Source of the DNA: an uncultured Candidatus Saccharibacteria bacterium | GTDB taxonomy: Bacteria; Patescibacteriota; Minisyncoccia; Phycocordibacterales; PALSA-1337 | NCBI GenBank assembly: GCA_964629235.1 | Contig: CAZVQB010000002.1 | Span: 4,339 to 68,338 of the forward strand | DNA length: 64,000 nt | Direction: 5' to 3' | Shown: piece after piece, positions 1-64,000 of the stretch | Layout: every line of letters begins with the position of its first letter | Numbering within the stretch: the first letter of the stretch is position 1 | Position numbers and translations under genes: made by a program | The notes under the pieces: generated by a model | Databases searched by the model: none | What the model was told of the DNA's origin: nothing | The model's input: only the letters and a program-made list of their open reading frames with translations

Positions 1-544
1 TACCGATATTATAGAGAACTGGACTCAAAGCATATATTAGAAATCTTTTATGCATTTGAGTAATACTTGATAGGAAATTCGATAGACCAAGAAATATTGG
101 TGAAAGTAACAATATTCTTGAATATAGAATCAAATCCTGGAGAAATTCACTATTTGCAAAACCCGGAAAAAGAATTGAAGTTAGGCTTGGTATTAAGAAA
201 TAAGTTGCAATACTTACAGCCACGATTCCAAAGAAGAAAGCTGAGAATATACTGTCTATAAATCTTCTTCCTCTATCACCATCATTATTGAATCGATCTA
301 TAAAGAAAGGGACCAGAACAGAAGCAGACACTATCGATGCTACAGATACGAATATAAGATCAGGAATTCTAAAAGCGGAATAGTATATATCAAGTATATG
401 ACCTGCACCGAAATTGTATGCAAGAAGTTTGTCTCGAACTAGAGCCAATATTTGTGATAGAAAGGCAAAAAAAGCCAAGAGGTAAGCAGCCTCGTGTAAA
501 CCAACTATTTCCTTGCCTACCATCTCGAAGAATTTTTTGACCAT
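1..544 (-). CDS. murJ: Lipid II flippase MurJ/MviN, N-terminal ~181 aa (partial; runs off the window start)
   Basis: The reverse-strand ORF starts with ATG at 544 and stays open to position 1. Its translation begins MVKKFFEMVGKEIVGLHEAAYLLAFFAFLSQILALVRDKLLAYNFGAGHILDIYYSAFRIPDLIF and continues to ALSPVLYNIG. This matches the conserved MurJ N-terminus (R-D, FGAG, xxDAFxxAFxIPN). The start lies 3 nt after the stop of the upstream gene, suggesting an operon. Confidence 0.55.
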   Translation of the reverse strand, partial: MVKKFFEMVGKEIVGLHEAAYLLAFFAFLSQILALVRDKLLAYNFGAGHILDIYYSAFRIPDLIFVSVASIVSASVLVPFFIDRFNNDGDRGRRFIDSIFSAFFFGIVAVSIATYFLIPSLTSILFPGFANSEFLQDLILYSRILLLSPIFLGLSNFLSSITQMHKRFLIYALSPVLYNIG

Positions 545-547
545 GTG

Positions 548-2992
548 CTACTTACTCTTTATCGGAAGTGTCTTTCTCTTTTCAGGTTTTGAATCTATTG
601 GTGGTTTTGCGTCTTGGAATGGTGATTTGCCAGCTCTTAGATTTGATAGAATAAATGCTACTTCTTGATTGTCTGGATTTGTCTTTGTAAGATTTTCAAA
701 TTGTATTATTGCATCTTGGAATTGATTTAATCTTGCATATGATAATCCAAGGAAATATTGTGCATTTGCATATTGATTATCTAGTTTAATTGCTTGATTT
801 AATGCATCGATAGCTGCTTGATAGTCTTTATCATTGTACTGTAATAAACCTAGTTGAAAGAAGATCAGGGGATTTGTATTGTTTATCTGACTTGCAACTT
901 GTACTGAAGTGATAGCATCTTTTATTTGACCCTGACTTACCTGTATCTGTGAAAGTAAGAATATTGCCTCTAGATAATTTTGCTTCAGTTGAAGTGCCAA
1001 ACCTATATTTCTCTGAGCTTCAGTCATTTTATTTTGTGATGCATCAACTCTTGCCATATTTAGATAAATCAATGGACTATATGGATTATATTTCAAAGCG
1101 TTTGCATAAGAATTTTTAATATTTTCATAAGCATTTGGAGCTTGAAGAGTAAGTGCAACTTCAGAAATTCTCGCTTCAGAAATATAGTTATAGTAGTTTG
1201 TTGGATCAGTATTGATTGCTTCTCTAGTGTACTTTAGAGCTTCTTCTGTTAGTGTAGCTACTTCTTTTAGAATTTCTTGACTTGTATTTTGTTTTGATTG
1301 AATTTGTTGTACAAGATTAGAAATTTTCAAGATATTTATCTCTGAAAGAGCTTGATAGTATGTATCATTTTTATCCAAAGCTAGTGCTTTTTTGAAATTA
1401 TCTTGTGCCTTTGCCATACCCTGTCCATTTGGAAGATTTAGAGCACTTATACCCCCTTGGAAATATCCAATAGCAAGAACTTTCTTTGTATACACTGCTG
1501 TCCATATTACACAGATTGCGAAAATAACTATTAGAACAAGAGGAGTTAACTTTTTAACTATTCCTTCATCCTTACTAACATCTACAAGAACAACCTCACC
1601 CTCATTTACAAGACATGCCAAGAACAGACCAGTCATTATGAAAGTTAATAGTAATACTGCATGAGAAGGAAGATAAACTATATTTACAAGCCATAGGAAT
1701 AATGCAGTGAAAAATGTAGATGTAGTAAAGAATATAGAAAGATTGTCTGACTTCTTCTTTAGTGCTTTGAATCCTGAATAGATAAATATAACTATAAATA
1801 CTAACCATAGAGCAATACCAACTAAACCTTGTGTAACTACGAAAGTTGGAATAGTTCCAAATCCTGAACCGAATTCTGTATTCCAAAATATTGTTGGATT
1901 AACAACAGGTGGTTTGAATTTCAAATATTGATTGCCAAATCTATTTGGACCAGCACCAAAGAATGGTGATTCTTTTATTGTATCTGTAGCAACATCAAGA
2001 CTCAATTGCCAAGGAAGATTGACTTCTGTTTGGCTAATATTAAGTTTACTTATTATAGGATTTACAATAGCATCCCCTTTCCACAATCCCAAAACCACAA
2101 CAATCACTATTATAGAAGTAAGCACCGGAATCTTTTTTATCATTCCACTAATACCAGCTACATTTGATGTATTATTTCTATATTCATATATAGCCAAGAG
2201 AATCATAGTCAGAAGGAACATTGACCAAACAATACTTGAATTTACAAGCACAGCGAAGACGAAAGAAAGTATAGATACAACTGTAAGTAGAATTTTGAAT
2301 GATCTTTTCAAAGAAATCATCCTCAATCCAAGATATGAAAGTATAAATACGATACCAGAAAGTATAGATAGATCATTCCATTTTCCAAATATTGTAGAAG
2401 TTGTTGTTTTGAATATAGAAAATCCCAGAACATCAGCTCCACCGAACATTCTAATTACATGGAATACAAAAATAATTGCGAATGAAAATAGGATAGAACC
2501 ATAAACATAAAGTATTCTATCTTTTTCGTTTCTTGTTAGATTTAAAGTTAAGAAAGCTCCTAGAAACAATACCAGGATCATACTAACTGTTCCAAGTTCG
2601 AAACCTTGTCCAAAGACAGATTTCCAAATGTTTGTACTGAACATTGTTGAGACAATAAGTGAAAGCACGATTCCACACGAAGCTAGGAAAATAGGGTGCT
2701 TTGGTATATATAGGCTCTTATTTTTAAAAGCAGATAGAAAATAAAGTAGACTTGAAATAAGAATACCGAATGTTATTACGGTATTTTTTTCCATTTCCAT
2801 AGGGCCATATAAAGTTGGAATGAAAGCCAGCACACCCAAAATTATCGTTGGTAGACGAACAATAAAAGAAATTCTTTCTAAACGACCTTTTGATTCAGTA
2901 GGAGCTTGAACAGTGTCTACTGAAGATTGATTTGGTTGATTTATTGTATCCATAATAAGAACTAATACTTTATTAATAATCGATAGGGACAA
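548..2992 (-). CDS. Polytopic membrane protein with an O-antigen-ligase-like (Wzy_C) core and C-terminal TPR repeats
   Basis: The 814-aa ORF has about 12 hydrophobic helices and a periplasmic loop WNTEFGSGFGTIPTFVVTQGLVGIALWLVF, resembling a degenerate Wzy_C motif. The C-terminal ~300 aa carry repeated TPR-like units (AxxYxxxAxxLxP, NAxxxLGL). It is a paralog of the gene at 25182-27428. Confidence 0.6.
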   Translation of the reverse strand: MSLSIINKVLVLIMDTINQPNQSSVDTVQAPTESKGRLERISFIVRLPTIILGVLAFIPTLYGPMEMEKNTVITFGILISSLLYFLSAFKNKSLYIPKHPIFLASCGIVLSLIVSTMFSTNIWKSVFGQGFELGTVSMILVLFLGAFLTLNLTRNEKDRILYVYGSILFSFAIIFVFHVIRMFGGADVLGFSIFKTTTSTIFGKWNDLSILSGIVFILSYLGLRMISLKRSFKILLTVVSILSFVFAVLVNSSIVWSMFLLTMILLAIYEYRNNTSNVAGISGMIKKIPVLTSIIVIVVVLGLWKGDAIVNPIISKLNISQTEVNLPWQLSLDVATDTIKESPFFGAGPNRFGNQYLKFKPPVVNPTIFWNTEFGSGFGTIPTFVVTQGLVGIALWLVFIVIFIYSGFKALKKKSDNLSIFFTTSTFFTALFLWLVNIVYLPSHAVLLLTFIMTGLFLACLVNEGEVVLVDVSKDEGIVKKLTPLVLIVIFAICVIWTAVYTKKVLAIGYFQGGISALNLPNGQGMAKAQDNFKKALALDKNDTYYQALSEINILKISNLVQQIQSKQNTSQEILKEVATLTEEALKYTREAINTDPTNYYNYISEARISEVALTLQAPNAYENIKNSYANALKYNPYSPLIYLNMARVDASQNKMTEAQRNIGLALQLKQNYLEAIFLLSQIQVSQGQIKDAITSVQVASQINNTNPLIFFQLGLLQYNDKDYQAAIDALNQAIKLDNQYANAQYFLGLSYARLNQFQDAIIQFENLTKTNPDNQEVAFILSNLRAGKSPFQDAKPPIDSKPEKRKTLPIKSK

Positions 2993-3032
2993 TTATAACA
3001 AACAAAAAACTCCCTGTTAAGGAAGTTTCTTG

Positions 3033-3352
3033 ATTTGACATATCGATAAGCCGAGTTCTGTATCAATTTTTCATACTCTTGTGAATATAATATTGACGAC
3101 AATCATTTATCTGGGATTTACCTTACGATAAACCTCAAGCGGCACTCCTATTTGCATAGGCACGGCCTTGCACTGAAGTAAGGATTTTGCCGTTTCACTC
3201 CCACTAAAGGGATTCGTCACTGTTCTCACCTCGCACCTCACGGTGGACGGGCATTACCCGCTACCCTGCTCCTATTCTTGCGAATTGGCAGTGCTCGGAC
3301 TTTCCTCTATTTGCAAGCTTCCGCTTACAATAGCGATTGTCTGATATGTGGA
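3033..3352 (-). ncRNA. rnpB: RNase P RNA (bacterial type A-like), about 320 nt
   Basis: A locally GC-rich segment lies on the minus strand. The reverse complement of 3296-3305 reads GGAAAGTCCG, the P4 5' strand GGAAAGUCCGGGCU. The reverse complement of 3041-3060 reads ACAGAACTCGGCTTATCG, the P4 3' strand ACAGAAcCCGGCUUA. AGACAATCGC resembles P2 AGACAGUCGC. GGGTAATGCCCGTCC resembles the P10-12 GGUAAcGCC core. P1 can be paired as ACATATC/GATATGT at the ends. Confidence 0.85.
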
Positions 3353-3477
3353 TATATTATAACACAGATTTGGATTATATGGAATAATGTTGACTATTAG
3401 TAATAAAATACTAATATCATAGTAGAACTTTGATTTTTATGAAAAAAAGTCTACTTAATTTCACTCAAGGTAGTGTA

Positions 3478-3813
3478 ATGTCTGATTACGTTAGTTCATT
3501 AAAATTAACCGAGGAAGAATCAGGTAAGCTTCATATGTTTTTTAGTCCAAATCGAGTACCCATTGGCTTAACAGACAGAGAAGTTATCGTCTGTATAAAT
3601 CTGTATCCACTTAAAAAGAAAAACAGACGCCGAAGTATTCTACCAAGACAGCCAAATTCAAATGGTAGTATTGAGGAGGAAGTACTGGAAGCAATCAACA
3701 CCATAATGTACACAGACGACAATTTACCTGAAGAATTCAATCCAGATAGAAAGATGACAAGGGGTAAATTCAAAAGGGGCGTCATAAAATTCCTATTTGG
3801 ACTAAAAAAATGA
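3478..3813 (+). CDS. Hypothetical small basic protein (start uncertain; alternative ATG at 3430/3439)
   Basis: An ORF with an AAGG motif before ATG 3478 and a Lys/Arg-rich C-terminus. It has no recognisable domain and is followed by a hairpin terminator. Confidence 0.3.
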   Translation: MSDYVSSLKLTEEESGKLHMFFSPNRVPIGLTDREVIVCINLYPLKKKNRRRSILPRQPNSNGSIEEEVLEAINTIMYTDDNLPEEFNPDRKMTRGKFKRGVIKFLFGLKK

Positions 3814-3828
3814 TTATCATCGAACACC

Positions 3829-3857
3829 AAAAAACCAGCCGACGAAGCTGGTTTTTG
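3829..3857. terminator. Bidirectional rho-independent terminator between the small ORF and nrdB
   Basis: AAAAAACCAGC-CGACGAA-GCTGGTTTTTG. This is a 7-bp GC-containing stem flanked by an A-run on one side and a T-run on the other. Confidence 0.5.
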
Positions 3858-3876
3858 TTTGTAAAATATTTACCAC

Positions 3877-4899
3877 TTACTCCCCACTTCCTACACTCGC
3901 TGGAGCTGATTCTTTCTTTTTTCCATGTGAATGTGAATCCACTTCATAACTTGTATTCTGTGCTTCAAAGAAGTTTACAAGTTCATACACATCTGTAGCT
4001 GTACTCATCCATTTTGCTGGATTTGTTACATTGTAATACTTTGGAAAACCTAGCTCTTCTAGTCTTCTATCTGCTACATATTTTACATATTGATTTACAT
4101 AGTCAGCATTCAGACCAAGAATACCATTTGGGAATAGATCTTTATTGTAATCTACTTCTCGATTCACACCTTCTATGATTATATTTCTAATCTCATCAGC
4201 AAACTCTGGGGAAAGTAAATCTTGATTCTCTTCTAGAATATTGTGGATCAAATTTATTCCAAATTGCAGGTGTAGACTTTCATCTCGCAAAACCCAGTTG
4301 ATCATAGAACCAAAGTTTCTAAGTTGCTTTCTTTGTCTGAATGATAGTACCACCATGAATCCTGAATAGAACCAAATTCCTTCCATCACAATGTTTGTAG
4401 CAACTAGATTTCGGATGAAATCCTTTTTACCTTCAACAGTCTCAACATCTAGAGAAGTTTCGGTCATTCTTCTCATATAGTTGTTTATATAATCCTCTTT
4501 TGCTTTCATTGAAGGAACATTCAAATGGTGATTGAATACCTTTTCTCTATCAAATGGGAATGTCTCAAGAACATATTCAAAAGCAACACAGTGGTTGGCT
4601 TCTTCCCACATTTGTTTTGCTAGATATAGGTGGCATTCTGGAGACTTTAGATATGGATATATACCTAGAGCAATAGAACGATTCACGATAAGTTCGGCAG
4701 GGTTAAAGAATGCCATTAGGAACTCTACTGCATGTCTTTCATCATCAGTCATTTTCTTCCAATCATCTAGATCCTCTTTTAGAGTGATTTCGTGAGGAAA
4801 CCAAGTATTACGTACAGCTTGATTGTACAAATCATATGCCCACTTATACTTGATTGGATGTAAACTTGTATCTTCAGGTGCGGCTTTTCCGATAAGCAT
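3877..4899 (-). CDS. nrdB: Ribonucleotide reductase class I small (beta) subunit
   Basis: The 340-aa ORF carries ferritin-like di-iron motifs (EANHCVAFEYVL, EGIWFYSGF, RDESLHLQFG). It lies immediately downstream of nrdA in the same orientation. Confidence 0.9.
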   Translation of the reverse strand: MLIGKAAPEDTSLHPIKYKWAYDLYNQAVRNTWFPHEITLKEDLDDWKKMTDDERHAVEFLMAFFNPAELIVNRSIALGIYPYLKSPECHLYLAKQMWEEANHCVAFEYVLETFPFDREKVFNHHLNVPSMKAKEDYINNYMRRMTETSLDVETVEGKKDFIRNLVATNIVMEGIWFYSGFMVVLSFRQRKQLRNFGSMINWVLRDESLHLQFGINLIHNILEENQDLLSPEFADEIRNIIIEGVNREVDYNKDLFPNGILGLNADYVNQYVKYVADRRLEELGFPKYYNVTNPAKWMSTATDVYELVNFFEAQNTSYEVDSHSHGKKKESAPASVGSGE

Positions 4900-4924
4900 A
4901 ATATTTTATTTAATTAATTTATAA

Positions 4925-7654
4925 TTACTGACAACTATCACATTGTGCTCTTTCTGCTGGATCTATTGGGCAAACTTTTGGCTGAGATTTGACTTGGAAG
5001 TTTGGATTGTTACTTAACTTTGCCATAATCTCATCTCTAGACAAAGAACTATCTTTTTTAACTTCTTTTATACTTTCCACTTTTTTAATTTCAGGCATTG
5101 ATGACATCAGAGGCATACTTGGTTGTATTGTCGAGGCTTCTCTTACTTCATCTCTCATCTCTTCTCTTTGATAAACTGGTGTAGCAACCTTTGCAACTTC
5201 TACTCTTTGTATAATAAGTGGACTCTCTATAGGTTGCTTCACTTCTGATACAGTCTCCTCTTTTGTCGCTGAAGCTACTGCTGCGAATCCTCTCTTTCCA
5301 ATCTTTTCTGCTTTATTAACTTTAGTTGTACTTTGTTCTGCTGTATGTCGAGGCTTCATATGTAGATAATACGTTGACTTCAAACCTTTTTTCCAAGCAG
5401 TTGTGTAAATATCCATAGTTTCATCTATATCTCTTGTCTCAAGATACATATTTCTTGAAAGAGCTTGATCCACCCACTTCTGTGCACGTGCAGCTACTTC
5501 TACATAAGCTAGAGGTGATGTTGTGAATGATGTTTTATAAACATCTTTGATGTGTTGTGGAATACCTGGAATATTTGAAATATCTCCTTGATTCTCGATA
5601 ATTGCTTCTCGAACCTTTTCCCAGATTCCCATATTCTTAAGATCTTTAACTAGGTTATGGTTTATATCCATATATTTTCCTGAAATCTTATTTCTAGAAA
5701 ATACTTGAGCAAAACGAGCATCAATTCCTGGAGTTGTTCCTACTACTAGACCGATATTTGCATTTGGAGCTACAGCCATCAAAGTAGCATTTCTAATTCC
5801 CTTTTTAACTTTCTCTCTTAGAATCTGCCAATTCAATCCTCTGTGTTTGCTCTGACTATCTACAGTTACAGATATTCCTCTTGAATCGCCAACCTTGTTT
5901 AAAGTATCTATTGGAACTTTTCCTTTTGACCATTCTGAACCAGTAAAATGACTATATGATCCTCTTTCTTGTGCAAGATTTGCACTTTCGTCTATAGCCA
6001 TATAACTTACGAATTCAAATATTCTGTCAGCAAAATCCCAAGCGTGTTCACTGTCATAAGACATACCTAGTTGTTCGATGGTATCTGCAAATCCCATCAC
6101 TCCAAGACCAATAGCACGATTCTCTCGATCTGATTTTGCTGCTTCTGGAATCGGTAGAATATTTATATCTATTAGGTTATCCAACTGTCGAACTGCAAGT
6201 CGAACACTCTCTTCCAATCTTCCCCAGTGCACTTCTTTATTCTTTATGTGAGCCGCTAGATTTAGTGAAGCGAGATTACAAACTGCGACATTGTCTTTGT
6301 CTTGAGGTAGACATATCTCTGTACAAAGGTTCGACATATGAATCGTTCCTGTATTGTTATTCAAAGCACGGTTGTTTATTGTATCTTTCCAAACAAGCCA
6401 TGGGTGTGATGTTGATTGTAGAGATGTAATAATCTGTCTATATTGTTCTTTTGCAGGAACTTTTTTGAACATTACCAATTCCCCTCTTTCTGCTTTTTCT
6501 ATATAGTGAGCGTATTTTACACTGAATTCTTTTCCATATAATTCATTTAAATCCCCTGTTTCTGCAGGGTCGAACATATACCAATCTTGATCCTTTTCGA
6601 CTCTAGACATAAATTCATCTGATAGGAAAACGGCAGTATTGGCAGTTCTCATTCTCATATAATCATCACCCGCATTGTGTTTCCAATCTAGGAATTCTGG
6701 AAAATCGTAGTGCCAGTTCTCCATATAGAAACATAGTGCTCCTTTTTTCTTTCCACCTCTCATAACTGCACGAATAGCTGTATCGATTATCTTTGCAAAA
6801 GGAGTAGGACCGCTAGAAACACCTCCGAAATTTGATTTCAAAGGAGAACCTGTTGCTCTCAACTTTGTAATAGACGCTCCGATTCCTCCTGAACCTTTTG
6901 ATAGAAGTAAAACATCTGATACAGACTTTGCAATATGACCCATATCATCATGTATCTCCATTAGATAACAGTTTGAAAGCGCTGGTCGTGTAGTACCTGA
7001 ACCGAGATTTGTAGATCCACCAGCTATATACTGATGACGAGACATTTTGTCATAGAACTTCTTTGCATATTCATTTGGATTTTTCTCATTGTAACAAAGC
7101 CCCATAGCAACTCTCATAAAAAAATATTGCGGTGTTTCTAGAGGATGTTGTTTATCGTCCTTTAAGAAATATCTATTTATAAGTCCATCAAGACCAGCAT
7201 AGACGAAAAGCTCGTCTCTATCCAAAGATATATAATCAGCCAACTCTTCGAGATTAAACCTTGATCCCATATCCTTGTGAAGACGATTTTGTTCTATTCC
7301 AGATTTTATATAGTGAATAAAAGCATCTCTATGTTTCTTCTGCAAATCAGCTGGATTCTCTTTATCATATTCACCCACAACTCTACGATAAACAGTCTTT
7401 AGAAGTAGTCTAGTTGCTACTTTATCGTATTGTATATCCTCTTTAATATTTTGAACTGCAGCATTTATAGTTGCATGATCTAGTTCATCAGTGGTAATAC
7501 CATTATAAAGAGTTAGATATGTCTCTGTAGCTATTTGAGTAACCATAGCTATAGGATCAACAAGTCCCGCACAAGCTCTTTCGATAGAACGATTTACTCT
7601 ATCTGCATTATGCAATTCACGTGTACCATCAGTCTTCGTTATGTATATGCTCAT
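4925..7654 (-). CDS. nrdA: Ribonucleotide reductase class I large (alpha) subunit with an N-terminal ATP-cone and an extended C-terminal tail
   Basis: The 909-aa ORF has an N-terminal ATP-cone-like segment (KTDGTRELHNADRVNRSIERA). It carries the catalytic NLCTEICLP motif and a C-terminal Cys pair (QCDSCQ). A low-complexity K/E/V-rich insertion of about 130 aa precedes the C-terminal tail. Confidence 0.92.
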   Translation of the reverse strand: MSIYITKTDGTRELHNADRVNRSIERACAGLVDPIAMVTQIATETYLTLYNGITTDELDHATINAAVQNIKEDIQYDKVATRLLLKTVYRRVVGEYDKENPADLQKKHRDAFIHYIKSGIEQNRLHKDMGSRFNLEELADYISLDRDELFVYAGLDGLINRYFLKDDKQHPLETPQYFFMRVAMGLCYNEKNPNEYAKKFYDKMSRHQYIAGGSTNLGSGTTRPALSNCYLMEIHDDMGHIAKSVSDVLLLSKGSGGIGASITKLRATGSPLKSNFGGVSSGPTPFAKIIDTAIRAVMRGGKKKGALCFYMENWHYDFPEFLDWKHNAGDDYMRMRTANTAVFLSDEFMSRVEKDQDWYMFDPAETGDLNELYGKEFSVKYAHYIEKAERGELVMFKKVPAKEQYRQIITSLQSTSHPWLVWKDTINNRALNNNTGTIHMSNLCTEICLPQDKDNVAVCNLASLNLAAHIKNKEVHWGRLEESVRLAVRQLDNLIDINILPIPEAAKSDRENRAIGLGVMGFADTIEQLGMSYDSEHAWDFADRIFEFVSYMAIDESANLAQERGSYSHFTGSEWSKGKVPIDTLNKVGDSRGISVTVDSQSKHRGLNWQILREKVKKGIRNATLMAVAPNANIGLVVGTTPGIDARFAQVFSRNKISGKYMDINHNLVKDLKNMGIWEKVREAIIENQGDISNIPGIPQHIKDVYKTSFTTSPLAYVEVAARAQKWVDQALSRNMYLETRDIDETMDIYTTAWKKGLKSTYYLHMKPRHTAEQSTTKVNKAEKIGKRGFAAVASATKEETVSEVKQPIESPLIIQRVEVAKVATPVYQREEMRDEVREASTIQPSMPLMSSMPEIKKVESIKEVKKDSSLSRDEIMAKLSNNPNFQVKSQPKVCPIDPAERAQCDSCQ

Positions 7655-7767
7655 AAATTAATAATATTATTTTACTAGTGGAAACATTTTACCTTTTTAG
7701 CAAGGTTTAAAAAAGGGGAAAATAACTTTTTTTATAGATAAGAGACAGAAATTTAAAAATGTAAATA

Positions 7768-8229
7768 CTATCCCTTCGTTAATTTTAAAATATTTCCCAC
7801 TTCAAGTTTATTTTCATCAGAAAAACCAGCATTTGCTTCAATTACGTATAGGCTTTTTTCTGGTGGGAAGAATTGTTCTGGATAACTGTCTATTGATACA
7901 CTTTTTTCGATATATACAATTTTATTATTTTCATCTAACCAGATAATATCTATCGGAAATTTCATATCTTTCATCCAAAAACCATATGTATCTGGTTCAT
8001 CGAATACAAAAAGCATAGCACTTCCCTTTACTAAACTTGCCCTACCGCTTAAACCAGCAACCCTCGAAGCTTCAGTATCAGAAACAATAAGTGGAATATT
8101 TTTACCATTTACCTCCAATTTATACTTGGCAATATTTTTAATGTTTGTATCTTTAGGCAAAACACAGAATATCCAAACAATAATCGCAACCAACAAAACA
8201 TAAAATGGTATTTTCTTTTTCATATACAT
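7768..8229 (-). CDS. DUF192 (COG1430) family secreted protein
   Basis: A signal peptide-like N-terminus is followed by the motifs LIVSDTEASRVAGLSGRASL, MLFVFDEPDTYGFWMKDMKFPIDIIWLD and YVIEANAGF, which are typical of DUF192. Confidence 0.6.
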   Translation of the reverse strand: MYMKKKIPFYVLLVAIIVWIFCVLPKDTNIKNIAKYKLEVNGKNIPLIVSDTEASRVAGLSGRASLVKGSAMLFVFDEPDTYGFWMKDMKFPIDIIWLDENNKIVYIEKSVSIDSYPEQFFPPEKSLYVIEANAGFSDENKLEVGNILKLTKG

Positions 8230-8297
8230 TATTATCCCTTTTTAATATTCTTTCATCAAGATGATATGGAGAAAAAAGATATGTTAATATTATATAT

Positions 8298-8849
8298 ATG
8301 AAAATTTCTTTTGTAGGACCATTCGCAGTAGGAAAAGATGCTGTATCAAGTTATGTTGAAAAGAAATACAATTTAACGCACATTTCAAGTGGGAATCTGG
8401 TAAGAGATTATGTAACAAAGAACAATCTCGGTGGCTTGGATAGAAAAAATCTTCAAATTGTTGCAAATAAGATGCGAGCTGAGGGTGGTGGTGACATTTT
8501 AGTCAAAATAGCTTTATCTGAAGCAAAAGACAATGTAATAATTAGCGGCCTACGCGCAATAGATGAAGTAAAAACTTTTAAAAAAATGGGTGGCACTGTA
8601 ATTGCAATAACCGCTCCAATTGAGCAAAGATACAAATTGGCGCAAATGCGTGGTCGTATAGATGATCATATTTCTTTTGAAGAATTCAGGAAAATTGAAG
8701 AGGAAGAAAATAAAAGTAAAGACCATAACGAACAAAATCTGTCCAAAGTCATAGCAATGGCAGATTTTGAAGTCATAAATGATGGAAGTCTTGAGGAGTT
8801 ATTCGCAAAATGCGATAAGACTATTTCCCAAATTATGAATGGATTCTAA
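8298..8849 (+). CDS. P-loop nucleotide/nucleoside kinase-like protein (dNMP kinase / dephospho-CoA kinase-like fold) with an atypical Walker A
   Basis: The 183-aa ORF starts MKISFVGPFAVGKD (GxxxxGKD instead of GK[ST]). It has a LID-like basic segment (RGRIDDH) and an acidic C-terminal half. It sits in the neighbourhood of the nrdAB operon. Confidence 0.4.
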   Translation: MKISFVGPFAVGKDAVSSYVEKKYNLTHISSGNLVRDYVTKNNLGGLDRKNLQIVANKMRAEGGGDILVKIALSEAKDNVIISGLRAIDEVKTFKKMGGTVIAITAPIEQRYKLAQMRGRIDDHISFEEFRKIEEEENKSKDHNEQNLSKVIAMADFEVINDGSLEELFAKCDKTISQIMNGF

Positions 8850-8851
8850 TA

Positions 8852-9325
8852 TTATCTTGAGAATATACTCATGATTGCATCCCATAGACTAGCAAGGTTT
8901 GCACTGAAACTCTTTTCAACTGCAAAAGTCTTATTGTCTACACTTGATACACAACCACCTGTAAAACTCTCAGGATTTCCACAACCGATTTCGATTTGTA
9001 GATTTTCACCTAATTCATCTCTTTTTGGTGACCATTTGAAACTTCCATCATTCTCAGTATTAGTAGCAATTTGTCTAACTAGTTCATAACTTACTGGTGA
9101 ATCTGAAACCTTTTTTATAAGGTTAATATTTATACTTGCTCCAGCTGGGAAATTCTCAGTTGTCCAAGTTATATTTTGATTTGATCCAGTCTTAATTATA
9201 GACTTTGAAACAGAATTAACTGTATTTACCTTTGCTTCATTTGAAGCATTTACTGCAGAAAAACTTATTGAAAATACCGATAAAACGACTATTAATGTTG
9301 CGATTGAATAAGATAATTTGTTCAT
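8852..9325 (-). CDS. Hypothetical secreted protein (signal peptide)
   Basis: The N-terminus MNKLSYSIATLIVVLSVFSISFSAVNA looks like a signal peptide. The rest is Ser/Thr/Asn-rich with no recognisable domain. Confidence 0.4.
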   Translation of the reverse strand: MNKLSYSIATLIVVLSVFSISFSAVNASNEAKVNTVNSVSKSIIKTGSNQNITWTTENFPAGASININLIKKVSDSPVSYELVRQIATNTENDGSFKWSPKRDELGENLQIEIGCGNPESFTGGCVSSVDNKTFAVEKSFSANLASLWDAIMSIFSR

Positions 9326-9393
9326 ATTTTTATTGTTATTTTATAAGTATACACGAAAATTTCAATTTGTCAAGGTCTATATAAAGTGGATAA

Positions 9394-10350
9394 CTATTTC
9401 ATTTTTAACCTAGATCCCGCACCGAATAATAATAACACAATAGCGATAGAGAAATGTGGTAAATGACCCATAAGCTCCACAGGTCCAAGCATTATCAAAG
9501 TAGATAATAGAAATACAGCTAGTGCTATTATAGTTGTCCTTGTAACAAGACCTAGTATAAGAAATAGTCCAAACAATGCTTCTGCAACACCAGCTGAGAA
9601 TGCAAACCAATAATCAGTAAACCAAGTAAAGCCGATATTATGCATGAAATTCCAATGATACAAACTCAAGAAATTCTCTGTTAGTGAAGGAGACATTATC
9701 TTTTCAGAAAAGCCAAGAATAAAGAGATTAAGTCCTGTACCAATTCTTAGTAGTGGTAATCCATAAGGATGGATTTTGTGTGTATATTCTTTGAATATTT
9801 CTGTATCGACTATTCTCCATTTTGGCCTTCCAACAATCATTGCAAATAGACTAAAACCGAGCATTTCGAATGTATCCATCATTTCCATAAAACCGTATTC
9901 CTTTATTCCAAGAATAAATAGAATCACAAGAAGTAAACCTCCAATTCTCTCATAATACCCTGCCAGTATCATTATTCCCGCTAGAGTTTGTATGATAATA
10001 AGCAATAGGGCTAACGGGCCATTTGCTATTAGATTCGGAGCAAAGATAAAACCGTTATACGAGAATATAAGGAAAGACAATCCAAAACCAATACTTGAAA
10101 TAGACATCACATACGGTGCCCACCTCTCTTCTATACGACGGAACCATGTTGGAATCTTTAGTTTTTTTTCTAGGATATAACCGATTATGAGGATTACAAT
10201 CACGGTTATAATAGCTATGATTACCGGAAGGTCTGTTAATTCATAAGGTCTTACTTCTTTTACCGGATGAGCAAACCATTTTACATGTGCTGAGACTAGA
10301 AAAGGAATTCCAAATAAAACCGAAACAATTGATAATATTTTTTTGTACAT
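9394..10350 (-). CDS. Integral membrane protein (DoxX-like, apparently duplicated 4-TM halves)
   Basis: The 318-aa ORF has about 8 hydrophobic helices and two similar halves. The call is tentative. Confidence 0.4.
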   Translation of the reverse strand: MYKKILSIVSVLFGIPFLVSAHVKWFAHPVKEVRPYELTDLPVIIAIITVIVILIIGYILEKKLKIPTWFRRIEERWAPYVMSISSIGFGLSFLIFSYNGFIFAPNLIANGPLALLLIIIQTLAGIMILAGYYERIGGLLLVILFILGIKEYGFMEMMDTFEMLGFSLFAMIVGRPKWRIVDTEIFKEYTHKIHPYGLPLLRIGTGLNLFILGFSEKIMSPSLTENFLSLYHWNFMHNIGFTWFTDYWFAFSAGVAEALFGLFLILGLVTRTTIIALAVFLLSTLIMLGPVELMGHLPHFSIAIVLLLFGAGSRLKMK

Positions 10351-10410
10351 ATATCAATTATACATTACAGAAATCGGTCTTTTTTATAAAAATGTGAAGA
10401 AATAGAGTGT

Positions 10411-10439
10411 TTGACAAATCACCTATTTTGGTGTATTAT
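10411..10439 (+). promoter_or_regulatory. Near-consensus sigma70-type promoter for 10542-11300
   Basis: TTGACA (10411-10416), a 17-nt spacer, then TATTAT (10434-10439). An approximately 100-nt leader follows. Confidence 0.55.
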
Positions 10440-10541
10440 ATGAGAAGAATAGCTGCCGAACTATTTTGAATATATGAAGTATCTCCTAGCTCATGAGGCT
10501 AGTAGATGGACACAATCCCATTATTCTAAAAGGCATTTGAA

Positions 10542-11300
10542 ATGATTAACATTCATATCGCAAAGAAATTACTCAACCAGGTCACACCCGAGATCAGGGA
10601 GCATTGGGAGAAGAAGAACAACGTTAGTTTGGCTGAATCAATCGCTGAAATCGAGTCCATCGAAAATGAGCGAATTCCGGACGAGGATCGAATTGTTACT
10701 TCCAGGAAGACTGTAAGAATCCTGATCTTAACTATTTTATCCTTGTTCTTGATTATGGTGATGTTGGCTTGCAACTATCACCATATTAAACCGGTATACC
10801 TGTACACACTGATTGCACTGATTTTTGTCACCATGATAGTGATCGCTTGCATTCAGATACGCGAGATCAACCTCAGGGACAAATTGTGGGATTACAAACA
10901 AGATCGGATAAACCAACAAGAAATCCTATCTGGTAAAGTGAACCAATTCTGGGACACTATCCTCAAGGTGTGTGAGCATAACGAACTCCCGGAAAACAGA
11001 CTCGTCGATGCAGAATATCTGAAAGATGTGTTGCATAGAGCGATCAAAGATTTGCTTTTAAAGCAAGCTGTGCTCAAGAGTCAACTTAATCCAAGTATGA
11101 ATATTACATTGGATAATCTCTCGATATCCGCAATGAACTTCACAAATGCAGATTTACACTTAGATAAACTATTGGACATCATCAAGGACAAACTAGGTGT
11201 AGATGTGAATAAGAAAGCACTGTTCAAAAAAGCCGAAGATGAGATGCGAATTACTTATCCAGGTCTCAGTCAGTATTTCAAGACAACAGAGGGTCAATAA
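10542..11300 (+). CDS. Hypothetical protein with one TM segment and a short pentapeptide-repeat-like stretch; compositionally atypical (GC about 40-48%)
   Basis: The ORF uses CTG/ATC/GAC/ACC codons that are uncommon in neighbouring genes. It has its own strong promoter and terminator. Confidence 0.5.
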   Translation: MINIHIAKKLLNQVTPEIREHWEKKNNVSLAESIAEIESIENERIPDEDRIVTSRKTVRILILTILSLFLIMVMLACNYHHIKPVYLYTLIALIFVTMIVIACIQIREINLRDKLWDYKQDRINQQEILSGKVNQFWDTILKVCEHNELPENRLVDAEYLKDVLHRAIKDLLLKQAVLKSQLNPSMNITLDNLSISAMNFTNADLHLDKLLDIIKDKLGVDVNKKALFKKAEDEMRITYPGLSQYFKTTEGQ

Positions 11301-11315
11301 ACACAACCCACTCAC

Positions 11316-11348
11316 AGCCACGATTTTGCAAAAATCGTGGCTTTTTTA
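11316..11348. terminator. Bidirectional rho-independent terminator shared by convergent genes
   Basis: AGCCACGATTTT-GC-AAAATCGTGGCT followed by TTTTTT. This is a 12-bp stem, and the complementary A-run serves the opposite strand. Confidence 0.65.
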
Positions 11349-12218
11349 TTACCAAGATCCACTTGAACCTCCTCCACCAGAACTTCCACCCCCAAACCCT
11401 CCGAAACCACCGGATGATCCTCCCTTTCCTCCTCCTATAAATAGTGGCCAAACACCTCCCCCTTTACTTGGTGGATGTTTTGAAACAATATAATCAAAGA
11501 TAAGACCAGCAATAGTAAGAGCTATTGTTGCAATTATGATTTTAAGTGTAAAACCAAAAGCTATACCAAGAGCAATACCAATAACAAAACCTATAACACC
11601 ACCAAGCCACCAAGATTTAGTTCTGCCAAGCAAACTTGAAAAGAAAATTATTGCTGTCCAGAATATAAAAATAATAAATTCAATAGATTTTCCATCTATT
11701 TTAGTATTACTAGGTTCATTTTTTATTGAATAATCAACATCACTTGTCACCACAGAAACAATAGCATTCGTTCCATCAGTTATTCCTTTTGGCAAATTCC
11801 CTGCTTTGAATTCTGGTAGAACTATTTTTTGAATAATTCCATTTGATTGTAGATCGGTTAATACACCTTCCAAACCGTAACCAACTTCTATTCTTACTTT
11901 TCTTTCATTTGGCGCGATCAGAAACAATACCCCATTATCCTTCTCTGAATTACCTATACCCCATTCTTTAAAAAGCTTTACAGCATAAGTTTCAATGGTC
12001 TCATTATCGAGTGAATTTATAGTCACAACCGCAACTTGTATTGTGGTTTTATTATTAAGATCGTTTAATTTTGATTCTATTTGGTCTTTATTTTCTTTAG
12101 ATAAAATATTTGCATAGTCATTTACAAAGCCCTGTGGTTTTCCAGGGCTTGTAAAAGCATTAGCGATAGTAATGCTAAATGCAAATATTATTGTTGCAAA
12201 TAAAGCAACCTTCTTCAT
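11349..12218 (-). CDS. TPM-domain (YgcG/TLP18.3-like) protein with a TM segment and a Gly-rich C-terminal tail
   Basis: A signal peptide is followed by the TPM motifs GFVNDYANILS, QVAVVTINSL and GVLFLIAPNERKVRIEVGYGLEG. A TM region comes next, then a GGGKGGSSGGFGGFGGGSSGGGG tail. Confidence 0.75.
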   Translation of the reverse strand: MKKVALFATIIFAFSITIANAFTSPGKPQGFVNDYANILSKENKDQIESKLNDLNNKTTIQVAVVTINSLDNETIETYAVKLFKEWGIGNSEKDNGVLFLIAPNERKVRIEVGYGLEGVLTDLQSNGIIQKIVLPEFKAGNLPKGITDGTNAIVSVVTSDVDYSIKNEPSNTKIDGKSIEFIIFIFWTAIIFFSSLLGRTKSWWLGGVIGFVIGIALGIAFGFTLKIIIATIALTIAGLIFDYIVSKHPPSKGGGVWPLFIGGGKGGSSGGFGGFGGGSSGGGGSSGSW

Positions 12219-12219
12219 T

Positions 12220-12777
12220 TTAGAATTTTACTTGTGGAGCTTGTTCAGCGCCCTTTACTGCTTCAAAGTATGATCTCTCTTTAAACCCGAATATTGATGC
12301 AATTATTGAACTTGGAACTTTCATTACTTTCAAATTGTATAGTTTTACAGAATCATTAAATCTCATTCTTTCAACACTAATACGATTCTCTGTACCTTCT
12401 AGTTGTGACATCATAGATTGTACTGTCTCTGAAGATTTCAGTGAAGGATAACTTTCAACTATAACTAAAAGTCTACTTAGAGCACTTTCGATCTGTCCTG
12501 CAGCAATAGCTTTATCATTTACATTTGAAGCTCCAGAATATCGTGTTCTTGCATCAGATATAGCAGTAAATACTACTTGTTCTTGTTTCATCACACCTTT
12601 TGCTGATTCTACAAGATTTGGAATAAGGTCAAAACGTCTTTGATAGTTTGTTTCTACTTGCTTCCATTGTGCGTCAGCATCTACATTTAACGTTACAAGA
12701 CTGTTATAAGTTACAGCTGTATATCCAGCTATTACTACAAGTATTGCAACTATAACAATAATTAATTTTTTATTCAT
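12220..12777 (-). CDS. lemA: LemA family protein
   Basis: An N-terminal TM segment is followed by YNSLVTLNVDADAQWKQVETNYQRRFDLIPNLVE, the LemA signature. It is adjacent to a TPM-domain gene, a conserved pairing. Confidence 0.8.
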   Translation of the reverse strand: MNKKLIIVIVAILVVIAGYTAVTYNSLVTLNVDADAQWKQVETNYQRRFDLIPNLVESAKGVMKQEQVVFTAISDARTRYSGASNVNDKAIAAGQIESALSRLLVIVESYPSLKSSETVQSMMSQLEGTENRISVERMRFNDSVKLYNLKVMKVPSSIIASIFGFKERSYFEAVKGAEQAPQVKF

Positions 12778-12802
12778 TTTTAATTTTATTAACTAGTAAA
12801 TA

Positions 12803-13486
12803 CTATTTCTTTGGGGAAGCCTTTGTCTCGTCTGTTCCAGCTGGACCTGTTACGAATTTGAATGTCTTTACCATATCTTTGAATTGTGTATCTGCTTCAT
12901 CAACTAGCTTTGTATTGTTTGTAGATACTAACTTTACATCATCACCCTTGAACCCTTTACTAGCTGGAGTTAGAACAATTGAAGAATATGTAAATAGGTA
13001 ACAAATCGAATTGTTTTGTAGTGAATACATTCTGTTAAAATAATTTCTACCCTGTACTGTATTTGAGATAGAAATCATGTTTAGAGTTAAATCACCGACT
13101 GTTAGATTCGATCTTTCTTTGACTGTTGTTACAGGTGGAAAAGCACACTTTCCAGACACGATATCAACTTTCACTTCCAATTTACCTATTGAATTCTTGT
13201 CTTTTGAAGCACTGACTGGAATAGCAAGAGTAAGGTTACTAGGAGCTTCTGACTTTTCCCATGCTGTTGGATATTTTACTGAAAATCCAAGTTCATCATT
13301 CTTATATTCAGAAAGTTTTGTAGATACTGGTATTGTCTGACTTGTAGGTACTGGAGGAGTATTCTCGGTTGTATTTTCACCACCTGAAACTACAGGAGAA
13401 GTTATACTTGGTCCATTAAACTTCCAAATAACTGCACCTGCTATAATAATTACTATAACGAAAGCTAATATTTTTTTCATATTCAC
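12803..13486 (-). CDS. Hypothetical secreted/anchored protein
   Basis: An N-terminal hydrophobic segment and a Pro/Thr-rich linker. No recognisable domain. Confidence 0.4.
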   Translation of the reverse strand: MNMKKILAFVIVIIIAGAVIWKFNGPSITSPVVSGGENTTENTPPVPTSQTIPVSTKLSEYKNDELGFSVKYPTAWEKSEAPSNLTLAIPVSASKDKNSIGKLEVKVDIVSGKCAFPPVTTVKERSNLTVGDLTLNMISISNTVQGRNYFNRMYSLQNNSICYLFTYSSIVLTPASKGFKGDDVKLVSTNNTKLVDEADTQFKDMVKTFKFVTGPAGTDETKASPKK

Positions 13487-13501
13487 ACATTATAACAGAT
13501 A

Positions 13502-15142
<1,641 letters not shown>

Positions 15143-15475
15143 TTATTTGATTATTGCTAATAATTCACTTTCTTTTACTATATAGTATTCTTCATCATTT
15201 ATTTTTACTTTATCTCCCCACTGAAACAGAACTTGATCACCTACTGATACAGATACAGGTACAAGTTTTCCATCCTCTATTCTACCTTGACCCACAGCCA
15301 CTACTTCTCCTCTTTTACCTCCTTTATCTTCATTTACAGTAACTGGAATAATAATTCCTGACGCTGTTTTATTTTCTTTATGCTTTGAATCTTCTTTTAT
15401 TAAAACTCTATCAGATAGAGGTATGATAACTGTTGAACTGTTATTTGTTTTCGTCTTTTTTGTATCTTTTATCAT
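15143..15475 (-). CDS. groS: Co-chaperonin GroES with an N-terminal extension
   Basis: The 110-aa ORF carries PLSDRVLIKE, GIIIP and GEVVAVGQGR. It lies 3 nt upstream of groL. Confidence 0.9.
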   Translation of the reverse strand: MIKDTKKTKTNNSSTVIIPLSDRVLIKEDSKHKENKTASGIIIPVTVNEDKGGKRGEVVAVGQGRIEDGKLVPVSVSVGDQVLFQWGDKVKINDEEYYIVKESELLAIIK

Positions 15476-15518
15476 AATGGAATTAAATTTTATAGTAACG
15501 AATGATCATAAGCAATAT

Positions 15519-15547
15519 TGCACGTTTAAACTGGCTATGCTATAGTG
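15519..15547 (+). promoter_or_regulatory. Putative sigma70-type promoter immediately upstream of secG (possibly a leaderless transcript)
   Basis: TTGCAC, a 17-nt spacer, then TATAGT. The -10 ends only about 7 nt before the ATG at 15555. Confidence 0.3.
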
Positions 15548-15554
15548 TTCCGTA

Positions 15555-15785
15555 ATGAAGACGATCGCCTCTATACTACCGTACATACAGATTGTACTTG
15601 CTGTAATACTTTTAACAGCAATACTTCTTCAAAGAACTGGAGCACAAATCGGTGGTGCTTTTGGTGGTAGTGACAATTTTAGTTCTGCATTCCACACAAG
15701 ACGAGGCTTCGAGAAACAACTCTTCATTGTAACAATTATAGTTGCAATACTCTTTGCAATTTCAGCGCTTTTGAGTCTTATTTAA
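15555..15785 (+). CDS. secG: Preprotein translocase subunit SecG
   Basis: The 76-aa ORF has two TM helices and the Gly-rich loop QRTGAQIGGAFGGSDNF typical of SecG. Confidence 0.75.
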   Translation: MKTIASILPYIQIVLAVILLTAILLQRTGAQIGGAFGGSDNFSSAFHTRRGFEKQLFIVTIIVAILFAISALLSLI

Positions 15786-15809
15786 CATTGTCTAAAATCT
15801 ATACACTAT

Positions 15810-17552
15810 ATGAAAGAGTTTCGCTTTAAGGGAAGTGAAAAATTTCTCGCTACTATTCATGCTTTTTCAGCCACAGAAAAGGTTGTCTTTGCTTTTTTTA
15901 CTTTGATTGCTTTAATTAGTGCACTCTCTTTGGCTTGGAAAGTCAACTCTTTATTTTTAATACCCATACCTGCCCACGGTGGTTCATTTTCTGAAGGAAT
16001 GATTGGTCTTCCAAGATCTATTAATCCTGTATTAGCTTTCACAGAGACAGACAAAAATCTTTCAAATCTTATTTATTCTGGTTTAATGAAATTTGATGGG
16101 GATGAAATAGTAAAGGATATTGCTGAAACATATACAGTATCAGAAGATGGTCTAGTTTATGATTTTAAAATCAAAGACAATATAAGATTTCACGATGGAA
16201 CGCAATTAACAACTGACGACATAGAATTTACTATACAAAAAATACAGGATAATGAGATAAAAAGTCCAAAATATGTTGATTGGGCAAGTGTAATAATCAA
16301 AAAAATTAGTCCTACTGAAATACAGTTTGTTTTGAGACAACCTTATGCCCCTTTTCTTTCAAATACTACTATTGGCATCATTCCTAAAAATATTTGGAAA
16401 AATCAAAGTCCAGAACAGTTTATTTTTAATCAAAAAAACCTTGAGCCTATAGGTTCTGGGCCATATAAAGTAAATAATATAGTAAAAGATAAAGCTGGCA
16501 CTCCAACCTCTTATAACCTTTCTTCATTTAATAAATATCATAATGGTGAACCTTTTATCTCAGACATAAATATAATCTTCTACCAAAATGAAGATATGGC
16601 TATTGATGCATTTAAGTCTGGAATAATAAATAACTTTGCGGGAATTTCTCCTCAAAAATCATATGAGATATCTTCATCAACTCAGAATGTAAACATAATT
16701 CACAATCCCCTTCCAAGAATTTTTGGTGTATTTTTTAATCAAAACAACTTACCAGTTTTAGCAAATAAAGAAGTGAGACAAGCCTTGAATATGGTGGTAG
16801 ATAAGGATGCTATTATCCAAAAAGCTCTTTATGGATATGCTGTAAGTATCAATAGTCCGATACCTCTTAATGAAGCGACAAGTACAATCAAGAAAGAAGA
16901 AATTGATATTGAAAAGAATATCCAATCAGCAAAAGATCTATTGTCGAAATCTGGTTGGGCAATAAATGAAAATGGGATTCTTGAGAAAAAAACAAAAACT
17001 ACAAAGCAAACACTAGAACTATCCATATCAACTGCTGATTCTACTGAATTGAAATTAATTGCTGAAATGGTAAAGAAAAGTTGGGAGGAACTAGGTGCAA
17101 AAGTTACAGTAAAAGTTTATGAATTCGGGGATCTTTCACAAAATATAATTAAGACTAGAAAATACGATACATTACTTTTTGGTGAAATAATAAATAAAGA
17201 TCTAGATTTATATGCATTCTGGCACTCATCACAAAGAAATTCTCCAGGATTGAATGTATCAATGTATGTTAATAGTAAAGCAGATAAAATATTAGAAGAC
17301 GCAAGAACATCATTTGATGAAAAAACAAAAGACAGTCTTTATAAGTCTTTTGAAGAAATAATAAAGGATGATGTACCAGCAATATTCCTTTACTCTCCAG
17401 AATATCTATATATGATGTCAAAAGAAATAAAAGGATATGATATGAAGACAATATCAAGTCCATCAGACAGATTCTCAGGTATAGACAAATGGTATATCAA
17501 GACGGACAAAGTATGGGAGATATTCGTAAAAGACACAGAAACAAATAAATAA
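15810..17552 (+). CDS. ABC-transporter substrate-binding protein, family 5 (OppA/DppA-like), membrane-anchored
   Basis: The 580-aa ORF has an N-terminal TM segment and overall SBP_bac_5 organisation (LVKFDGDEIVKDIAETYTVSEDG, RFHDGTQLTTDDIEFT). Confidence 0.7.
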   Translation: MKEFRFKGSEKFLATIHAFSATEKVVFAFFTLIALISALSLAWKVNSLFLIPIPAHGGSFSEGMIGLPRSINPVLAFTETDKNLSNLIYSGLMKFDGDEIVKDIAETYTVSEDGLVYDFKIKDNIRFHDGTQLTTDDIEFTIQKIQDNEIKSPKYVDWASVIIKKISPTEIQFVLRQPYAPFLSNTTIGIIPKNIWKNQSPEQFIFNQKNLEPIGSGPYKVNNIVKDKAGTPTSYNLSSFNKYHNGEPFISDINIIFYQNEDMAIDAFKSGIINNFAGISPQKSYEISSSTQNVNIIHNPLPRIFGVFFNQNNLPVLANKEVRQALNMVVDKDAIIQKALYGYAVSINSPIPLNEATSTIKKEEIDIEKNIQSAKDLLSKSGWAINENGILEKKTKTTKQTLELSISTADSTELKLIAEMVKKSWEELGAKVTVKVYEFGDLSQNIIKTRKYDTLLFGEIINKDLDLYAFWHSSQRNSPGLNVSMYVNSKADKILEDARTSFDEKTKDSLYKSFEEIIKDDVPAIFLYSPEYLYMMSKEIKGYDMKTISSPSDRFSGIDKWYIKTDKVWEIFVKDTETNK

Positions 17553-17560
17553 TTAATAAA

Positions 17561-19456
17561 ATGGAAAACACAAAAACAAATACAATAACAAATACGAATG
17601 TGAACACAAATACAACTGCAAACACGAACACACATGCAGGAACAAGCCATACCAGAGGTTCACATTCAAATCATGGACCGAGACGGCCTGTATCTAGATC
17701 ACATGGAATGAGACCAACTCGTCCACCTGATGCTACACAAATGCATAAAAAGGTTGAAGATACTGTCCCAGCTTTGGCACCAAACTCTATACGTATAATT
17801 CCGCTTGGAGGTGTAGAAGAGATCGGTAAAAACATGACCATGATCGAATATGGAAATGACATAATTGTTATTGATATTGGTTTTCAATTTAAAGACGAAA
17901 ACACTCCTGGAATCGATTATATCCTTCCAAACACCAAGTATCTTGAGGAGAGAAAGGATAAAATAAGAGCTGTGATAATAACTCACGGTCACCTAGACCA
18001 CATAGGTGGTATTCCTTATGTAATGCCAAGAATCGGTAATCCACCACTATATACAAGAATGCTTACATCAGTAATGGTTAAGAAGCGCCAGGAAGAATTT
18101 ACTCATGTTCCACCTCTAGACATAAAGATAGTAGAAAAAGATGAAACCATATCATTGGGTGCATTGAAGGTAAAATTCTTTGCTGTAACTCACACCATTC
18201 CAGACGCTATGGGAGTTGTTATACAAACTCCATTCGGTTCAGTTGTACATACTGGTGACCTAAAACTAGATCACGTAGAAGGAATACCAACTGAAGCAGA
18301 GGAAGCTGAATACGATAGAGTTTTTAAGAATGAAAAAGTATTACTTCTAATGGCTGATTCTACAAACGTAGAAAATCCTGGTTTTTCAATACCTGAAAAA
18401 ACTGTTCATAAAAATATTGAAGAAATAATAAAAAATACAAAGGGCAGATTGATTATTGCTACATTCGCTTCTCTACTAGAAAGAATGCTAAAGATTATAG
18501 AATTCTCAGAAAAATATGGAAAGAAAGTAGTTGTAGAAGGACGAAGTATGAAAACAAATATCGAGATTTGTATGAATCTTGGTCTTTTGAAACCTAAAAA
18601 AGATACCTTGATTACAGTTGAAGAAATAGATAACTTCCCTCCTGAGAGAATCGTAGTTCTAGCAACTGGTGCTCAAGGTGATGAATTCGCAGCAATGATG
18701 AGAATGTCTAATAAGACACATAAGTATATTAAAATAAATAAAAGAGATACTATCCTTCTTTCTTCATCTATCGTTCCAGGAAATGAAAGAGCAGTTCAAA
18801 AACTAAAAGACAATCTTTCAAGGCAAGGTGCTAGTATCATTCACTATAGAATTGCTGATGTTCACTCTTCAGGACATGCAAATCATGATGAAACAGCTTG
18901 GATACACAAGAAAATAAATGCCAAATTCTTCATACCAGTTCACGGTTATCACTATATGTTGAGAGTGCACGGTGAAATAGCGAAAGAAACCAATGGATTA
19001 ACTGAGGATCAAATAATAATTCCTGACAATGGATCAGTTATAGAAATACAAGATGGTGGAGCAAAAATAGTTAAAATAAAAGAAAAAGCACCGTCTGGTA
19101 TCGTTATGGTTGATGGATTCTCTGTTGGAGATATACAGGATGTTGTTATACGCGATAGACAAATGCTCGCTCAGGACGGAATTTTCATTGTCTTTGCAAT
19201 TATAAATTCTCAAACAGGTAAACTAAAGAAATCACCAGATATTATATCTAGAGGATTCGTTTATCTAAGAGAATCACAAGAACTTCTACATCACACAAGA
19301 ATAATAATTAAAAATACAATTGATGAATCTACAAAAGGAATGAATCCTATAAATATCGATTTCGTCAAAACAAGTATTAGTGACAATGTAAGTAAATTCT
19401 TACTCCAAAAGACTGCGAAAAGACCTATAGTTATCCCTGTATTACTGACTATTTAA
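17561..19456 (+). CDS. rnj: Ribonuclease J (metallo-beta-lactamase/beta-CASP RNase) with a ~75-aa low-complexity N-terminal extension
   Basis: It carries HGHLDHIGG, a beta-CASP region and RNase J C-terminal domain features. The N-terminus reads TNTITNTNVNTNTTANTNTHAGTSHTRGSHSNHGPRRP. Confidence 0.85.
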   Translation: MENTKTNTITNTNVNTNTTANTNTHAGTSHTRGSHSNHGPRRPVSRSHGMRPTRPPDATQMHKKVEDTVPALAPNSIRIIPLGGVEEIGKNMTMIEYGNDIIVIDIGFQFKDENTPGIDYILPNTKYLEERKDKIRAVIITHGHLDHIGGIPYVMPRIGNPPLYTRMLTSVMVKKRQEEFTHVPPLDIKIVEKDETISLGALKVKFFAVTHTIPDAMGVVIQTPFGSVVHTGDLKLDHVEGIPTEAEEAEYDRVFKNEKVLLLMADSTNVENPGFSIPEKTVHKNIEEIIKNTKGRLIIATFASLLERMLKIIEFSEKYGKKVVVEGRSMKTNIEICMNLGLLKPKKDTLITVEEIDNFPPERIVVLATGAQGDEFAAMMRMSNKTHKYIKINKRDTILLSSSIVPGNERAVQKLKDNLSRQGASIIHYRIADVHSSGHANHDETAWIHKKINAKFFIPVHGYHYMLRVHGEIAKETNGLTEDQIIIPDNGSVIEIQDGGAKIVKIKEKAPSGIVMVDGFSVGDIQDVVIRDRQMLAQDGIFIVFAIINSQTGKLKKSPDIISRGFVYLRESQELLHHTRIIIKNTIDESTKGMNPINIDFVKTSISDNVSKFLLQKTAKRPIVIPVLLTI

Positions 19457-19479
19457 ACTTGATGTTATAATTAACATCA

Positions 19480-20652
19480 ATGAAGCATCATCACAGTATA
19501 AAAAAAGCGAGTGCACTTTATAGTATAAGTGTAATCGCTTTTTTCCTTGCACTACATATCAGTATACCAGCATATTTCAATTCGAGTTTTCTATCTGCTA
19601 TTACAGACGATAAAACTGTAAGTATTGTTTATTTAATAATATCACTGACGACTATTGTAGGCCTATTATCGATGGATAGCATCCTGCATAGATTTGGAAA
19701 TCTAAATACCTCAATTGCCTTTATTCTTATTCAAATTTTTGTCTTCTATGGTTTGATTACATCGAATTCGGAAAATACCCTATTGTTCTTATTTATAATC
19801 GCTTCCAGTATGATTAGTTTAATCGGTTTTACTATTGATATTTTTTTACAAAAAAGTACTGATTTAGGTCATACAGGAGGTATACGAGGCATGGTAATGA
19901 CAGCTACAAACAGTGCTTGGATACTTGGACCGTTACTTGGAGGTATGTTGGTTATTGGCGATAATTATAGAGGTATATATATGGCAGGTTTTGCTCTTCT
20001 TTTTCCACTTATATACCTGATCCATAAAAATTTTAAAGATTTTAGAGACTCGCACTACGTACAGGTTTCAGCTAGACAAACATTCTTAAAAATTCTAAGA
20101 GATAAGGACATTAGTAAAATATTTATAATAAACATAGTATTACAGACTTTTTATGCTTGGATGGTGGTCTATACACCTATGTATCTTCATGAATATATAA
20201 AATTCGATTGGAGTGAAATAAGTGTAATCTTTACTATAATGCTAATACCATTTGTACTTGTTCAATTTCCTCTTGGTAAACTTGCAGATAAAAAATGGGG
20301 TGAAAAAGAATTATTAGCAATCGGTTTTACAATAATTGGTATAACAACAGCATCTTTGGTTTTTTTCGATACAAAAAATATCATGATTTGGTCAATTGCT
20401 CTTTTCTTAACACGTATTGGTGCTGCAACAGCAGAAATTATGATTGAAACTTATTTCTTCAAAAAAACAGATAAGAGAGATCCTGAAGTCTTGAGTATGT
20501 TTAGAATTACAAGACCCTTATCATATTTTATTGCACCTATTATTACTACTGTTGGTCTTTCATATACAACTCAGCCTTATTTATTCGTAATTCTTGGAAT
20601 TATATGCCTACTTACTCTTTATCCTATACTAAATATTAAAGATACGAATTAG
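19480..20652 (+). CDS. MFS-type transporter (12 TM)
   Basis: The 390-aa ORF has two 6-TM halves and a G-x-x-x-D/R-x-G-R-like loop (GKLADKKWGEK). Confidence 0.6.
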   Translation: MKHHHSIKKASALYSISVIAFFLALHISIPAYFNSSFLSAITDDKTVSIVYLIISLTTIVGLLSMDSILHRFGNLNTSIAFILIQIFVFYGLITSNSENTLLFLFIIASSMISLIGFTIDIFLQKSTDLGHTGGIRGMVMTATNSAWILGPLLGGMLVIGDNYRGIYMAGFALLFPLIYLIHKNFKDFRDSHYVQVSARQTFLKILRDKDISKIFIINIVLQTFYAWMVVYTPMYLHEYIKFDWSEISVIFTIMLIPFVLVQFPLGKLADKKWGEKELLAIGFTIIGITTASLVFFDTKNIMIWSIALFLTRIGAATAEIMIETYFFKKTDKRDPEVLSMFRITRPLSYFIAPIITTVGLSYTTQPYLFVILGIICLLTLYPILNIKDTN

Positions 20653-20675
20653 TACCTTAACTCTTTATTTTTATT

Positions 20676-20704
20676 TTGCTTTCCCACTCAAACTCATATA
20701 TAAT
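20676..20704 (+). promoter_or_regulatory. Putative sigma70 promoter of eno
   Basis: TTGCTT, a 17-nt spacer, then TATAAT (20699-20704), about 35 nt upstream of the eno ATG. Confidence 0.45.
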
Positions 20705-20723
20705 TTCGCTACAAAATTATTAA

Positions 20724-22031
<1,308 letters not shown>

Positions 22032-22054
22032 TTATTTAAGACAAATAGAATAAA

Positions 22055-22093
22055 AAATAACCTCCAGATCTAGAATTTGGAGGTTATTTTTAT
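22055..22093. terminator. Bidirectional rho-independent terminator after eno
   Basis: AAAAAATAACCTCCA-GATCTAGAAT-TTGGAGGTTATTTTTAT. This is an 8-bp stem with flanking A- and T-tracts. Confidence 0.7.
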
Positions 22094-22367
22094 GATTTCG
22101 ACACAAACATTACATTTGTGTTGGCGCTGCAGGTGCTGGTGCAGCTGGCTTTGGTGTCTTTGCCATATTATTATCAATCACAGGTTGATTAGCTCCTGTG
22201 TGTACAAATTATACCGTCGTTTCAAGTCACTTGACCTTTCCCTCATTTAATTGACACTGAGTCAAAACATTGGGTGAAAAAGCCATATAAAATGGTACTT
22301 TTTAGGTATGGTGTAATGATTGGTGATATTTCACAATAAAATATATATTTTGTATATATTTTCAGCA

Positions 22368-23081
22368 TTACAGAGGTTGCTCTACTCCATCTGCCATCAA
22401 ATAGTATCTCTTCAAAGGTTTTAGGTTCTCATCTAGTTCATAGACTATCGGAACTGCATTCTTTATCTCAATTCCAACGATATCGTTATCACTTACATTA
22501 TCTATATGCTTCACCATTGCTCTTATACTATTGTTACTTGCAGAAATTAAAACTCTTTTACCACTCTTTATAGCTGGCACTATCTCTGAATTCCAATATG
22601 GCATTACTCTCTTGATAGTATCTTCTAGTGATTCACCTAGGGGTAATTCACTTTCTGACAGATCAGCATACATTGGATCATGTCCTGGATATCTTGGATC
22701 ATCTTTTGTTAATTGAAGTGGCTTATCACTAAAACTTCTTCTCCATTTATGTACTTGTTCTGGTGAATACTTTGCACCAATATCTGCATGCTTTTGTCCT
22801 TGCAAAGCTCCATAATGTCTTTCATTCAATCTCCAAGAATATTTTATTGGTAAATCTTTTATACCAATTTCATTTACTACAGTATTTAAAGTATCTTTTG
22901 CTCTTTTTAGAACTGAACAAAAGGCCAAATCAAAACCAAAACCTGCATTTTTTAGATTTTTACCTGCGATTTTGGCTTCCTCAACTCCCTTTTCTGTTAG
23001 ATCAACGTCTGTCCAACCACAAAACATCTTTTCAATATTATAAACTGTCTGTCCGTGTCTTATTATTACTAATTTATACAT
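22368..23081 (-). CDS. gpmA: 2,3-bisphosphoglycerate-dependent phosphoglycerate mutase
   Basis: The 237-aa ORF starts MYKLVIIRHGQTVYN and carries ERHYGALQG plus the histidine phosphatase family motifs. Confidence 0.9.
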   Translation of the reverse strand: MYKLVIIRHGQTVYNIEKMFCGWTDVDLTEKGVEEAKIAGKNLKNAGFGFDLAFCSVLKRAKDTLNTVVNEIGIKDLPIKYSWRLNERHYGALQGQKHADIGAKYSPEQVHKWRRSFSDKPLQLTKDDPRYPGHDPMYADLSESELPLGESLEDTIKRVMPYWNSEIVPAIKSGKRVLISASNNSIRAMVKHIDNVSDNDIVGIEIKNAVPIVYELDENLKPLKRYYLMADGVEQPL

Positions 23082-23109
23082 AGACCGATATTATACAGTA
23101 AACGATATT

Positions 23110-24396
23110 TTATTTAAAGTTATTTTTATCTTCAGCTTTTTTAAATAATGCTAGTACAATACTTACATATTTTACAAGGAGGATAATAGAAGTTACCCAA
23201 AATAAGCCAAAACCTATACCTGCTAGAACATCTGATAGCCAATGAACCCCTAAATACACCCTGCTGAATGCTGTAAGAATTATAGACAATACACACAATA
23301 CAACCAATATTTCTCTAATTACCATTGATTTTATCTTTGTAATAAAGAAATATATAAGTAATGTAAAGAAGATTGTTGCTGCCACCGCGTGACCGCTTGG
23401 AAAACTATATCCCTTTACGATCAAAAATGCATTTTCTGGTCTGATTCTTATAACTATATTTTTAATAATGAAAGTAAATATATAACCACCGCCTAGAGAA
23501 AATATTGAGATTAGAGAATAATAGTAATTTCTTTTATAAATCAAATACAGAATCAAAAAGAAACTAATACCTGTTATAAAAGTTGGACTAAATATATTGG
23601 TTATCACATACATCAAATCTCGAAATACTTCGCTTGAATGATTAAAAAAGAAATCATTTACAAAAATATCTAATTCGAGTAAAAAAACCTTATCAGTTAT
23701 AGCGTCTTGTAATGTTTTAAAAAATAAATATAGCCCAAATAGGTTAAAACCTAAAGTTAAGAGTTCGTATTTTGCAAAAATATGAAACTGCTTGTTAATA
23801 AACCGATACCCCCAAACAATAAAGAATCCTAGAATAATTGCGAATAAAATGTATTTTCCTAACAATGTCGATACTGTGTGGTAACTAGCACCAAATATAT
23901 ATCCCACTAATATAGACATCGTTGCCCAAATAAATACCCCAATAGAATCAAATATCCAAAACTTTTTTGTATGAGTACCACTAGCACCAACCAAAAACGG
24001 TGAGAGGGTTCTTGTAATAGGACTGAATCGACCAAGTATTATTGCTTTTGCAGTATTTTCTTTAACTAACAACAATGCTTTATCAATAAATTCCCTTTTA
24101 AGAAAAAAATATTGTCCAAATCTTGTGAGAAGTGATATTCCGTATTTTTTTCCCAAATAAAAACCTATGATATCACCAATTATTGCTCCGAGCATTACAA
24201 TTATAAAAACCTTGTATATATTTAATACTTCAATTTTTGCTAGCAAACCAGATATTATAACGATACTATGTCCAGGTATAAATTGACCAAATATAGGTAT
24301 TCCTTCAGATATAGTTGAGATTAAAATAAAGAGATAACCTCCATGCTCCACTATTGCCTGTAAGTTGTGAGAAATAAGAGAAAATATACTAGACAT
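23110..24396 (-). CDS. Fusion membrane protein: N-terminal DedA/SNARE-associated domain + C-terminal PAP2 (undecaprenyl-pyrophosphate phosphatase-like) domain
   Basis: The N-terminal ~190 aa show the DedA pattern (GxxxPGxSIVI, GRFSPITRT). The C-terminus has the PAP2 motifs KxxxxxxRP (KNIVIRIRPEN), PSGH (SFPSGHAVA) and SRxxxxxHxxxD (SRVYLGVHWLSD). Confidence 0.7.
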   Translation of the reverse strand: MSSIFSLISHNLQAIVEHGGYLFILISTISEGIPIFGQFIPGHSIVIISGLLAKIEVLNIYKVFIIVMLGAIIGDIIGFYLGKKYGISLLTRFGQYFFLKREFIDKALLLVKENTAKAIILGRFSPITRTLSPFLVGASGTHTKKFWIFDSIGVFIWATMSILVGYIFGASYHTVSTLLGKYILFAIILGFFIVWGYRFINKQFHIFAKYELLTLGFNLFGLYLFFKTLQDAITDKVFLLELDIFVNDFFFNHSSEVFRDLMYVITNIFSPTFITGISFFLILYLIYKRNYYYSLISIFSLGGGYIFTFIIKNIVIRIRPENAFLIVKGYSFPSGHAVAATIFFTLLIYFFITKIKSMVIREILVVLCVLSIILTAFSRVYLGVHWLSDVLAGIGFGLFWVTSIILLVKYVSIVLALFKKAEDKNNFK

Positions 24397-24526
24397 AGAA
24401 GATTATTTTGTAAAGATATTATACCATAAATTAGATAAATTTTTGATAAAATTTTTATATTAGATTTCCACAAATAAATTTGATTTAGAGCCATAATTAT
24501 TCAATAATCAAGCCATAAAAAATATT

Positions 24527-25195
24527 ATGAAAATCCTGATTATTGAAGATGATGTAGATATTTCCAGTTTTATAAAAGACAATCTAACTGAAAGTACTTA
24601 TTCCGTAGAAGTCGCAAAGGATGGACCTGATGGATCATTCTTAGCTAGAACAAACTTTTACGATGTCATAATTATGGATTATTCCCTACCATCAAAAGAT
24701 GGTGTTCTAGTATGTGAGGAGATACGTGCTTCTGGCGTCGAAACACCCATAATCTTTTTAACAGTTCATCAAGATATAAAGAAGAAAGTCAAAGCTTTAG
24801 AAAAAGGTGCGGATGACTATATGACCAAACCTTTTTCTATTGAAGAATTAAAAGCAAGAATAAAAGCTTTAGCGCGTAGGCCAAGAAAAATTGAAAGCCC
24901 AATTTTAATAGTAGATGATTTAATCCTAGATACACACAAAAGAACAGTAAAAAGAGGCGAAACGTCTATTTATCTAACGAGAAAAACATATGATCTATTG
25001 GAATACCTTATGAGGAATAAAGGTATTGTACTTTCAAGAGGTTCTATAATGGAATATGTATGGAATTCTGATAGTGACCCATTTTCAAATACTATAGAAG
25101 CACATATACTAAACCTGAGAAAGAAAATAAATGTGAAGGGTAAAAAGGATATACTAAAGAATATTCCAGGAAGAGGTTATATTATGGGGTCCTAA
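24527..25195 (+). CDS. OmpR-family two-component response regulator (receiver + winged-helix); no histidine kinase adjacent
   Basis: MKILIIEDD, the phospho-acceptor context VIIMDYSLP, MTKPF, and a C-terminal trans_reg_C-like wHTH (NTIEAHILNLRKKI). Confidence 0.85.
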   Translation: MKILIIEDDVDISSFIKDNLTESTYSVEVAKDGPDGSFLARTNFYDVIIMDYSLPSKDGVLVCEEIRASGVETPIIFLTVHQDIKKKVKALEKGADDYMTKPFSIEELKARIKALARRPRKIESPILIVDDLILDTHKRTVKRGETSIYLTRKTYDLLEYLMRNKGIVLSRGSIMEYVWNSDSDPFSNTIEAHILNLRKKINVKGKKDILKNIPGRGYIMGS

Positions 25196-27428
25196 ATTTA
25201 CCTTCTTGTATTTGCTTAATAGCGTCATCAACCTGAGATTTTATAAGCGGGAATCTTTCTTTTGCTTTTTTTAACAATTCAATAGCCTGATATTCTTGCT
25301 TATTTAATAGATAAGTATAAGCTAGAGATGAATACACTTCTTGATTATCTGGATCTTTTGCTAATATCTTTTTGTATATTTCGATAGCTTTATCATATTG
25401 TTTTGACAATACATAAGCGTTTATAACTCTTGGATCACTAAATACCTCGAGATCATCTCCAAAAATTTTCTTTGCTTTTGCTTCTTCACCTGCTGTTATT
25501 AGAGCTGTAACATAAGTAGTCTTGGCTATTGGATTATCTGTTGATGATTGATATGCTTTATCCAATATCTCAACCGCCTCCTTATTTTTACCAATATTTA
25601 AATAATTAACAGCAAGTTCAAATATTATACTTTGTTTATTTGGAGAAAGTTCATTTGCTTTTTCAAGTAATGGGGTGGCAGTATTGAAATCTCTAATAGC
25701 GTTATAATAACTTCCACCAATTATGTATATTCTAGCGTCTTTCGGTGTACTCTTTATTTGATTTTCGATTTCCTTTTTTGCCAAATCATAGAATGCTGCC
25801 TTTTTATCTTGTTGAATCTGTGGGTCTTGTATTACATTAGCAGAACAGTTCAACAATTGCTCAACAGCCTCTTGGTTTGCAACTGTTTGACCAAGTTTAA
25901 ATACTTTTTCAAACGGCACCACAGATACAGTTTGAGGATTTGAACAAGCAATTAGCGCTCCGATTAATCTTGTATTCGCTTGTATAGGTCGGACATTTAC
26001 AAAATACATTGATGCAACAAATAGAATCACTACAATAGGTACATACACATAATCTCTTATTGTTTCAGCATCTTCAGATATTGATTTGCTGTAATTTTCA
26101 AATATAGACAAATCCTTATTCTTTCTTAGTGAATGAACAAAAGCGAGTAATGTGAAGAACATTATATAACTTGTTTGATTGTCGAATACGAACACATTAT
26201 GTATTGCATATCCAACTAGTAGACCGATTAGTATTGACTTTTCTCCAATCGTCTTTTCACTCTTAATAATAAAAATTAGGGAGATTAAATATAGCGCAAG
26301 ATATGCAAGTAATCCTAATATTCCTCCAGCAACAAACCAGTCTAAGAAAACACTGTGTGCTCGATCAAACCACTGTTCATGCTTCCACATTTCTGGATTG
26401 TAGTGTGAATTGAATATGTAGTTAAAATTTTCTTGCCCAACTCCGATAATTGCTGTCTTTGGACTCTCAACAACCCCCTTTATTGCCATAGGCCAGATAA
26501 ATCTTCTTGCTTGGGTCTTTGTATCTGAAATTGATATTGAAGCCAATCTTCCTAGTACTTCATTCTTTTGAATCCAGTTGGCATTTCTATTGAAGTAGAA
26601 TAATACACCGACAACAATCACAAAGATAATAATTGAACCTGAAAATATTCTACTTTTATTTGATTGACCATTATTCTTTCTACCAAAAATTGTATAAATA
26701 GCACAAGAAACAATGATTGCAATTGTCCAACCTATAATAGTTCCTCGAGTTGCTGTCTGAAACATTATAAAAGAGAAAAATGCCGCAGCAATAGAGTATG
26801 AATAGAACAAATGTTTCTTTGCAAAATAACTTATTGCTAGGTATGCAGAAATAAAAGCATTGAACAACATATAAACAGCCATATATGCAGAGTTACCTAG
26901 TGATGCATCAACTCTTCCTCCTTGGTGTGTTTCTGCCCAACCAAAAAATTGTGTTAAACCATAAAGTGCTGTTATCAAACCTGAAATAATTACAACATTG
27001 AAAAATTTGTGCCAACTTTCTTTTGTTTTTAAGACCGAAGACAAAACCATGAAATAACCCCAAAGGTGGACTATCATGAGCCAACCTTCCATTCTCTCAA
27101 AGTTTGACCAGATACTTCTCAGTGGATTTAATCCAGCGAGATCAGCAATCAAAGCAATGAAAGCAAATATACCTATAGAAACAGAGATCGCATTACACTT
27201 TGGAAGAACACTTTTATCTGTTCCAACAATACTTGTACCTTTTTCTCTGAAGATAAGGATTAGCCACAGAGCAAAAACAATTTCAACAATTATTCTAAAA
27301 GCAAACCCTTTACCTGTTATAAATGGAAAAAATAAAGAATTAACAACGTAAGTTGGAATAAATGGAATTACTGCTAAACCGATAATAATTGCGTATTTAA
27401 TTAAAGTATTTATTGTTGAATTGTTCAT
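25182..27428 (-). CDS. O-antigen ligase-like (Wzy_C) polytopic membrane protein with C-terminal TPR repeats
   Basis: The 748-aa ORF has about 12 TM helices and a clear Wzy_C signature, FDRAHSVFLDWFVAGGILGLLAY (H-N/S-x-x-L...GIIG). The C-terminal ~280 aa are TPR-like repeats. Confidence 0.7.
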   Translation of the reverse strand: MNNSTINTLIKYAIIIGLAVIPFIPTYVVNSLFFPFITGKGFAFRIIVEIVFALWLILIFREKGTSIVGTDKSVLPKCNAISVSIGIFAFIALIADLAGLNPLRSIWSNFERMEGWLMIVHLWGYFMVLSSVLKTKESWHKFFNVVIISGLITALYGLTQFFGWAETHQGGRVDASLGNSAYMAVYMLFNAFISAYLAISYFAKKHLFYSYSIAAAFFSFIMFQTATRGTIIGWTIAIIVSCAIYTIFGRKNNGQSNKSRIFSGSIIIFVIVVGVLFYFNRNANWIQKNEVLGRLASISISDTKTQARRFIWPMAIKGVVESPKTAIIGVGQENFNYIFNSHYNPEMWKHEQWFDRAHSVFLDWFVAGGILGLLAYLALYLISLIFIIKSEKTIGEKSILIGLLVGYAIHNVFVFDNQTSYIMFFTLLAFVHSLRKNKDLSIFENYSKSISEDAETIRDYVYVPIVVILFVASMYFVNVRPIQANTRLIGALIACSNPQTVSVVPFEKVFKLGQTVANQEAVEQLLNCSANVIQDPQIQQDKKAAFYDLAKKEIENQIKSTPKDARIYIIGGSYYNAIRDFNTATPLLEKANELSPNKQSIIFELAVNYLNIGKNKEAVEILDKAYQSSTDNPIAKTTYVTALITAGEEAKAKKIFGDDLEVFSDPRVINAYVLSKQYDKAIEIYKKILAKDPDNQEVYSSLAYTYLLNKQEYQAIELLKKAKERFPLIKSQVDDAIKQIQEGKFRTP

Positions 27429-27463
27429 AATATGGAGATGATATCATATTATGAATATGTTAT

Positions 27464-28411
27464 CTATTGAAATTTCTTTAATTTATTGGCTATAAATATA
27501 TCAGTATCTCTTCTAGATTCATAAGTCATACCTCCAGTATGTGGAGCTATAATTACATTTGGATTTTTTCTTGCAAACTTTACTAGTGGATGATTCTTGC
27601 AACTATTTTTTGTAAATAAAATCTCACCATCAAGAACGTCAGCTGCATATCCAGCAATCTTTTTCTGTTTTATTACAGTCATCAAATCACCTTCATGAAC
27701 GATCTTACCTCTTGAAGTATTTATTAAATAAGCATTTTTTTTCATAAGACTCATAGTCTTTTTATTGAAAAGGAATTCTGTTTCTGGATTCAAATGTATG
27801 TGTATAGAAATAAAATCACTTTTCTTTAAAAGATCGTTAAAACCAACCTTTTTCCAATTTAGATTTGATGATTCGACTTTTGGATCAGTAAATATAACTT
27901 TCATACCCAAGGCTTCGCCGTATATAGCCATCCACCTTCCGAGTCTTCCAAGACCAACTATTCCTAAAGTTTGACCGTTCAATGAGTGTCCTTTGAACTT
28001 TTCTCTATTCCATTCCCCTTTTAAAACAGACTGGACTGAACTTGGAATATGCCTTGAAGAAGATATGAGTAATCCCAAAGCTAGTTCAGCGGTACCAGTA
28101 ATAGTATTTAAGAAATCATCTTCACCTTTTAGACTAAGAACTTTTACACCTTTTTCTTCAGCGTATTTTATATCAATATGATCCAATCCTGTAGTTGCTG
28201 TAACAAGAAATTTAAGATTTTTTGCTTTTGACAAAACTTCTTTATTAAAATTTAGTCCCAAACCACAGACCACTACATCGTATTTTTCTATTTTTTTTGA
28301 TAGTTCTTGATTTGTAGGTATAACATAATCAACCTTACCTAAAGTATTTAAGATTTTCTTTGCCTCCGGATCAAAATCCTTTCCGATTGTATTTAGTATT
28401 CTGTATGCCAT
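27464..28411 (-). CDS. D-isomer-specific 2-hydroxyacid dehydrogenase family, NAD-binding
   Basis: The 315-aa ORF has a GxGxxG Rossmann motif (GIVGLGRLGRWMA) and the catalytic-type motifs NTSRG and HTGG. Confidence 0.8.
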   Translation of the reverse strand: MAYRILNTIGKDFDPEAKKILNTLGKVDYVIPTNQELSKKIEKYDVVVCGLGLNFNKEVLSKAKNLKFLVTATTGLDHIDIKYAEEKGVKVLSLKGEDDFLNTITGTAELALGLLISSSRHIPSSVQSVLKGEWNREKFKGHSLNGQTLGIVGLGRLGRWMAIYGEALGMKVIFTDPKVESSNLNWKKVGFNDLLKKSDFISIHIHLNPETEFLFNKKTMSLMKKNAYLINTSRGKIVHEGDLMTVIKQKKIAGYAADVLDGEILFTKNSCKNHPLVKFARKNPNVIIAPHTGGMTYESRRDTDIFIANKLKKFQ

Positions 28412-28425
28412 GTTATGTAATTTAA

Positions 28426-30306
28426 CTAAAACTTAAATCCTTTTTTCTTTAATTCCTTCAGCATATATTCTGCTATAATCCAATCGAGTGGATAATCAAT
28501 ATCTACCGATCTATCCTTAGGTACAATATATCCTGCGACCTTATCTCCATAAAGCTTATTTTCTTTCATAATTAAATCCCTTCTCATAGAGTATATTGCT
28601 GCACTTCTCTTATACGCTACAGGCAGATCTTGTCTTCTTGTACCCTCTACTTCTGGAACTGAATATGCACTAATGAAATCTCCTTCGAGTTTTTTAATTT
28701 TAATTGGATTCACATTACTTGGAACTTCAACTATTGATACAGCACTATCTGCTTTTGTATCTATAAGTTTTTGAATTGTTCCATCGATATCATCTATAGT
28801 TCTAAATGGTGAAGTTGGTTGAAGTATAACTACATAATCGATAGTAATATTATTTTTCTTTTCATAAAAATCAATTGCATGTTGCATTACCGGAAGATGT
28901 GGAGTTCCATCTTGAGCCAATTCTTTTGGTCTCATAAAAGGTACATCTGCTCCGTACTTCTTACATACATCAGCAATTTCTTTGTCATCTGTTGAAACAA
29001 TAAGATGATTTATCAATTTGCTCTTCTTTGCAGCATCGATTGTATAAGCAATAAGAGGTTTATTGCCAAGTTTCTTTATATTCTTACCCGGAATGCCTTT
29101 TGATCCTCCGCGAGCGGTTATAACACCAAGGACATTTGGAGTTCTATATTCCCTATCAACATGTTCTTCTGTAAGTGGTTCGAATTTCTTAATATCTTTT
29201 ATTATTTTTTTATCCAAAATATCATGAAAAAAATTTGAAAAAATTCCATTTAGATGAAGTCTTGGTCTCATAGCATAGACCATATCACTGGTGATTATAG
29301 TTCCAGCTTTAATATCTCTTGATGCAACAAGTGTTTTATTGAAATAAGGTCTAAACTTATTTTGTGCACCTTCCAATTCTTTTTCCTTTTGACCATAGAA
29401 AATATTTGTATCTATTTTCTTATATTCATTTTTCTTAATACCAGAGACTAGTTGTTTCATTTCTTCTGGAGTAACTGAAGCTTTATGATCTGAACCCCAA
29501 AGACCTCGATCTAGAGAAAAATGTTTTTCTATAACCTGTGCACCCATTTTTACTGCAGCTAAAGGAATAGTATTGTCTCCAACTGAATGATCAGAAAAAC
29601 CAATGATTGCATGAGGATATTTTTCTTTAAAATATTCTATAGTAGAAAGATTAAATGCTTCTGGAGGACATGGATATTCACTAACGCAATATAGAATAAT
29701 AATTGGTGACCCACGCTTTGTAATATAGTTGACAACGTCATCCAATTCCTTGTGACTAACCATTCCTGTTGAAATGATTATTGGTTTTTGCGTTTTCGTT
29801 AAAAAATCCAAAAGAACATGATCCTGAACATCTCCAGAACCTACTTTCCAAAAAGGTACATCTAGATTTTCAAGTTTAACCGCTGCCATTCTAGACATCG
29901 GAGTTGAGAAGAATATAATTCCTTTTTTTTCTGAATATCTTTTTATTTCTTTGAAAAATTCTATAGGTGCTTCTTCTGTATTTCTTTTAACCCAAGAATA
30001 TCTATCACTACCTTTAAAGTGCGGAGAAACGACATTTATATTTGCTTGTTCATCTTCAACCTCATGAGTTTGAAACTTCACAGCATGTGCACCTGCTTTT
30101 ACTGCTTCATCAATAAGCTTTTTTGCATTCTTAATATAGACTTTTAGAGGTTGAGATTCTTGTGTTTGTATAAAATTCTTACCGATTTCAGCAATAACAA
30201 AAACTTTATCCTTTGATATGATTTTAGAGATAGCGTGAGGCTTCACTATTTTTGAATTTTTATTCTTGCCGGCTTTATAGGATTTAACAGGCTTTTTTAT
30301 TTTCAT
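28426..30306 (-). CDS. Bifunctional nonulosonic (sialic-acid-like) acid synthase NeuB domain fused to CMP-nonulosonate cytidylyltransferase NeuA domain
   Basis: The N-terminal ~360 aa match NeuB (VIAEIGKNF, TIM barrel, C-terminal SAF-like segment). The C-terminal ~230 aa match acylneuraminate cytidylyltransferase (VLGVITARGGSKGIPGKNIKKLGNKPLIAYTIDAA). Confidence 0.8.
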   Translation of the reverse strand: MKIKKPVKSYKAGKNKNSKIVKPHAISKIISKDKVFVIAEIGKNFIQTQESQPLKVYIKNAKKLIDEAVKAGAHAVKFQTHEVEDEQANINVVSPHFKGSDRYSWVKRNTEEAPIEFFKEIKRYSEKKGIIFFSTPMSRMAAVKLENLDVPFWKVGSGDVQDHVLLDFLTKTQKPIIISTGMVSHKELDDVVNYITKRGSPIIILYCVSEYPCPPEAFNLSTIEYFKEKYPHAIIGFSDHSVGDNTIPLAAVKMGAQVIEKHFSLDRGLWGSDHKASVTPEEMKQLVSGIKKNEYKKIDTNIFYGQKEKELEGAQNKFRPYFNKTLVASRDIKAGTIITSDMVYAMRPRLHLNGIFSNFFHDILDKKIIKDIKKFEPLTEEHVDREYRTPNVLGVITARGGSKGIPGKNIKKLGNKPLIAYTIDAAKKSKLINHLIVSTDDKEIADVCKKYGADVPFMRPKELAQDGTPHLPVMQHAIDFYEKKNNITIDYVVILQPTSPFRTIDDIDGTIQKLIDTKADSAVSIVEVPSNVNPIKIKKLEGDFISAYSVPEVEGTRRQDLPVAYKRSAAIYSMRRDLIMKENKLYGDKVAGYIVPKDRSVDIDYPLDWIIAEYMLKELKKKGFKF

Positions 30307-30457
30307 ATGTTATATCCTATGTTATTTGGTGATTTTATTCAATATTAAATAGCTAATATTGACAAATATATATATTAATGATAAGGTTTTAAAAAATTTT
30401 GTTCTTTTATATATGATTAAAGAAAATTGGAGGAAGTGGGCTGTACTCGAAGGTCTG

Positions 30458-31348
30458 ATGAAGACAGCTTCAAGTTCATTTCAAAAGATTGCTGGTAGTG
30501 CATCGAGTAACTTTGCTGGCACATTACTTGTGGCTGGTATAATTGGTTTGACTCAAGTGATCTTTGCGTTAACGTATCTCTTGATAAAGAAAGAGGGATT
30601 ACTTATTGATAGAAAGGGAATCTTCGGTTCCATGCTATTCGGACTTGTTGCCTTTAGTAGTACAGTATTCGGTATCATAACCTTTCTTAAGGGTGGTGAT
30701 GTCTCGGTAAACACATTCATCATAACCCTATCAATTGTACCAGGGATGATCATTGATATCGTGTTTTTTAAATACAAACCACGTAATCAAGAGTGGCTTG
30801 GAATGATCATTGCAATTATTGCAGGTTGGGCGGTCTTAAACTTCCCAACAACAAACATCAAATCATTACCAACATGGGTTTGTTTCTCATTTGGTAATAT
30901 GTTGTGCTTATCAATCAACCAAGGTATATCTCAAAAGATAAAGAACATATCACCTATGTTCAAAAATTTTTGGGGTGGTATGGTTGCACTTATACTGGCG
31001 ACTACTGTCATAATATTGATCGGTAGAAGTTCTTTGTTTTTGAGTTTTACAGACAATAAGATTTTATGGTTCACATCTGCATTGATTGGACTTATAGTCA
31101 TTGCAATGTGGTCATTCAACTTATTGAGCTATAGGGACGGAGCGAGTATTGCACTAAAGAAGTTAGTCATGAGTAGTACATACTTATTAGGTGCCATGCT
31201 ACTTGGTTATATTATCTTTCAAGAGAAGATAACCATTGGCAAACTAGTTGCTATTCCTCTCTTTGCCATTGCCTATGTGCTTATGGATAGGAAAGCCTAC
31301 GATTTTATTTTCACTTCAACAACAAAAAGTGAGGTGCACCAAATATAA
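30458..31348 (+). CDS. DMT-superfamily (EamA-like, duplicated 4-5 TM halves) transporter; start uncertain (TTG 30359 / ATG 30413 / ATG 30458)
   Basis: Ten predicted TM helices in two repeat units. GC is about 40%, clearly above the flanking neu genes. It is bounded by a terminator. Confidence 0.45.
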   Translation: MKTASSSFQKIAGSASSNFAGTLLVAGIIGLTQVIFALTYLLIKKEGLLIDRKGIFGSMLFGLVAFSSTVFGIITFLKGGDVSVNTFIITLSIVPGMIIDIVFFKYKPRNQEWLGMIIAIIAGWAVLNFPTTNIKSLPTWVCFSFGNMLCLSINQGISQKIKNISPMFKNFWGGMVALILATTVIILIGRSSLFLSFTDNKILWFTSALIGLIVIAMWSFNLLSYRDGASIALKKLVMSSTYLLGAMLLGYIIFQEKITIGKLVAIPLFAIAYVLMDRKAYDFIFTSTTKSEVHQI

Positions 31349-31360
31349 AACTATTTTTCG

Positions 31361-31390
31361 AATCCTCATGGAAACATGAGGATTTTTTAT
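31361..31390 (+). terminator. Rho-independent terminator of the DMT transporter gene, overlapping the neuC stop codon
   Basis: AATCCTCATG-GAAA-CATGAGGATT followed by TTTTTAT. Confidence 0.6.
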
Positions 31391-32544
31391 TCAACAAATG
31401 TCTTTTGAGTATAAAGAGGTACAGTAGCAATAACTTCTGCGATCTTTTTACTTGTACTTTCTGAAAAATATAATTTTGATGATTCGTATCTACCCTTTTT
31501 GACTTGTTTCTGTATAGCCTTTTTTATTTCTTCTACATTATGATCAACAGTAATAACATTTTCTGCACTCAATCTCTTGAATTGTCTATTTCCAATATTT
31601 ACAACAGGTAAACCCATAAAAGAAGACTCTTTTATTCCAGCTGAAGAATTCCCTATCAAACATAGACTGTTGTTTAACAACCAAATAAAATCCTTTGGAC
31701 CCATATAACGCATAAAGCGTATTTTATGTCCTTTAACTTCATCCTTAAATATTCTAAGTTCATGTGATATATCTTCTGCACCCGCATCAGCATTTGGCCA
31801 AAACCAGAGTGTTGGAATCTTTAGACTATGTACTGCATCAAGTATCTTTTTTGTATTTTCATGTACATGTTTAACATCCATAATATCAGGATGATACATT
31901 ACCATCAGATATCCTTTACTGAGATCGAACATCGCTCCACTTCCAGTAGTATTTAAATCAAATTTATGTTTTTTGCTTGATAATTTCTTTACCACTTCAA
32001 TTTCTGGACTACCGAAATTAAAAACGTGTGAGTCTTTTTCTCCTAGTCTCAATACTCTTTTCCTTGCTGGCTCATTTGTTGTAAAGTGAATATGAGAAAG
32101 CTTCGTGATAGCGTGTCTTACACTTTCATCTATTGATCCAGATACATCACCACCTTCTATATGTGCTATTGGAATAGATAAATATGCAGCAGCAATTGTA
32201 GCTGACAGAACTTCAAATCTATCACCTCTTACCACAACAACATCAGGTTTAATCTGATTAAAAAGTGTAGTAAATTCTATTATTCCAAGTCCTGTCGTTT
32301 TTGCTTTTACGATTGTGTCATTACCTTCTAGATTAAAATGAAGTTCATATAACTTATCATATCCATCATCAGTTAATAACTTTTTAATATCTGCAAGTTT
32401 AGATGTATAGCGAGACAATAGAGCTGTACCGCCAACTACTATATGTAGGTCAATATCTTTTCTTTTCTTTAGTTCTTCTAGAATAAGAAAGTTACGACTG
32501 TAGTGTATAAAACTTGTAATAACGAAACAGACTTTTCTCTTCAT
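31387..32544 (-). CDS. neuC: UDP-N-acetylglucosamine 2-epimerase (NeuC/WecB family; hydrolysing type likely)
   Basis: The 385-aa ORF starts MKRKVCFVITSF and carries VVRGDRFEVLSATIAAAYLSIPIAHIEGGDVSG, the epimerase_2 signature. Confidence 0.8.
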   Translation of the reverse strand: MKRKVCFVITSFIHYSRNFLILEELKKRKDIDLHIVVGGTALLSRYTSKLADIKKLLTDDGYDKLYELHFNLEGNDTIVKAKTTGLGIIEFTTLFNQIKPDVVVVRGDRFEVLSATIAAAYLSIPIAHIEGGDVSGSIDESVRHAITKLSHIHFTTNEPARKRVLRLGEKDSHVFNFGSPEIEVVKKLSSKKHKFDLNTTGSGAMFDLSKGYLMVMYHPDIMDVKHVHENTKKILDAVHSLKIPTLWFWPNADAGAEDISHELRIFKDEVKGHKIRFMRYMGPKDFIWLLNNSLCLIGNSSAGIKESSFMGLPVVNIGNRQFKRLSAENVITVDHNVEEIKKAIQKQVKKGRYESSKLYFSESTSKKIAEVIATVPLYTQKTFVE

Positions 32545-32547
32545 AGT

Positions 32548-33531
32548 CTAGCTAATATGCAGTATTTTTCGCAAAAATGCAAATCTATTTGAGTATCTTA
32601 TTAGATATACTATTTTAACCAAAATTGGTGATAGAGACATGCGCGCTTTTAGATAAATACTCTTCGGGATTTCTATATCTTTTGATAATGTATCCTTCCT
32701 TGCAACCAAACGTATATGATGAGTATTCAATCCATCCTGTTTTTGCTTTTTAATTTGTTCTTGATTCTTTCCTTCATCAACATCCATATAAACAATTACG
32801 AAACCTGCTTTTTTACACATTAAAGAAAGTGTTTCTGGTGTAAACATATATACATGGTCGATCTGCACTCCTGATTGAAGTTTTCCCATTCTTCTTACTT
32901 GATGTCTCCAATTTTTTACCGCAAGGAAAATATGTCCTCCTGGTTCTAAAGCTTCGTGTGACCAATTTAGAAATTTCATTGGATCCAAAAGATGATTTAA
33001 ACTTTGAACACATAGAATATTTTTTACTTTATTCTTAATGTCCATATTCACATCCTCAAAAAGTCCACGAATCGTCTTTACGCCTTTTGACTCAGCATAA
33101 CCCGATTCTTCAAGCGAAGGTTCAATACCTAGTAGTTCTAGATTTTTCCTAGACTCTCTCATACCAAAAAGTATTCCACCCGTACTTGAACCAACATCAA
33201 TAGTAAGTCCATCTTTTACATATTTACCCATATAACCGACTATAGCCTTGCCGAATCTTCTAGCATTCTCAAAATTCTTCTCTAAATCTGAATTGTATTC
33301 ACGATTCTTTATACTTGCCCTGTCTTGTCTATAAAAAGACATATAGTATTCATCATAGTCTTTAGCGGTCATACGTGGATTAATAAAAACCAAACTACAC
33401 TTCTTACACATTACTGTATTTGCTTTAAGATTGTTTACACTTCTTTTAACAATTACCTTAAAATCATTTCCACCACAAAGATTACATGCTATGTATTCAA
33501 GATTCTTTTTATTGTAGTCAAATCCTTCCAT
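32548..33531 (-). CDS. Class I SAM-dependent methyltransferase with N-terminal Cys4 zinc-ribbon (copy 1)
   Basis: CNLCGG...CKKCSLVFINPR zinc ribbon, then the SAM motif IDVGSSTGG. Paralog of 36216-37163. Confidence 0.7.
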   Translation of the reverse strand: MEGFDYNKKNLEYIACNLCGGNDFKVIVKRSVNNLKANTVMCKKCSLVFINPRMTAKDYDEYYMSFYRQDRASIKNREYNSDLEKNFENARRFGKAIVGYMGKYVKDGLTIDVGSSTGGILFGMRESRKNLELLGIEPSLEESGYAESKGVKTIRGLFEDVNMDIKNKVKNILCVQSLNHLLDPMKFLNWSHEALEPGGHIFLAVKNWRHQVRRMGKLQSGVQIDHVYMFTPETLSLMCKKAGFVIVYMDVDEGKNQEQIKKQKQDGLNTHHIRLVARKDTLSKDIEIPKSIYLKARMSLSPILVKIVYLIRYSNRFAFLRKILHIS

Positions 33532-33532
33532 T

Positions 33533-34891
33533 TTATTTAATTAAATTAATTATATAATCTGCAATTCTTTTCCCTGATAGACCGTCTGTAAATGTTGTCT
33601 GTTCTTTTACCAGGTTCTCTCTTTCTTTACTCTTTACTGATGGATCATCTAAATATTTATTTATTGAATCTAATAACTCTTGTCTATTATTTACCAAATC
33701 AACAGCATTAGTCTTTAATACATTCTTATAATGCCAAGTTCTGTAGTATTGTACAGGAGATTTTAACAATTTTGGAATTTTATTTATTTCAAAATTTATA
33801 TTTATTACTGGTTTGTCAAAAATACTTGCATCAATACTAATACTTGAAGCATAACAAACCAAGACAGACATATGATAAAGAGTATCCTGTAAATGATCTA
33901 GATCTGCTTTATTCATATCCCAATCAACACCTCTTTTTGTACCAAAACGTATACCGGGTTTATCACATTTTAGATCTGGTCTCTTTGATATTTCTTCTTC
34001 ATCAACAAAATCATTTGGTTGGAATCTTACCAACAATTCACATTCATATTTCAATTCTTTTGAGTAAATCATTTCTTGTAATAGGTCGATTATATCCCAA
34101 TCAGCAGAACTAAATGCTCTACCCATCGGAGCATATACTATCAATTTTTTATCACTAGGAATTTTTATTTTATTAAAGAATTCTTCTCTTAGAATAGGTT
34201 TCCTTGTATAGAAAAAATCATATTGTGGTAAACCACTAACAAAAATATCTTGTTCATTCATTTCATTAAAATCCATCATCTCTCCTTTGACGATATCGTT
34301 AAAAACTATAGCTTTATCAGGCAATAATCTTAAAATACATCTTGAAGTAACCTTATCCCAAGAGTTTATATAACCTATTGTTTTTATTTTTCTCTTTTTT
34401 GCTTCTCTTAATAGATTGATTTCAATTTCTTCAAATAGATGGGCGGTAAAAACAAGATCTGGTGAATATTTATCAAAATACTCACTATATGTATTGTCTT
34501 TTATTAAAAGAAAATCCAAATATCTCACAATTTTTCTTATCAAAGACCAAGCAAGAATATAGTTCGATACTTTACCAAAATAGTATCCAAAAAATCTCCC
34601 TTCATAATCACTGACCATTTTTCGTTTTAAATTTGTAGTTTCAGTTCTAAGTAAAGTGAACTTCATCTTTGAGAAAAAACTATCGAACATTGGTATGGAT
34701 TTTTGTTCAACAAATTCAAATACTATTCTTGGATCATTGAATTCATTTTTATAATAATCTACTTTTTGTTGCGATTTTGTAAAAAGAACAATTCTTATAT
34801 CTTTATTAAAAAGAAGATTCTCTAAAATAGGTGTTCGTAGAATATTCTTTACTTCTACACCTTCAAAAATTGTTATAAATATTGTTTTCAT
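33533..34891 (-). CDS. Putative TagB/TagF-like (CDP-glycerol glycerophosphotransferase family-like) polymer transferase, paralog 1
   Basis: The 452-aa ORF has a C-terminal half with the R-x-(Q/H)-P and YASSISIDASIFDKPVININ pattern, similar to the TagF HP / TDYSS motifs. One of three paralogs. Confidence 0.4.
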   Translation of the reverse strand: MKTIFITIFEGVEVKNILRTPILENLLFNKDIRIVLFTKSQQKVDYYKNEFNDPRIVFEFVEQKSIPMFDSFFSKMKFTLLRTETTNLKRKMVSDYEGRFFGYYFGKVSNYILAWSLIRKIVRYLDFLLIKDNTYSEYFDKYSPDLVFTAHLFEEIEINLLREAKKRKIKTIGYINSWDKVTSRCILRLLPDKAIVFNDIVKGEMMDFNEMNEQDIFVSGLPQYDFFYTRKPILREEFFNKIKIPSDKKLIVYAPMGRAFSSADWDIIDLLQEMIYSKELKYECELLVRFQPNDFVDEEEISKRPDLKCDKPGIRFGTKRGVDWDMNKADLDHLQDTLYHMSVLVCYASSISIDASIFDKPVININFEINKIPKLLKSPVQYYRTWHYKNVLKTNAVDLVNNRQELLDSINKYLDDPSVKSKERENLVKEQTTFTDGLSGKRIADYIINLIK

Positions 34892-36216
34892 TTATTTATC
34901 AAATCTAATATTGCATTGAAAAGCCTTTCGGTATTTTTACCATCCAAAAATCCTGCCTCCATCTCAGCTAATTTCTTTCTTTTATCTTTATCTAGACTAG
35001 GATTTTTAACATACTCATCTAAATAATCTTTGAATTGCCGCATAGATTCAGCAAGCTTCACTCCCCCACTTTCTATTACTGGAATAAAATTATTATAATC
35101 GTAATATCTTCTTATACTATCGAAATATTCTCTCTTCTCATATCCATCAAAACCAAAAAGAATTATAGGCTTATTCATATATGCTGAATCAAGAACAAAA
35201 GTTGATGGTGAACTGATAACTAACTCTGACCAGAATAGGGTTTCAGCCAAATGCACATCGTCATTTTTATCGATTTCTGTAATCTTGATATTATCGAACT
35301 TTGGTTTTGCTCTATCATATATAACCTTTAGATTTGGAAATTTTGGATTATTCTCTAATTCTCTAACATAATCTCCTGGTGGAAGCCTGACTAGAAGTTG
35401 ATAATCTTTTGGTAAAGTCTTATCCAAAATATCTACAATATCTCTATCAACTGTATTATTTCTCAAATATCGATCACCTAACGGTATGAAGAGTGCTAAC
35501 TTTTTATCCTGATCACCACCTATTTTTTCTATAAATTCTTTTCTATTTGTAAACACATTTTTCTTATAATCATCATAGTGTGGAATTCCAATAACAGATA
35601 TCATTGATTCTCTTATTTCTTGAAGACATATCGCTTCATCTTTAATGATATTATTCCATACTAACAATTTATTAGGTATAACTCTTATGAGACCTTTTGA
35701 AGTAAGGTTGTCCCAAGAACGAACCATTCCTGCAGTTTTAATATTCGAAAAAATACCCTCATTCAATATTGCAATATCAAGTTCACTTTGGATATCGGTA
35801 GAAAATATGCAATCAGGTTTATACTGATCAAATAATTTCTCAAATCTTTTATTTTTATAACTTACTCTTTCTAGAAATCTTACGAATTTATGACCTATTT
35901 TATTTGATAATAAATAAGTTAAATACATTCCGCTACCTTTCATTTCTGTCTTTCTTTTTATATAAAGCGTTTTCGTATTTAATGCTGTTAGTGAAAGATA
36001 CTTTAATAGATTTTCTCTCTTGGTATTTTTAAATTCGAATCCTTCAACAATAACGTCATCTCTCTCAAAATTTTCTTTAAAAAAACTTTCTTTATTTTTT
36101 GGAGCAATTATTACAACTTTTATATTATTTTTAACAAGTACATCCAGGATTCCAGATGAAAGAATATTTCTTGATATGAGTGGATGAAAACTAGTTATAA
36201 AAATTGTCTTTTTCAT
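34888..36216 (-). CDS. Putative TagB/TagF-like polymer transferase, paralog 2
   Basis: The 442-aa ORF starts MKKTIFITSF and carries LVRLPPGDY...ISSPSTFVLDSAYMNKPIILF. Confidence 0.4.
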   Translation of the reverse strand: MKKTIFITSFHPLISRNILSSGILDVLVKNNIKVVIIAPKNKESFFKENFERDDVIVEGFEFKNTKRENLLKYLSLTALNTKTLYIKRKTEMKGSGMYLTYLLSNKIGHKFVRFLERVSYKNKRFEKLFDQYKPDCIFSTDIQSELDIAILNEGIFSNIKTAGMVRSWDNLTSKGLIRVIPNKLLVWNNIIKDEAICLQEIRESMISVIGIPHYDDYKKNVFTNRKEFIEKIGGDQDKKLALFIPLGDRYLRNNTVDRDIVDILDKTLPKDYQLLVRLPPGDYVRELENNPKFPNLKVIYDRAKPKFDNIKITEIDKNDDVHLAETLFWSELVISSPSTFVLDSAYMNKPIILFGFDGYEKREYFDSIRRYYDYNNFIPVIESGGVKLAESMRQFKDYLDEYVKNPSLDKDKRKKLAEMEAGFLDGKNTERLFNAILDLINK

Positions 36217-37163
36217 TATCTTTTAAGGAATTGCTGCAGACGTACAGTAAGTAAATATCTTAAATAAATATAATATTTGTTTATTGATAATAAAGTAAAA
36301 ATATAATTACCTTTACCTATTGTTAAATCCTTAAAAGGAGTTTTATTCAATCTTTTGGCCACAATGCGAATATGCACTCTTGGAATTCCTTGCATGATCT
36401 TCTTCTTTGTATATTCATCAGCTTCAAAGAAAAGGATTTCAAATCCAGCTGACGTTATAAAATCTCTCAGAACTTCAGGCGTATACATATAGACATGGTC
36501 AATCTTTACACTATTTTCATACTTTCCTGCTTTTTGTAATTGTTGCCTGAAATTCATAACTTCAACAACAAGAAGTCCATCATCAAAAAGAGATTCATGT
36601 GCCCATTTGAAAAAGTATCTCGGATCCAAATAGTGATTAAGAGCTTGAGTACTAACTATAACTGCAAATTTTTCTTTTTTATTATGATCTTCGATTAAAG
36701 CATGATAAGTCTTTATTCCTTGAGAATTCGCATAATCCGATTCTACCTTTGACGGCTCAAGACCTATTACTTCTCTATTTAAATATACTTTCATTCCTTT
36801 CAAAACACCTCCGACTCCAGAGCCAACTTCCATTATATTTCCTTTTACTTTTAGATATGGTGATATAAGCTCGCCCAAAAATTTGCCATGTCCTATAGTC
36901 GATTCAAATAATCTCTTGCAATCAAAATCTGAACCTGCCTCGCCATTGTTTATAGTCTTTTGTCTGTATTCTTCTTCATAATAGAATTTATAACCAGACT
37001 TCGTCATTCTCGGATTTATATATATAAGACCACACTTTTTACAAATAACAGAGTTTAAAGCTAGACCATCTGTACCCTTTTTTGACAGGATTTTATAATT
37101 GTTACTTAAACAGAAACTGCAAACAATATTCTCCTTTTCAATTGTATTGTATGGGAAAGACAT
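36216..37163 (-). CDS. Class I SAM-dependent methyltransferase with N-terminal Cys4 zinc-ribbon (copy 2)
   Basis: CSFCLS...CKKCGLIYINPR zinc ribbon, then MEVGSGVGG. Paralog of 32548-33531. Confidence 0.7.
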   Translation of the reverse strand: MSFPYNTIEKENIVCSFCLSNNYKILSKKGTDGLALNSVICKKCGLIYINPRMTKSGYKFYYEEEYRQKTINNGEAGSDFDCKRLFESTIGHGKFLGELISPYLKVKGNIMEVGSGVGGVLKGMKVYLNREVIGLEPSKVESDYANSQGIKTYHALIEDHNKKEKFAVIVSTQALNHYLDPRYFFKWAHESLFDDGLLVVEVMNFRQQLQKAGKYENSVKIDHVYMYTPEVLRDFITSAGFEILFFEADEYTKKKIMQGIPRVHIRIVAKRLNKTPFKDLTIGKGNYIFTLLSINKYYIYLRYLLTVRLQQFLKR

Positions 37164-37224
37164 TTTATGATAAACAAGTATATCACAACAAAATATTGCT
37201 TCAATTTTAAAAATTAATAAAAGA

Positions 37225-38619
37225 CTAGATAATTTTTTCTAAAAAATCTACATTTCTCTTATAAGACAAACCGTCTCTAAAGAAAATAAAATCATTGAAT
37301 ACTTTTTCTTGTTGCTTCTTTTTTACATCGTGATTTTTCAAACAAATATTAACATGTTCAACGATATTATCGAAACTCTTTGAGAGGAAAACTGCATCAG
37401 CATCAACAATTGGCTTATAGTGACGGAAATTGTATGCTCTATGATACTTTTCTGGATAATCTATATTTACAACTGGTTTTCCAAAGATAAAAGATTCGAG
37501 GGTCATTGTTGAAACGTAGTTTATAACTACATCAGAATATTTTAGAGTTAACTTTAGATTCAAAATATCATCCTCATGTATTTCAATTCTCGTACCCATT
37601 TCTTGTGAAAGCAATTTGCCCGGATATTCAACATGTAGATTTGGTATTTTACTATCAATATATACTTTAAATTTATCAAACTCCTCTTTTGGATGCATTC
37701 GCACTAGAATATTTGGTTTACCATCAAATTTGCCTTGATCACGAGCTTTCAATAGTTCTCCAAGAAGAATATCTTCATCAGGATAATTCCCTTTTGTAAC
37801 TGTAGTTATAAGTATAGTTTTTTCTTTTGGATTTAATCCTTTACTCAAAAGGAAAGTTTCTCTTGAGAGTTCACTTGGATTATTTACAGAATAAGAATCA
37901 AAACGCATTGTACCTGAGACAAATACATTGTTTTCTGAATATCCATATTCTTTTACTGCAGTATTTTTTATTATTTTATTCCAAACTATTAGATAATCTG
38001 GTCTTCTAAAATGCACGCCTCCATTATGAAGATTGTCCCAACTAAAATTTATCGCTGCAGTCTTTATACCAAATTTCTTTGCATATATTATTGCTTCAGC
38101 ATCAGGATGACTGAATCCTGGAGTTGCTGTTAGAAACATTACTGGTTTGTATTCTTTAATCTTTTCTTCAAGGGCTTTTGATCTTGGTATAAAAATTTTC
38201 TCTAGTTTAGTAAATAAATCATTTGTCCAAAAAGATGCAGGGGCAATATAAGAAAAATACTTTAAAAATCTTCTTCTCCAATCTTTCATACCCTTTTCTT
38301 TATTCCTAACTACCACCGGTTCAAAATCGTATTTACGGATTATTGAATACCTAAAATATTTACCAAATAGATTCCAAAATCCTGGATTTTGCAATTTCCA
38401 AGGAACATAAGTCACATTTTCTGATTTAAAATATGGCTTATTGTCTTCACAAAAAGCTTGTGGAGACATGAATACCACTACTTTGTATTTTGTTGATAAA
38501 TACTTTATATAATCTGTACGTAAAAAATCCGATGAGTAAACAAAGTTAGAAATAAAAAGAAATACTGTTTTCATAGAAAGGTATTGTAGCATATATGTTA
38601 TAATCGTTATTATTACCAC
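37225..38619 (-). CDS. Putative TagB/TagF-like polymer transferase, paralog 3
   Basis: The 464-aa ORF carries ILVRMHPKE...INYVSTMTLESFIFGKPVVNI. Confidence 0.4.
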   Translation of the reverse strand: MVIITIITYMLQYLSMKTVFLFISNFVYSSDFLRTDYIKYLSTKYKVVVFMSPQAFCEDNKPYFKSENVTYVPWKLQNPGFWNLFGKYFRYSIIRKYDFEPVVVRNKEKGMKDWRRRFLKYFSYIAPASFWTNDLFTKLEKIFIPRSKALEEKIKEYKPVMFLTATPGFSHPDAEAIIYAKKFGIKTAAINFSWDNLHNGGVHFRRPDYLIVWNKIIKNTAVKEYGYSENNVFVSGTMRFDSYSVNNPSELSRETFLLSKGLNPKEKTILITTVTKGNYPDEDILLGELLKARDQGKFDGKPNILVRMHPKEEFDKFKVYIDSKIPNLHVEYPGKLLSQEMGTRIEIHEDDILNLKLTLKYSDVVINYVSTMTLESFIFGKPVVNIDYPEKYHRAYNFRHYKPIVDADAVFLSKSFDNIVEHVNICLKNHDVKKKQQEKVFNDFIFFRDGLSYKRNVDFLEKII

Positions 38620-39738
38620 ATGAAAAAACCTATTCTGCTACTCTGGATAATTTCATCATGGATTCTCTATCCCTTTTTTAGTCTATCTTCAAAAATTAAG
38701 AGCAAAAAACTAGGTGAGAAAAAGAGAGTGCTTGTATTGCCACAACTTTCTAGAATTGGAGATATCGTCTGTTCTACTGGTGTATTTTATAATATTAAAA
38801 AATCATATCCTGATAGTTATGTATCTGTATTAGTATCGAAAAAAGCATTTGGAATTATAAAAAACAACAAAAGAATTGATAATTTTATTATTTATGAAGA
38901 CTATTCATTTTTTGGTTTAATAAATAAAATTAAATCAGAAAATTTCAACTATTCAATAAACCTTACAGCAACATCCATAAATACTTGTTTAACTCTTTGG
39001 AGTTGTATAAATCATAGAATCAAGACTGTAGTAGAAACTCCTCCAATTACAGAAAGACTTACTGATTGTATGTCGAATCATCGATTACTATACAGGAATC
39101 ATACATATTTACCACTTCACCATATAAAGTTGTTGAATTTCATTGGAATAAATAATCCTGAGGATAAAAAAGAAATATACCTAAGTGGTACAGCGGAAAT
39201 AAAGGCAAATGATTTTGTTAAAAACTTTGGAGAAAATAAAAAAATAATAGGAATAAGCATAACTGCAGGAAATAAAATAAAGGAACTTGGTGATGAAAGA
39301 TTTGAAAAATTAATCAATAAACTTTTAGAAAATCAGGATAACATAGTTTGCTGTATAGGATCTAAAAATGACTCAGAAAGGATTGATAAAATAATATCCA
39401 GCGTGAATAATCCTCGTTTCATTAAAGCAACTGATTTTAATTTGGAAGAATTACCATCTCTTATGAAAACATTCTCGCTTTATATTGCGGTTGATACTGG
39501 TCCTATTTATATTGCGCATGCCCTAGGAATACCTCTGATAGACATAATTGGTCCAGTAGATCCGAATGAACAACCACCAAAAGACAGTAAGAGTATACAA
39601 ATTCTTCCTAGAGGAGATATAAAACCTAGTTCATTTGTATTTAAGAAACGTGGAACTAAAGATGAAATTATTTCAGCAATACGAAATACTGATATAAATG
39701 ATATTTATAAAGCCGCAGTAATACTATTGAGTAAGTAG
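38620..39738 (+). CDS. Glycosyltransferase family 9 (LPS heptosyltransferase-like)
   Basis: The C-terminal motif DTGPIYIAHALGIPLIDIIGPVDP matches the GT9 D-S/T-G-P-x-H-L-A...G-P-T signature. Confidence 0.7.
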   Translation: MKKPILLLWIISSWILYPFFSLSSKIKSKKLGEKKRVLVLPQLSRIGDIVCSTGVFYNIKKSYPDSYVSVLVSKKAFGIIKNNKRIDNFIIYEDYSFFGLINKIKSENFNYSINLTATSINTCLTLWSCINHRIKTVVETPPITERLTDCMSNHRLLYRNHTYLPLHHIKLLNFIGINNPEDKKEIYLSGTAEIKANDFVKNFGENKKIIGISITAGNKIKELGDERFEKLINKLLENQDNIVCCIGSKNDSERIDKIISSVNNPRFIKATDFNLEELPSLMKTFSLYIAVDTGPIYIAHALGIPLIDIIGPVDPNEQPPKDSKSIQILPRGDIKPSSFVFKKRGTKDEIISAIRNTDINDIYKAAVILLSK

Positions 39739-41112
39739 ACCGTATCTAACAAACCAACCTCGTACTATTGATATACCCTTTCGAATAATAATTTTATCTT
39801 CTTCTTTAAAACCAAAAATGATCTTGAAATCGAAATGGAATCCTTTGTCCTGATTTTTCGTATATATATAGTTTGCAATAACCATAATTAAAGGCACAAG
39901 TACGAATTCAAGAGCCAAACCCCAAAGACCAATGAAAGGTAGTGTTGAGACAATAATTCCAAGTGCAAGACTATTTCTAAATAAATGTAAAAAGAAAAGG
40001 TACTTTTGCTTTCTTAATGCTATGAGATAGTTGCCTATTATTATTCCCGCCGCAAATATTGGTAAATTTAAAAGCATAAAATAGAATAGCGGTATTGATT
40101 GTTCGTATTTCGAGAAGAAAGTATATATAATCGGTGGAACTGCAATAATTGCTGATATAACCACCAATATACTTCCAAGTACAAAATATTTTATTCCATA
40201 AGAAAACATTTTAACTGATAAATGTTTATCTTTTATCCAAAGTGGAACAAGTGATTGCATGGTATTACTTGGCATTAAATCTTGAATTGTAGTAACAATA
40301 GTCTCAGCAATAGAATATATAGCTACCGCTTCAGTATTTATAAAGAATTTAACTAACCAAGGCTTAACTCTAAAAGTTATTTTATTTATAAATTGTCGAA
40401 GCACATCCCATGTTCCGTATGTTACGAAAATATTCCACAACAATACATTTGGAGTGACTGCTATATGACTCCATTTGAAATAAACTTTAAAGAATTGATA
40501 TGAAACCGCCAAAACACTGAGTGATGAAGCGATTATTATAGATAGTATCAATTGTTTCAAACCGAGATTGCCTTGTAAGAAATAATAAATAAGTACAATA
40601 GATTGAATAGCTTTATTTATAGTATATCTCTGAGCAACTACTGAAAACTTCAATCGGACTAGACATAGTAATCGTATAAGGACGAACAGCCCTTCACTCA
40701 ATATCACAAAAGAAATCATTCTCATATCTTTTACGAAATCGATATCGTAAGATTTAAAAATATAAACCGAACCAAAGAATATTATTGCCCAAGCAGTGAA
40801 AGTTATAACTATTCTAACCAAAGAATATTCTAAGAAAATTCTCTTTGCATCACTAAGTCTATTGTCAGCGATTGCTCGAGACATTTCATTTGAAATAATA
40901 GCTGAACCAAGATTCAAAACATCAGATGGTACACCTGAAAAAGAAAGTAGGAGTTGGAATACACCGTACTGATACAAAGTAAGTGATGTAATAGTTAAGA
41001 ATGTATTCAATAGACCTATTACTTTTGTTACAAGATTCCAAAAGGTTGAAACGGCTTCCCCTTTTAAGAAAATAGCCATAAATGACGGCTTTTTTTGAGT
41101 GTTTGTATCCAT
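39724..41112 (-). CDS. Wzx-like oligosaccharide/polysaccharide flippase (MOP superfamily)
   Basis: The 462-aa ORF has 12-14 TM helices and overall Polysacc_synt organisation. Confidence 0.55.
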   Translation of the reverse strand: MDTNTQKKPSFMAIFLKGEAVSTFWNLVTKVIGLLNTFLTITSLTLYQYGVFQLLLSFSGVPSDVLNLGSAIISNEMSRAIADNRLSDAKRIFLEYSLVRIVITFTAWAIIFFGSVYIFKSYDIDFVKDMRMISFVILSEGLFVLIRLLCLVRLKFSVVAQRYTINKAIQSIVLIYYFLQGNLGLKQLILSIIIASSLSVLAVSYQFFKVYFKWSHIAVTPNVLLWNIFVTYGTWDVLRQFINKITFRVKPWLVKFFINTEAVAIYSIAETIVTTIQDLMPSNTMQSLVPLWIKDKHLSVKMFSYGIKYFVLGSILVVISAIIAVPPIIYTFFSKYEQSIPLFYFMLLNLPIFAAGIIIGNYLIALRKQKYLFFLHLFRNSLALGIIVSTLPFIGLWGLALEFVLVPLIMVIANYIYTKNQDKGFHFDFKIIFGFKEEDKIIIRKGISIVRGWFVRYGLLTQ

Positions 41113-41171
41113 AACTTAATATACTATCATAAATTGTCATAACCATATATAATCTTAAAAAATACAATTTT

Positions 41172-42560
41172 ATGAAAAATATATCCAAAAAGGCATTCAT
41201 TATCATATTTTTAATAATCGTATCCGTAAATTTCCTTTATTCTATATCATACAAGATAAAACCAGCTGTAGATGCTGAAGCATACGATGAAATTGCTACA
41301 AATATAGTTGAGCATGAACAATATAGATCAAGCTTCAATGTACCTATAGAACTTGATGGTTCAATAACAAGAATCGGTCCTGGGTATGAATTGTTCTTAG
41401 CAACAAATTATTTATTCTTTGGTAAACATCTTTGGATTATTTGGTTATTCCAAGCAATACTCTATGCTTTGACTATCGTAATGCTTGGTTTGATGAGTCT
41501 AAAGTTATTCCCTGTAATAAATCAAAATACAAAGATCCTTTATGGTTCAATGATTGTTTTTGGCTTACTCATCGATATAATTCAATTGAATGCAATGATA
41601 ATGACTGAATCCCTTTTCCTATTTCTTTTAACTCTTTCTTTCTTTATTTGGTCACAGATCTACAATCACGATCCGAAAATAAAATATGGATTATGGATCA
41701 TTCTAGGATTTGTCTTAGGATTATTAACCCTTACTCGTCCTACTGGATTATTAGTATTTATACTATTAAGTGGAGCAACAATATACAGAAAAAAGCTTGG
41801 TTCAATACTTGCTATATGTCTTATTACTATTCCATTTATCTTAATCCAAGTTCCTTGGTTTATAAGAAATTATCATGTTTATAATCAATTTATTTTTCAC
41901 TCTAGCGCTGATGGTCTGAATTTCTTAAGTGGCAACTATCCTGGCAATCATGGAGAATTTACTTCTGATTTTCCTTTTTATAAAGAATTAAAAGAGAAAT
42001 ACCCATCTCCAGTAGAATTAAATAATGAAGCAAAAAAATGGTATAAAGATTTTGTATTACATCACCCTATTCAAGCTACAAAAATACTAATTGAAAAAGC
42101 TTTAATATTCTTTTCTCTTACCAAGACTTCTGGTTTTTGGTTCCATTATTTTGGAAAGACTGATCAGATACTTACAATCCTCATATCAATACTACAAAAC
42201 TTTATAATACTTGGAAGTATTATATTGTATGGGACAATGGTTGTTAAAAGATGGATAAATAAACAATTCCTTCTACCAGACATATTTCTTGCTTCAACTT
42301 TTGTAGTATTGACCGTAACTCCAATAATTTCAGTTATAGCAAATAGACATAGACTTCCACTAGTTATAATGTCTCTGCCTTTATTCGCCTATGTTGCATA
42401 TATATTAAAAAATAACTTCAGAAAAATGAAATGGGAAATTGCTATTACGATTCTTATCCTTATCGCAAGTACTAGTCTAGATCTATTCTTACAATTCGAT
42501 AAATTCAAATCAAAAATACATTCAGTAAATAAAAGTCCAGTGGAAACAGTAACTAAATAA
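41172..42560 (+). CDS. GT-C fold membrane glycosyltransferase (ArnT/PMT-like, family 39/83-like)
   Basis: Polytopic membrane protein. The first extracytoplasmic loop holds the acidic motif AVDAEAYDEIA, similar to the GT-C DE/DxD loop-1 motif. Confidence 0.5.
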   Translation: MKNISKKAFIIIFLIIVSVNFLYSISYKIKPAVDAEAYDEIATNIVEHEQYRSSFNVPIELDGSITRIGPGYELFLATNYLFFGKHLWIIWLFQAILYALTIVMLGLMSLKLFPVINQNTKILYGSMIVFGLLIDIIQLNAMIMTESLFLFLLTLSFFIWSQIYNHDPKIKYGLWIILGFVLGLLTLTRPTGLLVFILLSGATIYRKKLGSILAICLITIPFILIQVPWFIRNYHVYNQFIFHSSADGLNFLSGNYPGNHGEFTSDFPFYKELKEKYPSPVELNNEAKKWYKDFVLHHPIQATKILIEKALIFFSLTKTSGFWFHYFGKTDQILTILISILQNFIILGSIILYGTMVVKRWINKQFLLPDIFLASTFVVLTVTPIISVIANRHRLPLVIMSLPLFAYVAYILKNNFRKMKWEIAITILILIASTSLDLFLQFDKFKSKIHSVNKSPVETVTK

Positions 42561-42563
42561 TTT

Positions 42564-44222
42564 ATGATTAAGAAAATAATCAAACATCCATTAAGTTATA
42601 TACTACTTTTTGCTTTTCTAATTCGTATAGTAATGATCAAATATGGTTTACCATTCTGGTTATACAATGATGAACCACCTTTTGTACTTACAACATTGAA
42701 GATGTTTCAATTAAAGACGCTTTTACCAGTTTTACATGAAGCTGATTTCAAGCCATTCATGTATTACCCTCCTTATATTAGTTATTTATATATTCCCTTC
42801 TTTTTATTTTCTATAGCACTATCATGGATTGGCTTTGATGGAAACCTCAGTGAATTACAGAATGTGTTAGCTAGCGATCCTTCGATATTTTTCCTAACAG
42901 CGAGAGTAATAATGATTTTTATTAGTACATTAACCATTTATTTAATATACAAAATAACTCAATCATTAACACAAAGTAAAACTGCATCGCTTTATTCTGC
43001 AATCCTTTCTTCAACAAGTTTAATGTTTATAAGCCTTTCAATCACAGGCAAACACTGGGTACCAATACTTTTCTTTTATACACTTTGTCTTTTTATACTT
43101 ACACGTCCGAATTGGTCTATTAAAAAAAGATATATATTTTCAGTAATTACTGTAGGTATTGGAACTGGCATAAGTACAATAGTAATTCTTTTCTCTGTAG
43201 TGATTTTCCTTTGGTATATCACGTACGATAAAGTAAGTATAAAAGAAAGTTTGACCAGTCTATTTATGTACAAACTTGGTTTTATTGTGGCTATTTTATC
43301 TTTTATTCCAGTTCTTCTTTACCCTGCAAGTCTTGGTTTCGTACCAGACACAACATTACATGGTGGCAAGACTCTTTTGGGCTTTATAACTAGTCCTTTT
43401 GTTTTTCCATTCCCTTTCATCGCTACTGAACCAGTTTTAGTACTACTCAGTCTTATTGGTTTATATCTCGGTCTTAAAAAATATAAACCGTTCTATGTGA
43501 CGTCTATTATTTTTACAGTGTTTTATAGCATGATATTCTATGTATTTTTCAGATTTGAATACCGTTTCCTTTTACCTCTCGTATTATTCTTAACGATTGG
43601 ATCTGCAATAGGAATAAATGAAATCAGGAATAAATATCCAAACAAATATTCCAAAATTTTTATTTATTTGATTCTTCTAATTCCAATATTATTCTCTTTA
43701 AGACTTAGTTATCTTGGTTATACAAATGATTCAAGAATAAAAGCAAAAGAATGGTTGAATGCTAATGCAGAAGCTCATGACAAGGTTATTGTCTATGCGA
43801 ATCTCATGAGAATAGCAAATAATAAAAGTGGGATACTGGAACAACAGTTCATCGATGCGAAATCATTAAGAACAAATGATAAAAATATGTTGAGTATTCG
43901 AGATGGTTTGATAAAAGAAAAAACATTCCATGCTTTGAATCTATACACAGTTGAGAACGACAATTTCTACAAAATGATTGATGTTTATGTAAAAAAGAAT
44001 GGTTATAAATATCTGATATTTAGTAAAAGAGATTTCTTAGATAAACCTGAACAATTTGAGTATGTTAAAAATCTTACAAAAGATGCTAAACTTATAGTAA
44101 GTTATGGTAATAATGAAAGTAACTATTCCCTTTCAAAAACTGAGATCGGACCTAGTTTATTACCTTTCTTTAGAATAAATGAATTCGGACCGGAGATAGA
44201 AATATATAAATTGAATGACTAA
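42564..44222 (+). CDS. GT-C fold membrane glycosyltransferase (ArnT/PMT-like) with a C-terminal periplasmic domain
   Basis: Polytopic membrane protein. Loop 1 reads WLYNDEPPF (DE motif), and a ~200-aa soluble domain is C-terminal. Confidence 0.5.
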   Translation: MIKKIIKHPLSYILLFAFLIRIVMIKYGLPFWLYNDEPPFVLTTLKMFQLKTLLPVLHEADFKPFMYYPPYISYLYIPFFLFSIALSWIGFDGNLSELQNVLASDPSIFFLTARVIMIFISTLTIYLIYKITQSLTQSKTASLYSAILSSTSLMFISLSITGKHWVPILFFYTLCLFILTRPNWSIKKRYIFSVITVGIGTGISTIVILFSVVIFLWYITYDKVSIKESLTSLFMYKLGFIVAILSFIPVLLYPASLGFVPDTTLHGGKTLLGFITSPFVFPFPFIATEPVLVLLSLIGLYLGLKKYKPFYVTSIIFTVFYSMIFYVFFRFEYRFLLPLVLFLTIGSAIGINEIRNKYPNKYSKIFIYLILLIPILFSLRLSYLGYTNDSRIKAKEWLNANAEAHDKVIVYANLMRIANNKSGILEQQFIDAKSLRTNDKNMLSIRDGLIKEKTFHALNLYTVENDNFYKMIDVYVKKNGYKYLIFSKRDFLDKPEQFEYVKNLTKDAKLIVSYGNNESNYSLSKTEIGPSLLPFFRINEFGPEIEIYKLND

Positions 44223-44986
44223 TGAAAATCACGATAATAATACCAACATACAATGAAGGTGAAGCAATCGGTAACTTACTCGATGCAGTTATTGCTGAAA
44301 CAAAAGAAATAAAGAATCATATATTTTCTATTCTTATCGTTGATGGGAATTCAAAAGACAATACTCAAGAGAATGTAAAAAACAAATCAAATAAATACAA
44401 CAATATAAAACTAATAGTTGAAAAAAATAAAAGTGGTCTTGGGAACGCATATTTAGAAGGAATGAATTATGCAATAAACAATCTTGGTGCGGATGCTTTC
44501 ATGGAATTTGATGGTGATTTCCAACACAATCCAAAAGATATAAAGAAGTTGGTGGAAAAACTAGATCAGGGATATGAATATATAATCGGATCAAGATATA
44601 TAAAAGGAGGAACTATCCCTAGGGAATGGCCTTGGTATAGAAAAGCTATTAGTTCATTCGGAAATATTGTAATAAGTGTAGGATTAAGACTTGGAATAAA
44701 TGACGCAACTTCAGGATTCAAACTATCGACGGTTGATAAATTTAAAGACTCGATGCCATTAAAACAAGGACAATTGATCTCTCTTCGACATGCATATAAG
44801 ATTCATTTTCTTTATAATATGATAAAAGCTGGAGCAAAAACAGTAGAGGTACCTATAGAATTCTTAAATCGGAATAAAGGAATATCAAAAAGTACCTTCG
44901 AAGATATAATAGAATCACTAAGAGTTGTTTTCGTTTTGATTATTAAGGGTGGGAATAATCGCATTGTTTTTAAAAATAAACCTTGA
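44222..44986 (+). CDS. GT2 polyprenyl-phosphate sugar synthase (Dpm1/ArnC/GtrB-like)
   Basis: ITIIIPTYNEGEAIGNLL, DGNSKDNT, DGDFQHNPKDI and the C-terminal amphipathic/TM segment are typical of Dol-P/Und-P-sugar synthases. Confidence 0.8.
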   Translation: MKITIIIPTYNEGEAIGNLLDAVIAETKEIKNHIFSILIVDGNSKDNTQENVKNKSNKYNNIKLIVEKNKSGLGNAYLEGMNYAINNLGADAFMEFDGDFQHNPKDIKKLVEKLDQGYEYIIGSRYIKGGTIPREWPWYRKAISSFGNIVISVGLRLGINDATSGFKLSTVDKFKDSMPLKQGQLISLRHAYKIHFLYNMIKAGAKTVEVPIEFLNRNKGISKSTFEDIIESLRVVFVLIIKGGNNRIVFKNKP

Positions 44987-45349
44987 ATAGATATAGTAAC
45001 TACTTATAGCGAGTAGACCTGAAGCTAGTATTTGACTTAAGAAATAATGAATATGGAAATGATCTACAAATAAATACATTAAAAGTGTATTTATACCAAG
45101 ATTCGCACTCGAGACAATAAAATAGATAGTTGCTTGTTTATGAACTCCTTCGGTACTCTTATCTTGGAATGTCCAAAACTTTTGTAACATAAAACTAACA
45201 GAAAATGCTATTAGAAAAGCTAAGACAGCAGATATCAGATAGTTTATTTTAAAAATATCAACAAATATTGCCAAGAAAGCCAGGTCAACAATGGCAGCGG
45301 TTCCGCCAGATATAATATATTTTATTGTTTTAATTATTTTGGTTCTCAT
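44918..45349 (-). CDS. GtrA-family small membrane protein (polyprenyl-phosphate-sugar flippase component)
   Basis: The 143-aa ORF has 4 TM helices and carries YIISGGTAAIVDLAFLAIFV...LQKFWTF. Confidence 0.75.
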   Translation of the reverse strand: MRTKIIKTIKYIISGGTAAIVDLAFLAIFVDIFKINYLISAVLAFLIAFSVSFMLQKFWTFQDKSTEGVHKQATIYFIVSSANLGINTLLMYLFVDHFHIHYFLSQILASGLLAISSYYIYSRFIFKNNAIIPTLNNQNENNS

Positions 45350-46035
45350 TGCTTAACAATCACACACTGACCTACTGTAGTAATTATAGGTATCTCTTTT
45401 TTATCAATTAGAAATTCATCTAATGCCTTCTTAACTCCTGGAGTATTTTTACCCATATAGTCATCGAAGAACATGAATCCTCCTTTTAACATTTTTGGAT
45501 AAAAGAAATTTAGTGAATCAAGTGTTGATTGATAGATATCGACATCGATATAAACAAAAGAAAAATTTTCATTTTGTGCTGGAGCACTTGTATCTGGAAA
45601 AAAACCTGGACAAAAAACTATATCTTTTGCATCCTTAAAAATTTCTTTTACACCTTCCAAAGAAGTATTTATAAAATCACCTTCTTTATGTAAATCAATT
45701 TTTTCATTTACTTTTGGCATTCCTTTGAAAGTATCAAAAAGATAAAACTTCTTACCATTTCCCTCTTTTGCATGAGCTATAAGTCTCGCTGATCCACCAC
45801 GGAATACTCCTACTTGAGCCATTGCTCCAGGGAAACGTTTAGCCTGTCTTGCGAATTGCCAAAGCATAAACAATCTATCTCTTTCAAGCATTGTATATGG
45901 ACTTACTTTTTTATAAGCATTCTCAAAATCACTATCCTTCGCCCAAGAAATAAAATCCATCCTTACATCTGTGCGAGTAATAGTATAACCTGTTTTCTCA
46001 ATTATTCCTTTAATTAAATCTTTTATTTTTTTCAT
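45346..46035 (-). CDS. TylF/MycF-like sugar O-methyltransferase (class I SAM-dependent methyltransferase)
   Basis: FSFVYIDVDIYQSTLDSLNFFYPKMLKGGFMFFDDY, the macrocin-O-methyltransferase family signature. Confidence 0.65.
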   Translation of the reverse strand: MKKIKDLIKGIIEKTGYTITRTDVRMDFISWAKDSDFENAYKKVSPYTMLERDRLFMLWQFARQAKRFPGAMAQVGVFRGGSARLIAHAKEGNGKKFYLFDTFKGMPKVNEKIDLHKEGDFINTSLEGVKEIFKDAKDIVFCPGFFPDTSAPAQNENFSFVYIDVDIYQSTLDSLNFFYPKMLKGGFMFFDDYMGKNTPGVKKALDEFLIDKKEIPIITTVGQCVIVKQ

Positions 46036-46625
46036 TTTATTGCATATAAATAATAACCGTAAGTTGTTGTTCGCTTTGCTGTACCAAAAATTTTATCAAG
46101 AATAGTTGATACTGGATGCAAAATAAATTTCAATTTATGTTGCATTGGAAAAAAGAAGGATAAAGTCTTAAAGTATCCACCTGCTTTGATAAGTTCAACT
46201 TTAGAAAAGCCTTCGAACATAAATAACAGTGAATCATCAAAAAATCTCCAATAGTCAGGATATGAGCCTTTTCTTGCATGGTATGGATATATAGAAGGTA
46301 CATAAACAAATATCTTACCTCCTCTTTTCAATACCCTTTTAAGCTCCAAAACTGCTCTAATAGGGTCTTTTACATGCTCAAGTACAGAACTACATATTAT
46401 CGCATCTACACTTTCGTCTTTTAGTGGTATTGCATGTATATCACCAACAACATCTGCACCTGTACGTGCATCATAATCCATGGTTTTATAATCACTATTT
46501 TTAAAAAGATCTTTATATGGTTCAAGCCATTTTTGGAATCGATCACCTCCTCCAATATCAAGAACTATTTTCTCTTTACTAATCAAAACCATTTTTTCAT
46601 CAATAAATTTTTGATAATGTGTCAT
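46032..46625 (-). CDS. Class I SAM-dependent methyltransferase (Methyltransf_11-like)
   Basis: VLDIGGGD motif I and an acidic motif II (DAIICSSVLEH). Confidence 0.65.
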   Translation of the reverse strand: MTHYQKFIDEKMVLISKEKIVLDIGGGDRFQKWLEPYKDLFKNSDYKTMDYDARTGADVVGDIHAIPLKDESVDAIICSSVLEHVKDPIRAVLELKRVLKRGGKIFVYVPSIYPYHARKGSYPDYWRFFDDSLLFMFEGFSKVELIKAGGYFKTLSFFFPMQHKLKFILHPVSTILDKIFGTAKRTTTYGYYLYAIK

Positions 46626-46629
46626 ATAT

Positions 46630-47319
46630 TTATTTTGTAAATCTTGTCCTTATAATAGTACCGAGTATCATGAATCCATGCTTCCAATTTATTTTCTTAC
46701 CTTCTGAATAACTTCGTGGGTTGTAATGTATTGGTACATCTACAGTCTTATATCCCATTTTCAAAGCCTTACAAACTAACTCGTTCTCATAATCAAAACT
46801 ATTTGCCTTAACATCGATTTTTCTTGCCAATTCTTTTGATATAGCTTTATAGCATCCCTCATATTCACCTGCATTATTTAAAAATAAAATATTTGTAAGC
46901 CAAGTAATTGTAAAGTTCCCTATTGTGCCAAGAAAATACAATAATTTTCTCCCTGTATGTCGATCTTCGATTCTAACCCCTAGAGTCAATTCAGTTTTAC
47001 CATCTAGTATCGGTTGAATGACGGCTTTAAAATCATTTGGATCATATTCTAGATCTGCATCTTGTATGATAAATATATCTCCTGTCGCTTCTTTAAATCC
47101 TCTTTTTACTGCCGCACCTTTTCCTGGAATGGTTTCTTTAACAACTTTTACCCCCTGTATTGAACTCGCAATATTATAAGTATTATCTTTTGAATTATTA
47201 TCAACAATAATAATCTCTCTTTCTAGATTCCCAATATCGGCTTTTTTAACCAATTCCACTATCTGTTGAATTGTCTTTTCTTCATTATATGCAGGAATAA
47301 CGATGGAAAGTTTTTTCAT
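46630..47319 (-). CDS. Glycosyltransferase family 2
   Basis: [22 protein letters not shown] and [10 protein letters not shown] (DxD). Confidence 0.75.
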
Positions 47320-48455
47320 ATTTTTTTACCTATTATAACATCTTTAACTATTGATATATGAGTATCATTAACTACATCCCAAGATTGATTTAATGGCAAT
47401 GAATTCACAATTTCCACCATATTTGGATAGTAATTTTTATCGAACATATTTAGCATTTTATTCTCCAATTCTTTTTTATCGTATGGATCAAATAAAAATT
47501 CTTCTGGAAGAGTGACTGAAAGACCATTACCTTTTGTAAGAAGCACTGGTTTACCCAAAGAAAGAGATTCGAGTATAAAGTTTGGATTAAACTCCGAAAG
47601 AGCTGGTCCAATACACACGGTTGAGTTCCTAATATAGTCAAACAATTCACTTTGTGGAACTGAATCTTTAAAAATCACCATTTCTTTTATTCCCATTTTT
47701 TCGACCAGGTCCACTAGTTTATTTTTATCTGGCCCATTTCCGACCAAAACAAACTTTCCTTTACCAATCTTTTTTATAATATTGCTAAATACTTCAATAA
47801 CTAATTCTAGATTTTTATAACTAACAAATCTTCCTGCAAAAAGTAGCGTCGGTATGTCTTGTATTTGAGGACTGGCTTTTTCTTTTCTTACTACGGGATT
47901 TTTAACTATTATTATTTTGTTTGGATTTGCATCATAATAATTTACATAAAAATCTTTAAAGAATTGACCGTAAACTATAACTCTGTCCGCTCTTTTTATA
48001 ATAAATTTTATTAATTTGTATAGAATTGGCTTATCTACTTTATATAATCCTTGCTTATAATAATCATCAATAGTTATAAACCTCTTCCCCATTTCAACTG
48101 TCCTTTCCCAGATGGGGTCACCTCCAATTCTTATGATAAAAGGCTTCCTAAAGATGATTGATGCTAGACACGCTGGTAATCCAGCAGCAGTAGGGTCGAA
48201 AGCGTATATGGCTTTACTAGTAATTGCTTTATACTTGATTATTGAATAATAGCAGAGCCACTGCAAAACTTTTGGCAAACGTCTAGAAACTCGAATAACT
48301 TTGAATGGAAATTGCCTATTGGTTTTATCATCTCCATAAGCAACCACAGTTACATCGAAACCATTTGCTTGCATAGCTTCTGCTATTTTTAAAACATGTA
48401 TAGCAGGGCCTCCAACATCAGGATAAAAGATTCCAGCGGCGAATAAGATTTTCAT
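47316..48455 (-). CDS. Glycosyltransferase family 4 (GT-B, Glycos_transf_1)
   Basis: N-terminal [20 protein letters not shown] and C-terminal E-x7-E-like region ([16 protein letters not shown]). Confidence 0.7.
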
Positions 48456-48501
48456 ATATTTATGCTTGTCACCTTAATAATATTGTCATACTATATCAAA
48501 C

Positions 48502-49410
48502 ATGAATGAAAAACTAAACCTAGCAATTATCGGTATAGGTAGATGGGGTAAAAACCTGACAGATACTTTTAGTAAACAGAATGTAAATATTAAATACTGC
48601 TTCCACAACGGTTCTGCAGAAAATACAAAATGGATAAATGAAAAATACCCAAATATTATATTAGCAAAAAACTATGAAGAAATACTTGAAGACAAAACTG
48701 TCGACACAATCGTCATAGCAACACCAATAAAGACTCATTTCGAACTTGCAAAAAAAGCACTTGAAGCAAAAAAGAATGTATTTATAGAAAAGCCAGGAAC
48801 TCAGACGATTGAAGAATTCGAAGAATTAAAAAAGATTCAAAAAGAAAATGATTCTATCGTTACAATTGGTTACGTCTTTATTCATCACCCGATTTGTAAC
48901 CATATAAATAAAATATTGAGAGATGAAAAAATCACCAGCATACATTTTGAATGGAATAAATGGGGATCTTTCGGTGAAGATATTATTGAAAACTTGGTTA
49001 CTCATGAAATATCAATATTAAAATATTTAGGAATTGATATAGATACAAAAACATTATCGATTACGAATCATCCACATATAACAAAAAGTGATATATTCAT
49101 TCTTGAAGCAAAAAGTACACAGGGTGTTCACGTATCAATAAATATAAACAGGGTTAGTCAAGAAAAAAGAAAATCTATCACTATTAAAACAGATAAAAAT
49201 TCGTACATTTGGACTAATAACGAACTAAAGAAAATTAATACGAATCAAAATACCGACAATATTGAAGTTAACAATACCACAGCCTTAGACCTGGAAATAT
49301 CAAACTTTATAAATGATATTAAGAATCATACAAATCCCCTAGTAGATATCGATTTTTCAATTGATATATTAAAGACTATTTCTTTTTTAAAAGATTCAAA
49401 ACATCTTTAG
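48502..49410 (+). CDS. Gfo/Idh/MocA-family NAD(P)-dependent oxidoreductase
   Basis: LAIIGIGRWGKN Rossmann N-terminus, with EKP as the catalytic-lysine context. Confidence 0.65.
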   Translation: MNEKLNLAIIGIGRWGKNLTDTFSKQNVNIKYCFHNGSAENTKWINEKYPNIILAKNYEEILEDKTVDTIVIATPIKTHFELAKKALEAKKNVFIEKPGTQTIEEFEELKKIQKENDSIVTIGYVFIHHPICNHINKILRDEKITSIHFEWNKWGSFGEDIIENLVTHEISILKYLGIDIDTKTLSITNHPHITKSDIFILEAKSTQGVHVSININRVSQEKRKSITIKTDKNSYIWTNNELKKINTNQNTDNIEVNNTTALDLEISNFINDIKNHTNPLVDIDFSIDILKTISFLKDSKHL

Positions 49411-50422
49411 CTGCTTGAACGCAATTACCTATTTTCCCAGAGAAAACTTGTATTAAACGTTTATTAAGTCTATTTACGACCGTAGGCCGTTCATCTGTTT
49501 TGTCTTTATTTGGCAATACAGTTCTTATCGTATACATTGAACCGATATGCTCAGCTTTTGCCATATCAGGGATTATCTCTGAAGCAGATTTCAAGAATTT
49601 CTTTATATTTGTTACTGGAGGATTCTTTATTAGACCTTTATTTAAAAGTGGAATTATTTTTTTGGGTATTTTTGGATAATATCCATTGTTTGTAGAATGT
49701 ATAGCATGCACTACATTCCCCATAAAATGTAGATCTGTTCTACCAAAAGGATCAATACAGAAAAACGGTCCATCCAATACTACAATACTTTTCTTTCTAT
49801 ATTCATCTGGCAATTTTATAAGGGGTTTTTCACAAACCTCAAATTGATATTCTTTATGATTTTTTTTATCTTCAATAACAGAATTTAGACTTGCATAAGT
49901 ACAATTTATAATATAATCATGATCGCTTGAGCCGTATGAAAAAATAGTATCAGTGTAAATTTTGACTTTATTTTTTATTAAACGCTCACGAACCGTTTCT
50001 TTAAGTTTCGGATAATCAATTATTGATTCTTTAACCTTAACTAATAGATCGATTTTATCTTTTTTATGATAAGGTAAATCTGCAATTTCAAAATCTAAAT
50101 CACATCTTTTGCAGAAATCCATAAACTGTTTACCTGTAACTTTACTCCCTTGTGATGCAATGCAATAGTAATGTTCATTATCAGTAACAACAGAGTCCTT
50201 ATACTCTTTCTTGAAAGAAATTTCAGCATCTCTAGAGGATATAGCTGTCTCATCACTTCTTGGATAATGATAGCCTATATGAAGACGAAATTGATTGGCA
50301 CCAGAAGCACCCATCATAATATCTGATTCTTTTTCAAATAATTCAACCTTAAAACCCTTTTCCGCGAGTTTAATTGCAGTAGTTGTACCGAATATTCCAG
50401 CTCCGACAACAGCGATTTTCAT
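49376..50422 (-). CDS. FAD-dependent oxidoreductase
   Basis: MKIAVVGAGIFGTTTAIKLAEKGFKVELFEKE dinucleotide-binding motif. Confidence 0.55.
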   Translation of the reverse strand: MKIAVVGAGIFGTTTAIKLAEKGFKVELFEKESDIMMGASGANQFRLHIGYHYPRSDETAISSRDAEISFKKEYKDSVVTDNEHYYCIASQGSKVTGKQFMDFCKRCDLDFEIADLPYHKKDKIDLLVKVKESIIDYPKLKETVRERLIKNKVKIYTDTIFSYGSSDHDYIINCTYASLNSVIEDKKNHKEYQFEVCEKPLIKLPDEYRKKSIVVLDGPFFCIDPFGRTDLHFMGNVVHAIHSTNNGYYPKIPKKIIPLLNKGLIKNPPVTNIKKFLKSASEIIPDMAKAEHIGSMYTIRTVLPNKDKTDERPTVVNRLNKRLIQVFSGKIGNCVQAAKDVLNLLKKK

Positions 50423-51510
50423 TTTATATTATCTAAAATTTTTGTAGCAATATCTTCACTTGTCCAATTCACAATAGTTGCACCAACATCCTTTGCAATA
50501 CCTACATCAGTCGAAATTATTTTGCAATTATTCGCTTCAGCCTCTTTAAAAGTAAGTCCATAACCTTCATACCATGAACAAACCAGAAAAACATCACAAC
50601 CTCGATAGTATGGAGTCAAATCAGTCTGCCACCCTTCAAATACAATATTTTTTGATATTTTTAAAATTTCAGATCTTCTTTTAAGATAATCTTGCATTGT
50701 TCCCGAACCAACTATCACGAGTCCTGTATCAGGCTTTTTAGCCAAAACAATCTTCATCGCATCTATAGCCATTGAGAAATTCTTTTCAGCTTCGATCCTT
50801 GAAATCATAAGAATAATGTTCTTAAATTGAGGAAATTTCTCTTTTAAAACAAAAGATGTTTTATCATTCTTTATATAATCAATATTTATATCTATAGGTT
50901 TTACTATTATATCTTCCGGATTAAATCCTCTTTTAACAAGTGAATCAGCTATTTTATTCGATACCACTCTTATTATATTTGCATGATTTAAAGTAAAACG
51001 AGATATAAAAAGTCTTATTCTATTTAAAATAGAATTTAAAATACCGATTCTTGCATCAATAAAGTACGGACTATACAAATCAGTATGAATTTGTACCAAC
51101 AATTCTGAATTCTTTCTTTTACTATTTAAACATTTACCCACTAAAGCAGTTTCAAAAGGGTCCTGACAAGTTATAAGTATTGGTATCTCTGGATTGATTT
51201 CATCAATAATCTTTACACCAATCTTTCTTGCATCACTTACATAATTCCATCTTACAAATGATTTTGTAGAATAGACTTTACAATTTTGAGCAATTTCCTT
51301 ATCTTCTATTTTTGAATCTGAAAAGACGATAATATGTAATTCTTTATACTGCTTTGAATATTCGAGCATTCTTTGTCTGACGACACTTTTCTCTACAAGT
51401 ATTTGTCTATCAGTTGAAACCATTATCACCGAATGATTGGAATAGTCTTTATATGTTGTTTTGTAGACATTATTTGATTCTTTCATAAATTGAAATGATT
51501 TCATTCCCAA
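50419..51510 (-). CDS. Glycosyltransferase family 4
   Basis: The C-terminal motif EGYGLTFKEAEANNCKIISTDVG is the GT4 E-x7-E. Confidence 0.7.
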   Translation of the reverse strand: MGMKSFQFMKESNNVYKTTYKDYSNHSVIMVSTDRQILVEKSVVRQRMLEYSKQYKELHIIVFSDSKIEDKEIAQNCKVYSTKSFVRWNYVSDARKIGVKIIDEINPEIPILITCQDPFETALVGKCLNSKRKNSELLVQIHTDLYSPYFIDARIGILNSILNRIRLFISRFTLNHANIIRVVSNKIADSLVKRGFNPEDIIVKPIDINIDYIKNDKTSFVLKEKFPQFKNIILMISRIEAEKNFSMAIDAMKIVLAKKPDTGLVIVGSGTMQDYLKRRSEILKISKNIVFEGWQTDLTPYYRGCDVFLVCSWYEGYGLTFKEAEANNCKIISTDVGIAKDVGATIVNWTSEDIATKILDNIK

Positions 51511-52492
51511 TATTCTCCCAACTATGAACCCAATTAAACTTTTTTACCTTATCAGCTTGCAGCTTCCTATTTTTTGGATCAGATATCCAGACAATCTTTT
51601 CAATTATGTCATTTTTATTCATTGGATCTATAAAAATTGCGCAATCTTTTACTCTATCTGATATACCATTCTCCTTTGTAAGAATAAAAGGGGTACCGAC
51701 TCTTATTGCATCAAAAATCATATTTGGACTTATGTCCCCAATAGAATTTAAAATAACAGCATAAGATCGTCTCATTCTCTCTTGGAAATTATCATAAACT
51801 GCTTTTGTGGTATCGAATTCAATATCATCAAAACCTTTTCCTCTGACTTTATCTTGAGCAATTTTGAATGCATCTCTAAGTGATTCCAAGTTTTTCCATT
51901 TCAAATCTCTCGTACCAGCAACAAAGACTCTATTCTCTGGCTCAATTTGTTCATCTCTTTCTCCACAAAAATTCTCAACAATCGTACTCTTCTTTGAATC
52001 AAGACTATATACTTTTTCAAAAATATCCTTTTGCCACTTCGTACTAAAGATTATTGCCGAAGCATTCCTCATAGAATCACCACCGACTTTAAATATCACT
52101 TTCTCTTTTTTAGAAAGTTTATTTAGTGATGTATTATAAAAATCTTTAAATAGAACCAAGTCGCCGGTTCTTTCTACATATGTTTCCCATAAGAAATCCC
52201 CTCCAGTTCTTATGATATATTTTTTTCTCATAAGCTTACATGCATACATTGTAGGTACTGCTGCACTCCATGTATCGAGTACAAGGATCAAATCTGCATT
52301 CCAACCTTTTCTAAAAATCTTTAGAAAAAATAGAAAATGTCTGAGAAATTTTGGGAATGCTCTCTCCCAACGATATGCAGCAACTTTTACATCATGACCC
52401 TGCTTTTTCCAGGTTTCATAAAGATTCCTAGCATATTGAGCTGAACCCCCAATATCTGGTGGGTATATACCTGATGAAATTAGAATTTTCAT
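51470..52492 (-). CDS. Glycosyltransferase, GT-B fold (GT4-like)
   Basis: MKILISSGIYPPDIGGSAQYARNL N-terminus; overlaps the downstream gene by 41 nt. Confidence 0.6.
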   Translation of the reverse strand: MKILISSGIYPPDIGGSAQYARNLYETWKKQGHDVKVAAYRWERAFPKFLRHFLFFLKIFRKGWNADLILVLDTWSAAVPTMYACKLMRKKYIIRTGGDFLWETYVERTGDLVLFKDFYNTSLNKLSKKEKVIFKVGGDSMRNASAIIFSTKWQKDIFEKVYSLDSKKSTIVENFCGERDEQIEPENRVFVAGTRDLKWKNLESLRDAFKIAQDKVRGKGFDDIEFDTTKAVYDNFQERMRRSYAVILNSIGDISPNMIFDAIRVGTPFILTKENGISDRVKDCAIFIDPMNKNDIIEKIVWISDPKNRKLQADKVKKFNWVHSWENIGNEIISIYERIK

Positions 52493-53679
52493 ATTACCTT
52501 TAAGAATACCTTATTCTTCATATCACTTGCAATAAGGTTCCACTGATACTTTCTTTCCACCATATCCAAAGCATTTTTAACTATTTTTTCTTTTAAACTT
52601 TTATCATTCAGAAGCATTTCAACTTTCCAGGCTATACTTTTTGGATTCTTTACTTCACAAAAAAGACCTGTTTCTCCATCTTTAAGAAAATCTACTATTC
52701 CTCCAACTGGTGTTGCTATTACAGGAATTCCTGCCGCCATTGCTTCTATATATGAATTACCAAAACCCTCAGACAAAGATGGTCTTATAAATATATCTGA
52801 TATGTGTAAATACTTTGGCATATCTTCATGTTTAACAAAACCCAAGAAAATTACTCTATTTTCGAGATTCAATTTCTTTACTCTTTGCTTTAACATTTCT
52901 TCTTCATGACCAGTACCCAAGACAAGGAATTTCACATTTTCTGGTAGATAAGTTAGAGAGTCGATAATATCTATAGTTGCATTTTTTTCAACCAATCTAC
53001 TTGTGGTTACCAAGAAAATGTCTTTATCTTTTTTATTTAAACTCTTTTTCAAATTACTCAATTCATTTTCACTTTTTATATTTGAAAATAAAGAAAAATT
53101 AACACCATTTGGTATGACAATTATCGGGGATTTCGTTCCCATATTTTTTGACCACATTGATAAGAAATTCGATATCACTTGAACCATATCTGCTTTTCCA
53201 AAAATTTTTGTAAAAAATGTCTTAAATATTCCTTGGCGAATTTTAAAATTATCACCCTCTTGTATTGAAAGAACAAATGGAATGTTTTTATTAAATATTT
53301 TAAATAAATAGCAAGTAAATCCTGCATAACTTGCCATCATTGACCATACTAAATCGTATTTATTTTTCCTATGTAGTTGTAATGCTTTTATAAGAGCGAA
53401 GATTGGAAAAATTAACTTAGATAATGGGAATATCTTTGAACTTTTTGTATTGCTACCAAACCAAGGTAAACCAACTCTATATACATTTATATTCCCTATT
53501 CTTTCAAACTTAGGAGCTTGTTTCCTCAAGGTTATCATATCAAATTCAATATCAGATGGAATGATTCGATCTGTAATTTCTTTAATTGCTATTTCTGCTC
53601 CACCTATGAATCTTGGATAGTAAACTAGAGAAAAAATGAGTATTTTCTTACTTTTTTGTTCATTTTTAGCTTGTTCCAT
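52489..53679 (-). CDS. Glycosyltransferase family 4
   Basis: EGFGNSYIEAMAAGIPVIATPVGG. Confidence 0.75.
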   Translation of the reverse strand: MEQAKNEQKSKKILIFSLVYYPRFIGGAEIAIKEITDRIIPSDIEFDMITLRKQAPKFERIGNINVYRVGLPWFGSNTKSSKIFPLSKLIFPIFALIKALQLHRKNKYDLVWSMMASYAGFTCYLFKIFNKNIPFVLSIQEGDNFKIRQGIFKTFFTKIFGKADMVQVISNFLSMWSKNMGTKSPIIVIPNGVNFSLFSNIKSENELSNLKKSLNKKDKDIFLVTTSRLVEKNATIDIIDSLTYLPENVKFLVLGTGHEEEMLKQRVKKLNLENRVIFLGFVKHEDMPKYLHISDIFIRPSLSEGFGNSYIEAMAAGIPVIATPVGGIVDFLKDGETGLFCEVKNPKSIAWKVEMLLNDKSLKEKIVKNALDMVERKYQWNLIASDMKNKVFLKVI

Positions 53680-53683
53680 TTTA

Positions 53684-55507
53684 TTACTTTACCTTAAGTA
53701 CATCACGAAGTACATCTTCAGGAACCTCTCTTTTTGTGTCACTTTTTTCCTGATGATTTGTATGACTTTTATGCACTTCATTTGGTTTATGGCTATTTTG
53801 AGTATTGGTTTGATTTATACTGTTTAAATCTTTTTTAATATGTTCATCTTTATGTGCCAAAACTGATGCCAAAGCACTCTTCAATTCATTTATCCTTTGT
53901 GGGTGTGCATCCTTATGATGATTGTGAACTTTAGGTATATTTGTTAGGGAATTTAAGGATACTGATTTCAATTTTGGAAGAGTGGGATGTGGCTTTATAT
54001 GATTTACAATCTTTTCTTCAACTTTTTCTTTTTTAATTTCTTCTTTATGAACTATTGGGTTTGGATGATTATCCACAATTTTCGTATTGTCTTGCAAATT
54101 TTGATTTATAGGTTGTGTAGCTAATTGAACTGTAGGTTTTGGAGTAGGTGTTAGTGTTGGATTAGGCGCTGGTGTTGAAGTCCCCGCTGGTAAAGGATTT
54201 TTAGGGGTAATAATAGGTTTTATTGGCGCTAACCAAAGTTCAATCTTCTTTTCTACATCCACTCTCTTACTTGCAAATTGTCTTCTTGATTCTTCAATCA
54301 CCGCAGTTGCATTAGACTTCTCTGGTAGAGGAATAGGTGGCAATGTAGTAGCAGAAAATGGTGACGAACTAATACCATCGATCATCAATTTCAAATATAT
54401 TTGAAATATTCCAAGATTCACAATATCTTCAGCAGTAAACTGTGGTGCAAATTCTTTTTCCAAGACTTCTGCATCATAAGCACCCACACGGAATACAATC
54501 ATAGTTCCAACGTTTCCGAAGACCGCAGCTCTAACCTCCTCTTCCATTTGCTCTATGTACTGATGAGCCATTGTAAGATTTAATTTATATTTTCTGGCTT
54601 CAGAAAGAATATCTGCGAAGGATTCATTTGCAAAAGACTGGAATTCATCTACGAATAGATAGAAGTTTGGAAGTTTTTTTATAACATTATCAGAAACATC
54701 TGCACGAGATAGCGCAGCTAGATATATCTTGGTTATTATCATTCCTCCCAAAAGATTGGCATTTGATTCCCCGATTCTTCCTTTTGACAGGTTCACTATG
54801 AAGATCTTACTCTTATCCATCATTTCACGAATATTAAAAGAGGATTTAGGTTGACCGATCATATTTCGTATCAAAGCATTTGCTGTAAACTGACCGATTT
54901 TATTTTGAATTGCAGGAACAGCTTCGGCAGCCATTCTTTCTGTATAGTTTGCAAACTCTTGTACCCAGAATGATTTTACGGATGGATCAGTAACACACGC
55001 CACTACTTGTTTTCTAAACTCTTTATCTGAAAGCATTCTATTTACTCCAAGTAGAGTTGCATCAGGATATTCAAGTAAAGCCAGAAGAGTATTTGTAAGG
55101 ATATACTCCATTCTCGCTGACCAAGCGTCTTGCCAGATTTTTTTAAATGTACTCATGAGCCCTGATACAACCAGATGTCTTTTATCATGATCAACATTTT
55201 CAAGTACATTAAATGATATAGGGTAATCCATATCAAAAGGTGCAAAGTACACAACATCCTGCCTTCTATTCTCAGGAATATACTCTAGTAGCAATTCTGC
55301 TGTCTTACCGTGAGGATCAAGGAAAGCCATACCTTCCCCATTTTTTATATCTTGCACAGCCATGTTTTCAAGTAAAGTGGATTTACCCATACCTGTCTTA
55401 CCTATTACATAGACATGCTTTGTTCTATCTTTGGCTTTAATACCAAAATTTACCTTTTTATTTCTGGCATCAGTTTGACCAAAATATGTAATCTTTTCTT
55501 CATTCAT
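53684..55507 (-). CDS. VirD4/TraG/TrwB-like P-loop ATPase (T4SS coupling-protein family), with no N-terminal TM helices and a PT-rich/His-rich C-terminal tail
   Basis: Walker A VIGKTGMGKST, a Walker B-like FVDEF, and a TraG-D_C-like central region. The C-terminus reads NPLPAGTSTPAPNPTLTPTPKPT followed by a H/K/N-rich tail. Confidence 0.55.
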   Translation of the reverse strand: MNEEKITYFGQTDARNKKVNFGIKAKDRTKHVYVIGKTGMGKSTLLENMAVQDIKNGEGMAFLDPHGKTAELLLEYIPENRRQDVVYFAPFDMDYPISFNVLENVDHDKRHLVVSGLMSTFKKIWQDAWSARMEYILTNTLLALLEYPDATLLGVNRMLSDKEFRKQVVACVTDPSVKSFWVQEFANYTERMAAEAVPAIQNKIGQFTANALIRNMIGQPKSSFNIREMMDKSKIFIVNLSKGRIGESNANLLGGMIITKIYLAALSRADVSDNVIKKLPNFYLFVDEFQSFANESFADILSEARKYKLNLTMAHQYIEQMEEEVRAAVFGNVGTMIVFRVGAYDAEVLEKEFAPQFTAEDIVNLGIFQIYLKLMIDGISSSPFSATTLPPIPLPEKSNATAVIEESRRQFASKRVDVEKKIELWLAPIKPIITPKNPLPAGTSTPAPNPTLTPTPKPTVQLATQPINQNLQDNTKIVDNHPNPIVHKEEIKKEKVEEKIVNHIKPHPTLPKLKSVSLNSLTNIPKVHNHHKDAHPQRINELKSALASVLAHKDEHIKKDLNSINQTNTQNSHKPNEVHKSHTNHQEKSDTKREVPEDVLRDVLKVK

Positions 55508-55559
55508 ATGGAGTTCTATATGTATAATATTTTACCATGGTTTTTTATATTAAGTATAG

Positions 55560-57125
55560 TTAATTATGTTTGTATATTGTAAATAAATTATCACCATATA
55601 CCCTCTTCAAATTTGAGTATTTTAACAGATCATTGTGATTATCTTGTATAATATATTGAATATCGTATTTTTCTAGGTTTTTTAATATCTTTTCTTTTAT
55701 ATTTGAACTCATAGCATCATAAATTCTGTCTGGTTTTGATATCCATTGACCAGCATATAATGTCCAAAAAACATAATTTCTTGAATAAAGTGGAATGTAC
55801 TGTGAAAGAGATTCCGGGGCAATAAATACGGAGTCTTTGGAGTTAGATTTTATCCATTCAAGTATGGGGATGTATCTTTGAATGTAAATAGTATAGTCTA
55901 GAGAATTTTTATATGAATTAATTTGGATCAAAATCGAATTAACAATACAAAGAATAGATAGTAAGAATATTATTGCAATACTGGTTTTTGATTTTGTATT
56001 ATCTCTTAAAAATTCTTTAATAAAATAAATTACAACAATAACCAAAATCGGACTGAATACATACATTTCAAAATGACTATATTGCATTACAAGTCCAGTT
56101 AGAACATGCTCATTTCTAGTTAAAAAACATGCAGATATTAGGCCTGAAATAAATATAAATTCATCACTGATGATTTTACTTCTTTTATAAACCAGAAAGA
56201 GCAGAATGAAGCAGACTACAAAAATTGATACACCAAATAGACTGACATCCGGAACATGACTCATCCTTAGGTATTCATGTGGAATAGTTAAATAGTATTC
56301 ATGTGACATCAGATTAACAATTTGATAAAAGACTGGAATAGCCAATAACATACCTAATGCGAAACTAACAACAAGACCCTTAAGTTTGTCGGATTCCTTT
56401 CTAAAAAAATAAATCCCGATAAGAACTAAATTTAGGACAGTTAAATACGCATAGGTAAAAAAATAAATATAGAATGATATACAGAAGAAAATACCGAGGA
56501 TGATATACCATAGTCTAGTATTCTTTTTAATTGCCAAAAATAAAATATTCAGATACAAAAGAAAATATAATGAGCTAAATTGTGGATTAACCGGTCTGGA
56601 GAATATCAAAAACTGATTTTCCTCTACTCTAAACCTAAATAAATTGATGAGATCGTGAATATTTAGTAAATCCTCAAAATTTAGAAGATTATACCCCAAA
56701 ACGATTAATAGGGATCCTAAAATAGACAGAGGCGAATCTTTAGCGATTCTATTGATAATTAAATAAGATAAAATAAAAATAATGATTGGCAATACGAATT
56801 CATATACAATTTTTAAATCTAAAATATTTATATTCATCAAGATGCCTGGCATTGCTAGTATCATTGATGAAAGAGATGAATCGAAGTGTGGAAAATTATA
56901 GCCATACTCTTTTATAAAAGGATTACAATTAAACGTACAACCACTGTATACTCCGTGAATTTTATTTAGGTACAATGACTCTGCATCGGTATTCATTATT
57001 GGTATACCACTAAAACTAGCACTATTTATAAAGAGAATATTTGGAATTACATAAATAACACCACACATAATAGCAGCAACAAGTACTAAGAGTAATTTCT
57101 TTGAAATCATAAATAAATTATACAT
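55560..57125 (-). CDS. Polytopic membrane protein (about 12 TM) with a C-terminal soluble domain, directly downstream of the pilin gene
   Basis: The 521-aa ORF has no recognisable catalytic motif. It occupies the position held by the pilin O-oligosaccharyltransferase gene in some type IV pilin loci. Confidence 0.4.
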   Translation of the reverse strand: MYNLFMISKKLLLVLVAAIMCGVIYVIPNILFINSASFSGIPIMNTDAESLYLNKIHGVYSGCTFNCNPFIKEYGYNFPHFDSSLSSMILAMPGILMNINILDLKIVYEFVLPIIIFILSYLIINRIAKDSPLSILGSLLIVLGYNLLNFEDLLNIHDLINLFRFRVEENQFLIFSRPVNPQFSSLYFLLYLNILFLAIKKNTRLWYIILGIFFCISFYIYFFTYAYLTVLNLVLIGIYFFRKESDKLKGLVVSFALGMLLAIPVFYQIVNLMSHEYYLTIPHEYLRMSHVPDVSLFGVSIFVVCFILLFLVYKRSKIISDEFIFISGLISACFLTRNEHVLTGLVMQYSHFEMYVFSPILVIVVIYFIKEFLRDNTKSKTSIAIIFLLSILCIVNSILIQINSYKNSLDYTIYIQRYIPILEWIKSNSKDSVFIAPESLSQYIPLYSRNYVFWTLYAGQWISKPDRIYDAMSSNIKEKILKNLEKYDIQYIIQDNHNDLLKYSNLKRVYGDNLFTIYKHN

Positions 57126-57152
57126 TAAAAAACACCCATAGGGTGTTTTTTA
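57126..57152. terminator. Bidirectional rho-independent terminator downstream of the pilin gene
   Basis: AAAAAACACCC-ATA-GGGTGTTTTTT. Confidence 0.6.
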
Positions 57153-57179
57153 ATGTATACAAAATACTAATAAATAGTA

Positions 57180-57659
57180 TTAAGACGCAGGACAAGCATA
57201 AGTTGAAGCGGCAAGAGCTGTTGTAACTTGTCTTGAAGCTCCTGTACTATCTACACACCAAGCTACTATTGCTCCAGACGCTGAAGCCTTAAGTGGAACG
57301 ATTGCTGCCCAAGCTGTTGATGAATCGTGGCATTGTGATGTGTTATATGTTGAAGCAGTACCATCAGCTAAAGTTGGTGCAGCAACTCCATAAGCAGCAT
57401 TCGCAGCAATAACACTATCACCAATAACATTTGCTCCTGTTAGTGCACATACACCATCGTATGATGATGTTCCATTATCATAGAACAATTCAGCCTCTGC
57501 TCTAGCGCCAGATAGGTTTGACTTTACAGCAGTATCAGCTCCCTTTGAACGTGCTGTGTTTAGTGAAGCCAAAACAACTGATGACAATATACCGATAATA
57601 GCGATAACTACAAGCAACTCAATCAATGTAAAACCTTTTTGCAAATATGATTTCTTCAT
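57180..57659 (-). CDS. pilA: Type IV pilin (prepilin, class III signal peptide)
   Basis: MKKSYLQKG/FTLIELLVVIAIIGIL, the prepilin peptidase site G/F with Glu+5. The C-terminal domain has two Cys pairs and is Ser/Thr/Ala-rich. Confidence 0.85.
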   Translation of the reverse strand: MKKSYLQKGFTLIELLVVIAIIGILSSVVLASLNTARSKGADTAVKSNLSGARAEAELFYDNGTSSYDGVCALTGANVIGDSVIAANAAYGVAAPTLADGTASTYNTSQCHDSSTAWAAIVPLKASASGAIVAWCVDSTGASRQVTTALAASTYACPAS

Positions 57660-57766
57660 AACGAAATAATTAACTTAATAAATAAACTAATAATTAACTT
57701 ATGCCGTAAGTATATCAAACCTCAAAAAAATAGTGCAATATCGTTTGGGGATAAGTATAGGACAAC

Positions 57767-58975
57767 TTATTGCGAACTAGCCACGTTGTAAATAGGTATA
57801 AGGACTGAAGCGAGCAAAGTAGCAACACCAAGTCCAAGTAGAACGATCATAGCTGGTTCTATAAGATCTACTAGAGCATCAACAGCAGTTACAACTTCTC
57901 TTGAATAAAATTTAGCCAAAGTTTTAAGTATTGCTCCAAGTTCTCCTGATTCTTCACCAACTCTCATCATTTGAATCATAATTCCAGGAATTTCTCCATT
58001 ACCAGATAGAGCTTCTGACACTGTCTTTCCTGCTTTTACTGAATCTACCGCATCAGAGATTATTTTTTTATATATACTATTGTTAATAACTGAAGAAGTA
58101 AGCTCCAATGATCTAATCATAGGAATTCCAGACATAAGCATAGTATTCATATTGTCAGAAAGTCTAGCCCAGTATAGTTTTCTAAAAAGATTACTTAAAT
58201 AAGGGATATTGAGCTTAAATTGATCGAAGACAATTGCTCCACTAGGTGTTCTTACATATTTTACAACTATAAACCCTACGATCATGACAACAGCGAGCAT
58301 AATAAAACCATTTGCAACCATAAAATTACTAATTCCCAAAACTATTTTTGTATAAATTGGTATATCCTGACCAGACTCAGTCAAAATTGCACTAATCTTT
58401 GGTATAACCATAGTAAACATGAGTATCATCACAGTTATAAAAGTCATCATAACGAAAGCTGGATATATAAGTGCGCTCTTTGCTTTTGATACAAGTTCAT
58501 ATGTTCTATCTAGATAATCAGCTAGATATGCAAAAGTTTCATTGAGTTTACCAGATTCTTCACCTGCTTTTACCATACTCACGTAAAACTCTGAAAATAC
58601 CTTTGGATGCTTTTCAAGTGCACCAGATATCTGACTTCCTGCTTGTAGATCATCAGCTATTTGAATCAATTTTGCACCCAAAACTTTATTTTCACTTTCT
58701 GCACCTAAAAGTCTAAATATTCTCAAAGCAGAAACTTGTGCTTCAAAAAGTGTTGCCAACTGCCTTGAAAGAATAACTATATCTTTGTTTGAAACCCTAT
58801 CAAGAAAAGATAGATTCATTGAAAGTAATCCTGTCTTTTTATCTGCTTCGTTTATAGAAGTAATCACCAAACCTCTTCTCTGTAGAGATGCAATAGCGAT
58901 ATCAACATTTGCAGCATCTATAGAGCCTTTTTGTGGTGTTCCAGCTTGATCTACTGATTGATAATTAAAAAGCAT
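57767..58975 (-). CDS. pilC: Type IV pilus platform protein PilC (GspF family)
   Basis: The 402-aa ORF has two T2SSF repeats and 3 TM helices. Confidence 0.85.
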   Translation of the reverse strand: MLFNYQSVDQAGTPQKGSIDAANVDIAIASLQRRGLVITSINEADKKTGLLSMNLSFLDRVSNKDIVILSRQLATLFEAQVSALRIFRLLGAESENKVLGAKLIQIADDLQAGSQISGALEKHPKVFSEFYVSMVKAGEESGKLNETFAYLADYLDRTYELVSKAKSALIYPAFVMMTFITVMILMFTMVIPKISAILTESGQDIPIYTKIVLGISNFMVANGFIMLAVVMIVGFIVVKYVRTPSGAIVFDQFKLNIPYLSNLFRKLYWARLSDNMNTMLMSGIPMIRSLELTSSVINNSIYKKIISDAVDSVKAGKTVSEALSGNGEIPGIMIQMMRVGEESGELGAILKTLAKFYSREVVTAVDALVDLIEPAMIVLLGLGVATLLASVLIPIYNVASSQ

Positions 58976-58985
58976 TGTAAAAATA

Positions 58986-60044
58986 TTATATCATTCTTTC
59001 TAAATTTTTTGGATTAACTGAATTTATATATGCATTCTCAGGACTAATCTCTCCTCTTCTTACGAGTTCGGCTAGTGAACGATTCATATCAATCATACCT
59101 TCTGCAGAACTTGTCTCTATAACAGTATTTATTTCATGTATTCTTTTTTCTCGAATAAGATTTGCTACAGCGGAATTGTTTATCAAAAGTTCATATGCAG
59201 GTATTAGACCGCCTGATATTCTAGGAATCAATCTTTGAGAGAAAATACCAGTCATACTTCCAGCAAGTTGTACTCTTATCTGATCCTGTTGCGAAGCTGG
59301 GAAAGAGTCGATGATACGGTTAATTGTCTGTGATGCTGTATTTGTATGTAGAGTTGAGAATACCAAGTGACCTGTTTCAGCTGCTGTTACTGCTGTAGAT
59401 ATAGTCTCTGGATCTCTCATTTCACCTACCAAAGCAACATCTATATCCTCTCGAAACATCGCAATCAAAGCATTCTTGAAGTCTGGTGTATCTATTCTAA
59501 CCTCTCTTTGATCAATAATGGATTTCTTCGATTCATAAATATACTCGATAGGATCTTCGATTGTCATGATATGTTCATTTCTAGTTTGATTTATTATTTC
59601 AATCAAAGAAGCCAAAGTCGTACTCTTTCCTTGCCCAATCGGACCTACACATAAAAAGAATCCTTGTTGTTTTCTAGTAAAAGATTCAAGGATAGGTGGG
59701 AGATTCAACTCTGTAAGAGTTTTGATTTGTTTTGGAATAAGTCTAAGTGCAATAGATATAAGTCCTTGCCTGTAGTATGCATTTCCACGAAATCTTGCAT
59801 TTGTTAGACTGTAAGAAAAGTCTACATCTTTATCTTTAGCAAAGAGTTCTTTATTTTCATCAGAAAGAAAAGTATTTATATAACCTTTCATATCTGCTGC
59901 TGTAATGACAGATTTCTTAGCTAGAGGTATAAGACTTCCAGAGACTCGAATAAGCGGATTTCTACCTTCAGAAAGATGAAGGTCTGATGCGCCTTCATTT
60001 ATCACTGTTGTAACAAGTTCTTCTATATCTCTTTTATAATCCAT
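58986..60044 (-). CDS. pilT: Type IV pilus retraction ATPase PilT
   Basis: Walker A GPIGQGKST, DPIEY, the Asp box, and AIRNLIRE-like ANLIREKRIHEI. Confidence 0.9.
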   Translation of the reverse strand: MDYKRDIEELVTTVINEGASDLHLSEGRNPLIRVSGSLIPLAKKSVITAADMKGYINTFLSDENKELFAKDKDVDFSYSLTNARFRGNAYYRQGLISIALRLIPKQIKTLTELNLPPILESFTRKQQGFFLCVGPIGQGKSTTLASLIEIINQTRNEHIMTIEDPIEYIYESKKSIIDQREVRIDTPDFKNALIAMFREDIDVALVGEMRDPETISTAVTAAETGHLVFSTLHTNTASQTINRIIDSFPASQQDQIRVQLAGSMTGIFSQRLIPRISGGLIPAYELLINNSAVANLIREKRIHEINTVIETSSAEGMIDMNRSLAELVRRGEISPENAYINSVNPKNLERMI

Positions 60045-60064
60045 ATGATTTAATTATGAAAAAA

Positions 60065-60451
60065 CTATTTTTTAATATGTGAACAAATCTTCTCTACCTC
60101 AGACATAACTTCAGAAGGAATTGTTGTTGCTTTTATTATATAACCATCTACATTCAAAGCTTTAGCTCTAGCGATATCATCAGGAAGGCCTTGATTTGTT
60201 AACATAATTATAACTGATTTTTTTACCAAACCCTCTTTTCTTAAATTTGAAAGTAATTCGATACCATCCATTCCTGGCATTACAATATCTAAAAGTAAAA
60301 TATCTGGTTCCAATCCATCTCTAATCAACTTCAATGCCTCTTCCGTATCTGCTGATGTATGAACTATAAAATCATTCTTTGAAAATTTCAGAGAATACAT
60401 ATCTAACAGAAACTTATCATCATCTACAAAAAGTATTGAGCGTGGTTTCAT
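60065..60451 (-). CDS. CheY-like single-domain response regulator embedded in the pilus operon
   Basis: FVDDD, ILLLDIVMPGMDG, and the T/K positions (MLTNQ, IIKA). Confidence 0.85.
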   Translation of the reverse strand: MKPRSILFVDDDKFLLDMYSLKFSKNDFIVHTSADTEEALKLIRDGLEPDILLLDIVMPGMDGIELLSNLRKEGLVKKSVIIMLTNQGLPDDIARAKALNVDGYIIKATTIPSEVMSEVEKICSHIKK

Positions 60452-60473
60452 GTATATATTATATCATAATAAA

Positions 60474-62189
60474 TTAGAGCTTATTCACTTCTTCAAATGG
60501 TATTTTCTTTTCAAATGCCTTTAGCATTGCATCTTCCTTCATAGTAATCATACCTTTTTGCCTTAACAATCTACTTATTTCTAATTCAGTAGGACTCTTC
60601 AGAATCACATTTTCTATTTCTTTATCCATTTTGAATATTTCAAATATCGCCATACGTCCTCTAGTACCCTTTGGACAGTCTGGAGTCGGCTCTATTCCAT
60701 ATACTGTATCTGAAAAAGGTATTTCTTTTTTGAATTGTTCTGGTAAATCAGAAAATTGTTTATCAATCATCATTTTTATACTTCCATCTACCGGTATTGG
60801 TTTTCCTGCTCCAGGTGGGAATGTAGAAACAAGTCTTTGAGCAATAGCTAGAATAAGGGTAGGGGCAATAAGATACGGATCTACTCCCATGTCTATAAGA
60901 CGCGGAATAACACCAGCAGAGTTGTTGGTGTGTAGAGTTGAGAATACCAAGTGACCAGTAAGCGCAGCTTGCACAGCAAGCTGCGCAGTCTCTTTGTCTC
61001 GGATCTCACCCACCATGATTATATCTGGATCTTGTCTAAGTGTTGTTCTAAGTCCAGATGCGAAAGTATAACCAATCTCGGGATGAACTTGTGATTGACT
61101 CACACCATCCATATTGTATTCAATCGGATCTTCAAGAGAAAGAACATTCATAGTCTCTCGATCGACTTCATTTAACATAGAATATAGAGTTGTTGATTTT
61201 CCGGAACCTGTTGGACCAGTAATGAGAATAAGTCCGTATGGCCTTGTAATTGCATCTTTTATCAAAGCGAGATTCTTTGGTGTTAAACTCATATCATCAA
61301 TCTTTTTTACTCCTTTTTCTTGATCAAGGATACGCATCACAACTTTTTCTCCATAATATGCTGGGAATGTTGAAACTCGGAAGTCGATTTTTCTTCCATC
61401 TATACGAGCAGAGAATCTACCGTCTTGTGGTTTTCTCTTTTCATCAAGTTTCATATTACACAAAACCTTAATACGAGCCACAACCGCATTGTGTACTTGA
61501 GGTGGAAGAACCAAACTTGTGTTTAAAGTACCATCCACACGGAATCTAACACGAACTTTATCTCTCATATGTTCTATATGAACGTCAGAGGCATTGCCCT
61601 CTGTAGCATATCGGACGATAGTAGCCACAATCTTTATAACAGGAGCATCTTCTATGATAACTGCATCATTTTTCTTTTCAGTTTTACTTTGGGCAATATC
61701 AATAGTTGCTGCTTTATCTACAGATAGTACAGATTCTAGTTCAGTAAGAGCCTTTGACACTTCTCCACCGATACCTTTGTATGAATCGATTACCTTTTGA
61801 AAATCATCAATAGTAATCAAAAAAACTTTATAAGGAATATTTTTTTTAGAAGCAATAAAATTCAAAGCGTCTCTAGCTTCAATATTGTCCGGATCGACAA
61901 TTCCAACTTCTAGAGTGCTATCGTGTAACCCAATTGGTACGAATTTATAATGTTTTGCTGATTCTTCAGGAATATAATCTAGTGCTTCAAAAGGCACAAG
62001 AGTATCACCTAGGGCTTTTACTGGAATATTCAGGAATTCACCCCTTGCTGTAAGAATATCTTCAGGTCTGATGCCTTTTTCAATTAGTATTTTATCCAAA
62101 GCCTCACCTTTTGCAGCGATTTTCTTTATTTCTGCAACATCATCTTTGGTTATAAGATTTTTATTTAGTAAAATATCAACTATACTCAT
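60474..62189 (-). CDS. pilB: Type IV pilus assembly ATPase PilB (GspE family) with N-terminal GSPII_E_N domain
   Basis: Walker A GPTGSGKST, PIEY, the Asp box and His box (TGHLVFSTLHTN). Confidence 0.9.
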   Translation of the reverse strand: MSIVDILLNKNLITKDDVAEIKKIAAKGEALDKILIEKGIRPEDILTARGEFLNIPVKALGDTLVPFEALDYIPEESAKHYKFVPIGLHDSTLEVGIVDPDNIEARDALNFIASKKNIPYKVFLITIDDFQKVIDSYKGIGGEVSKALTELESVLSVDKAATIDIAQSKTEKKNDAVIIEDAPVIKIVATIVRYATEGNASDVHIEHMRDKVRVRFRVDGTLNTSLVLPPQVHNAVVARIKVLCNMKLDEKRKPQDGRFSARIDGRKIDFRVSTFPAYYGEKVVMRILDQEKGVKKIDDMSLTPKNLALIKDAITRPYGLILITGPTGSGKSTTLYSMLNEVDRETMNVLSLEDPIEYNMDGVSQSQVHPEIGYTFASGLRTTLRQDPDIIMVGEIRDKETAQLAVQAALTGHLVFSTLHTNNSAGVIPRLIDMGVDPYLIAPTLILAIAQRLVSTFPPGAGKPIPVDGSIKMMIDKQFSDLPEQFKKEIPFSDTVYGIEPTPDCPKGTRGRMAIFEIFKMDKEIENVILKSPTELEISRLLRQKGMITMKEDAMLKAFEKKIPFEEVNKL

Positions 62190-62194
62190 AAATT

Positions 62195-62563
62195 TTAATT
62201 CGATGAACCTTTAGGTAGCTTTATCGAGGTAGACGATGGAACTGAAGCACCTCCAGTTGGTGCAAACGGGTTTGGTCGACCGACATTCTGTTCTGGAATA
62301 GTTATCGTATAATCAACCAAAGAATTATATACTGGAGATTTAAAAATCTCACCATCAATCTTAAGTGAACTTATCGTGTTTAACAGTATCAATACCCTAC
62401 TAGCAGCGGCTTGAGCACCAACTGATGCAACGGTACTAGTAGTAGTCAATGAAGAACCAGTGTCAGTTGGTGTTCCTTTATAATAAAAATAAATTCCAAG
62501 TGACACTACTACTATTAGTATCAAAGCGATGAATGTTCCTTTTGATGGTGATTGTTGTTGCAT
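62195..62563 (-). CDS. Small single-TM protein in the pilus operon (PilP-like position; function unknown)
   Basis: The 122-aa ORF has an N-terminal TM helix and a Ser/Thr-rich region. Confidence 0.3.
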   Translation of the reverse strand: MQQQSPSKGTFIALILIVVVSLGIYFYYKGTPTDTGSSLTTTSTVASVGAQAAASRVLILLNTISSLKIDGEIFKSPVYNSLVDYTITIPEQNVGRPNPFAPTGGASVPSSTSIKLPKGSSN

Positions 62564-62567
62564 AATA

Positions 62568-63173
62568 TTATTGTTTTAACCAAAATGTTTTAACTTCTAC
62601 ATTGTAATCATATACACCAGTGTCGTTTGATTTTACTGTAATTTTTGAAATCTCAATAATTCTTAGACTTGCCTCTATATCTTTTAGGAAGTTTAGGAAA
62701 TTTTGATAATTACTTGATACATCAAAACTAAGAGTAACCGTACTATATGTGCTTTGTGTAGAACCATCACCAGAAACTTGATCAATACCAGGATTAGCAA
62801 CTGGTTCGGACGCATCCTTTGGAGTAGTAGTCTTTACATTTTTCATTACAATACCGTGTCTTGCTGCAACTCCACTTATATCTATTATAAGACGAACATT
62901 ATCGACATTATCTGGTAGAATTTTTTCTAATCTCTCTTGGTCATCTATGCCGATTTTATTGTAATTATCTTTTACAGCATCTCTAACCTTTATCAATTTT
63001 TCAGAATTTTCAAGTGCTTGTTCATACTGAGCATTTACTTGTCTTATAGCTTGTAATTCATCAATTTTCGCACGAGTAAAGGTAAAGTATATTCCAACCG
63101 CCAAGACTATTAGTATTAATGGTGTAACATTCTTATTCATATTATTGTGTTGGATTATTTGGCGCCGAATCAC
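62568..63173 (-). CDS. pilO: PilO-like pilus assembly protein (TM + coiled coil); true start probably the internal ATG (MNKNVTPL)
   Basis: Topology and coiled-coil segment match PilO. The position between pilN-like and pilB fits. Confidence 0.45.
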   Translation of the reverse strand: MIRRQIIQHNNMNKNVTPLILIVLAVGIYFTFTRAKIDELQAIRQVNAQYEQALENSEKLIKVRDAVKDNYNKIGIDDQERLEKILPDNVDNVRLIIDISGVAARHGIVMKNVKTTTPKDASEPVANPGIDQVSGDGSTQSTYSTVTLSFDVSSNYQNFLNFLKDIEASLRIIEISKITVKSNDTGVYDYNVEVKTFWLKQ

Positions 63174-63783
63174 CAGTTAATATTTTCTCATAATAAATGT
63201 CACTTGTATCAAAGCTTGCTGTCAAAGTAAAACCGACATTTCCTTTATCATCAAGTACCAAATCACCCAAAACTGGATTTTTTACAACCTTATTTTTTCC
63301 ATATTTTATCGATTGACCCAAAACATCTGATTGCCAAGCAATTGAACTAAAACTATTACCCGTTCCCTTCACAGTGATACGAGCTGAATCTCCAGAAACA
63401 ACAGGCGAAGTGAATTCAAAATTATCAAAACGTATTCCTTCAGTCGTAAGATTATTTATAATGTCAAAAACCTCAGAAACAGCTATATGATTTTTTAGAA
63501 GTTGATTTGCTAAATCAATTTTTGTATTGGCTTTCTTTAATTTTTCGATTAAAGCAATATCAAATCTTTTTTCTGCTTTTTCCAATTCAACTTGATAAGA
63601 AGCTTGTTGTTTAGTTAGTACATCTTTCCAAAAAAAAGTAAAACCCGCACCAGCTAGTGATAATATAAAAATCATAACAGATATAAACATAAAGACACTA
63701 GCACCTCCACTATGCTTTATTGTTTTCTGATCCATCAAAATTGGTTTTTTGGGAATGAACGATGTTTGGAATTTAGTGTCCAT
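63142..63783 (-). CDS. pilN: PilN-like pilus assembly protein (TM + coiled coil)
   Basis: The 213-aa ORF has an N-terminal TM and a coiled coil. It lies directly downstream of a pilM-like fragment. Confidence 0.45.
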   Translation of the reverse strand: MDTKFQTSFIPKKPILMDQKTIKHSGGASVFMFISVMIFILSLAGAGFTFFWKDVLTKQQASYQVELEKAEKRFDIALIEKLKKANTKIDLANQLLKNHIAVSEVFDIINNLTTEGIRFDNFEFTSPVVSGDSARITVKGTGNSFSSIAWQSDVLGQSIKYGKNKVVKNPVLGDLVLDDKGNVGFTLTASFDTSDIYYEKILTGDSAPNNPTQ

Positions 63784-63801
63784 TAATATAATTATAGTTG
63801 A

Positions 63802-64000
63802 TTACTCTATTTCAGACAATCGACGTAATGCACACCCGATTGCAACTGCGAACTCAGGTCCAGCCTTTAGGAATTGTTCACTCAAGAATGCCGGAGTTTC
63901 CAATTTTCCAAATGGATTTGCATAAACAATTTCAGTCTGGAAACTTATTTTTGCCAAATCAGTAAAACCACGAAGCAATACTCCACCTCCAGTAAGTACA
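63802..64000 (-). CDS. pilM: PilM-like actin-fold pilus assembly ATPase, C-terminal 65 aa (partial; the gene continues beyond the window end)
   Basis: The reverse-strand translation reads LTGGGVLLRGFTDLAKISFQTEIVYANPFGKLETPAFLSEQFLKAGPEFAVAIGCALRRLSEIE followed by a stop. The LTGGG...L.G motif and the C-terminus resemble PilM/FtsA-family ends. Confidence 0.6.
   Translation of the reverse strand, partial: VLTGGGVLLRGFTDLAKISFQTEIVYANPFGKLETPAFLSEQFLKAGPEFAVAIGCALRRLSEIE

Follow-up and report, generated by a model that had tools for sequence, protein, structure and literature searches.

TagF-like transferases, zinc-ribbon methyltransferases and nonulosonic acid genes in a patescibacterial surface-glycan locus

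What do three TagF-like transferases and two zinc-ribbon methyltransferases make when they are encoded together? A preliminary description of the window analysed here, a stretch of 64,000 nucleotides, read the five genes as a duplicated cassette that diversifies a polymer with methyl or phospho-sugar decorations. We propose, with rather more confidence than doubt, that the transferases (T1-T3) transfer, and the methyltransferases (MT1 and MT2) methylate, sialic-acid-like sugars on a surface glycan, with the neighbouring NeuC and NeuB-NeuA proteins supplying the donor.

The five intact open reading frames lie on the minus strand in the order T3-MT2-T2-T1-MT1 and lead directly into neuC. The features of the locus are:

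25182..27428, minus strand: Wzy_C (O-antigen ligase/O-oligosaccharyltransferase-like) membrane protein with TPR repeats, kept downstream of the nonulosonic acid (NulO) genes
27464..28411, minus strand: D-2-hydroxyacid dehydrogenase, accompanying neuA/neuB in 31 of 80 loci
28426..30306, minus strand: NeuB-NeuA fusion, nonulosonic acid synthase and CMP-sugar synthetase, the probable donor source for T1-T3
31360..31385, strand not assigned: G+C-rich hairpin where the neuC and EamA genes converge
31387..32544, minus strand: NeuC, hydrolysing UDP-GlcNAc 2-epimerase (TIGR03568, 346.5 bits; cut-off 235.9), final gene of the T3-to-neuC operon
32548..33531, minus strand: MT1, Cys4 zinc-ribbon SAM methyltransferase of truncated TcaB9/KijD1-like architecture
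33533..34891, minus strand: T1, TagF-fold transferase (PF04464, 41.0 bits)
34888..36216, minus strand: T2, TagF-fold transferase (PF04464, 31.7 bits)
36216..37163, minus strand: MT2, Cys4 zinc-ribbon class I SAM methyltransferase, an accessory gene
37225..38574, minus strand: T3, TagF-fold (GT-B) transferase (NF046086, 84.7 bits; TIGR04396, 46.8 bits; PF04464, 16.1 bits, under cut-off)
38620..39738, plus strand: GT9 (heptosyltransferase-like) glycosyltransferase, transcribed away from T3 and keeping its place across the close clade
39724..41112, minus strand: Wzx-type flippase (Polysacc_synt) of the same glycan locus

Because the genes overlap (T2 with MT2 by 1 nt and with T1 by 4 nt) or are spaced 1-3 nt apart, and because the hairpin, likely a bidirectional terminator, stands at their end, T3-MT2-T2-T1-MT1-neuC is predicted to be a single operon; it belongs to a surface-glycan locus of 30 kb in a Parcubacteria/Paceibacteria-type genome of the Patescibacteria. 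The start of T3 is most likely the ATG at 38574 (MKTVFLF, 449 aa) and not the GTG at 38619 to which the mechanical open reading frame reaches, since homologues are 448-455 aa long and the 449-aa form is on record. All five exact proteins were found again in several public assemblies, and dN/dS for the genes against the closest relative is 0.02-0.09, which argues that all five are functional.

The initial comparison of the transferases with TagB/TagF enzymes is borne out by profile and model searches. Pfam family PF04464 (TagB/TagF CDP-glycerol glycerophosphotransferase; gathering threshold 22.1 bits) is matched above threshold by T1 and T2, with T3 below it. An hhalign comparison, of the HHpred type that had been suggested against TagF (PDB 3L7I), aligned T1 residues 193-448 with TagF/TarF/TarL at probabilities of 96.9-98.3%, and TarL was the sole PDB sequence match of the T profile. 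The AlphaFold (AF2) model of T1 (pLDDT 93.5) has a GT-B fold, and its Foldseek matches include TagF entries 3l7j/3l7k (E 5e-11), although Foldseek cannot tell TagF from other GT-B enzymes. The motifs G-x-P-x-x-D, R-x-(H) and SS...D....K/R-P are common to the T proteins and TagF/TarF/TarL; the C-terminal SS...KP motif picked out at the start is real and corresponds to 'DYSSVMFD..KRPQ.F.AYD' in TagF. These comparisons identify the T proteins as predicted GT-B enzymes homologous, over their C-terminal two-thirds, to the catalytic domain of TagF/TarF/TarL (PDB 3L7I, 8VA1).

The likeness has clear limits. The N-terminal domains gave no significant alignment to TagF, and an S-W-D179 motif is invariant in the T family: a global hhalign places it on TagF W477-D478, a strand-order argument on W443-H444 (Q-T-W-H-G, in which H444 is the catalytic base). 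TagF His584, recognised as the second active-site histidine from the H584A entry 3l7m, corresponds to Gln in T1 (R-F-Q-P, Q291), Pro in T2 (R-L-P-P) and His in T3 (RMHPKE). The 'HP-like' motif of the preliminary description is thus an actual H-P in T3, but Q-P in T1 and P-P in T2. Across 163 family open reading frames the equivalent residue is Pro in 68, Gln in 51 and His in 30; H-P is limited to the T3 clade, while the Arg two residues upstream and the Pro are near-invariant throughout. Sialyltransferases of CAZy families GT38, GT42, GT52 and GT80 were absent both from the PDB sequence matches of T1 and the T profile (E up to 10) and from the top 50 Foldseek matches of the T1 model.

Which donor would such enzymes use? 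By model comparison, the nearest curated family is that of the Tannerella BFO_1060 pseudaminic/legionaminic-acid (Pse/Leg) transferases (NF046086), whose model was matched by all 59 T-family members tested (best E 6.6e-24), against eight for the TarF model and three for TarL. All these matches are significant but fall below the curated cut-off of 200 bits (52.2 for T1, 44.5 for T2 and 84.7 for T3), so the T proteins are not members of that family. Genetics show that BFO_1060/Tanf_01245 and TFUB4_00887 are required for Pse/Leg addition, and H-P and D/E-D/E-G have been described as sialyltransferase-type motifs (PMC5420450). In Tannerella forsythia these proteins (NF046086) resemble ours in length (about 445 aa), in their TagB/GT-B-type domain and in lying beside genes for CMP-NulO synthesis; in strain UB4 a methyltransferase gene is also next to them. 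The T proteins differ in their distant scores (44-85 bits), in the presence of three deep paralogues per locus, in having the H-P histidine only in the T3 clade and in belonging to Patescibacteria, not Bacteroidota; the associated pathway also looks NeuC/NeuB/NeuA-type, as opposed to Pse- or Leg-type. NeuB itself scores under the cut-offs of the NeuB, PseI and other models.

Gene neighbourhoods point the same way. The T genes of the window sit directly upstream of neuC, with neuB-neuA another 1 kb on. Among relatives, neuA/B/C lie no more than 10 kb from the T1 orthologue in 59 of 80 loci, or 34 of the 41 with full flanks; in the other 21 of the 80 no neu genes were seen near the T gene. CDP-alditol genes (TagD, TarI/TarJ) were not found in the window by BLAST with a TagD query against all open reading frames of at least 90 aa or by Pfam search of 50 of the 57 of at least 120 aa, and a TagD-like cytidylyltransferase occurs in only two of the 80 related loci. 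As a control, a genuine tarL on a staphylococcal plasmid adjoins tarI/tarJ. With the T genes linked to neuC/neuB/neuA, their products similar to BFO_1060 and CDP-alditol genes almost always missing nearby, a CMP-nonulosonic acid, not CDP-glycerol, is the likeliest donor, and the survival of His584 in the T3 clade only makes CDP-glycerol less likely still. The same histidine belongs to the sialyltransferase H-P motif, however, and its loss from T1 and T2 counts against NulO transfer too, as do the 21 loci with no neu genes seen near the T gene. Linkage and TagB-likeness do not amount to proof of NulO transfer, given the precedent of Bacillus subtilis SpsB (TagB/SpsB family, COG1887), by its description a TagB-like protein whose gene neighbours those for CMP-legionaminic acid synthesis, where Leg transfer persists after deletion of the gene. 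Some T homologues carry the JGI annotation 'TagB/SpsB family'.

That precedent lends some weight to an alternative in which the T proteins are teichoic-acid-type alditol-phosphate transferases (primase, oligomerase and polymerase, like TagB, TarF and TarL) building a poly(glycerol- or ribitol-phosphate)-like chain, with CDP-alditol made elsewhere in the genome and the neu genes contributing no more than a cap or linkage sugar. Three paralogues would suit primase, extender and polymerase roles, and the above-threshold PF04464 matches of T1 and T2, the hhalign result (97-98%, in which GxPxxD, R-x-H and SS...KP coincide) and the TarL match all fit. We nonetheless regard it as unlikely: no TagD/TarI/TarJ-like gene was found among the searched open reading frames of the window, the donor-contacting histidine is Gln in T1 and Pro in T2, the BFO_1060 model matches every member and does so better than the TarF and TarL models, and the neu association is persistent. 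Of the decorated polymer suggested at the outset, a methyl-decorated surface glycan stays plausible, whereas phospho-polymer chemistry is less likely than NulO transfer.

The same linkage and family evidence would serve equally well if the T proteins were CMP-sugar-dependent polymerases, or used other ulosonic acids (Kdo-like, for example), yielding an acidic homo- or heteropolymer of teichulosonic-acid-like type and not an oligosaccharide with individually added residues. Both TagF and TarL polymerise, sets of three T paralogues are frequent (32 of 80 loci), and NeuA belongs to the CTP_transf_3 family, which also contains KdsB. The GT9 enzyme is syntenic, and known GT9 members act on Kdo or heptose acceptors. 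We judge this reading about as improbable as the alditol-phosphate one; the T proteins, about 450 aa long, have no counterpart of the additional N-terminal part of the 729-aa TagF chain, and the Wzx flippase and many other glycosyltransferases of the locus suit a block-assembled oligosaccharide.

Turning to the methyltransferases, none of 51 homologues departs from the four zinc-ribbon cysteines (C16, C19, C42 and C45) or from the INPRM motif, and the AlphaFold model of MT1 (pLDDT 93.5) places a three-stranded ribbon at residues 24-50. The ribbon proposed earlier is hence well founded but not unusual, being the standard N-terminal domain of TcaB9/KijD1/MtmC-type sugar methyltransferases. Both searches lead to that group: the top 18 Foldseek matches of the MT1 model are all MtmC, KijD1 or TcaB9 (E 6e-15 to 1e-12), and the MT profile hits KijD1 at 2e-7 and TcaB9 at 4e-6. 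A PF13489 match was also found. In the HMM alignment the invariant MT1 residues H180, D225 and H226 correspond to TcaB9 H181, E224 and H225, with Q223 in place of TcaB9 Y222 (SEQRES numbering is offset by 2). The MTs share with the TylCIII-type NDP-sugar 3-C-methyltransferases (TcaB9/KijD1/MtmC) the order of a Cys4 zinc domain followed by a Rossmann SAM domain, but are about 90 residues shorter (327 aa for MT1 against 416 for TcaB9-type enzymes). Three short helices (about 292-324), amphipathic as judged by eye, with a hydrophobic/basic tail, replace the C-terminal nucleotide-sugar domain. None of the 51 members matched PF08484 (C-terminal, NDP-sugar-binding) or PF08421 (N-terminal) at E up to 0.1. 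The MTs are best described as predicted shortened relatives of these sugar methyltransferases with the His/Asp-His site retained.

Could the MTs act on a precursor instead of the glycan? The conserved TcaB9-like His/Asp-His site could indicate a keto-sugar substrate, and in its full form this alternative has the MTs as true C-methyltransferases, working like TcaB9/KijD1 on an intermediate of nonulosonic acid synthesis (a keto-sugar or an alpha-keto acid), and the T enzymes transferring a C-methyl-branched sugar. The best structural matches are all sugar 3-C-methyltransferases and the aligned residues agree, but the missing NDP-sugar-binding domain speaks against it, a His/acid pair is also compatible with O-methylation, and MT2 can disappear while every T and neu gene stays. 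Family members fused to a Wzx flippase and an SGNH/AlgX domain, or to a PMT_2 GT-C domain, suggest tailoring of a lipid-linked glycan and, with the hydrophobic/basic tail, point to membrane-bound activity. We consider the C-methylation alternative quite improbable. An MT gene directly adjoins a T gene in 20 of the 26 loci that have one; in T. forsythia, too, a methyltransferase gene adjoins the Leg transferase, and the glycan loses a methyl group when the NulO is absent.

In the glycan-tailoring scheme that we favour, in which we infer the donor identity, the acceptor, the methylation target and the order of steps, NeuC and NeuB-NeuA would make a CMP-activated nonulosonic (sialic-acid-like) sugar. 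T1-T3, as GT-B enzymes descended from TagB/TagF stock and acting like the Tannerella TagB-like Pse/Leg transferases, would work on the cytoplasmic side of the membrane, each adding it to a lipid-linked oligosaccharide at a different acceptor or in a different linkage. MT1, closely coupled to T1, and MT2 would methylate the growing glycan, which Wzx would flip when finished and pass on to the Wzy_C-TPR protein. A bolder version, which we rate as a long shot, is that one TagF-superfamily branch, spread throughout the Patescibacteria, gave up CDP-alditol phosphotransfer for glycosyl transfer from CMP-nonulosonates through a re-tooled active site (invariant Trp-Asp for TagF Trp-His444; Arg-x-Gln/Pro-Pro for Arg-x-His584) and is paired with truncated TcaB9-like enzymes that add C-methyl branches. 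If true, these ultra-small episymbionts would carry on their surface methyl-branched sialic-acid-like sugars of a class not known before.

How the gene set arose is a separate question. Pairwise BLASTP confirmed that MT1 and MT2 are paralogues (39.6% identity over 313 aa, E 2e-67), as are the transferases: T1 and T2 share 30.0% identity over 456 aa (E 2e-57), T1 and T3 24.6% (E 9e-31) and T2 and T3 26.2% (E 9e-19), with no similarity between MT and T proteins. T3 is the most divergent, and T1 is nearest to T2. In eight other Patescibacteria genomes separate orthologues of each paralogue, 56-98% identical, stand in the matching gene order, and T1 orthologues are widespread across the phylum. 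The closeness of T1 and T2, the independent movement of MT2 and the fixed order of per-paralogue orthologues argue that the paralogy, though real, is old and goes back to ancient single-gene duplications. The similar N-termini (MKTIFIT, MKKTIFIT and MKTVFLF) and alternating gene order had suggested that an MT-T cassette was duplicated recently and that its copy number varies through recombination between the repeats. That reading is now barely tenable: protein identity is just 25-40%, and the longest DNA stretches common to paralogues are 34 nt at 74% or 72 nt at 72%.

Gene content does differ between related genomes, but through genes, unrelated or only distantly related, that have been cleanly inserted or deleted. 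What varies is whole tailoring genes gained or lost (MT2; a PhyH dioxygenase with a third MT) and not the products of repeat recombination, within an old, stable operon. The identical MT2 protein occurs on six contigs (from six assemblies or runs), all with the same arrangement around MT2, of which only two reach through neuC. MT2 is cleanly missing from one related locus (L008) and from a JGI 648-kb contig.

Five back-to-back ORFs on the minus strand fill positions 32548-38619, and together with BLASTP paralogy they bear out the alternation of two zinc-ribbon methyltransferases (MT1 and MT2) with three TagF-like transferases (T1, T2 and T3) described there previously. In order of transcription, and with the gene that follows them, they are:

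37225-38619 as listed, minus strand: T3, transferase, first gene
36216-37163, minus strand: MT2, methyltransferase, second gene
34888-36216, minus strand: T2, transferase, third gene
33533-34891, minus strand: T1, transferase, fourth gene
32548-33531, minus strand: MT1, methyltransferase, fifth gene
31387-32544: neuC, 3 nt after MT1 (TIGR03568, 346 bits, above cut-off)

The gap between T3 and MT2 is 61 nt; MT2 overlaps T2 by 1 nt and T2 overlaps T1 by 4 nt, T1 and MT1 are 1 nt apart, and MT1 and neuC 3 nt. Given these tight spacings and the G+C-rich hairpin (31360-31385) that lies after neuC, between it and a convergent EamA gene, the six genes (T3-MT2-T2-T1-MT1-neuC) look like a single operon. 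A promoter scan gave fewer sites than shuffled sequences. Overall, the window has a low G+C content (about 28-35%). The real start of T3 is probably the ATG at 38574, as T3 homologues are 448-455 aa long and a 449-aa form beginning MKTVFLF is already in databases. We rejected the possibility that the ORFs are spurious, since dN/dS is 0.02-0.09 for all five genes against the nearest relative (locus L004). An 89-aa ORF antisense to T1 (33844-34113, plus strand) is most likely spurious because it falls wholly within this strongly conserved gene. The G+C content of the glycan locus (34000-54000) is 28-31%, below the 33-37% seen at the window's housekeeping ends.

The methyltransferases and the transferases each form a family of paralogues, as proposed (E-values from 9e-19 to 2e-67). 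By BLASTP, MT1 and MT2 are 39.6% identical (E 2e-67), T1 and T2 30.0% (E 2e-57), T1 and T3 24.6% (E 9e-31), and T2 and T3 26.2% (E 9e-19). Between paralogues, DNA similarity is limited to 72 nt with 72% identity or 149 nt with 68%, and the longest direct repeat within 32-39 kb is 34 nt at 74%. The order T3, MT2, T2, T1, MT1, neuC, with an oppositely oriented GT9 gene ahead of T3, is kept in eight related genome loci (L004, L005, L006, L007, L010, L011, L012 and L038), which hold a separate orthologue of each paralogue at 56-98% protein identity to the window. Exact copies of all five proteins are present in several independent assemblies, and all six contigs with an identical MT2 have the same surrounding arrangement (two of the six reach through neuC). 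The operon is therefore old, stable and built of diverged paralogues. It is not the product of a recent segmental duplication; moreover, T1 is nearest to T2, and MT2 can be missing where all three T genes are kept, which argues against duplication of an MT-T unit. Nor can repeats drive recombination here, as no substrate for homologous recombination is left at the DNA level. A mobile element was likewise rejected, there being neither repeats nor an integrase in 31-39 kb. In comparison with L004 (8676-11359), T2 (89% amino acid identity) and T1 (92%; window 33533-36216) are more diverged than the flanking T3, MT1, MT2, GT9 and NeuB-NeuA (95-98%), although their dN/dS values are still below 0.09.

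Variation among relatives takes the form of whole genes. MT2 is cleanly missing in locus L008 and in a 648-kb JGI contig, where the T3 stop abuts the T2 start; the MT2-less junction (L008:8708-8709) and its MT2-bearing counterpart (L007:7762-8712) lie in otherwise syntenic genomes, so the methyl decoration predicted for MT2 would be optional. A 2-kb two-gene module occupies the T3/MT2 gap in two loci (L004:5570-7657 and L012:5338-7625) and the GT9/T3 gap in two others (L007:4321-6378 and L008:5295-7325), and is missing from the window at 37164-37224, where the junction with L004 is a clean indel. Its two genes are a PhyH-type dioxygenase (PF05721, 23.2 bits) and a divergently transcribed third zinc-ribbon methyltransferase, 19-23% identical to MT1 and MT2, which suggests an additional hydroxylation-plus-methylation tailoring step whose two genes come and go together. 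More distant Patescibacteria have one to four T genes near the T1 orthologue and zero to two methyltransferases. Judging by these clean absences, the indel and the varying gene counts, the locus diversifies as entire tailoring genes come and go.

PF04464 (Glyphos_transf) scores 41 bits for T1 and 31.7 bits for T2, with a sub-threshold 16.1 bits for T3 (Pfam). The best NCBIfam model for T1, T2 and T3 is NF046086, 'BFO_1060 family glycosyltransferase' (52, 44 and 85 bits, against a cut-off of 200); T3 also matches TIGR04396. NF046086 was matched by all 59 T-family members tested, TarF by eight and TarL by three. The AlphaFold model of a T protein (pLDDT 93.5, pTM 0.90) has two Rossmann-like halves, and its Foldseek matches in the PDB are generic GT-B enzymes. 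TagF comes at rank 23 (E 5e-11, with the highest identity), behind UDP-GlcNAc 2-epimerases and GT4/GT1 enzymes, an order that shows a generic GT-B fold only. A single-sequence PDB search with T1 yielded no matches, and a sub-profile of T1 residues 135-300 gave chance matches only. Profile comparison by hhalign of the T family with TagF/TarF/TarL gave probabilities of 96.9% (local) and 98.3% (global), pairing T1 193-448 with TagF 481-714; with the GT-B model, this upholds the proposed TagF-like relationship. The reference tarL and tarF came from staphylococcal plasmids and are genuine TagF-type comparators, while the TagF 352-714 sequence and its H444N and H584A variants were read from PDB alignments. 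The aligned motifs are GYPRND of TagF with GLPQYD of T1, LLR582-M-H584 with LVR289-F-Q291, and DYSSVMFDYGILKRPQ with YASSISIDASIFDKPV. The 163 T-family ORFs compared all share D179 (in S-W-D) and G220; 160 of them have R289 and 155 have P292. At position 291, 68 have Pro, 51 have Gln and 30 have His, the His being essentially limited to the T3 clade. S-W-D179 pairs with TagF W477-D478 in the global alignment; an argument from strand order would instead set it against TagF Q-T-W-H444, the N-terminal domains being unalignable by sequence (local hhalign found no significant alignment between them). The family comprises 696 matches at E up to 1e-5 for T1 and 161 genome loci, and every homologue with a name belongs to a Parcubacteria/Paceibacteria group (Giovannoni-, Sung-, Harrison-, Taylor-, Niyogi-, Zambryski-, Yanofsky- and Nomurabacteria).

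Beyond neuC, at a distance of 1 kb, come a fused NeuB-NeuA protein and a 2-hydroxyacid dehydrogenase, and then a Wzy_C-TPR protein; upstream of the T genes are GT9, a Wzx flippase, GT-C-like membrane proteins, GT2/GT4 enzymes and further methyltransferases. Of 80 genome loci recovered by the T profile, 59 have homologues of neuA/B/C within 10 kb, as do 34 of the 41 with full 10-kb flanks. A TagD-like cytidylyltransferase was present in 2 of the 80, an approximate count, and not in the window; the control staphylococcal tarL directly adjoins tarI and tarJ. Among the 50 ORFs scanned with Pfam, out of 57 in the window with at least 120 aa, there was neither a CDP-alditol gene nor a dehydratase or aminotransferase gene specific to pseudaminic (Pse) or legionaminic (Leg) acid. 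Gene context thus points to a CMP-nonulosonic acid as donor. The neu linkage, the scarcity of TagD and the BFO_1060 model as best match all speak against the phospho-polymer chemistry first implied, and the T genes are probably misnamed as 'CDP-glycerol glycerophosphotransferase'.

None of the equivalog cut-offs is reached by the NeuB domain, which resembles the Neisseria NeuB, SpsE and PseI structures to about the same degree, and comparison with NCBIfam and the PDB did not separate Neu5Ac, Leg and Pse synthases. As only NeuC, NeuB and NeuA are present, the simplest guess for the nonulosonic acid (NulO) is a Neu5Ac-like sugar. The fusion (28426-30306, minus strand) is 626 aa long and also fused in L004, while NeuB and NeuA are separate genes in L007, L008, L010 and L012. 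The dehydrogenase (D-2-hydroxyacid, phosphoglycerate-dehydrogenase-like; 27464-28411, minus strand) accompanies neuA/neuB in 31 of 80 Patescibacteria loci. It is not known from the textbook Neu5Ac, Leg or Pse pathways, so the NulO may be modified or non-canonical.

Transferases for NulOs other than Neu5Ac are poorly known. The namesakes of the BFO_1060 family, Tannerella forsythia Tanf_01245 and TFUB4_00887, are TagB-like proteins of about 445 aa whose genes adjoin those for CMP-Pse or CMP-Leg, and in mutants deleted for them the O-glycan lacks its terminal Pse or Leg derivative (PMC5420450). [quoted passage not shown] The TagB-like type of NulO transferase rests on a single genetic study in Tannerella, with the SpsB result contrary. 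In the literature searched, no paper linked Patescibacteria/CPR to nonulosonic acids, and nothing relevant turned up on PF04464 together with NulO.

In 51 MT homologues, C16, C19, C42, C45, the DVGSSTGG SAM motif, N179-H180, D225-H226 and H272 are invariant. Besides the zinc ribbon and a Rossmann domain, the model (pLDDT 93.5) has a small beta/alpha extension and, at the C-terminus, three helices with many hydrophobic and basic residues. Its top 18 Foldseek matches in the PDB are all sugar 3-C-methyltransferases (MtmC, KijD1 and TcaB9; E 6e-15 to 2e-11), and the sequence profile matches KijD1 (2e-7) and TcaB9 (4e-6) nearly colinearly. H180, Q223, D225 and H226 align with TcaB9 H181, Y222, E224 and H225, positions at which PDB entries 4e2w to 4e2z carry mutations. 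The zinc ribbon, which the preliminary description called unusual, is therefore the normal N-terminal domain for this type of enzyme. For MT2, the annotation 'ubiquinone methylase' is certainly uninformative. Compared with TcaB9/KijD1-type enzymes, however, the MTs are shorter by about 90 residues, and none of the 51 matches PF08421 or PF08484. The family comprises 165 clusters at E up to 1e-30 in a search of 1.84 billion representatives. Two metagenomic proteins are putative fusions, one of a Wzx flippase, an MT and an SGNH/AlgX-like domain (P0439), the other of an MT and a PMT_2 GT-C domain (P0434). An MT gene directly abuts a T gene in 20 of 26 MT-bearing loci. T. forsythia has a methyltransferase gene sandwiched between its Leg genes and the gene for the Leg transferase, and a methyl group on the acceptor sugar is lost when the NulO is missing. 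The shorter form lacking both Pfam domains, the fusions, the adjacency to T genes and this parallel lead us to favour methylation of a membrane-bound, lipid-linked glycan, probably coordinated with the T enzymes; that the MTs instead C-methylate a precursor is a minority possibility. The methyl-decorated glycan proposed earlier is supported.

By threshold or by defining residues, these proteins fail to qualify for either of the curated families closest to them. As the best-supported reading, and with moderate confidence, we take T1-T3 to be TagF-fold, probably CMP-nonulosonate-dependent glycosyltransferases, joined by two glycan-tailoring TcaB9-like methyltransferases in a conserved Patescibacteria operon. 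This suggests that Patescibacteria, tiny and host-dependent, carry a coating of methylated sialic-acid-like glycans, indicating such surface glycans in a lineage without described ones in the searched literature. The family is large, conserved and rich in paralogues, and offers many natural variants for work on donor and acceptor specificity.

The Wzy_C protein (O-antigen-ligase/O-oligosaccharyltransferase-like, with C-terminal TPR; 25182-27428, minus strand) keeps its place downstream of the neu genes in relatives. Type IV pilus genes lie about 30 kb from it (57180-62189, minus strand) and code for an N_methyl-motif pilin, a PilC-like protein and two T2SSE ATPases; the glycan acceptor could be a pilin or another surface protein. 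The GT9 gene (LPS heptosyltransferase family; 38620-39738, plus strand) is syntenic with T3 and occurs together with T genes in 17 of 80 loci, in a lineage for which LPS synthesis is not expected. At the edge of the glycan locus lies a homologue of TraG/VirD4-type coupling proteins (TrwB_AAD_bind, T4SS-DNA_transf; 53684-55507, minus strand).

Follow-up and report, generated by a model that had tools for sequence, protein, structure and literature searches.

Coupling proteins of the VirD4/TrwB/TraD type, such as TrwB of R388, combine a P-loop domain with an inserted all-alpha domain, carry an N-terminal membrane anchor and are encoded near relaxase and type IV secretion system (T4SS) genes. In pIP501 the coupling protein comes in two parts, TraI/TraJ, and a small membrane protein recruits a soluble ATPase. 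Type IV pili (T4P) have CheY-like single-domain regulators in PilG and PilH of the Chp system, and Pseudomonas aeruginosa encodes pilin glycosyltransferases beside pilA, namely TfpW (GT-C type) and TfpO/PilO (Wzy_C type). Orphan T4CP homologues of Patescibacteria are already known from the literature: passages of Quinonero-Coronel et al. 2025 (PMC12102498) report 5713 T4CP homologues in 2918 genomes, only 148 of them near virB4, and consider exaptation of the orphans possible.

We analysed a 64-kb stretch of DNA (the window) from an ultrasmall bacterium of the Patescibacteria, in which a type IV pilus operon lies beside a coupling-like ATPase gene. The window is ordinary core chromosome, with RNR, GroES/EL, enolase, RNase J and RNase P RNA. 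We found no relaxase, VirB4, VirB11-type conjugation ATPase or integrase in these 64 kb, in agreement with an earlier note on this DNA, and the ATPase gene lies outside any recognisable conjugative or integrative element. No com genes and no tRNA were found in the window.

The pilus locus and the gene after the pilin

The pilus genes and the membrane protein gene that follows them are arranged as follows:

63802–64000, minus strand: PilM, last 65 residues, the gene running beyond the window end; the frame translation contains LTGGGVLLRGFTDLAKISFQTEIVYANPFG
63142–63783, minus strand: PilN-position protein, 213 aa, one TM segment; named from position and topology only
62568–63173, minus strand: PilO; PF04350, 34 bits against a gathering score of 22
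62195–62563, minus strand: small single-TM protein, 122 aa, Ser/Thr-rich, between PilO and PilB
60474–62189, minus strand: PilB extension ATPase; T2SSE 380 bits and MshEN 51 bits
60065–60451, minus strand: REC-only (CheY-like) response regulator between PilB and PilT; Response_reg 70.8 bits
58986–60044, minus strand: PilT retraction ATPase; TIGR01420 pilT_fam 412 bits against a cutoff of 319
57767–58975, minus strand: PilC platform protein; two T2SSF matches, 167 bits; GspF/PilC models 276–333 bits
57180–57659, minus strand: major prepilin; N_methyl / TIGR02532
57119–57159, minus strand: strong terminator-like hairpin 3' of the pilin gene, 19-bp stem and T-rich tail; consensus match
55560–57125, minus strand: GT-C-fold membrane glycosyltransferase, candidate for pilin, 521 aa, polytopic; AF2 model and Foldseek

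Every gene of the order that the earlier note had read, from a partial pilM to pilA, is present, PilN being recognised by its single TM segment and its position; these genes, the membrane protein gene and the ATPase gene all lie on the minus strand where it had placed them. The PilM fragment matches the end of a 404-aa ORF in related locus L001 with 100% identity, and PilM orthologues in loci L084–86 have PilM_2/FtsA Pfam matches. The PilN-position protein matches no Pfam or NCBIfam model and is kept at the same place in 10 of 10 related T4P loci. Similarly, the 122-aa protein has no family match in profile searches, and its place between PilO and PilB is kept across related loci. PilB scores 476 bits against TIGR02538, under the cutoff of 676. 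A motif scan found a single prepilin ORF in the window, and the C-terminal Ser of this pilin is not kept in relatives.

The single-domain response regulator that had been placed between the two motor ATPases is indeed a REC-only protein, and it occurs between PilB and PilT in all 10 related T4P loci. Read from the sequence, D10–D12, D55, T85 and K107 are all present. Like PilG and PilH, it is encoded among pilus genes and has an intact phospho-acceptor pocket; unlike them, it sits between pilB and pilT, and the window holds neither Che/Chp genes nor a kinase for it. The stretch 57119–64000, together with the gene at 55560–57125, is a standard Patescibacteria type IVa pilus locus, with a regulator typical of the lineage.

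The 521-aa membrane protein has no Pfam or NCBIfam match. Its AF2 model (pLDDT 86.5, pTM 0.87) matches STT3, PglB, AglB, AftA, DPY19 and ArnT in Foldseek (E 4e-7 to 6e-4), and D47 and E49 are invariant. By this fold the protein is a GT-C glycosyltransferase, probably one for the pilin or the surface. Its place right after the major pilin recalls TfpW and TfpO, although it shows no detectable sequence similarity to curated families. In L001 and L084–86 the gene directly follows the major pilin without exception. It therefore travels with the pilin and is part of the pilus locus, and we rejected it as a companion of the ATPase. The terminator-like hairpin overlaps the first ATG of this ORF; translation may in fact begin at the second Met, near 57110.

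The ATPase and its descent

Beyond the pilin and the membrane protein lies the ATPase gene (607 aa, 53684–55507, minus strand), whose product has three parts:

54224–55507, minus strand: core, residues 1–428; VirD4/TrwB-type P-loop domain and inserted all-alpha domain
53732–54223, minus strand: disordered basic linker, residues 429–592; AF2 pLDDT <50 except for helix 536–551
53684–53731, minus strand: conserved C-terminal peptide REVPEDVLRDVLKVK and stop codon; homologue comparison

The description of this protein as a coupling-like P-loop ATPase without a TM anchor holds. Pfam gathering scores are exceeded for TrwB_AAD_bind (38.2 against 20.5), T4SS-DNA_transf (36 against 20.1), DUF87 (28.9 against 23.2) and TraG-D_C (25.4 against 22), and no TM segment was found (top 19-aa hydropathy 1.34). 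NCBIfam T4CP models give 40–45 bits, with cutoffs of 250–650. Walker A (G36–S43), Walker B (D287–E288) and many further residues are invariant across 81 ATPase sequences. AF2 pLDDT is mostly >90 in the core, and the best full-length Foldseek match is TrwB (PDB 1e9r/1gki; TM ~0.65 over ~420 columns), followed by Cag-beta and DotL. However, sequence identity to TrwB is only ~15%, and unlike VirD4/TrwB/TraD the window ATPase is co-operonic with glycosyltransferases and is a chromosomal core gene, 85–90% identical across many species. Thousands of Patescibacteria proteins reach that identity among the matches listed, and relatives form 6032 clusters (50% identity) at E<1e-30. The ATPase, strongly conserved and encoded on the chromosome, is an orphan of a coupling-protein family found across the Patescibacteria; like the described orphans, it is VirD4-like and lies away from virB4.

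Conservation as strong as this is typical for a core DNA motor, and the ATPase could have nothing to do with secretion and instead help to segregate or repair the chromosome, as a housekeeping motor akin to FtsK or HerA. The superfamily is shared, HerA ranks among the top fold matches, and fused relatives close the dcw division cluster. Yet its best full-length fold match and its all-alpha domain are those of VirD4/TrwB, not of FtsK or HerA, and it has no NurA-like or XerCD-related neighbour. Separate t4cp2 (TcpA/FtsK-like) matches are also tabulated for many genomes in passages of PMC12102498. We regard a housekeeping role as improbable.

The family derives from "DUF8128 + NBD/all-alpha-domain" coupling proteins of Gram-positive conjugation systems. 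A coupling protein on a plasmid of Bacillus sp. BC1-43 (NZ_CP086062.1, WP_229762801.1), encoded beside a relaxase-type gene and T4SS genes, has a homologous core with the same all-alpha insertion (28.6% identity) and the same DUF8128 domain (E 4e-23) as relatives of our ATPase. Sister lineages keep the TM+DUF8128 module, either fused or as a gene just upstream. CPR2 and WS5 are among the lineages with fused forms, whose neighbours are dprA, topA and a sigma4/HARE-HTH gene; core identity to fused and split CPR forms is 45–60%. A second short-form subfamily has DUF8128 as a gene of its own, immediately upstream of the ATPase gene in 45 of 58 loci. By contrast, the window-type ATPase, with its DUF4015-family and GT4 context, lacks DUF8128, and neither the whole 64-kb window nor 80 related loci, within 10 kb of the ATPase, hold a DUF8128 gene. 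The split pairs resemble TraI/TraJ of pIP501 in joining an anchorless ATPase to a separate membrane partner, whereas the window type is chromosomal rather than plasmid-borne and has no such partner adjacent.

This descent from a genuine Gram-positive-type conjugative coupling protein raises the possibility that the ATPase is the missing coupling protein of a chromosomal Patescibacteria T4SS, recruiting substrates in trans for a VirB4/TrsD/VirB3/VirB6 cluster elsewhere. Partner-docking C-terminal tails, typical of coupling proteins (TraD with TraM; DotL with its adaptors), speak for this, and the extension of our ATPase likely serves such docking. Passages of PMC12102498 place the Patescibacteria T4SS in the same Gram-positive class and tabulate VirB4 with one or two orphan t4cp1 genes in most genomes, and the T4SS cluster of S. 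epibionticum has no recognisable coupling protein (PMC10633639). On the other hand, few homologues (148 of 5713) lie near virB4, the window type has neither anchor nor DUF8128, and no T4SS gene occurs in the 64-kb window or within 10 kb in 80 loci. Moreover, the S. epibionticum t4cp homologue, which may be of another subfamily than the window ATPase, was non-essential in Tn-seq while T4SS genes were essential (passages of PMC12102498); Tn-seq therefore leaves a core role for the ATPase unsupported. A T4SS role is a real but doubtful possibility. Our analysis adds the fused, split and orphan architectures, DUF8128, the DUF4015–GT4 synteny and the C-terminal motif, which go unmentioned in the passages of PMC12102498 on which we draw.

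Neighbours of the ATPase gene

Downstream of the ATPase lie three glycosyltransferase genes:

52489–53679, minus strand: GT396, GT4 glycosyltransferase; Glycos_transf_1 143.6 bits, and Glyco_transf_4
51470–52492, minus strand: GT340, GT4-like protein, third in the block, conserved; Glyco_transf_4 31 bits
50419–51510, minus strand: GT363, GT4 glycosyltransferase, fourth in the block, conserved; Glycos_transf_1 86.9 bits

GT396 starts 4 nt past the ATPase stop codon, and the 52-nt gap before the ATPase holds a promoter-like site (consensus match). The usual order in related loci is a DUF4015 hydrolase-like gene, the ATPase and three GT4 glycosyltransferases, and it is kept across species with 73–99% core identity. 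DUF4015 is upstream in 51 of ~62 loci and a GT396 homologue downstream in 59 of 69; ATPase and GT396-type frames abut or overlap in 40 loci. Pilus genes, in contrast, lie upstream in only 7 of the 53 loci with enough upstream sequence. All 7 fall in one shallow subclade of an NJ tree; this tree is weakly resolved for so conserved a protein and does not fix how many rearrangements took place. The comparison of 160 related loci shows that, as judged by gene order, the ATPase belongs with the glycosyltransferase operon and not with the pilus. The ATPase gene came to lie beside the pilus operon through a recent, local rearrangement.

The earlier note had suggested that the ATPase may work with the pilus, for example in taking up DNA or delivering a substrate. 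It would then be an accessory motor that passes DNA or another substrate to or from the pilus machine, for instance in competence. The gene does lie on the same strand 1.6 kb downstream of the pilin, both in the window and in 7 related species, and locus L131, of the second subfamily, has PilB and PilC 3 kb from its ATPase. The window ATPase has the fold of coupling proteins that handle DNA, its tail is basic, and Patescibacteria are naturally competent, with T4P important (PMC10633639). The idea nevertheless fails, because the ATPase is not conserved beside T4P operons in related loci. The complete T4P loci of L085 and L086 finish with minor pilins and PilD and lack a coupling-like ATPase, and in L084 a GT2 gene, a PemK toxin gene and an unknown ORF separate the pilus module from the ATPase module. 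The hairpin after the pilin, the GT-C gene that belongs to the pilus locus, the DUF4015 gene that normally takes the upstream place and the GT4 gene that the ATPase abuts also argue against it. We consider a pilus motor very unlikely.

Could the ATPase instead have been exapted for the cell envelope, energising or organising glycoconjugate assembly or export with its DUF4015 and GT4 neighbours? The conserved order and tight spacing described above favour such a role. In addition, MraY-like and MurC genes are nearby in many ATPase loci, and the GT4 block opens a surface-glycan island of ~28 kb in the window. However, compact genomes hold even unrelated genes in tight operons, and where genomes are this compact a kept gene order is no proof that the ATPase and the GT4 enzymes work together; the second subfamily has no GT4 link. 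No role in glycan synthesis or export is known for FtsK/HerA/VirD4-type ATPases. An envelope role is thus rather unlikely.

PADLOC mad8 (54 bits), weak HerA matches and a weak "GT4-conflict" Pfam match in GT396 could hint at an anti-phage defence component, either MADS mad8-like or HerA-based. But no neighbour gene matches any defence component in PADLOC, the generic GT4 match of GT396 is far stronger, and, unlike a defence island, the ATPase gene belongs to the core, keeps its synteny and is highly conserved. A defence function has almost nothing to recommend it.

The tail and a proposed mode of action

We therefore favour, as the probable explanation, two independent modules, a pilus locus and an ATPase operon, with the ATPase as an orphan coupling-type motor recruited through its tail. 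The second module would be a separate transcription unit from 55507, with the ATPase packed against three GT4 genes at the edge of the glycan island. By homology, the ATPase probably forms an ATP-driven hexameric ring like TrwB, and its flexible basic tail, with the conserved end peptide KEVPEDVLRDVLKV, would recruit it to a partner or the membrane, thereby standing in for the lost anchor. The cargo would most probably be DNA or nucleoprotein, because all characterised relatives of this fold handle DNA. Candidate pathways are a T4SS-like chromosomal machine, DNA uptake, and an envelope or glycan process.

The tail itself, which had been described as a Pro/Thr linker with a His/Lys-rich end, is 179 aa long, rich in Pro, Thr, Lys, His and Asn, and has a pI of 9.6. 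Its conserved terminal motif stands at the end of 116 of 120 close homologues and was found in no other ORF of the window or of 80 loci. Among close homologues tail length ranges from 50 to 257 aa, and a semi-conserved linker helix, NELKSALASVL (residues 540–550), recurs in 70 of 120.

The pilus operon and the gene after its pilin

The ATPase encoded beside the type IV pilus (T4P) operon of this window is an anchorless, GT4-linked orphan of the coupling-protein family, probably tethered by its tail. An earlier note on this DNA had described a pilus operon with a CheY-like regulator between PilB and PilT, followed by a membrane protein and a soluble, coupling-protein-like ATPase that might work with the pilus. 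The ORF map shows an unbroken series of minus-strand genes from 50 to 64 kb and, with Pfam and NCBIfam, returns the operon genes and the regulator as described. The pilus operon, membrane protein and ATPase were all found as stated, and the description is therefore confirmed.

Features from the pilus operon to the ATPase (window coordinates)
Off the window end, minus strand: PilM, last 65 codons (frame translation)
63142-63783, minus strand: PilN-position protein, without a family match and called by position only
62568-63173, minus strand: PilO (Pfam/NCBIfam)
Between PilO and PilB, minus strand: 122-aa protein without a family match
60474-62189, minus strand: PilB (T2SSE, 380 bits, and MshEN)
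60065-60451, minus strand: receiver-only response regulator, 128 aa (Response_reg, 70.8 bits)
58986-60044, minus strand: PilT (TIGR01420, 412 bits, above cutoff)
57767-58975, minus strand: PilC (Pfam/NCBIfam)
57180-57659, minus strand: prepilin with N-terminal methylation motif (Pfam/NCBIfam)
57119-57159, minus strand: strong terminator-like hairpin after the pilin, with a 19-bp stem and T-rich tail
55560-57125, minus strand: 521-aa polytopic membrane protein, GT-C fold by structure
53684-55507, minus strand: 607-aa VirD4/TrwB-like ATPase

The type IVa set of PilB, PilT, PilC, PilM/N/O and prepilin is present, PilN by position only, and this is a pilus operon of a known, ordinary kind. The PilN-position protein and the 122-aa protein keep their places in all related pilus loci. 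The window contains neither PilD nor minor pilins, and a motif scan found a single prepilin ORF; PilD and the minor pilins must be located elsewhere in the source genome. In two related pilus loci, L085 and L086, they come after the GT-C gene, in the order PilM-N-O-x-PilB-REC-PilT-PilC-pilin-521aa-minor pilins-PilD-minor pilins, with no ATPase gene after it.

The regulator is a lineage-typical feature of the pilus operon. In each of the 10 related pilus loci that we examined, its gene lies between pilB and pilT; its phospho-acceptor pocket, as read from the sequence, is complete (D10-12, D55, T85 and K107). We found no histidine kinase or Che-type partner for it among the annotated window ORFs or in the T4P loci L084-86. 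Our literature search found no report of such a regulator in the pilus operons of CPR bacteria, and the paper on the Saccharibacteria pilus makes no mention of one. The window also encodes an OmpR-type response regulator (REC plus Trans_reg_C; 24527-25195, plus strand) without an adjacent histidine kinase, and there is no kinase anywhere among the annotated window ORFs.

The 521-aa membrane protein has no Pfam or NCBIfam match. Its structural model (pLDDT 86.5, pTM 0.87) matches STT3, PglB, AglB, AftA, DPY19 and ArnT in Foldseek (E 4e-7 to 6e-4, TM 0.50-0.57), and two invariant residues in the first external loop, D47 and E49, may be catalytic. The family is rare (18 sequences) and always lies directly after the major pilin. 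Because it combines a predicted GT-C fold with this association, the protein is a good candidate for a pilin or surface glycosyltransferase; the pilin is supported as acceptor only by this conserved placement. The comparison case is TfpW of P. aeruginosa, a GT-C type enzyme encoded beside pilA. In P. aeruginosa 1244 the C-terminal Ser of the pilin is a glycosylation site; we rejected the C-terminal Ser of the window pilin as such a site, since it is not conserved in relatives. The hairpin after the pilin covers the first ATG of the 521-aa ORF, and the true start may therefore be the second Met.

Neighbours of the ATPase in related genomes

Does the ATPase belong with the pilus? We compared 80 loci with 10-kb flanks from different species of Taylor-, Zambryski-, Nomurabacteria and other Paceibacteria, with cores (residues 1-428 in the window protein) of 73-99% identity. 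PilB, PilT or PilC lies upstream of the ATPase in only 7 of the 53 loci with at least 5 kb of upstream sequence. A neighbour-joining tree of the cores places the window and those seven loci in one shallow subclade, interleaved with loci of the usual arrangement. In that arrangement DUF4015, a putative glycosyl hydrolase gene, stands no more than 1.7 kb upstream (51 of about 62 loci), and three GT4-type genes stand downstream. A homologue of the first of these in the window, GT396 (52489-53679, minus strand), follows the ATPase within 3 kb in 59 of 69 loci; in 40 the two reading frames abut. In the window, 4 nt separate the ATPase stop codon from the GT396 start, and the 52-nt gap 5' of the ATPase holds a promoter-like site.

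Because the ATPase is usually found with DUF4015 and GT4 genes and the 521-aa gene always with the major pilin, the window region is a junction of two modules, and the adjacency of pilus and ATPase is a recent, local rearrangement. The ATPase is independent of the pilus operon and tightly linked to the GT4 genes. Nor is it conserved next to T4P operons in relatives, the check that the earlier note had proposed: the pilus loci L085 and L086 lack it, and DUF4015 and GT4 genes are its usual neighbours. A role as a pilus accessory, suggested by the gene order in the window, is very unlikely given how few loci share that order and that all fall in one subclade. An attractive but wrong inference from adjacency is thereby corrected, and the pilus locus has yielded a candidate pilin glycosyltransferase.

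In the related locus L084, three genes stand between the 521-aa gene and the ATPase-GT4 block: one for a GT2 enzyme, one for a PemK toxin and an unknown ORF. The PemK-family gene and the unknown 166-aa ORF (12395-13404 of that locus) mark the junction of its pilus/GT-C and ATPase/GT4 modules, which is consistent with a rearrangement-prone spot.

Many of the related loci (L002-L074) carry, between DUF4015 and the ATPase, a spacer of about 350-640 nt that the window lacks. It is often clearly GC-richer than its locus (in L026, for example, 0.44-0.58 versus 0.28), and the only ORFs in it are short, rich in Arg and Gly and poorly conserved; some of them carry a "DGER" motif. Nucleotide conservation is poor except in a hairpin at the end of the spacer, 30-90 nt ahead of the ATPase start codon. 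Rfam gave nothing at gathering scores and chance-level matches only in a permissive scan, and ARAGORN found no tRNA or tmRNA in the spacer. The spacer may encode either a small fast-evolving protein or an RNA; the RNA idea was dropped because the element is absent from the window. We also considered a small membrane protein encoded upstream as a tether for the ATPase and rejected it: the cluster concerned (c7) occurs in 9 loci only, and most "ORFs" in the gap upstream of the ATPase are non-conserved, Arg/Gly-rich and without a TM segment.

The ATPase family, its tail and its possible roles

The ATPase has a VirD4/TrwB fold and belongs to no curated family of type IV coupling proteins (T4CPs). 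It resembles coupling proteins, as the earlier note anticipated: it just exceeds the Pfam gathering scores of TrwB_AAD_bind (38 versus 20.5), T4SS-DNA_transf (36 versus 20.1), TraG-D_C (25 versus 22) and DUF87, and its model superposes on TrwB. Against NCBIfam T4CP models it reaches 40-45 bits, where the cutoffs are 250-650. AlphaFold predicts the core mostly at pLDDT >90 and the tail as disordered. In Foldseek the alignment with TrwB takes in the entire core (about 420 columns, target-normalised TM about 0.65); Cag-beta and DotL follow. An FtsK/HerA-like housekeeping motor is an unlikely identity for the protein; HerA matches at a similar E-value with a lower TM.

With the VirD4/TrwB T4CPs the ATPase shares an FtsK/HerA-superfamily P-loop domain with Walker A and B motifs and an inserted all-alpha domain (helices 107-231, between strands 85-88 and 235-239, as in TrwB). 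Walker A (GKTGMGKS, G36-S43) and Walker B (D287-E288) are intact and, like many other residues, invariant in an 81-sequence alignment reaching down to 39% identity. It differs from those T4CPs in having neither an N-terminal TM anchor nor linkage to relaxase or T4SS (VirB4) genes. The lack of an anchor had been noted from the sequence and is borne out: no segment is hydrophobic (maximum 19-aa hydropathy 1.34), Walker A begins at residue 36, and the model has no N-terminal TM helix. The 64-kb window, as the same note had it, encodes no relaxase, VirB4 or integrase; it also holds no com gene or tRNA.

The 428-residue core is 85-90% identical to at least thousands of Patescibacteria proteins, and an exhaustive search found 22,314 cluster representatives, with E<1e-30 for 6,032. 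The protein has an ATPase fold with intact catalytic motifs and is the product of a chromosomal core gene. Could it serve in defence? Its best PADLOC match, mad8 of the MADS system (54 bits, E 3e-15), scores above its Pfam T4CP matches. However, this mad8/HerA match is superfamily-level only and no other defence component lies near the ATPase, which makes a part in a defence system extremely improbable.

Relatives of the ATPase occur in fused, split and orphan forms. In the fused form, at about 50% identity, 300-460 extra N-terminal residues comprise a TM helix and a conserved domain, PF26449/DUF8128 in precomputed annotation (P0191, P0271-P0389). The gene in CPR2, WS5 and a third lineage follows topA and a sigma-region-4/HARE-HTH gene, with dprA in two of the three, and converges on the end of the dcw division cluster. 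The split form, sampled from metagenomes, is a second short-form subfamily with about 60% identity to the window ATPase and other C-terminal motifs. Here a separate TM+DUF8128 gene lies directly upstream of the ATPase in 45 of 58 loci, and a sigma4/HARE-HTH gene lies upstream of the DUF8128 gene in 35 of 49. Across L081-L083 and L087-L166 the sigma-region-4/HARE-HTH gene is a constant neighbour, and dprA and topA are close by in several loci. Whereas DUF8128-type T4CPs carry the module fused or directly upstream, the window ATPase has it in neither place: tblastn, blastp and profile searches gave no DUF8128 match in the window or the 80 loci of the orphan form, and dprA, topA, sigma4/HARE-HTH, FtsQ and MurG genes were not found near the ATPase.

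The ATPase family descends from DUF8128-type coupling proteins. A Bacillus plasmid encodes a 904-aa homologue, followed by a replication-relaxation (relaxase-type) gene, conjugal-transfer genes and a VirB4-sized ATPase; the N-terminal part of the homologue matches the DUF8128 profile (E 4e-23) and is 25-27% identical to the CPR long forms. DUF8128 plus a VirD4-like ATPase is therefore a real Gram-positive coupling-protein architecture. Sequence-profile searches found no PDB relatives of DUF8128, and we found no paper that mentions it. A Gram-positive origin fits the published derivation of the Patescibacteria T4SS from the monoderm MPF-FATA class (PMC12102498).

Orphan T4CP homologues in Patescibacteria have already been reported in the same study, with 5,713 VirD4-like homologues in 2,918 genomes, of which only 148 lie near virB4 (PMC12102498). 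The supplementary table gives one or two orphan t4cp1 matches per genome. The family is among the most conserved proteins of Patescibacteria genomes, comparable to PilT, with no known role. In S. epibionticum the VirD4-like homologue was dispensable, and exaptation was considered possible (PMC12102498). A coupling protein acting in trans for a chromosomal T4SS would accord with the homology to a conjugative coupling protein; the neighbours that we identified in the 80 loci, up to 10 kb away, are DUF4015, GT4, cell-wall or pilus genes, and no T4SS gene is among them. We consider this reading possible, if somewhat doubtful.

What, then, might hold an anchorless ATPase in place? The window protein ends in a 179-aa tail rich in Pro, Thr, Lys, His and Asn, much as the earlier note had described. 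Among 120 close homologues the tail varies in length (50-257 residues) and composition, is consistently basic (median pI 9.7), contains a helix NELKxALASVL in 70 and ends in KE[VI][PS]EDVL[RK]x[VI]LKV in 116. Other subfamilies end in LKPGExIxF or FxEPII, and no other ORF of the window or the 80 loci carries the window-type motif. Such a pairing of variable linker and conserved peptide at the terminus is the signature of a docking motif, and the coupling proteins TraD and DotL use C-terminal tails for docking. The terminal peptide probably tethers the ATPase to a partner. It can be used as bait, with explicit partner hypotheses: the DUF8128 protein, a T4SS or the GT4 enzymes.

By analogy with TrwB, the ATPase would form a hexamer, which the tail peptide may recruit. 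Its likeliest cargo would be DNA or nucleoprotein, because DNA is what the characterised relatives handle and the sister paralogues have dprA, topA and an HTH-protein gene for neighbours. Exaptation, together with its operon partners, for an envelope or glycan function, to which the linkage to GT4 genes points, is a doubtful reading. We propose, quite tentatively and with the whole chain rather improbable, that a coupling protein freed from conjugation and from its DUF8128 partner was rewired, by way of a new docking peptide at its C-terminus, into an envelope process that is specific to Paceibacteria and encoded by its DUF4015 and three GT4 partners. If true, it would be the first VirD4-type motor in surface-glycoconjugate assembly or export, or in cargo delivery through an episymbiont envelope.

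The family is both abundant and highly conserved. Patescibacteria are a large share of bacterial diversity and host-attached, and the greater part of their conserved envelope machinery lacks an assigned function. The fused, split and orphan series with its differing neighbours, the DUF8128 descent and the tail peptide make the role of the ATPase experimentally tractable.

Two further relatives were observed. One metagenome contig (L093) carries two ATPase paralogues 6 kb apart (7992-9977 and 16265-17257); the second is 36% identical to the window ATPase and follows alaS- and mnmA-like genes. The closest non-CPR relative among the matches listed is L167, on Sulfitobacter mediterraneus plasmid NZ_CP081110.1 (99994-101181). 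Its 395-aa product is 41% identical over 90% of the core, without tail or anchor, and the gene is an orphan with recombinase and transposase genes around it, on an alphaproteobacterial plasmid that is non-mobilizable; this copy was possibly acquired horizontally. A mobile-element origin of the ATPase was rejected, since among the matches listed the best plasmid protein, that of Sulfitobacter, reaches 41% identity, the other plasmid proteins at most 36% and phage proteins at most 29%.

The surface-glycan island and the rest of the window

A large surface-glycan island extends up to the ATPase.

Features of the island and the remaining window
About 25182-53679: large surface-glycan island
25182-27428: Wzy_C (O-antigen-ligase-like) protein fused to TPR repeats
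28426-30306: NeuB-SAF-cytidylyltransferase fusion
37225-38619, 41172-42560 and 42564-44222: three large island ORFs without a family match
3031-3352, minus strand: RNase P RNA, bacterial class A (Rfam RF00010, 116 bits, full length)

The island also encodes UDP-GlcNAc 2-epimerase, two TagF-like glycerophosphotransferases, several methyltransferases including one of TylF type, GT9, GT2 and GT4 enzymes, a Polysacc_synt flippase and GtrA. The remaining window is ordinary chromosome, with ribonucleotide reductase, GroES/EL, enolase, RNase J and RNase P RNA.
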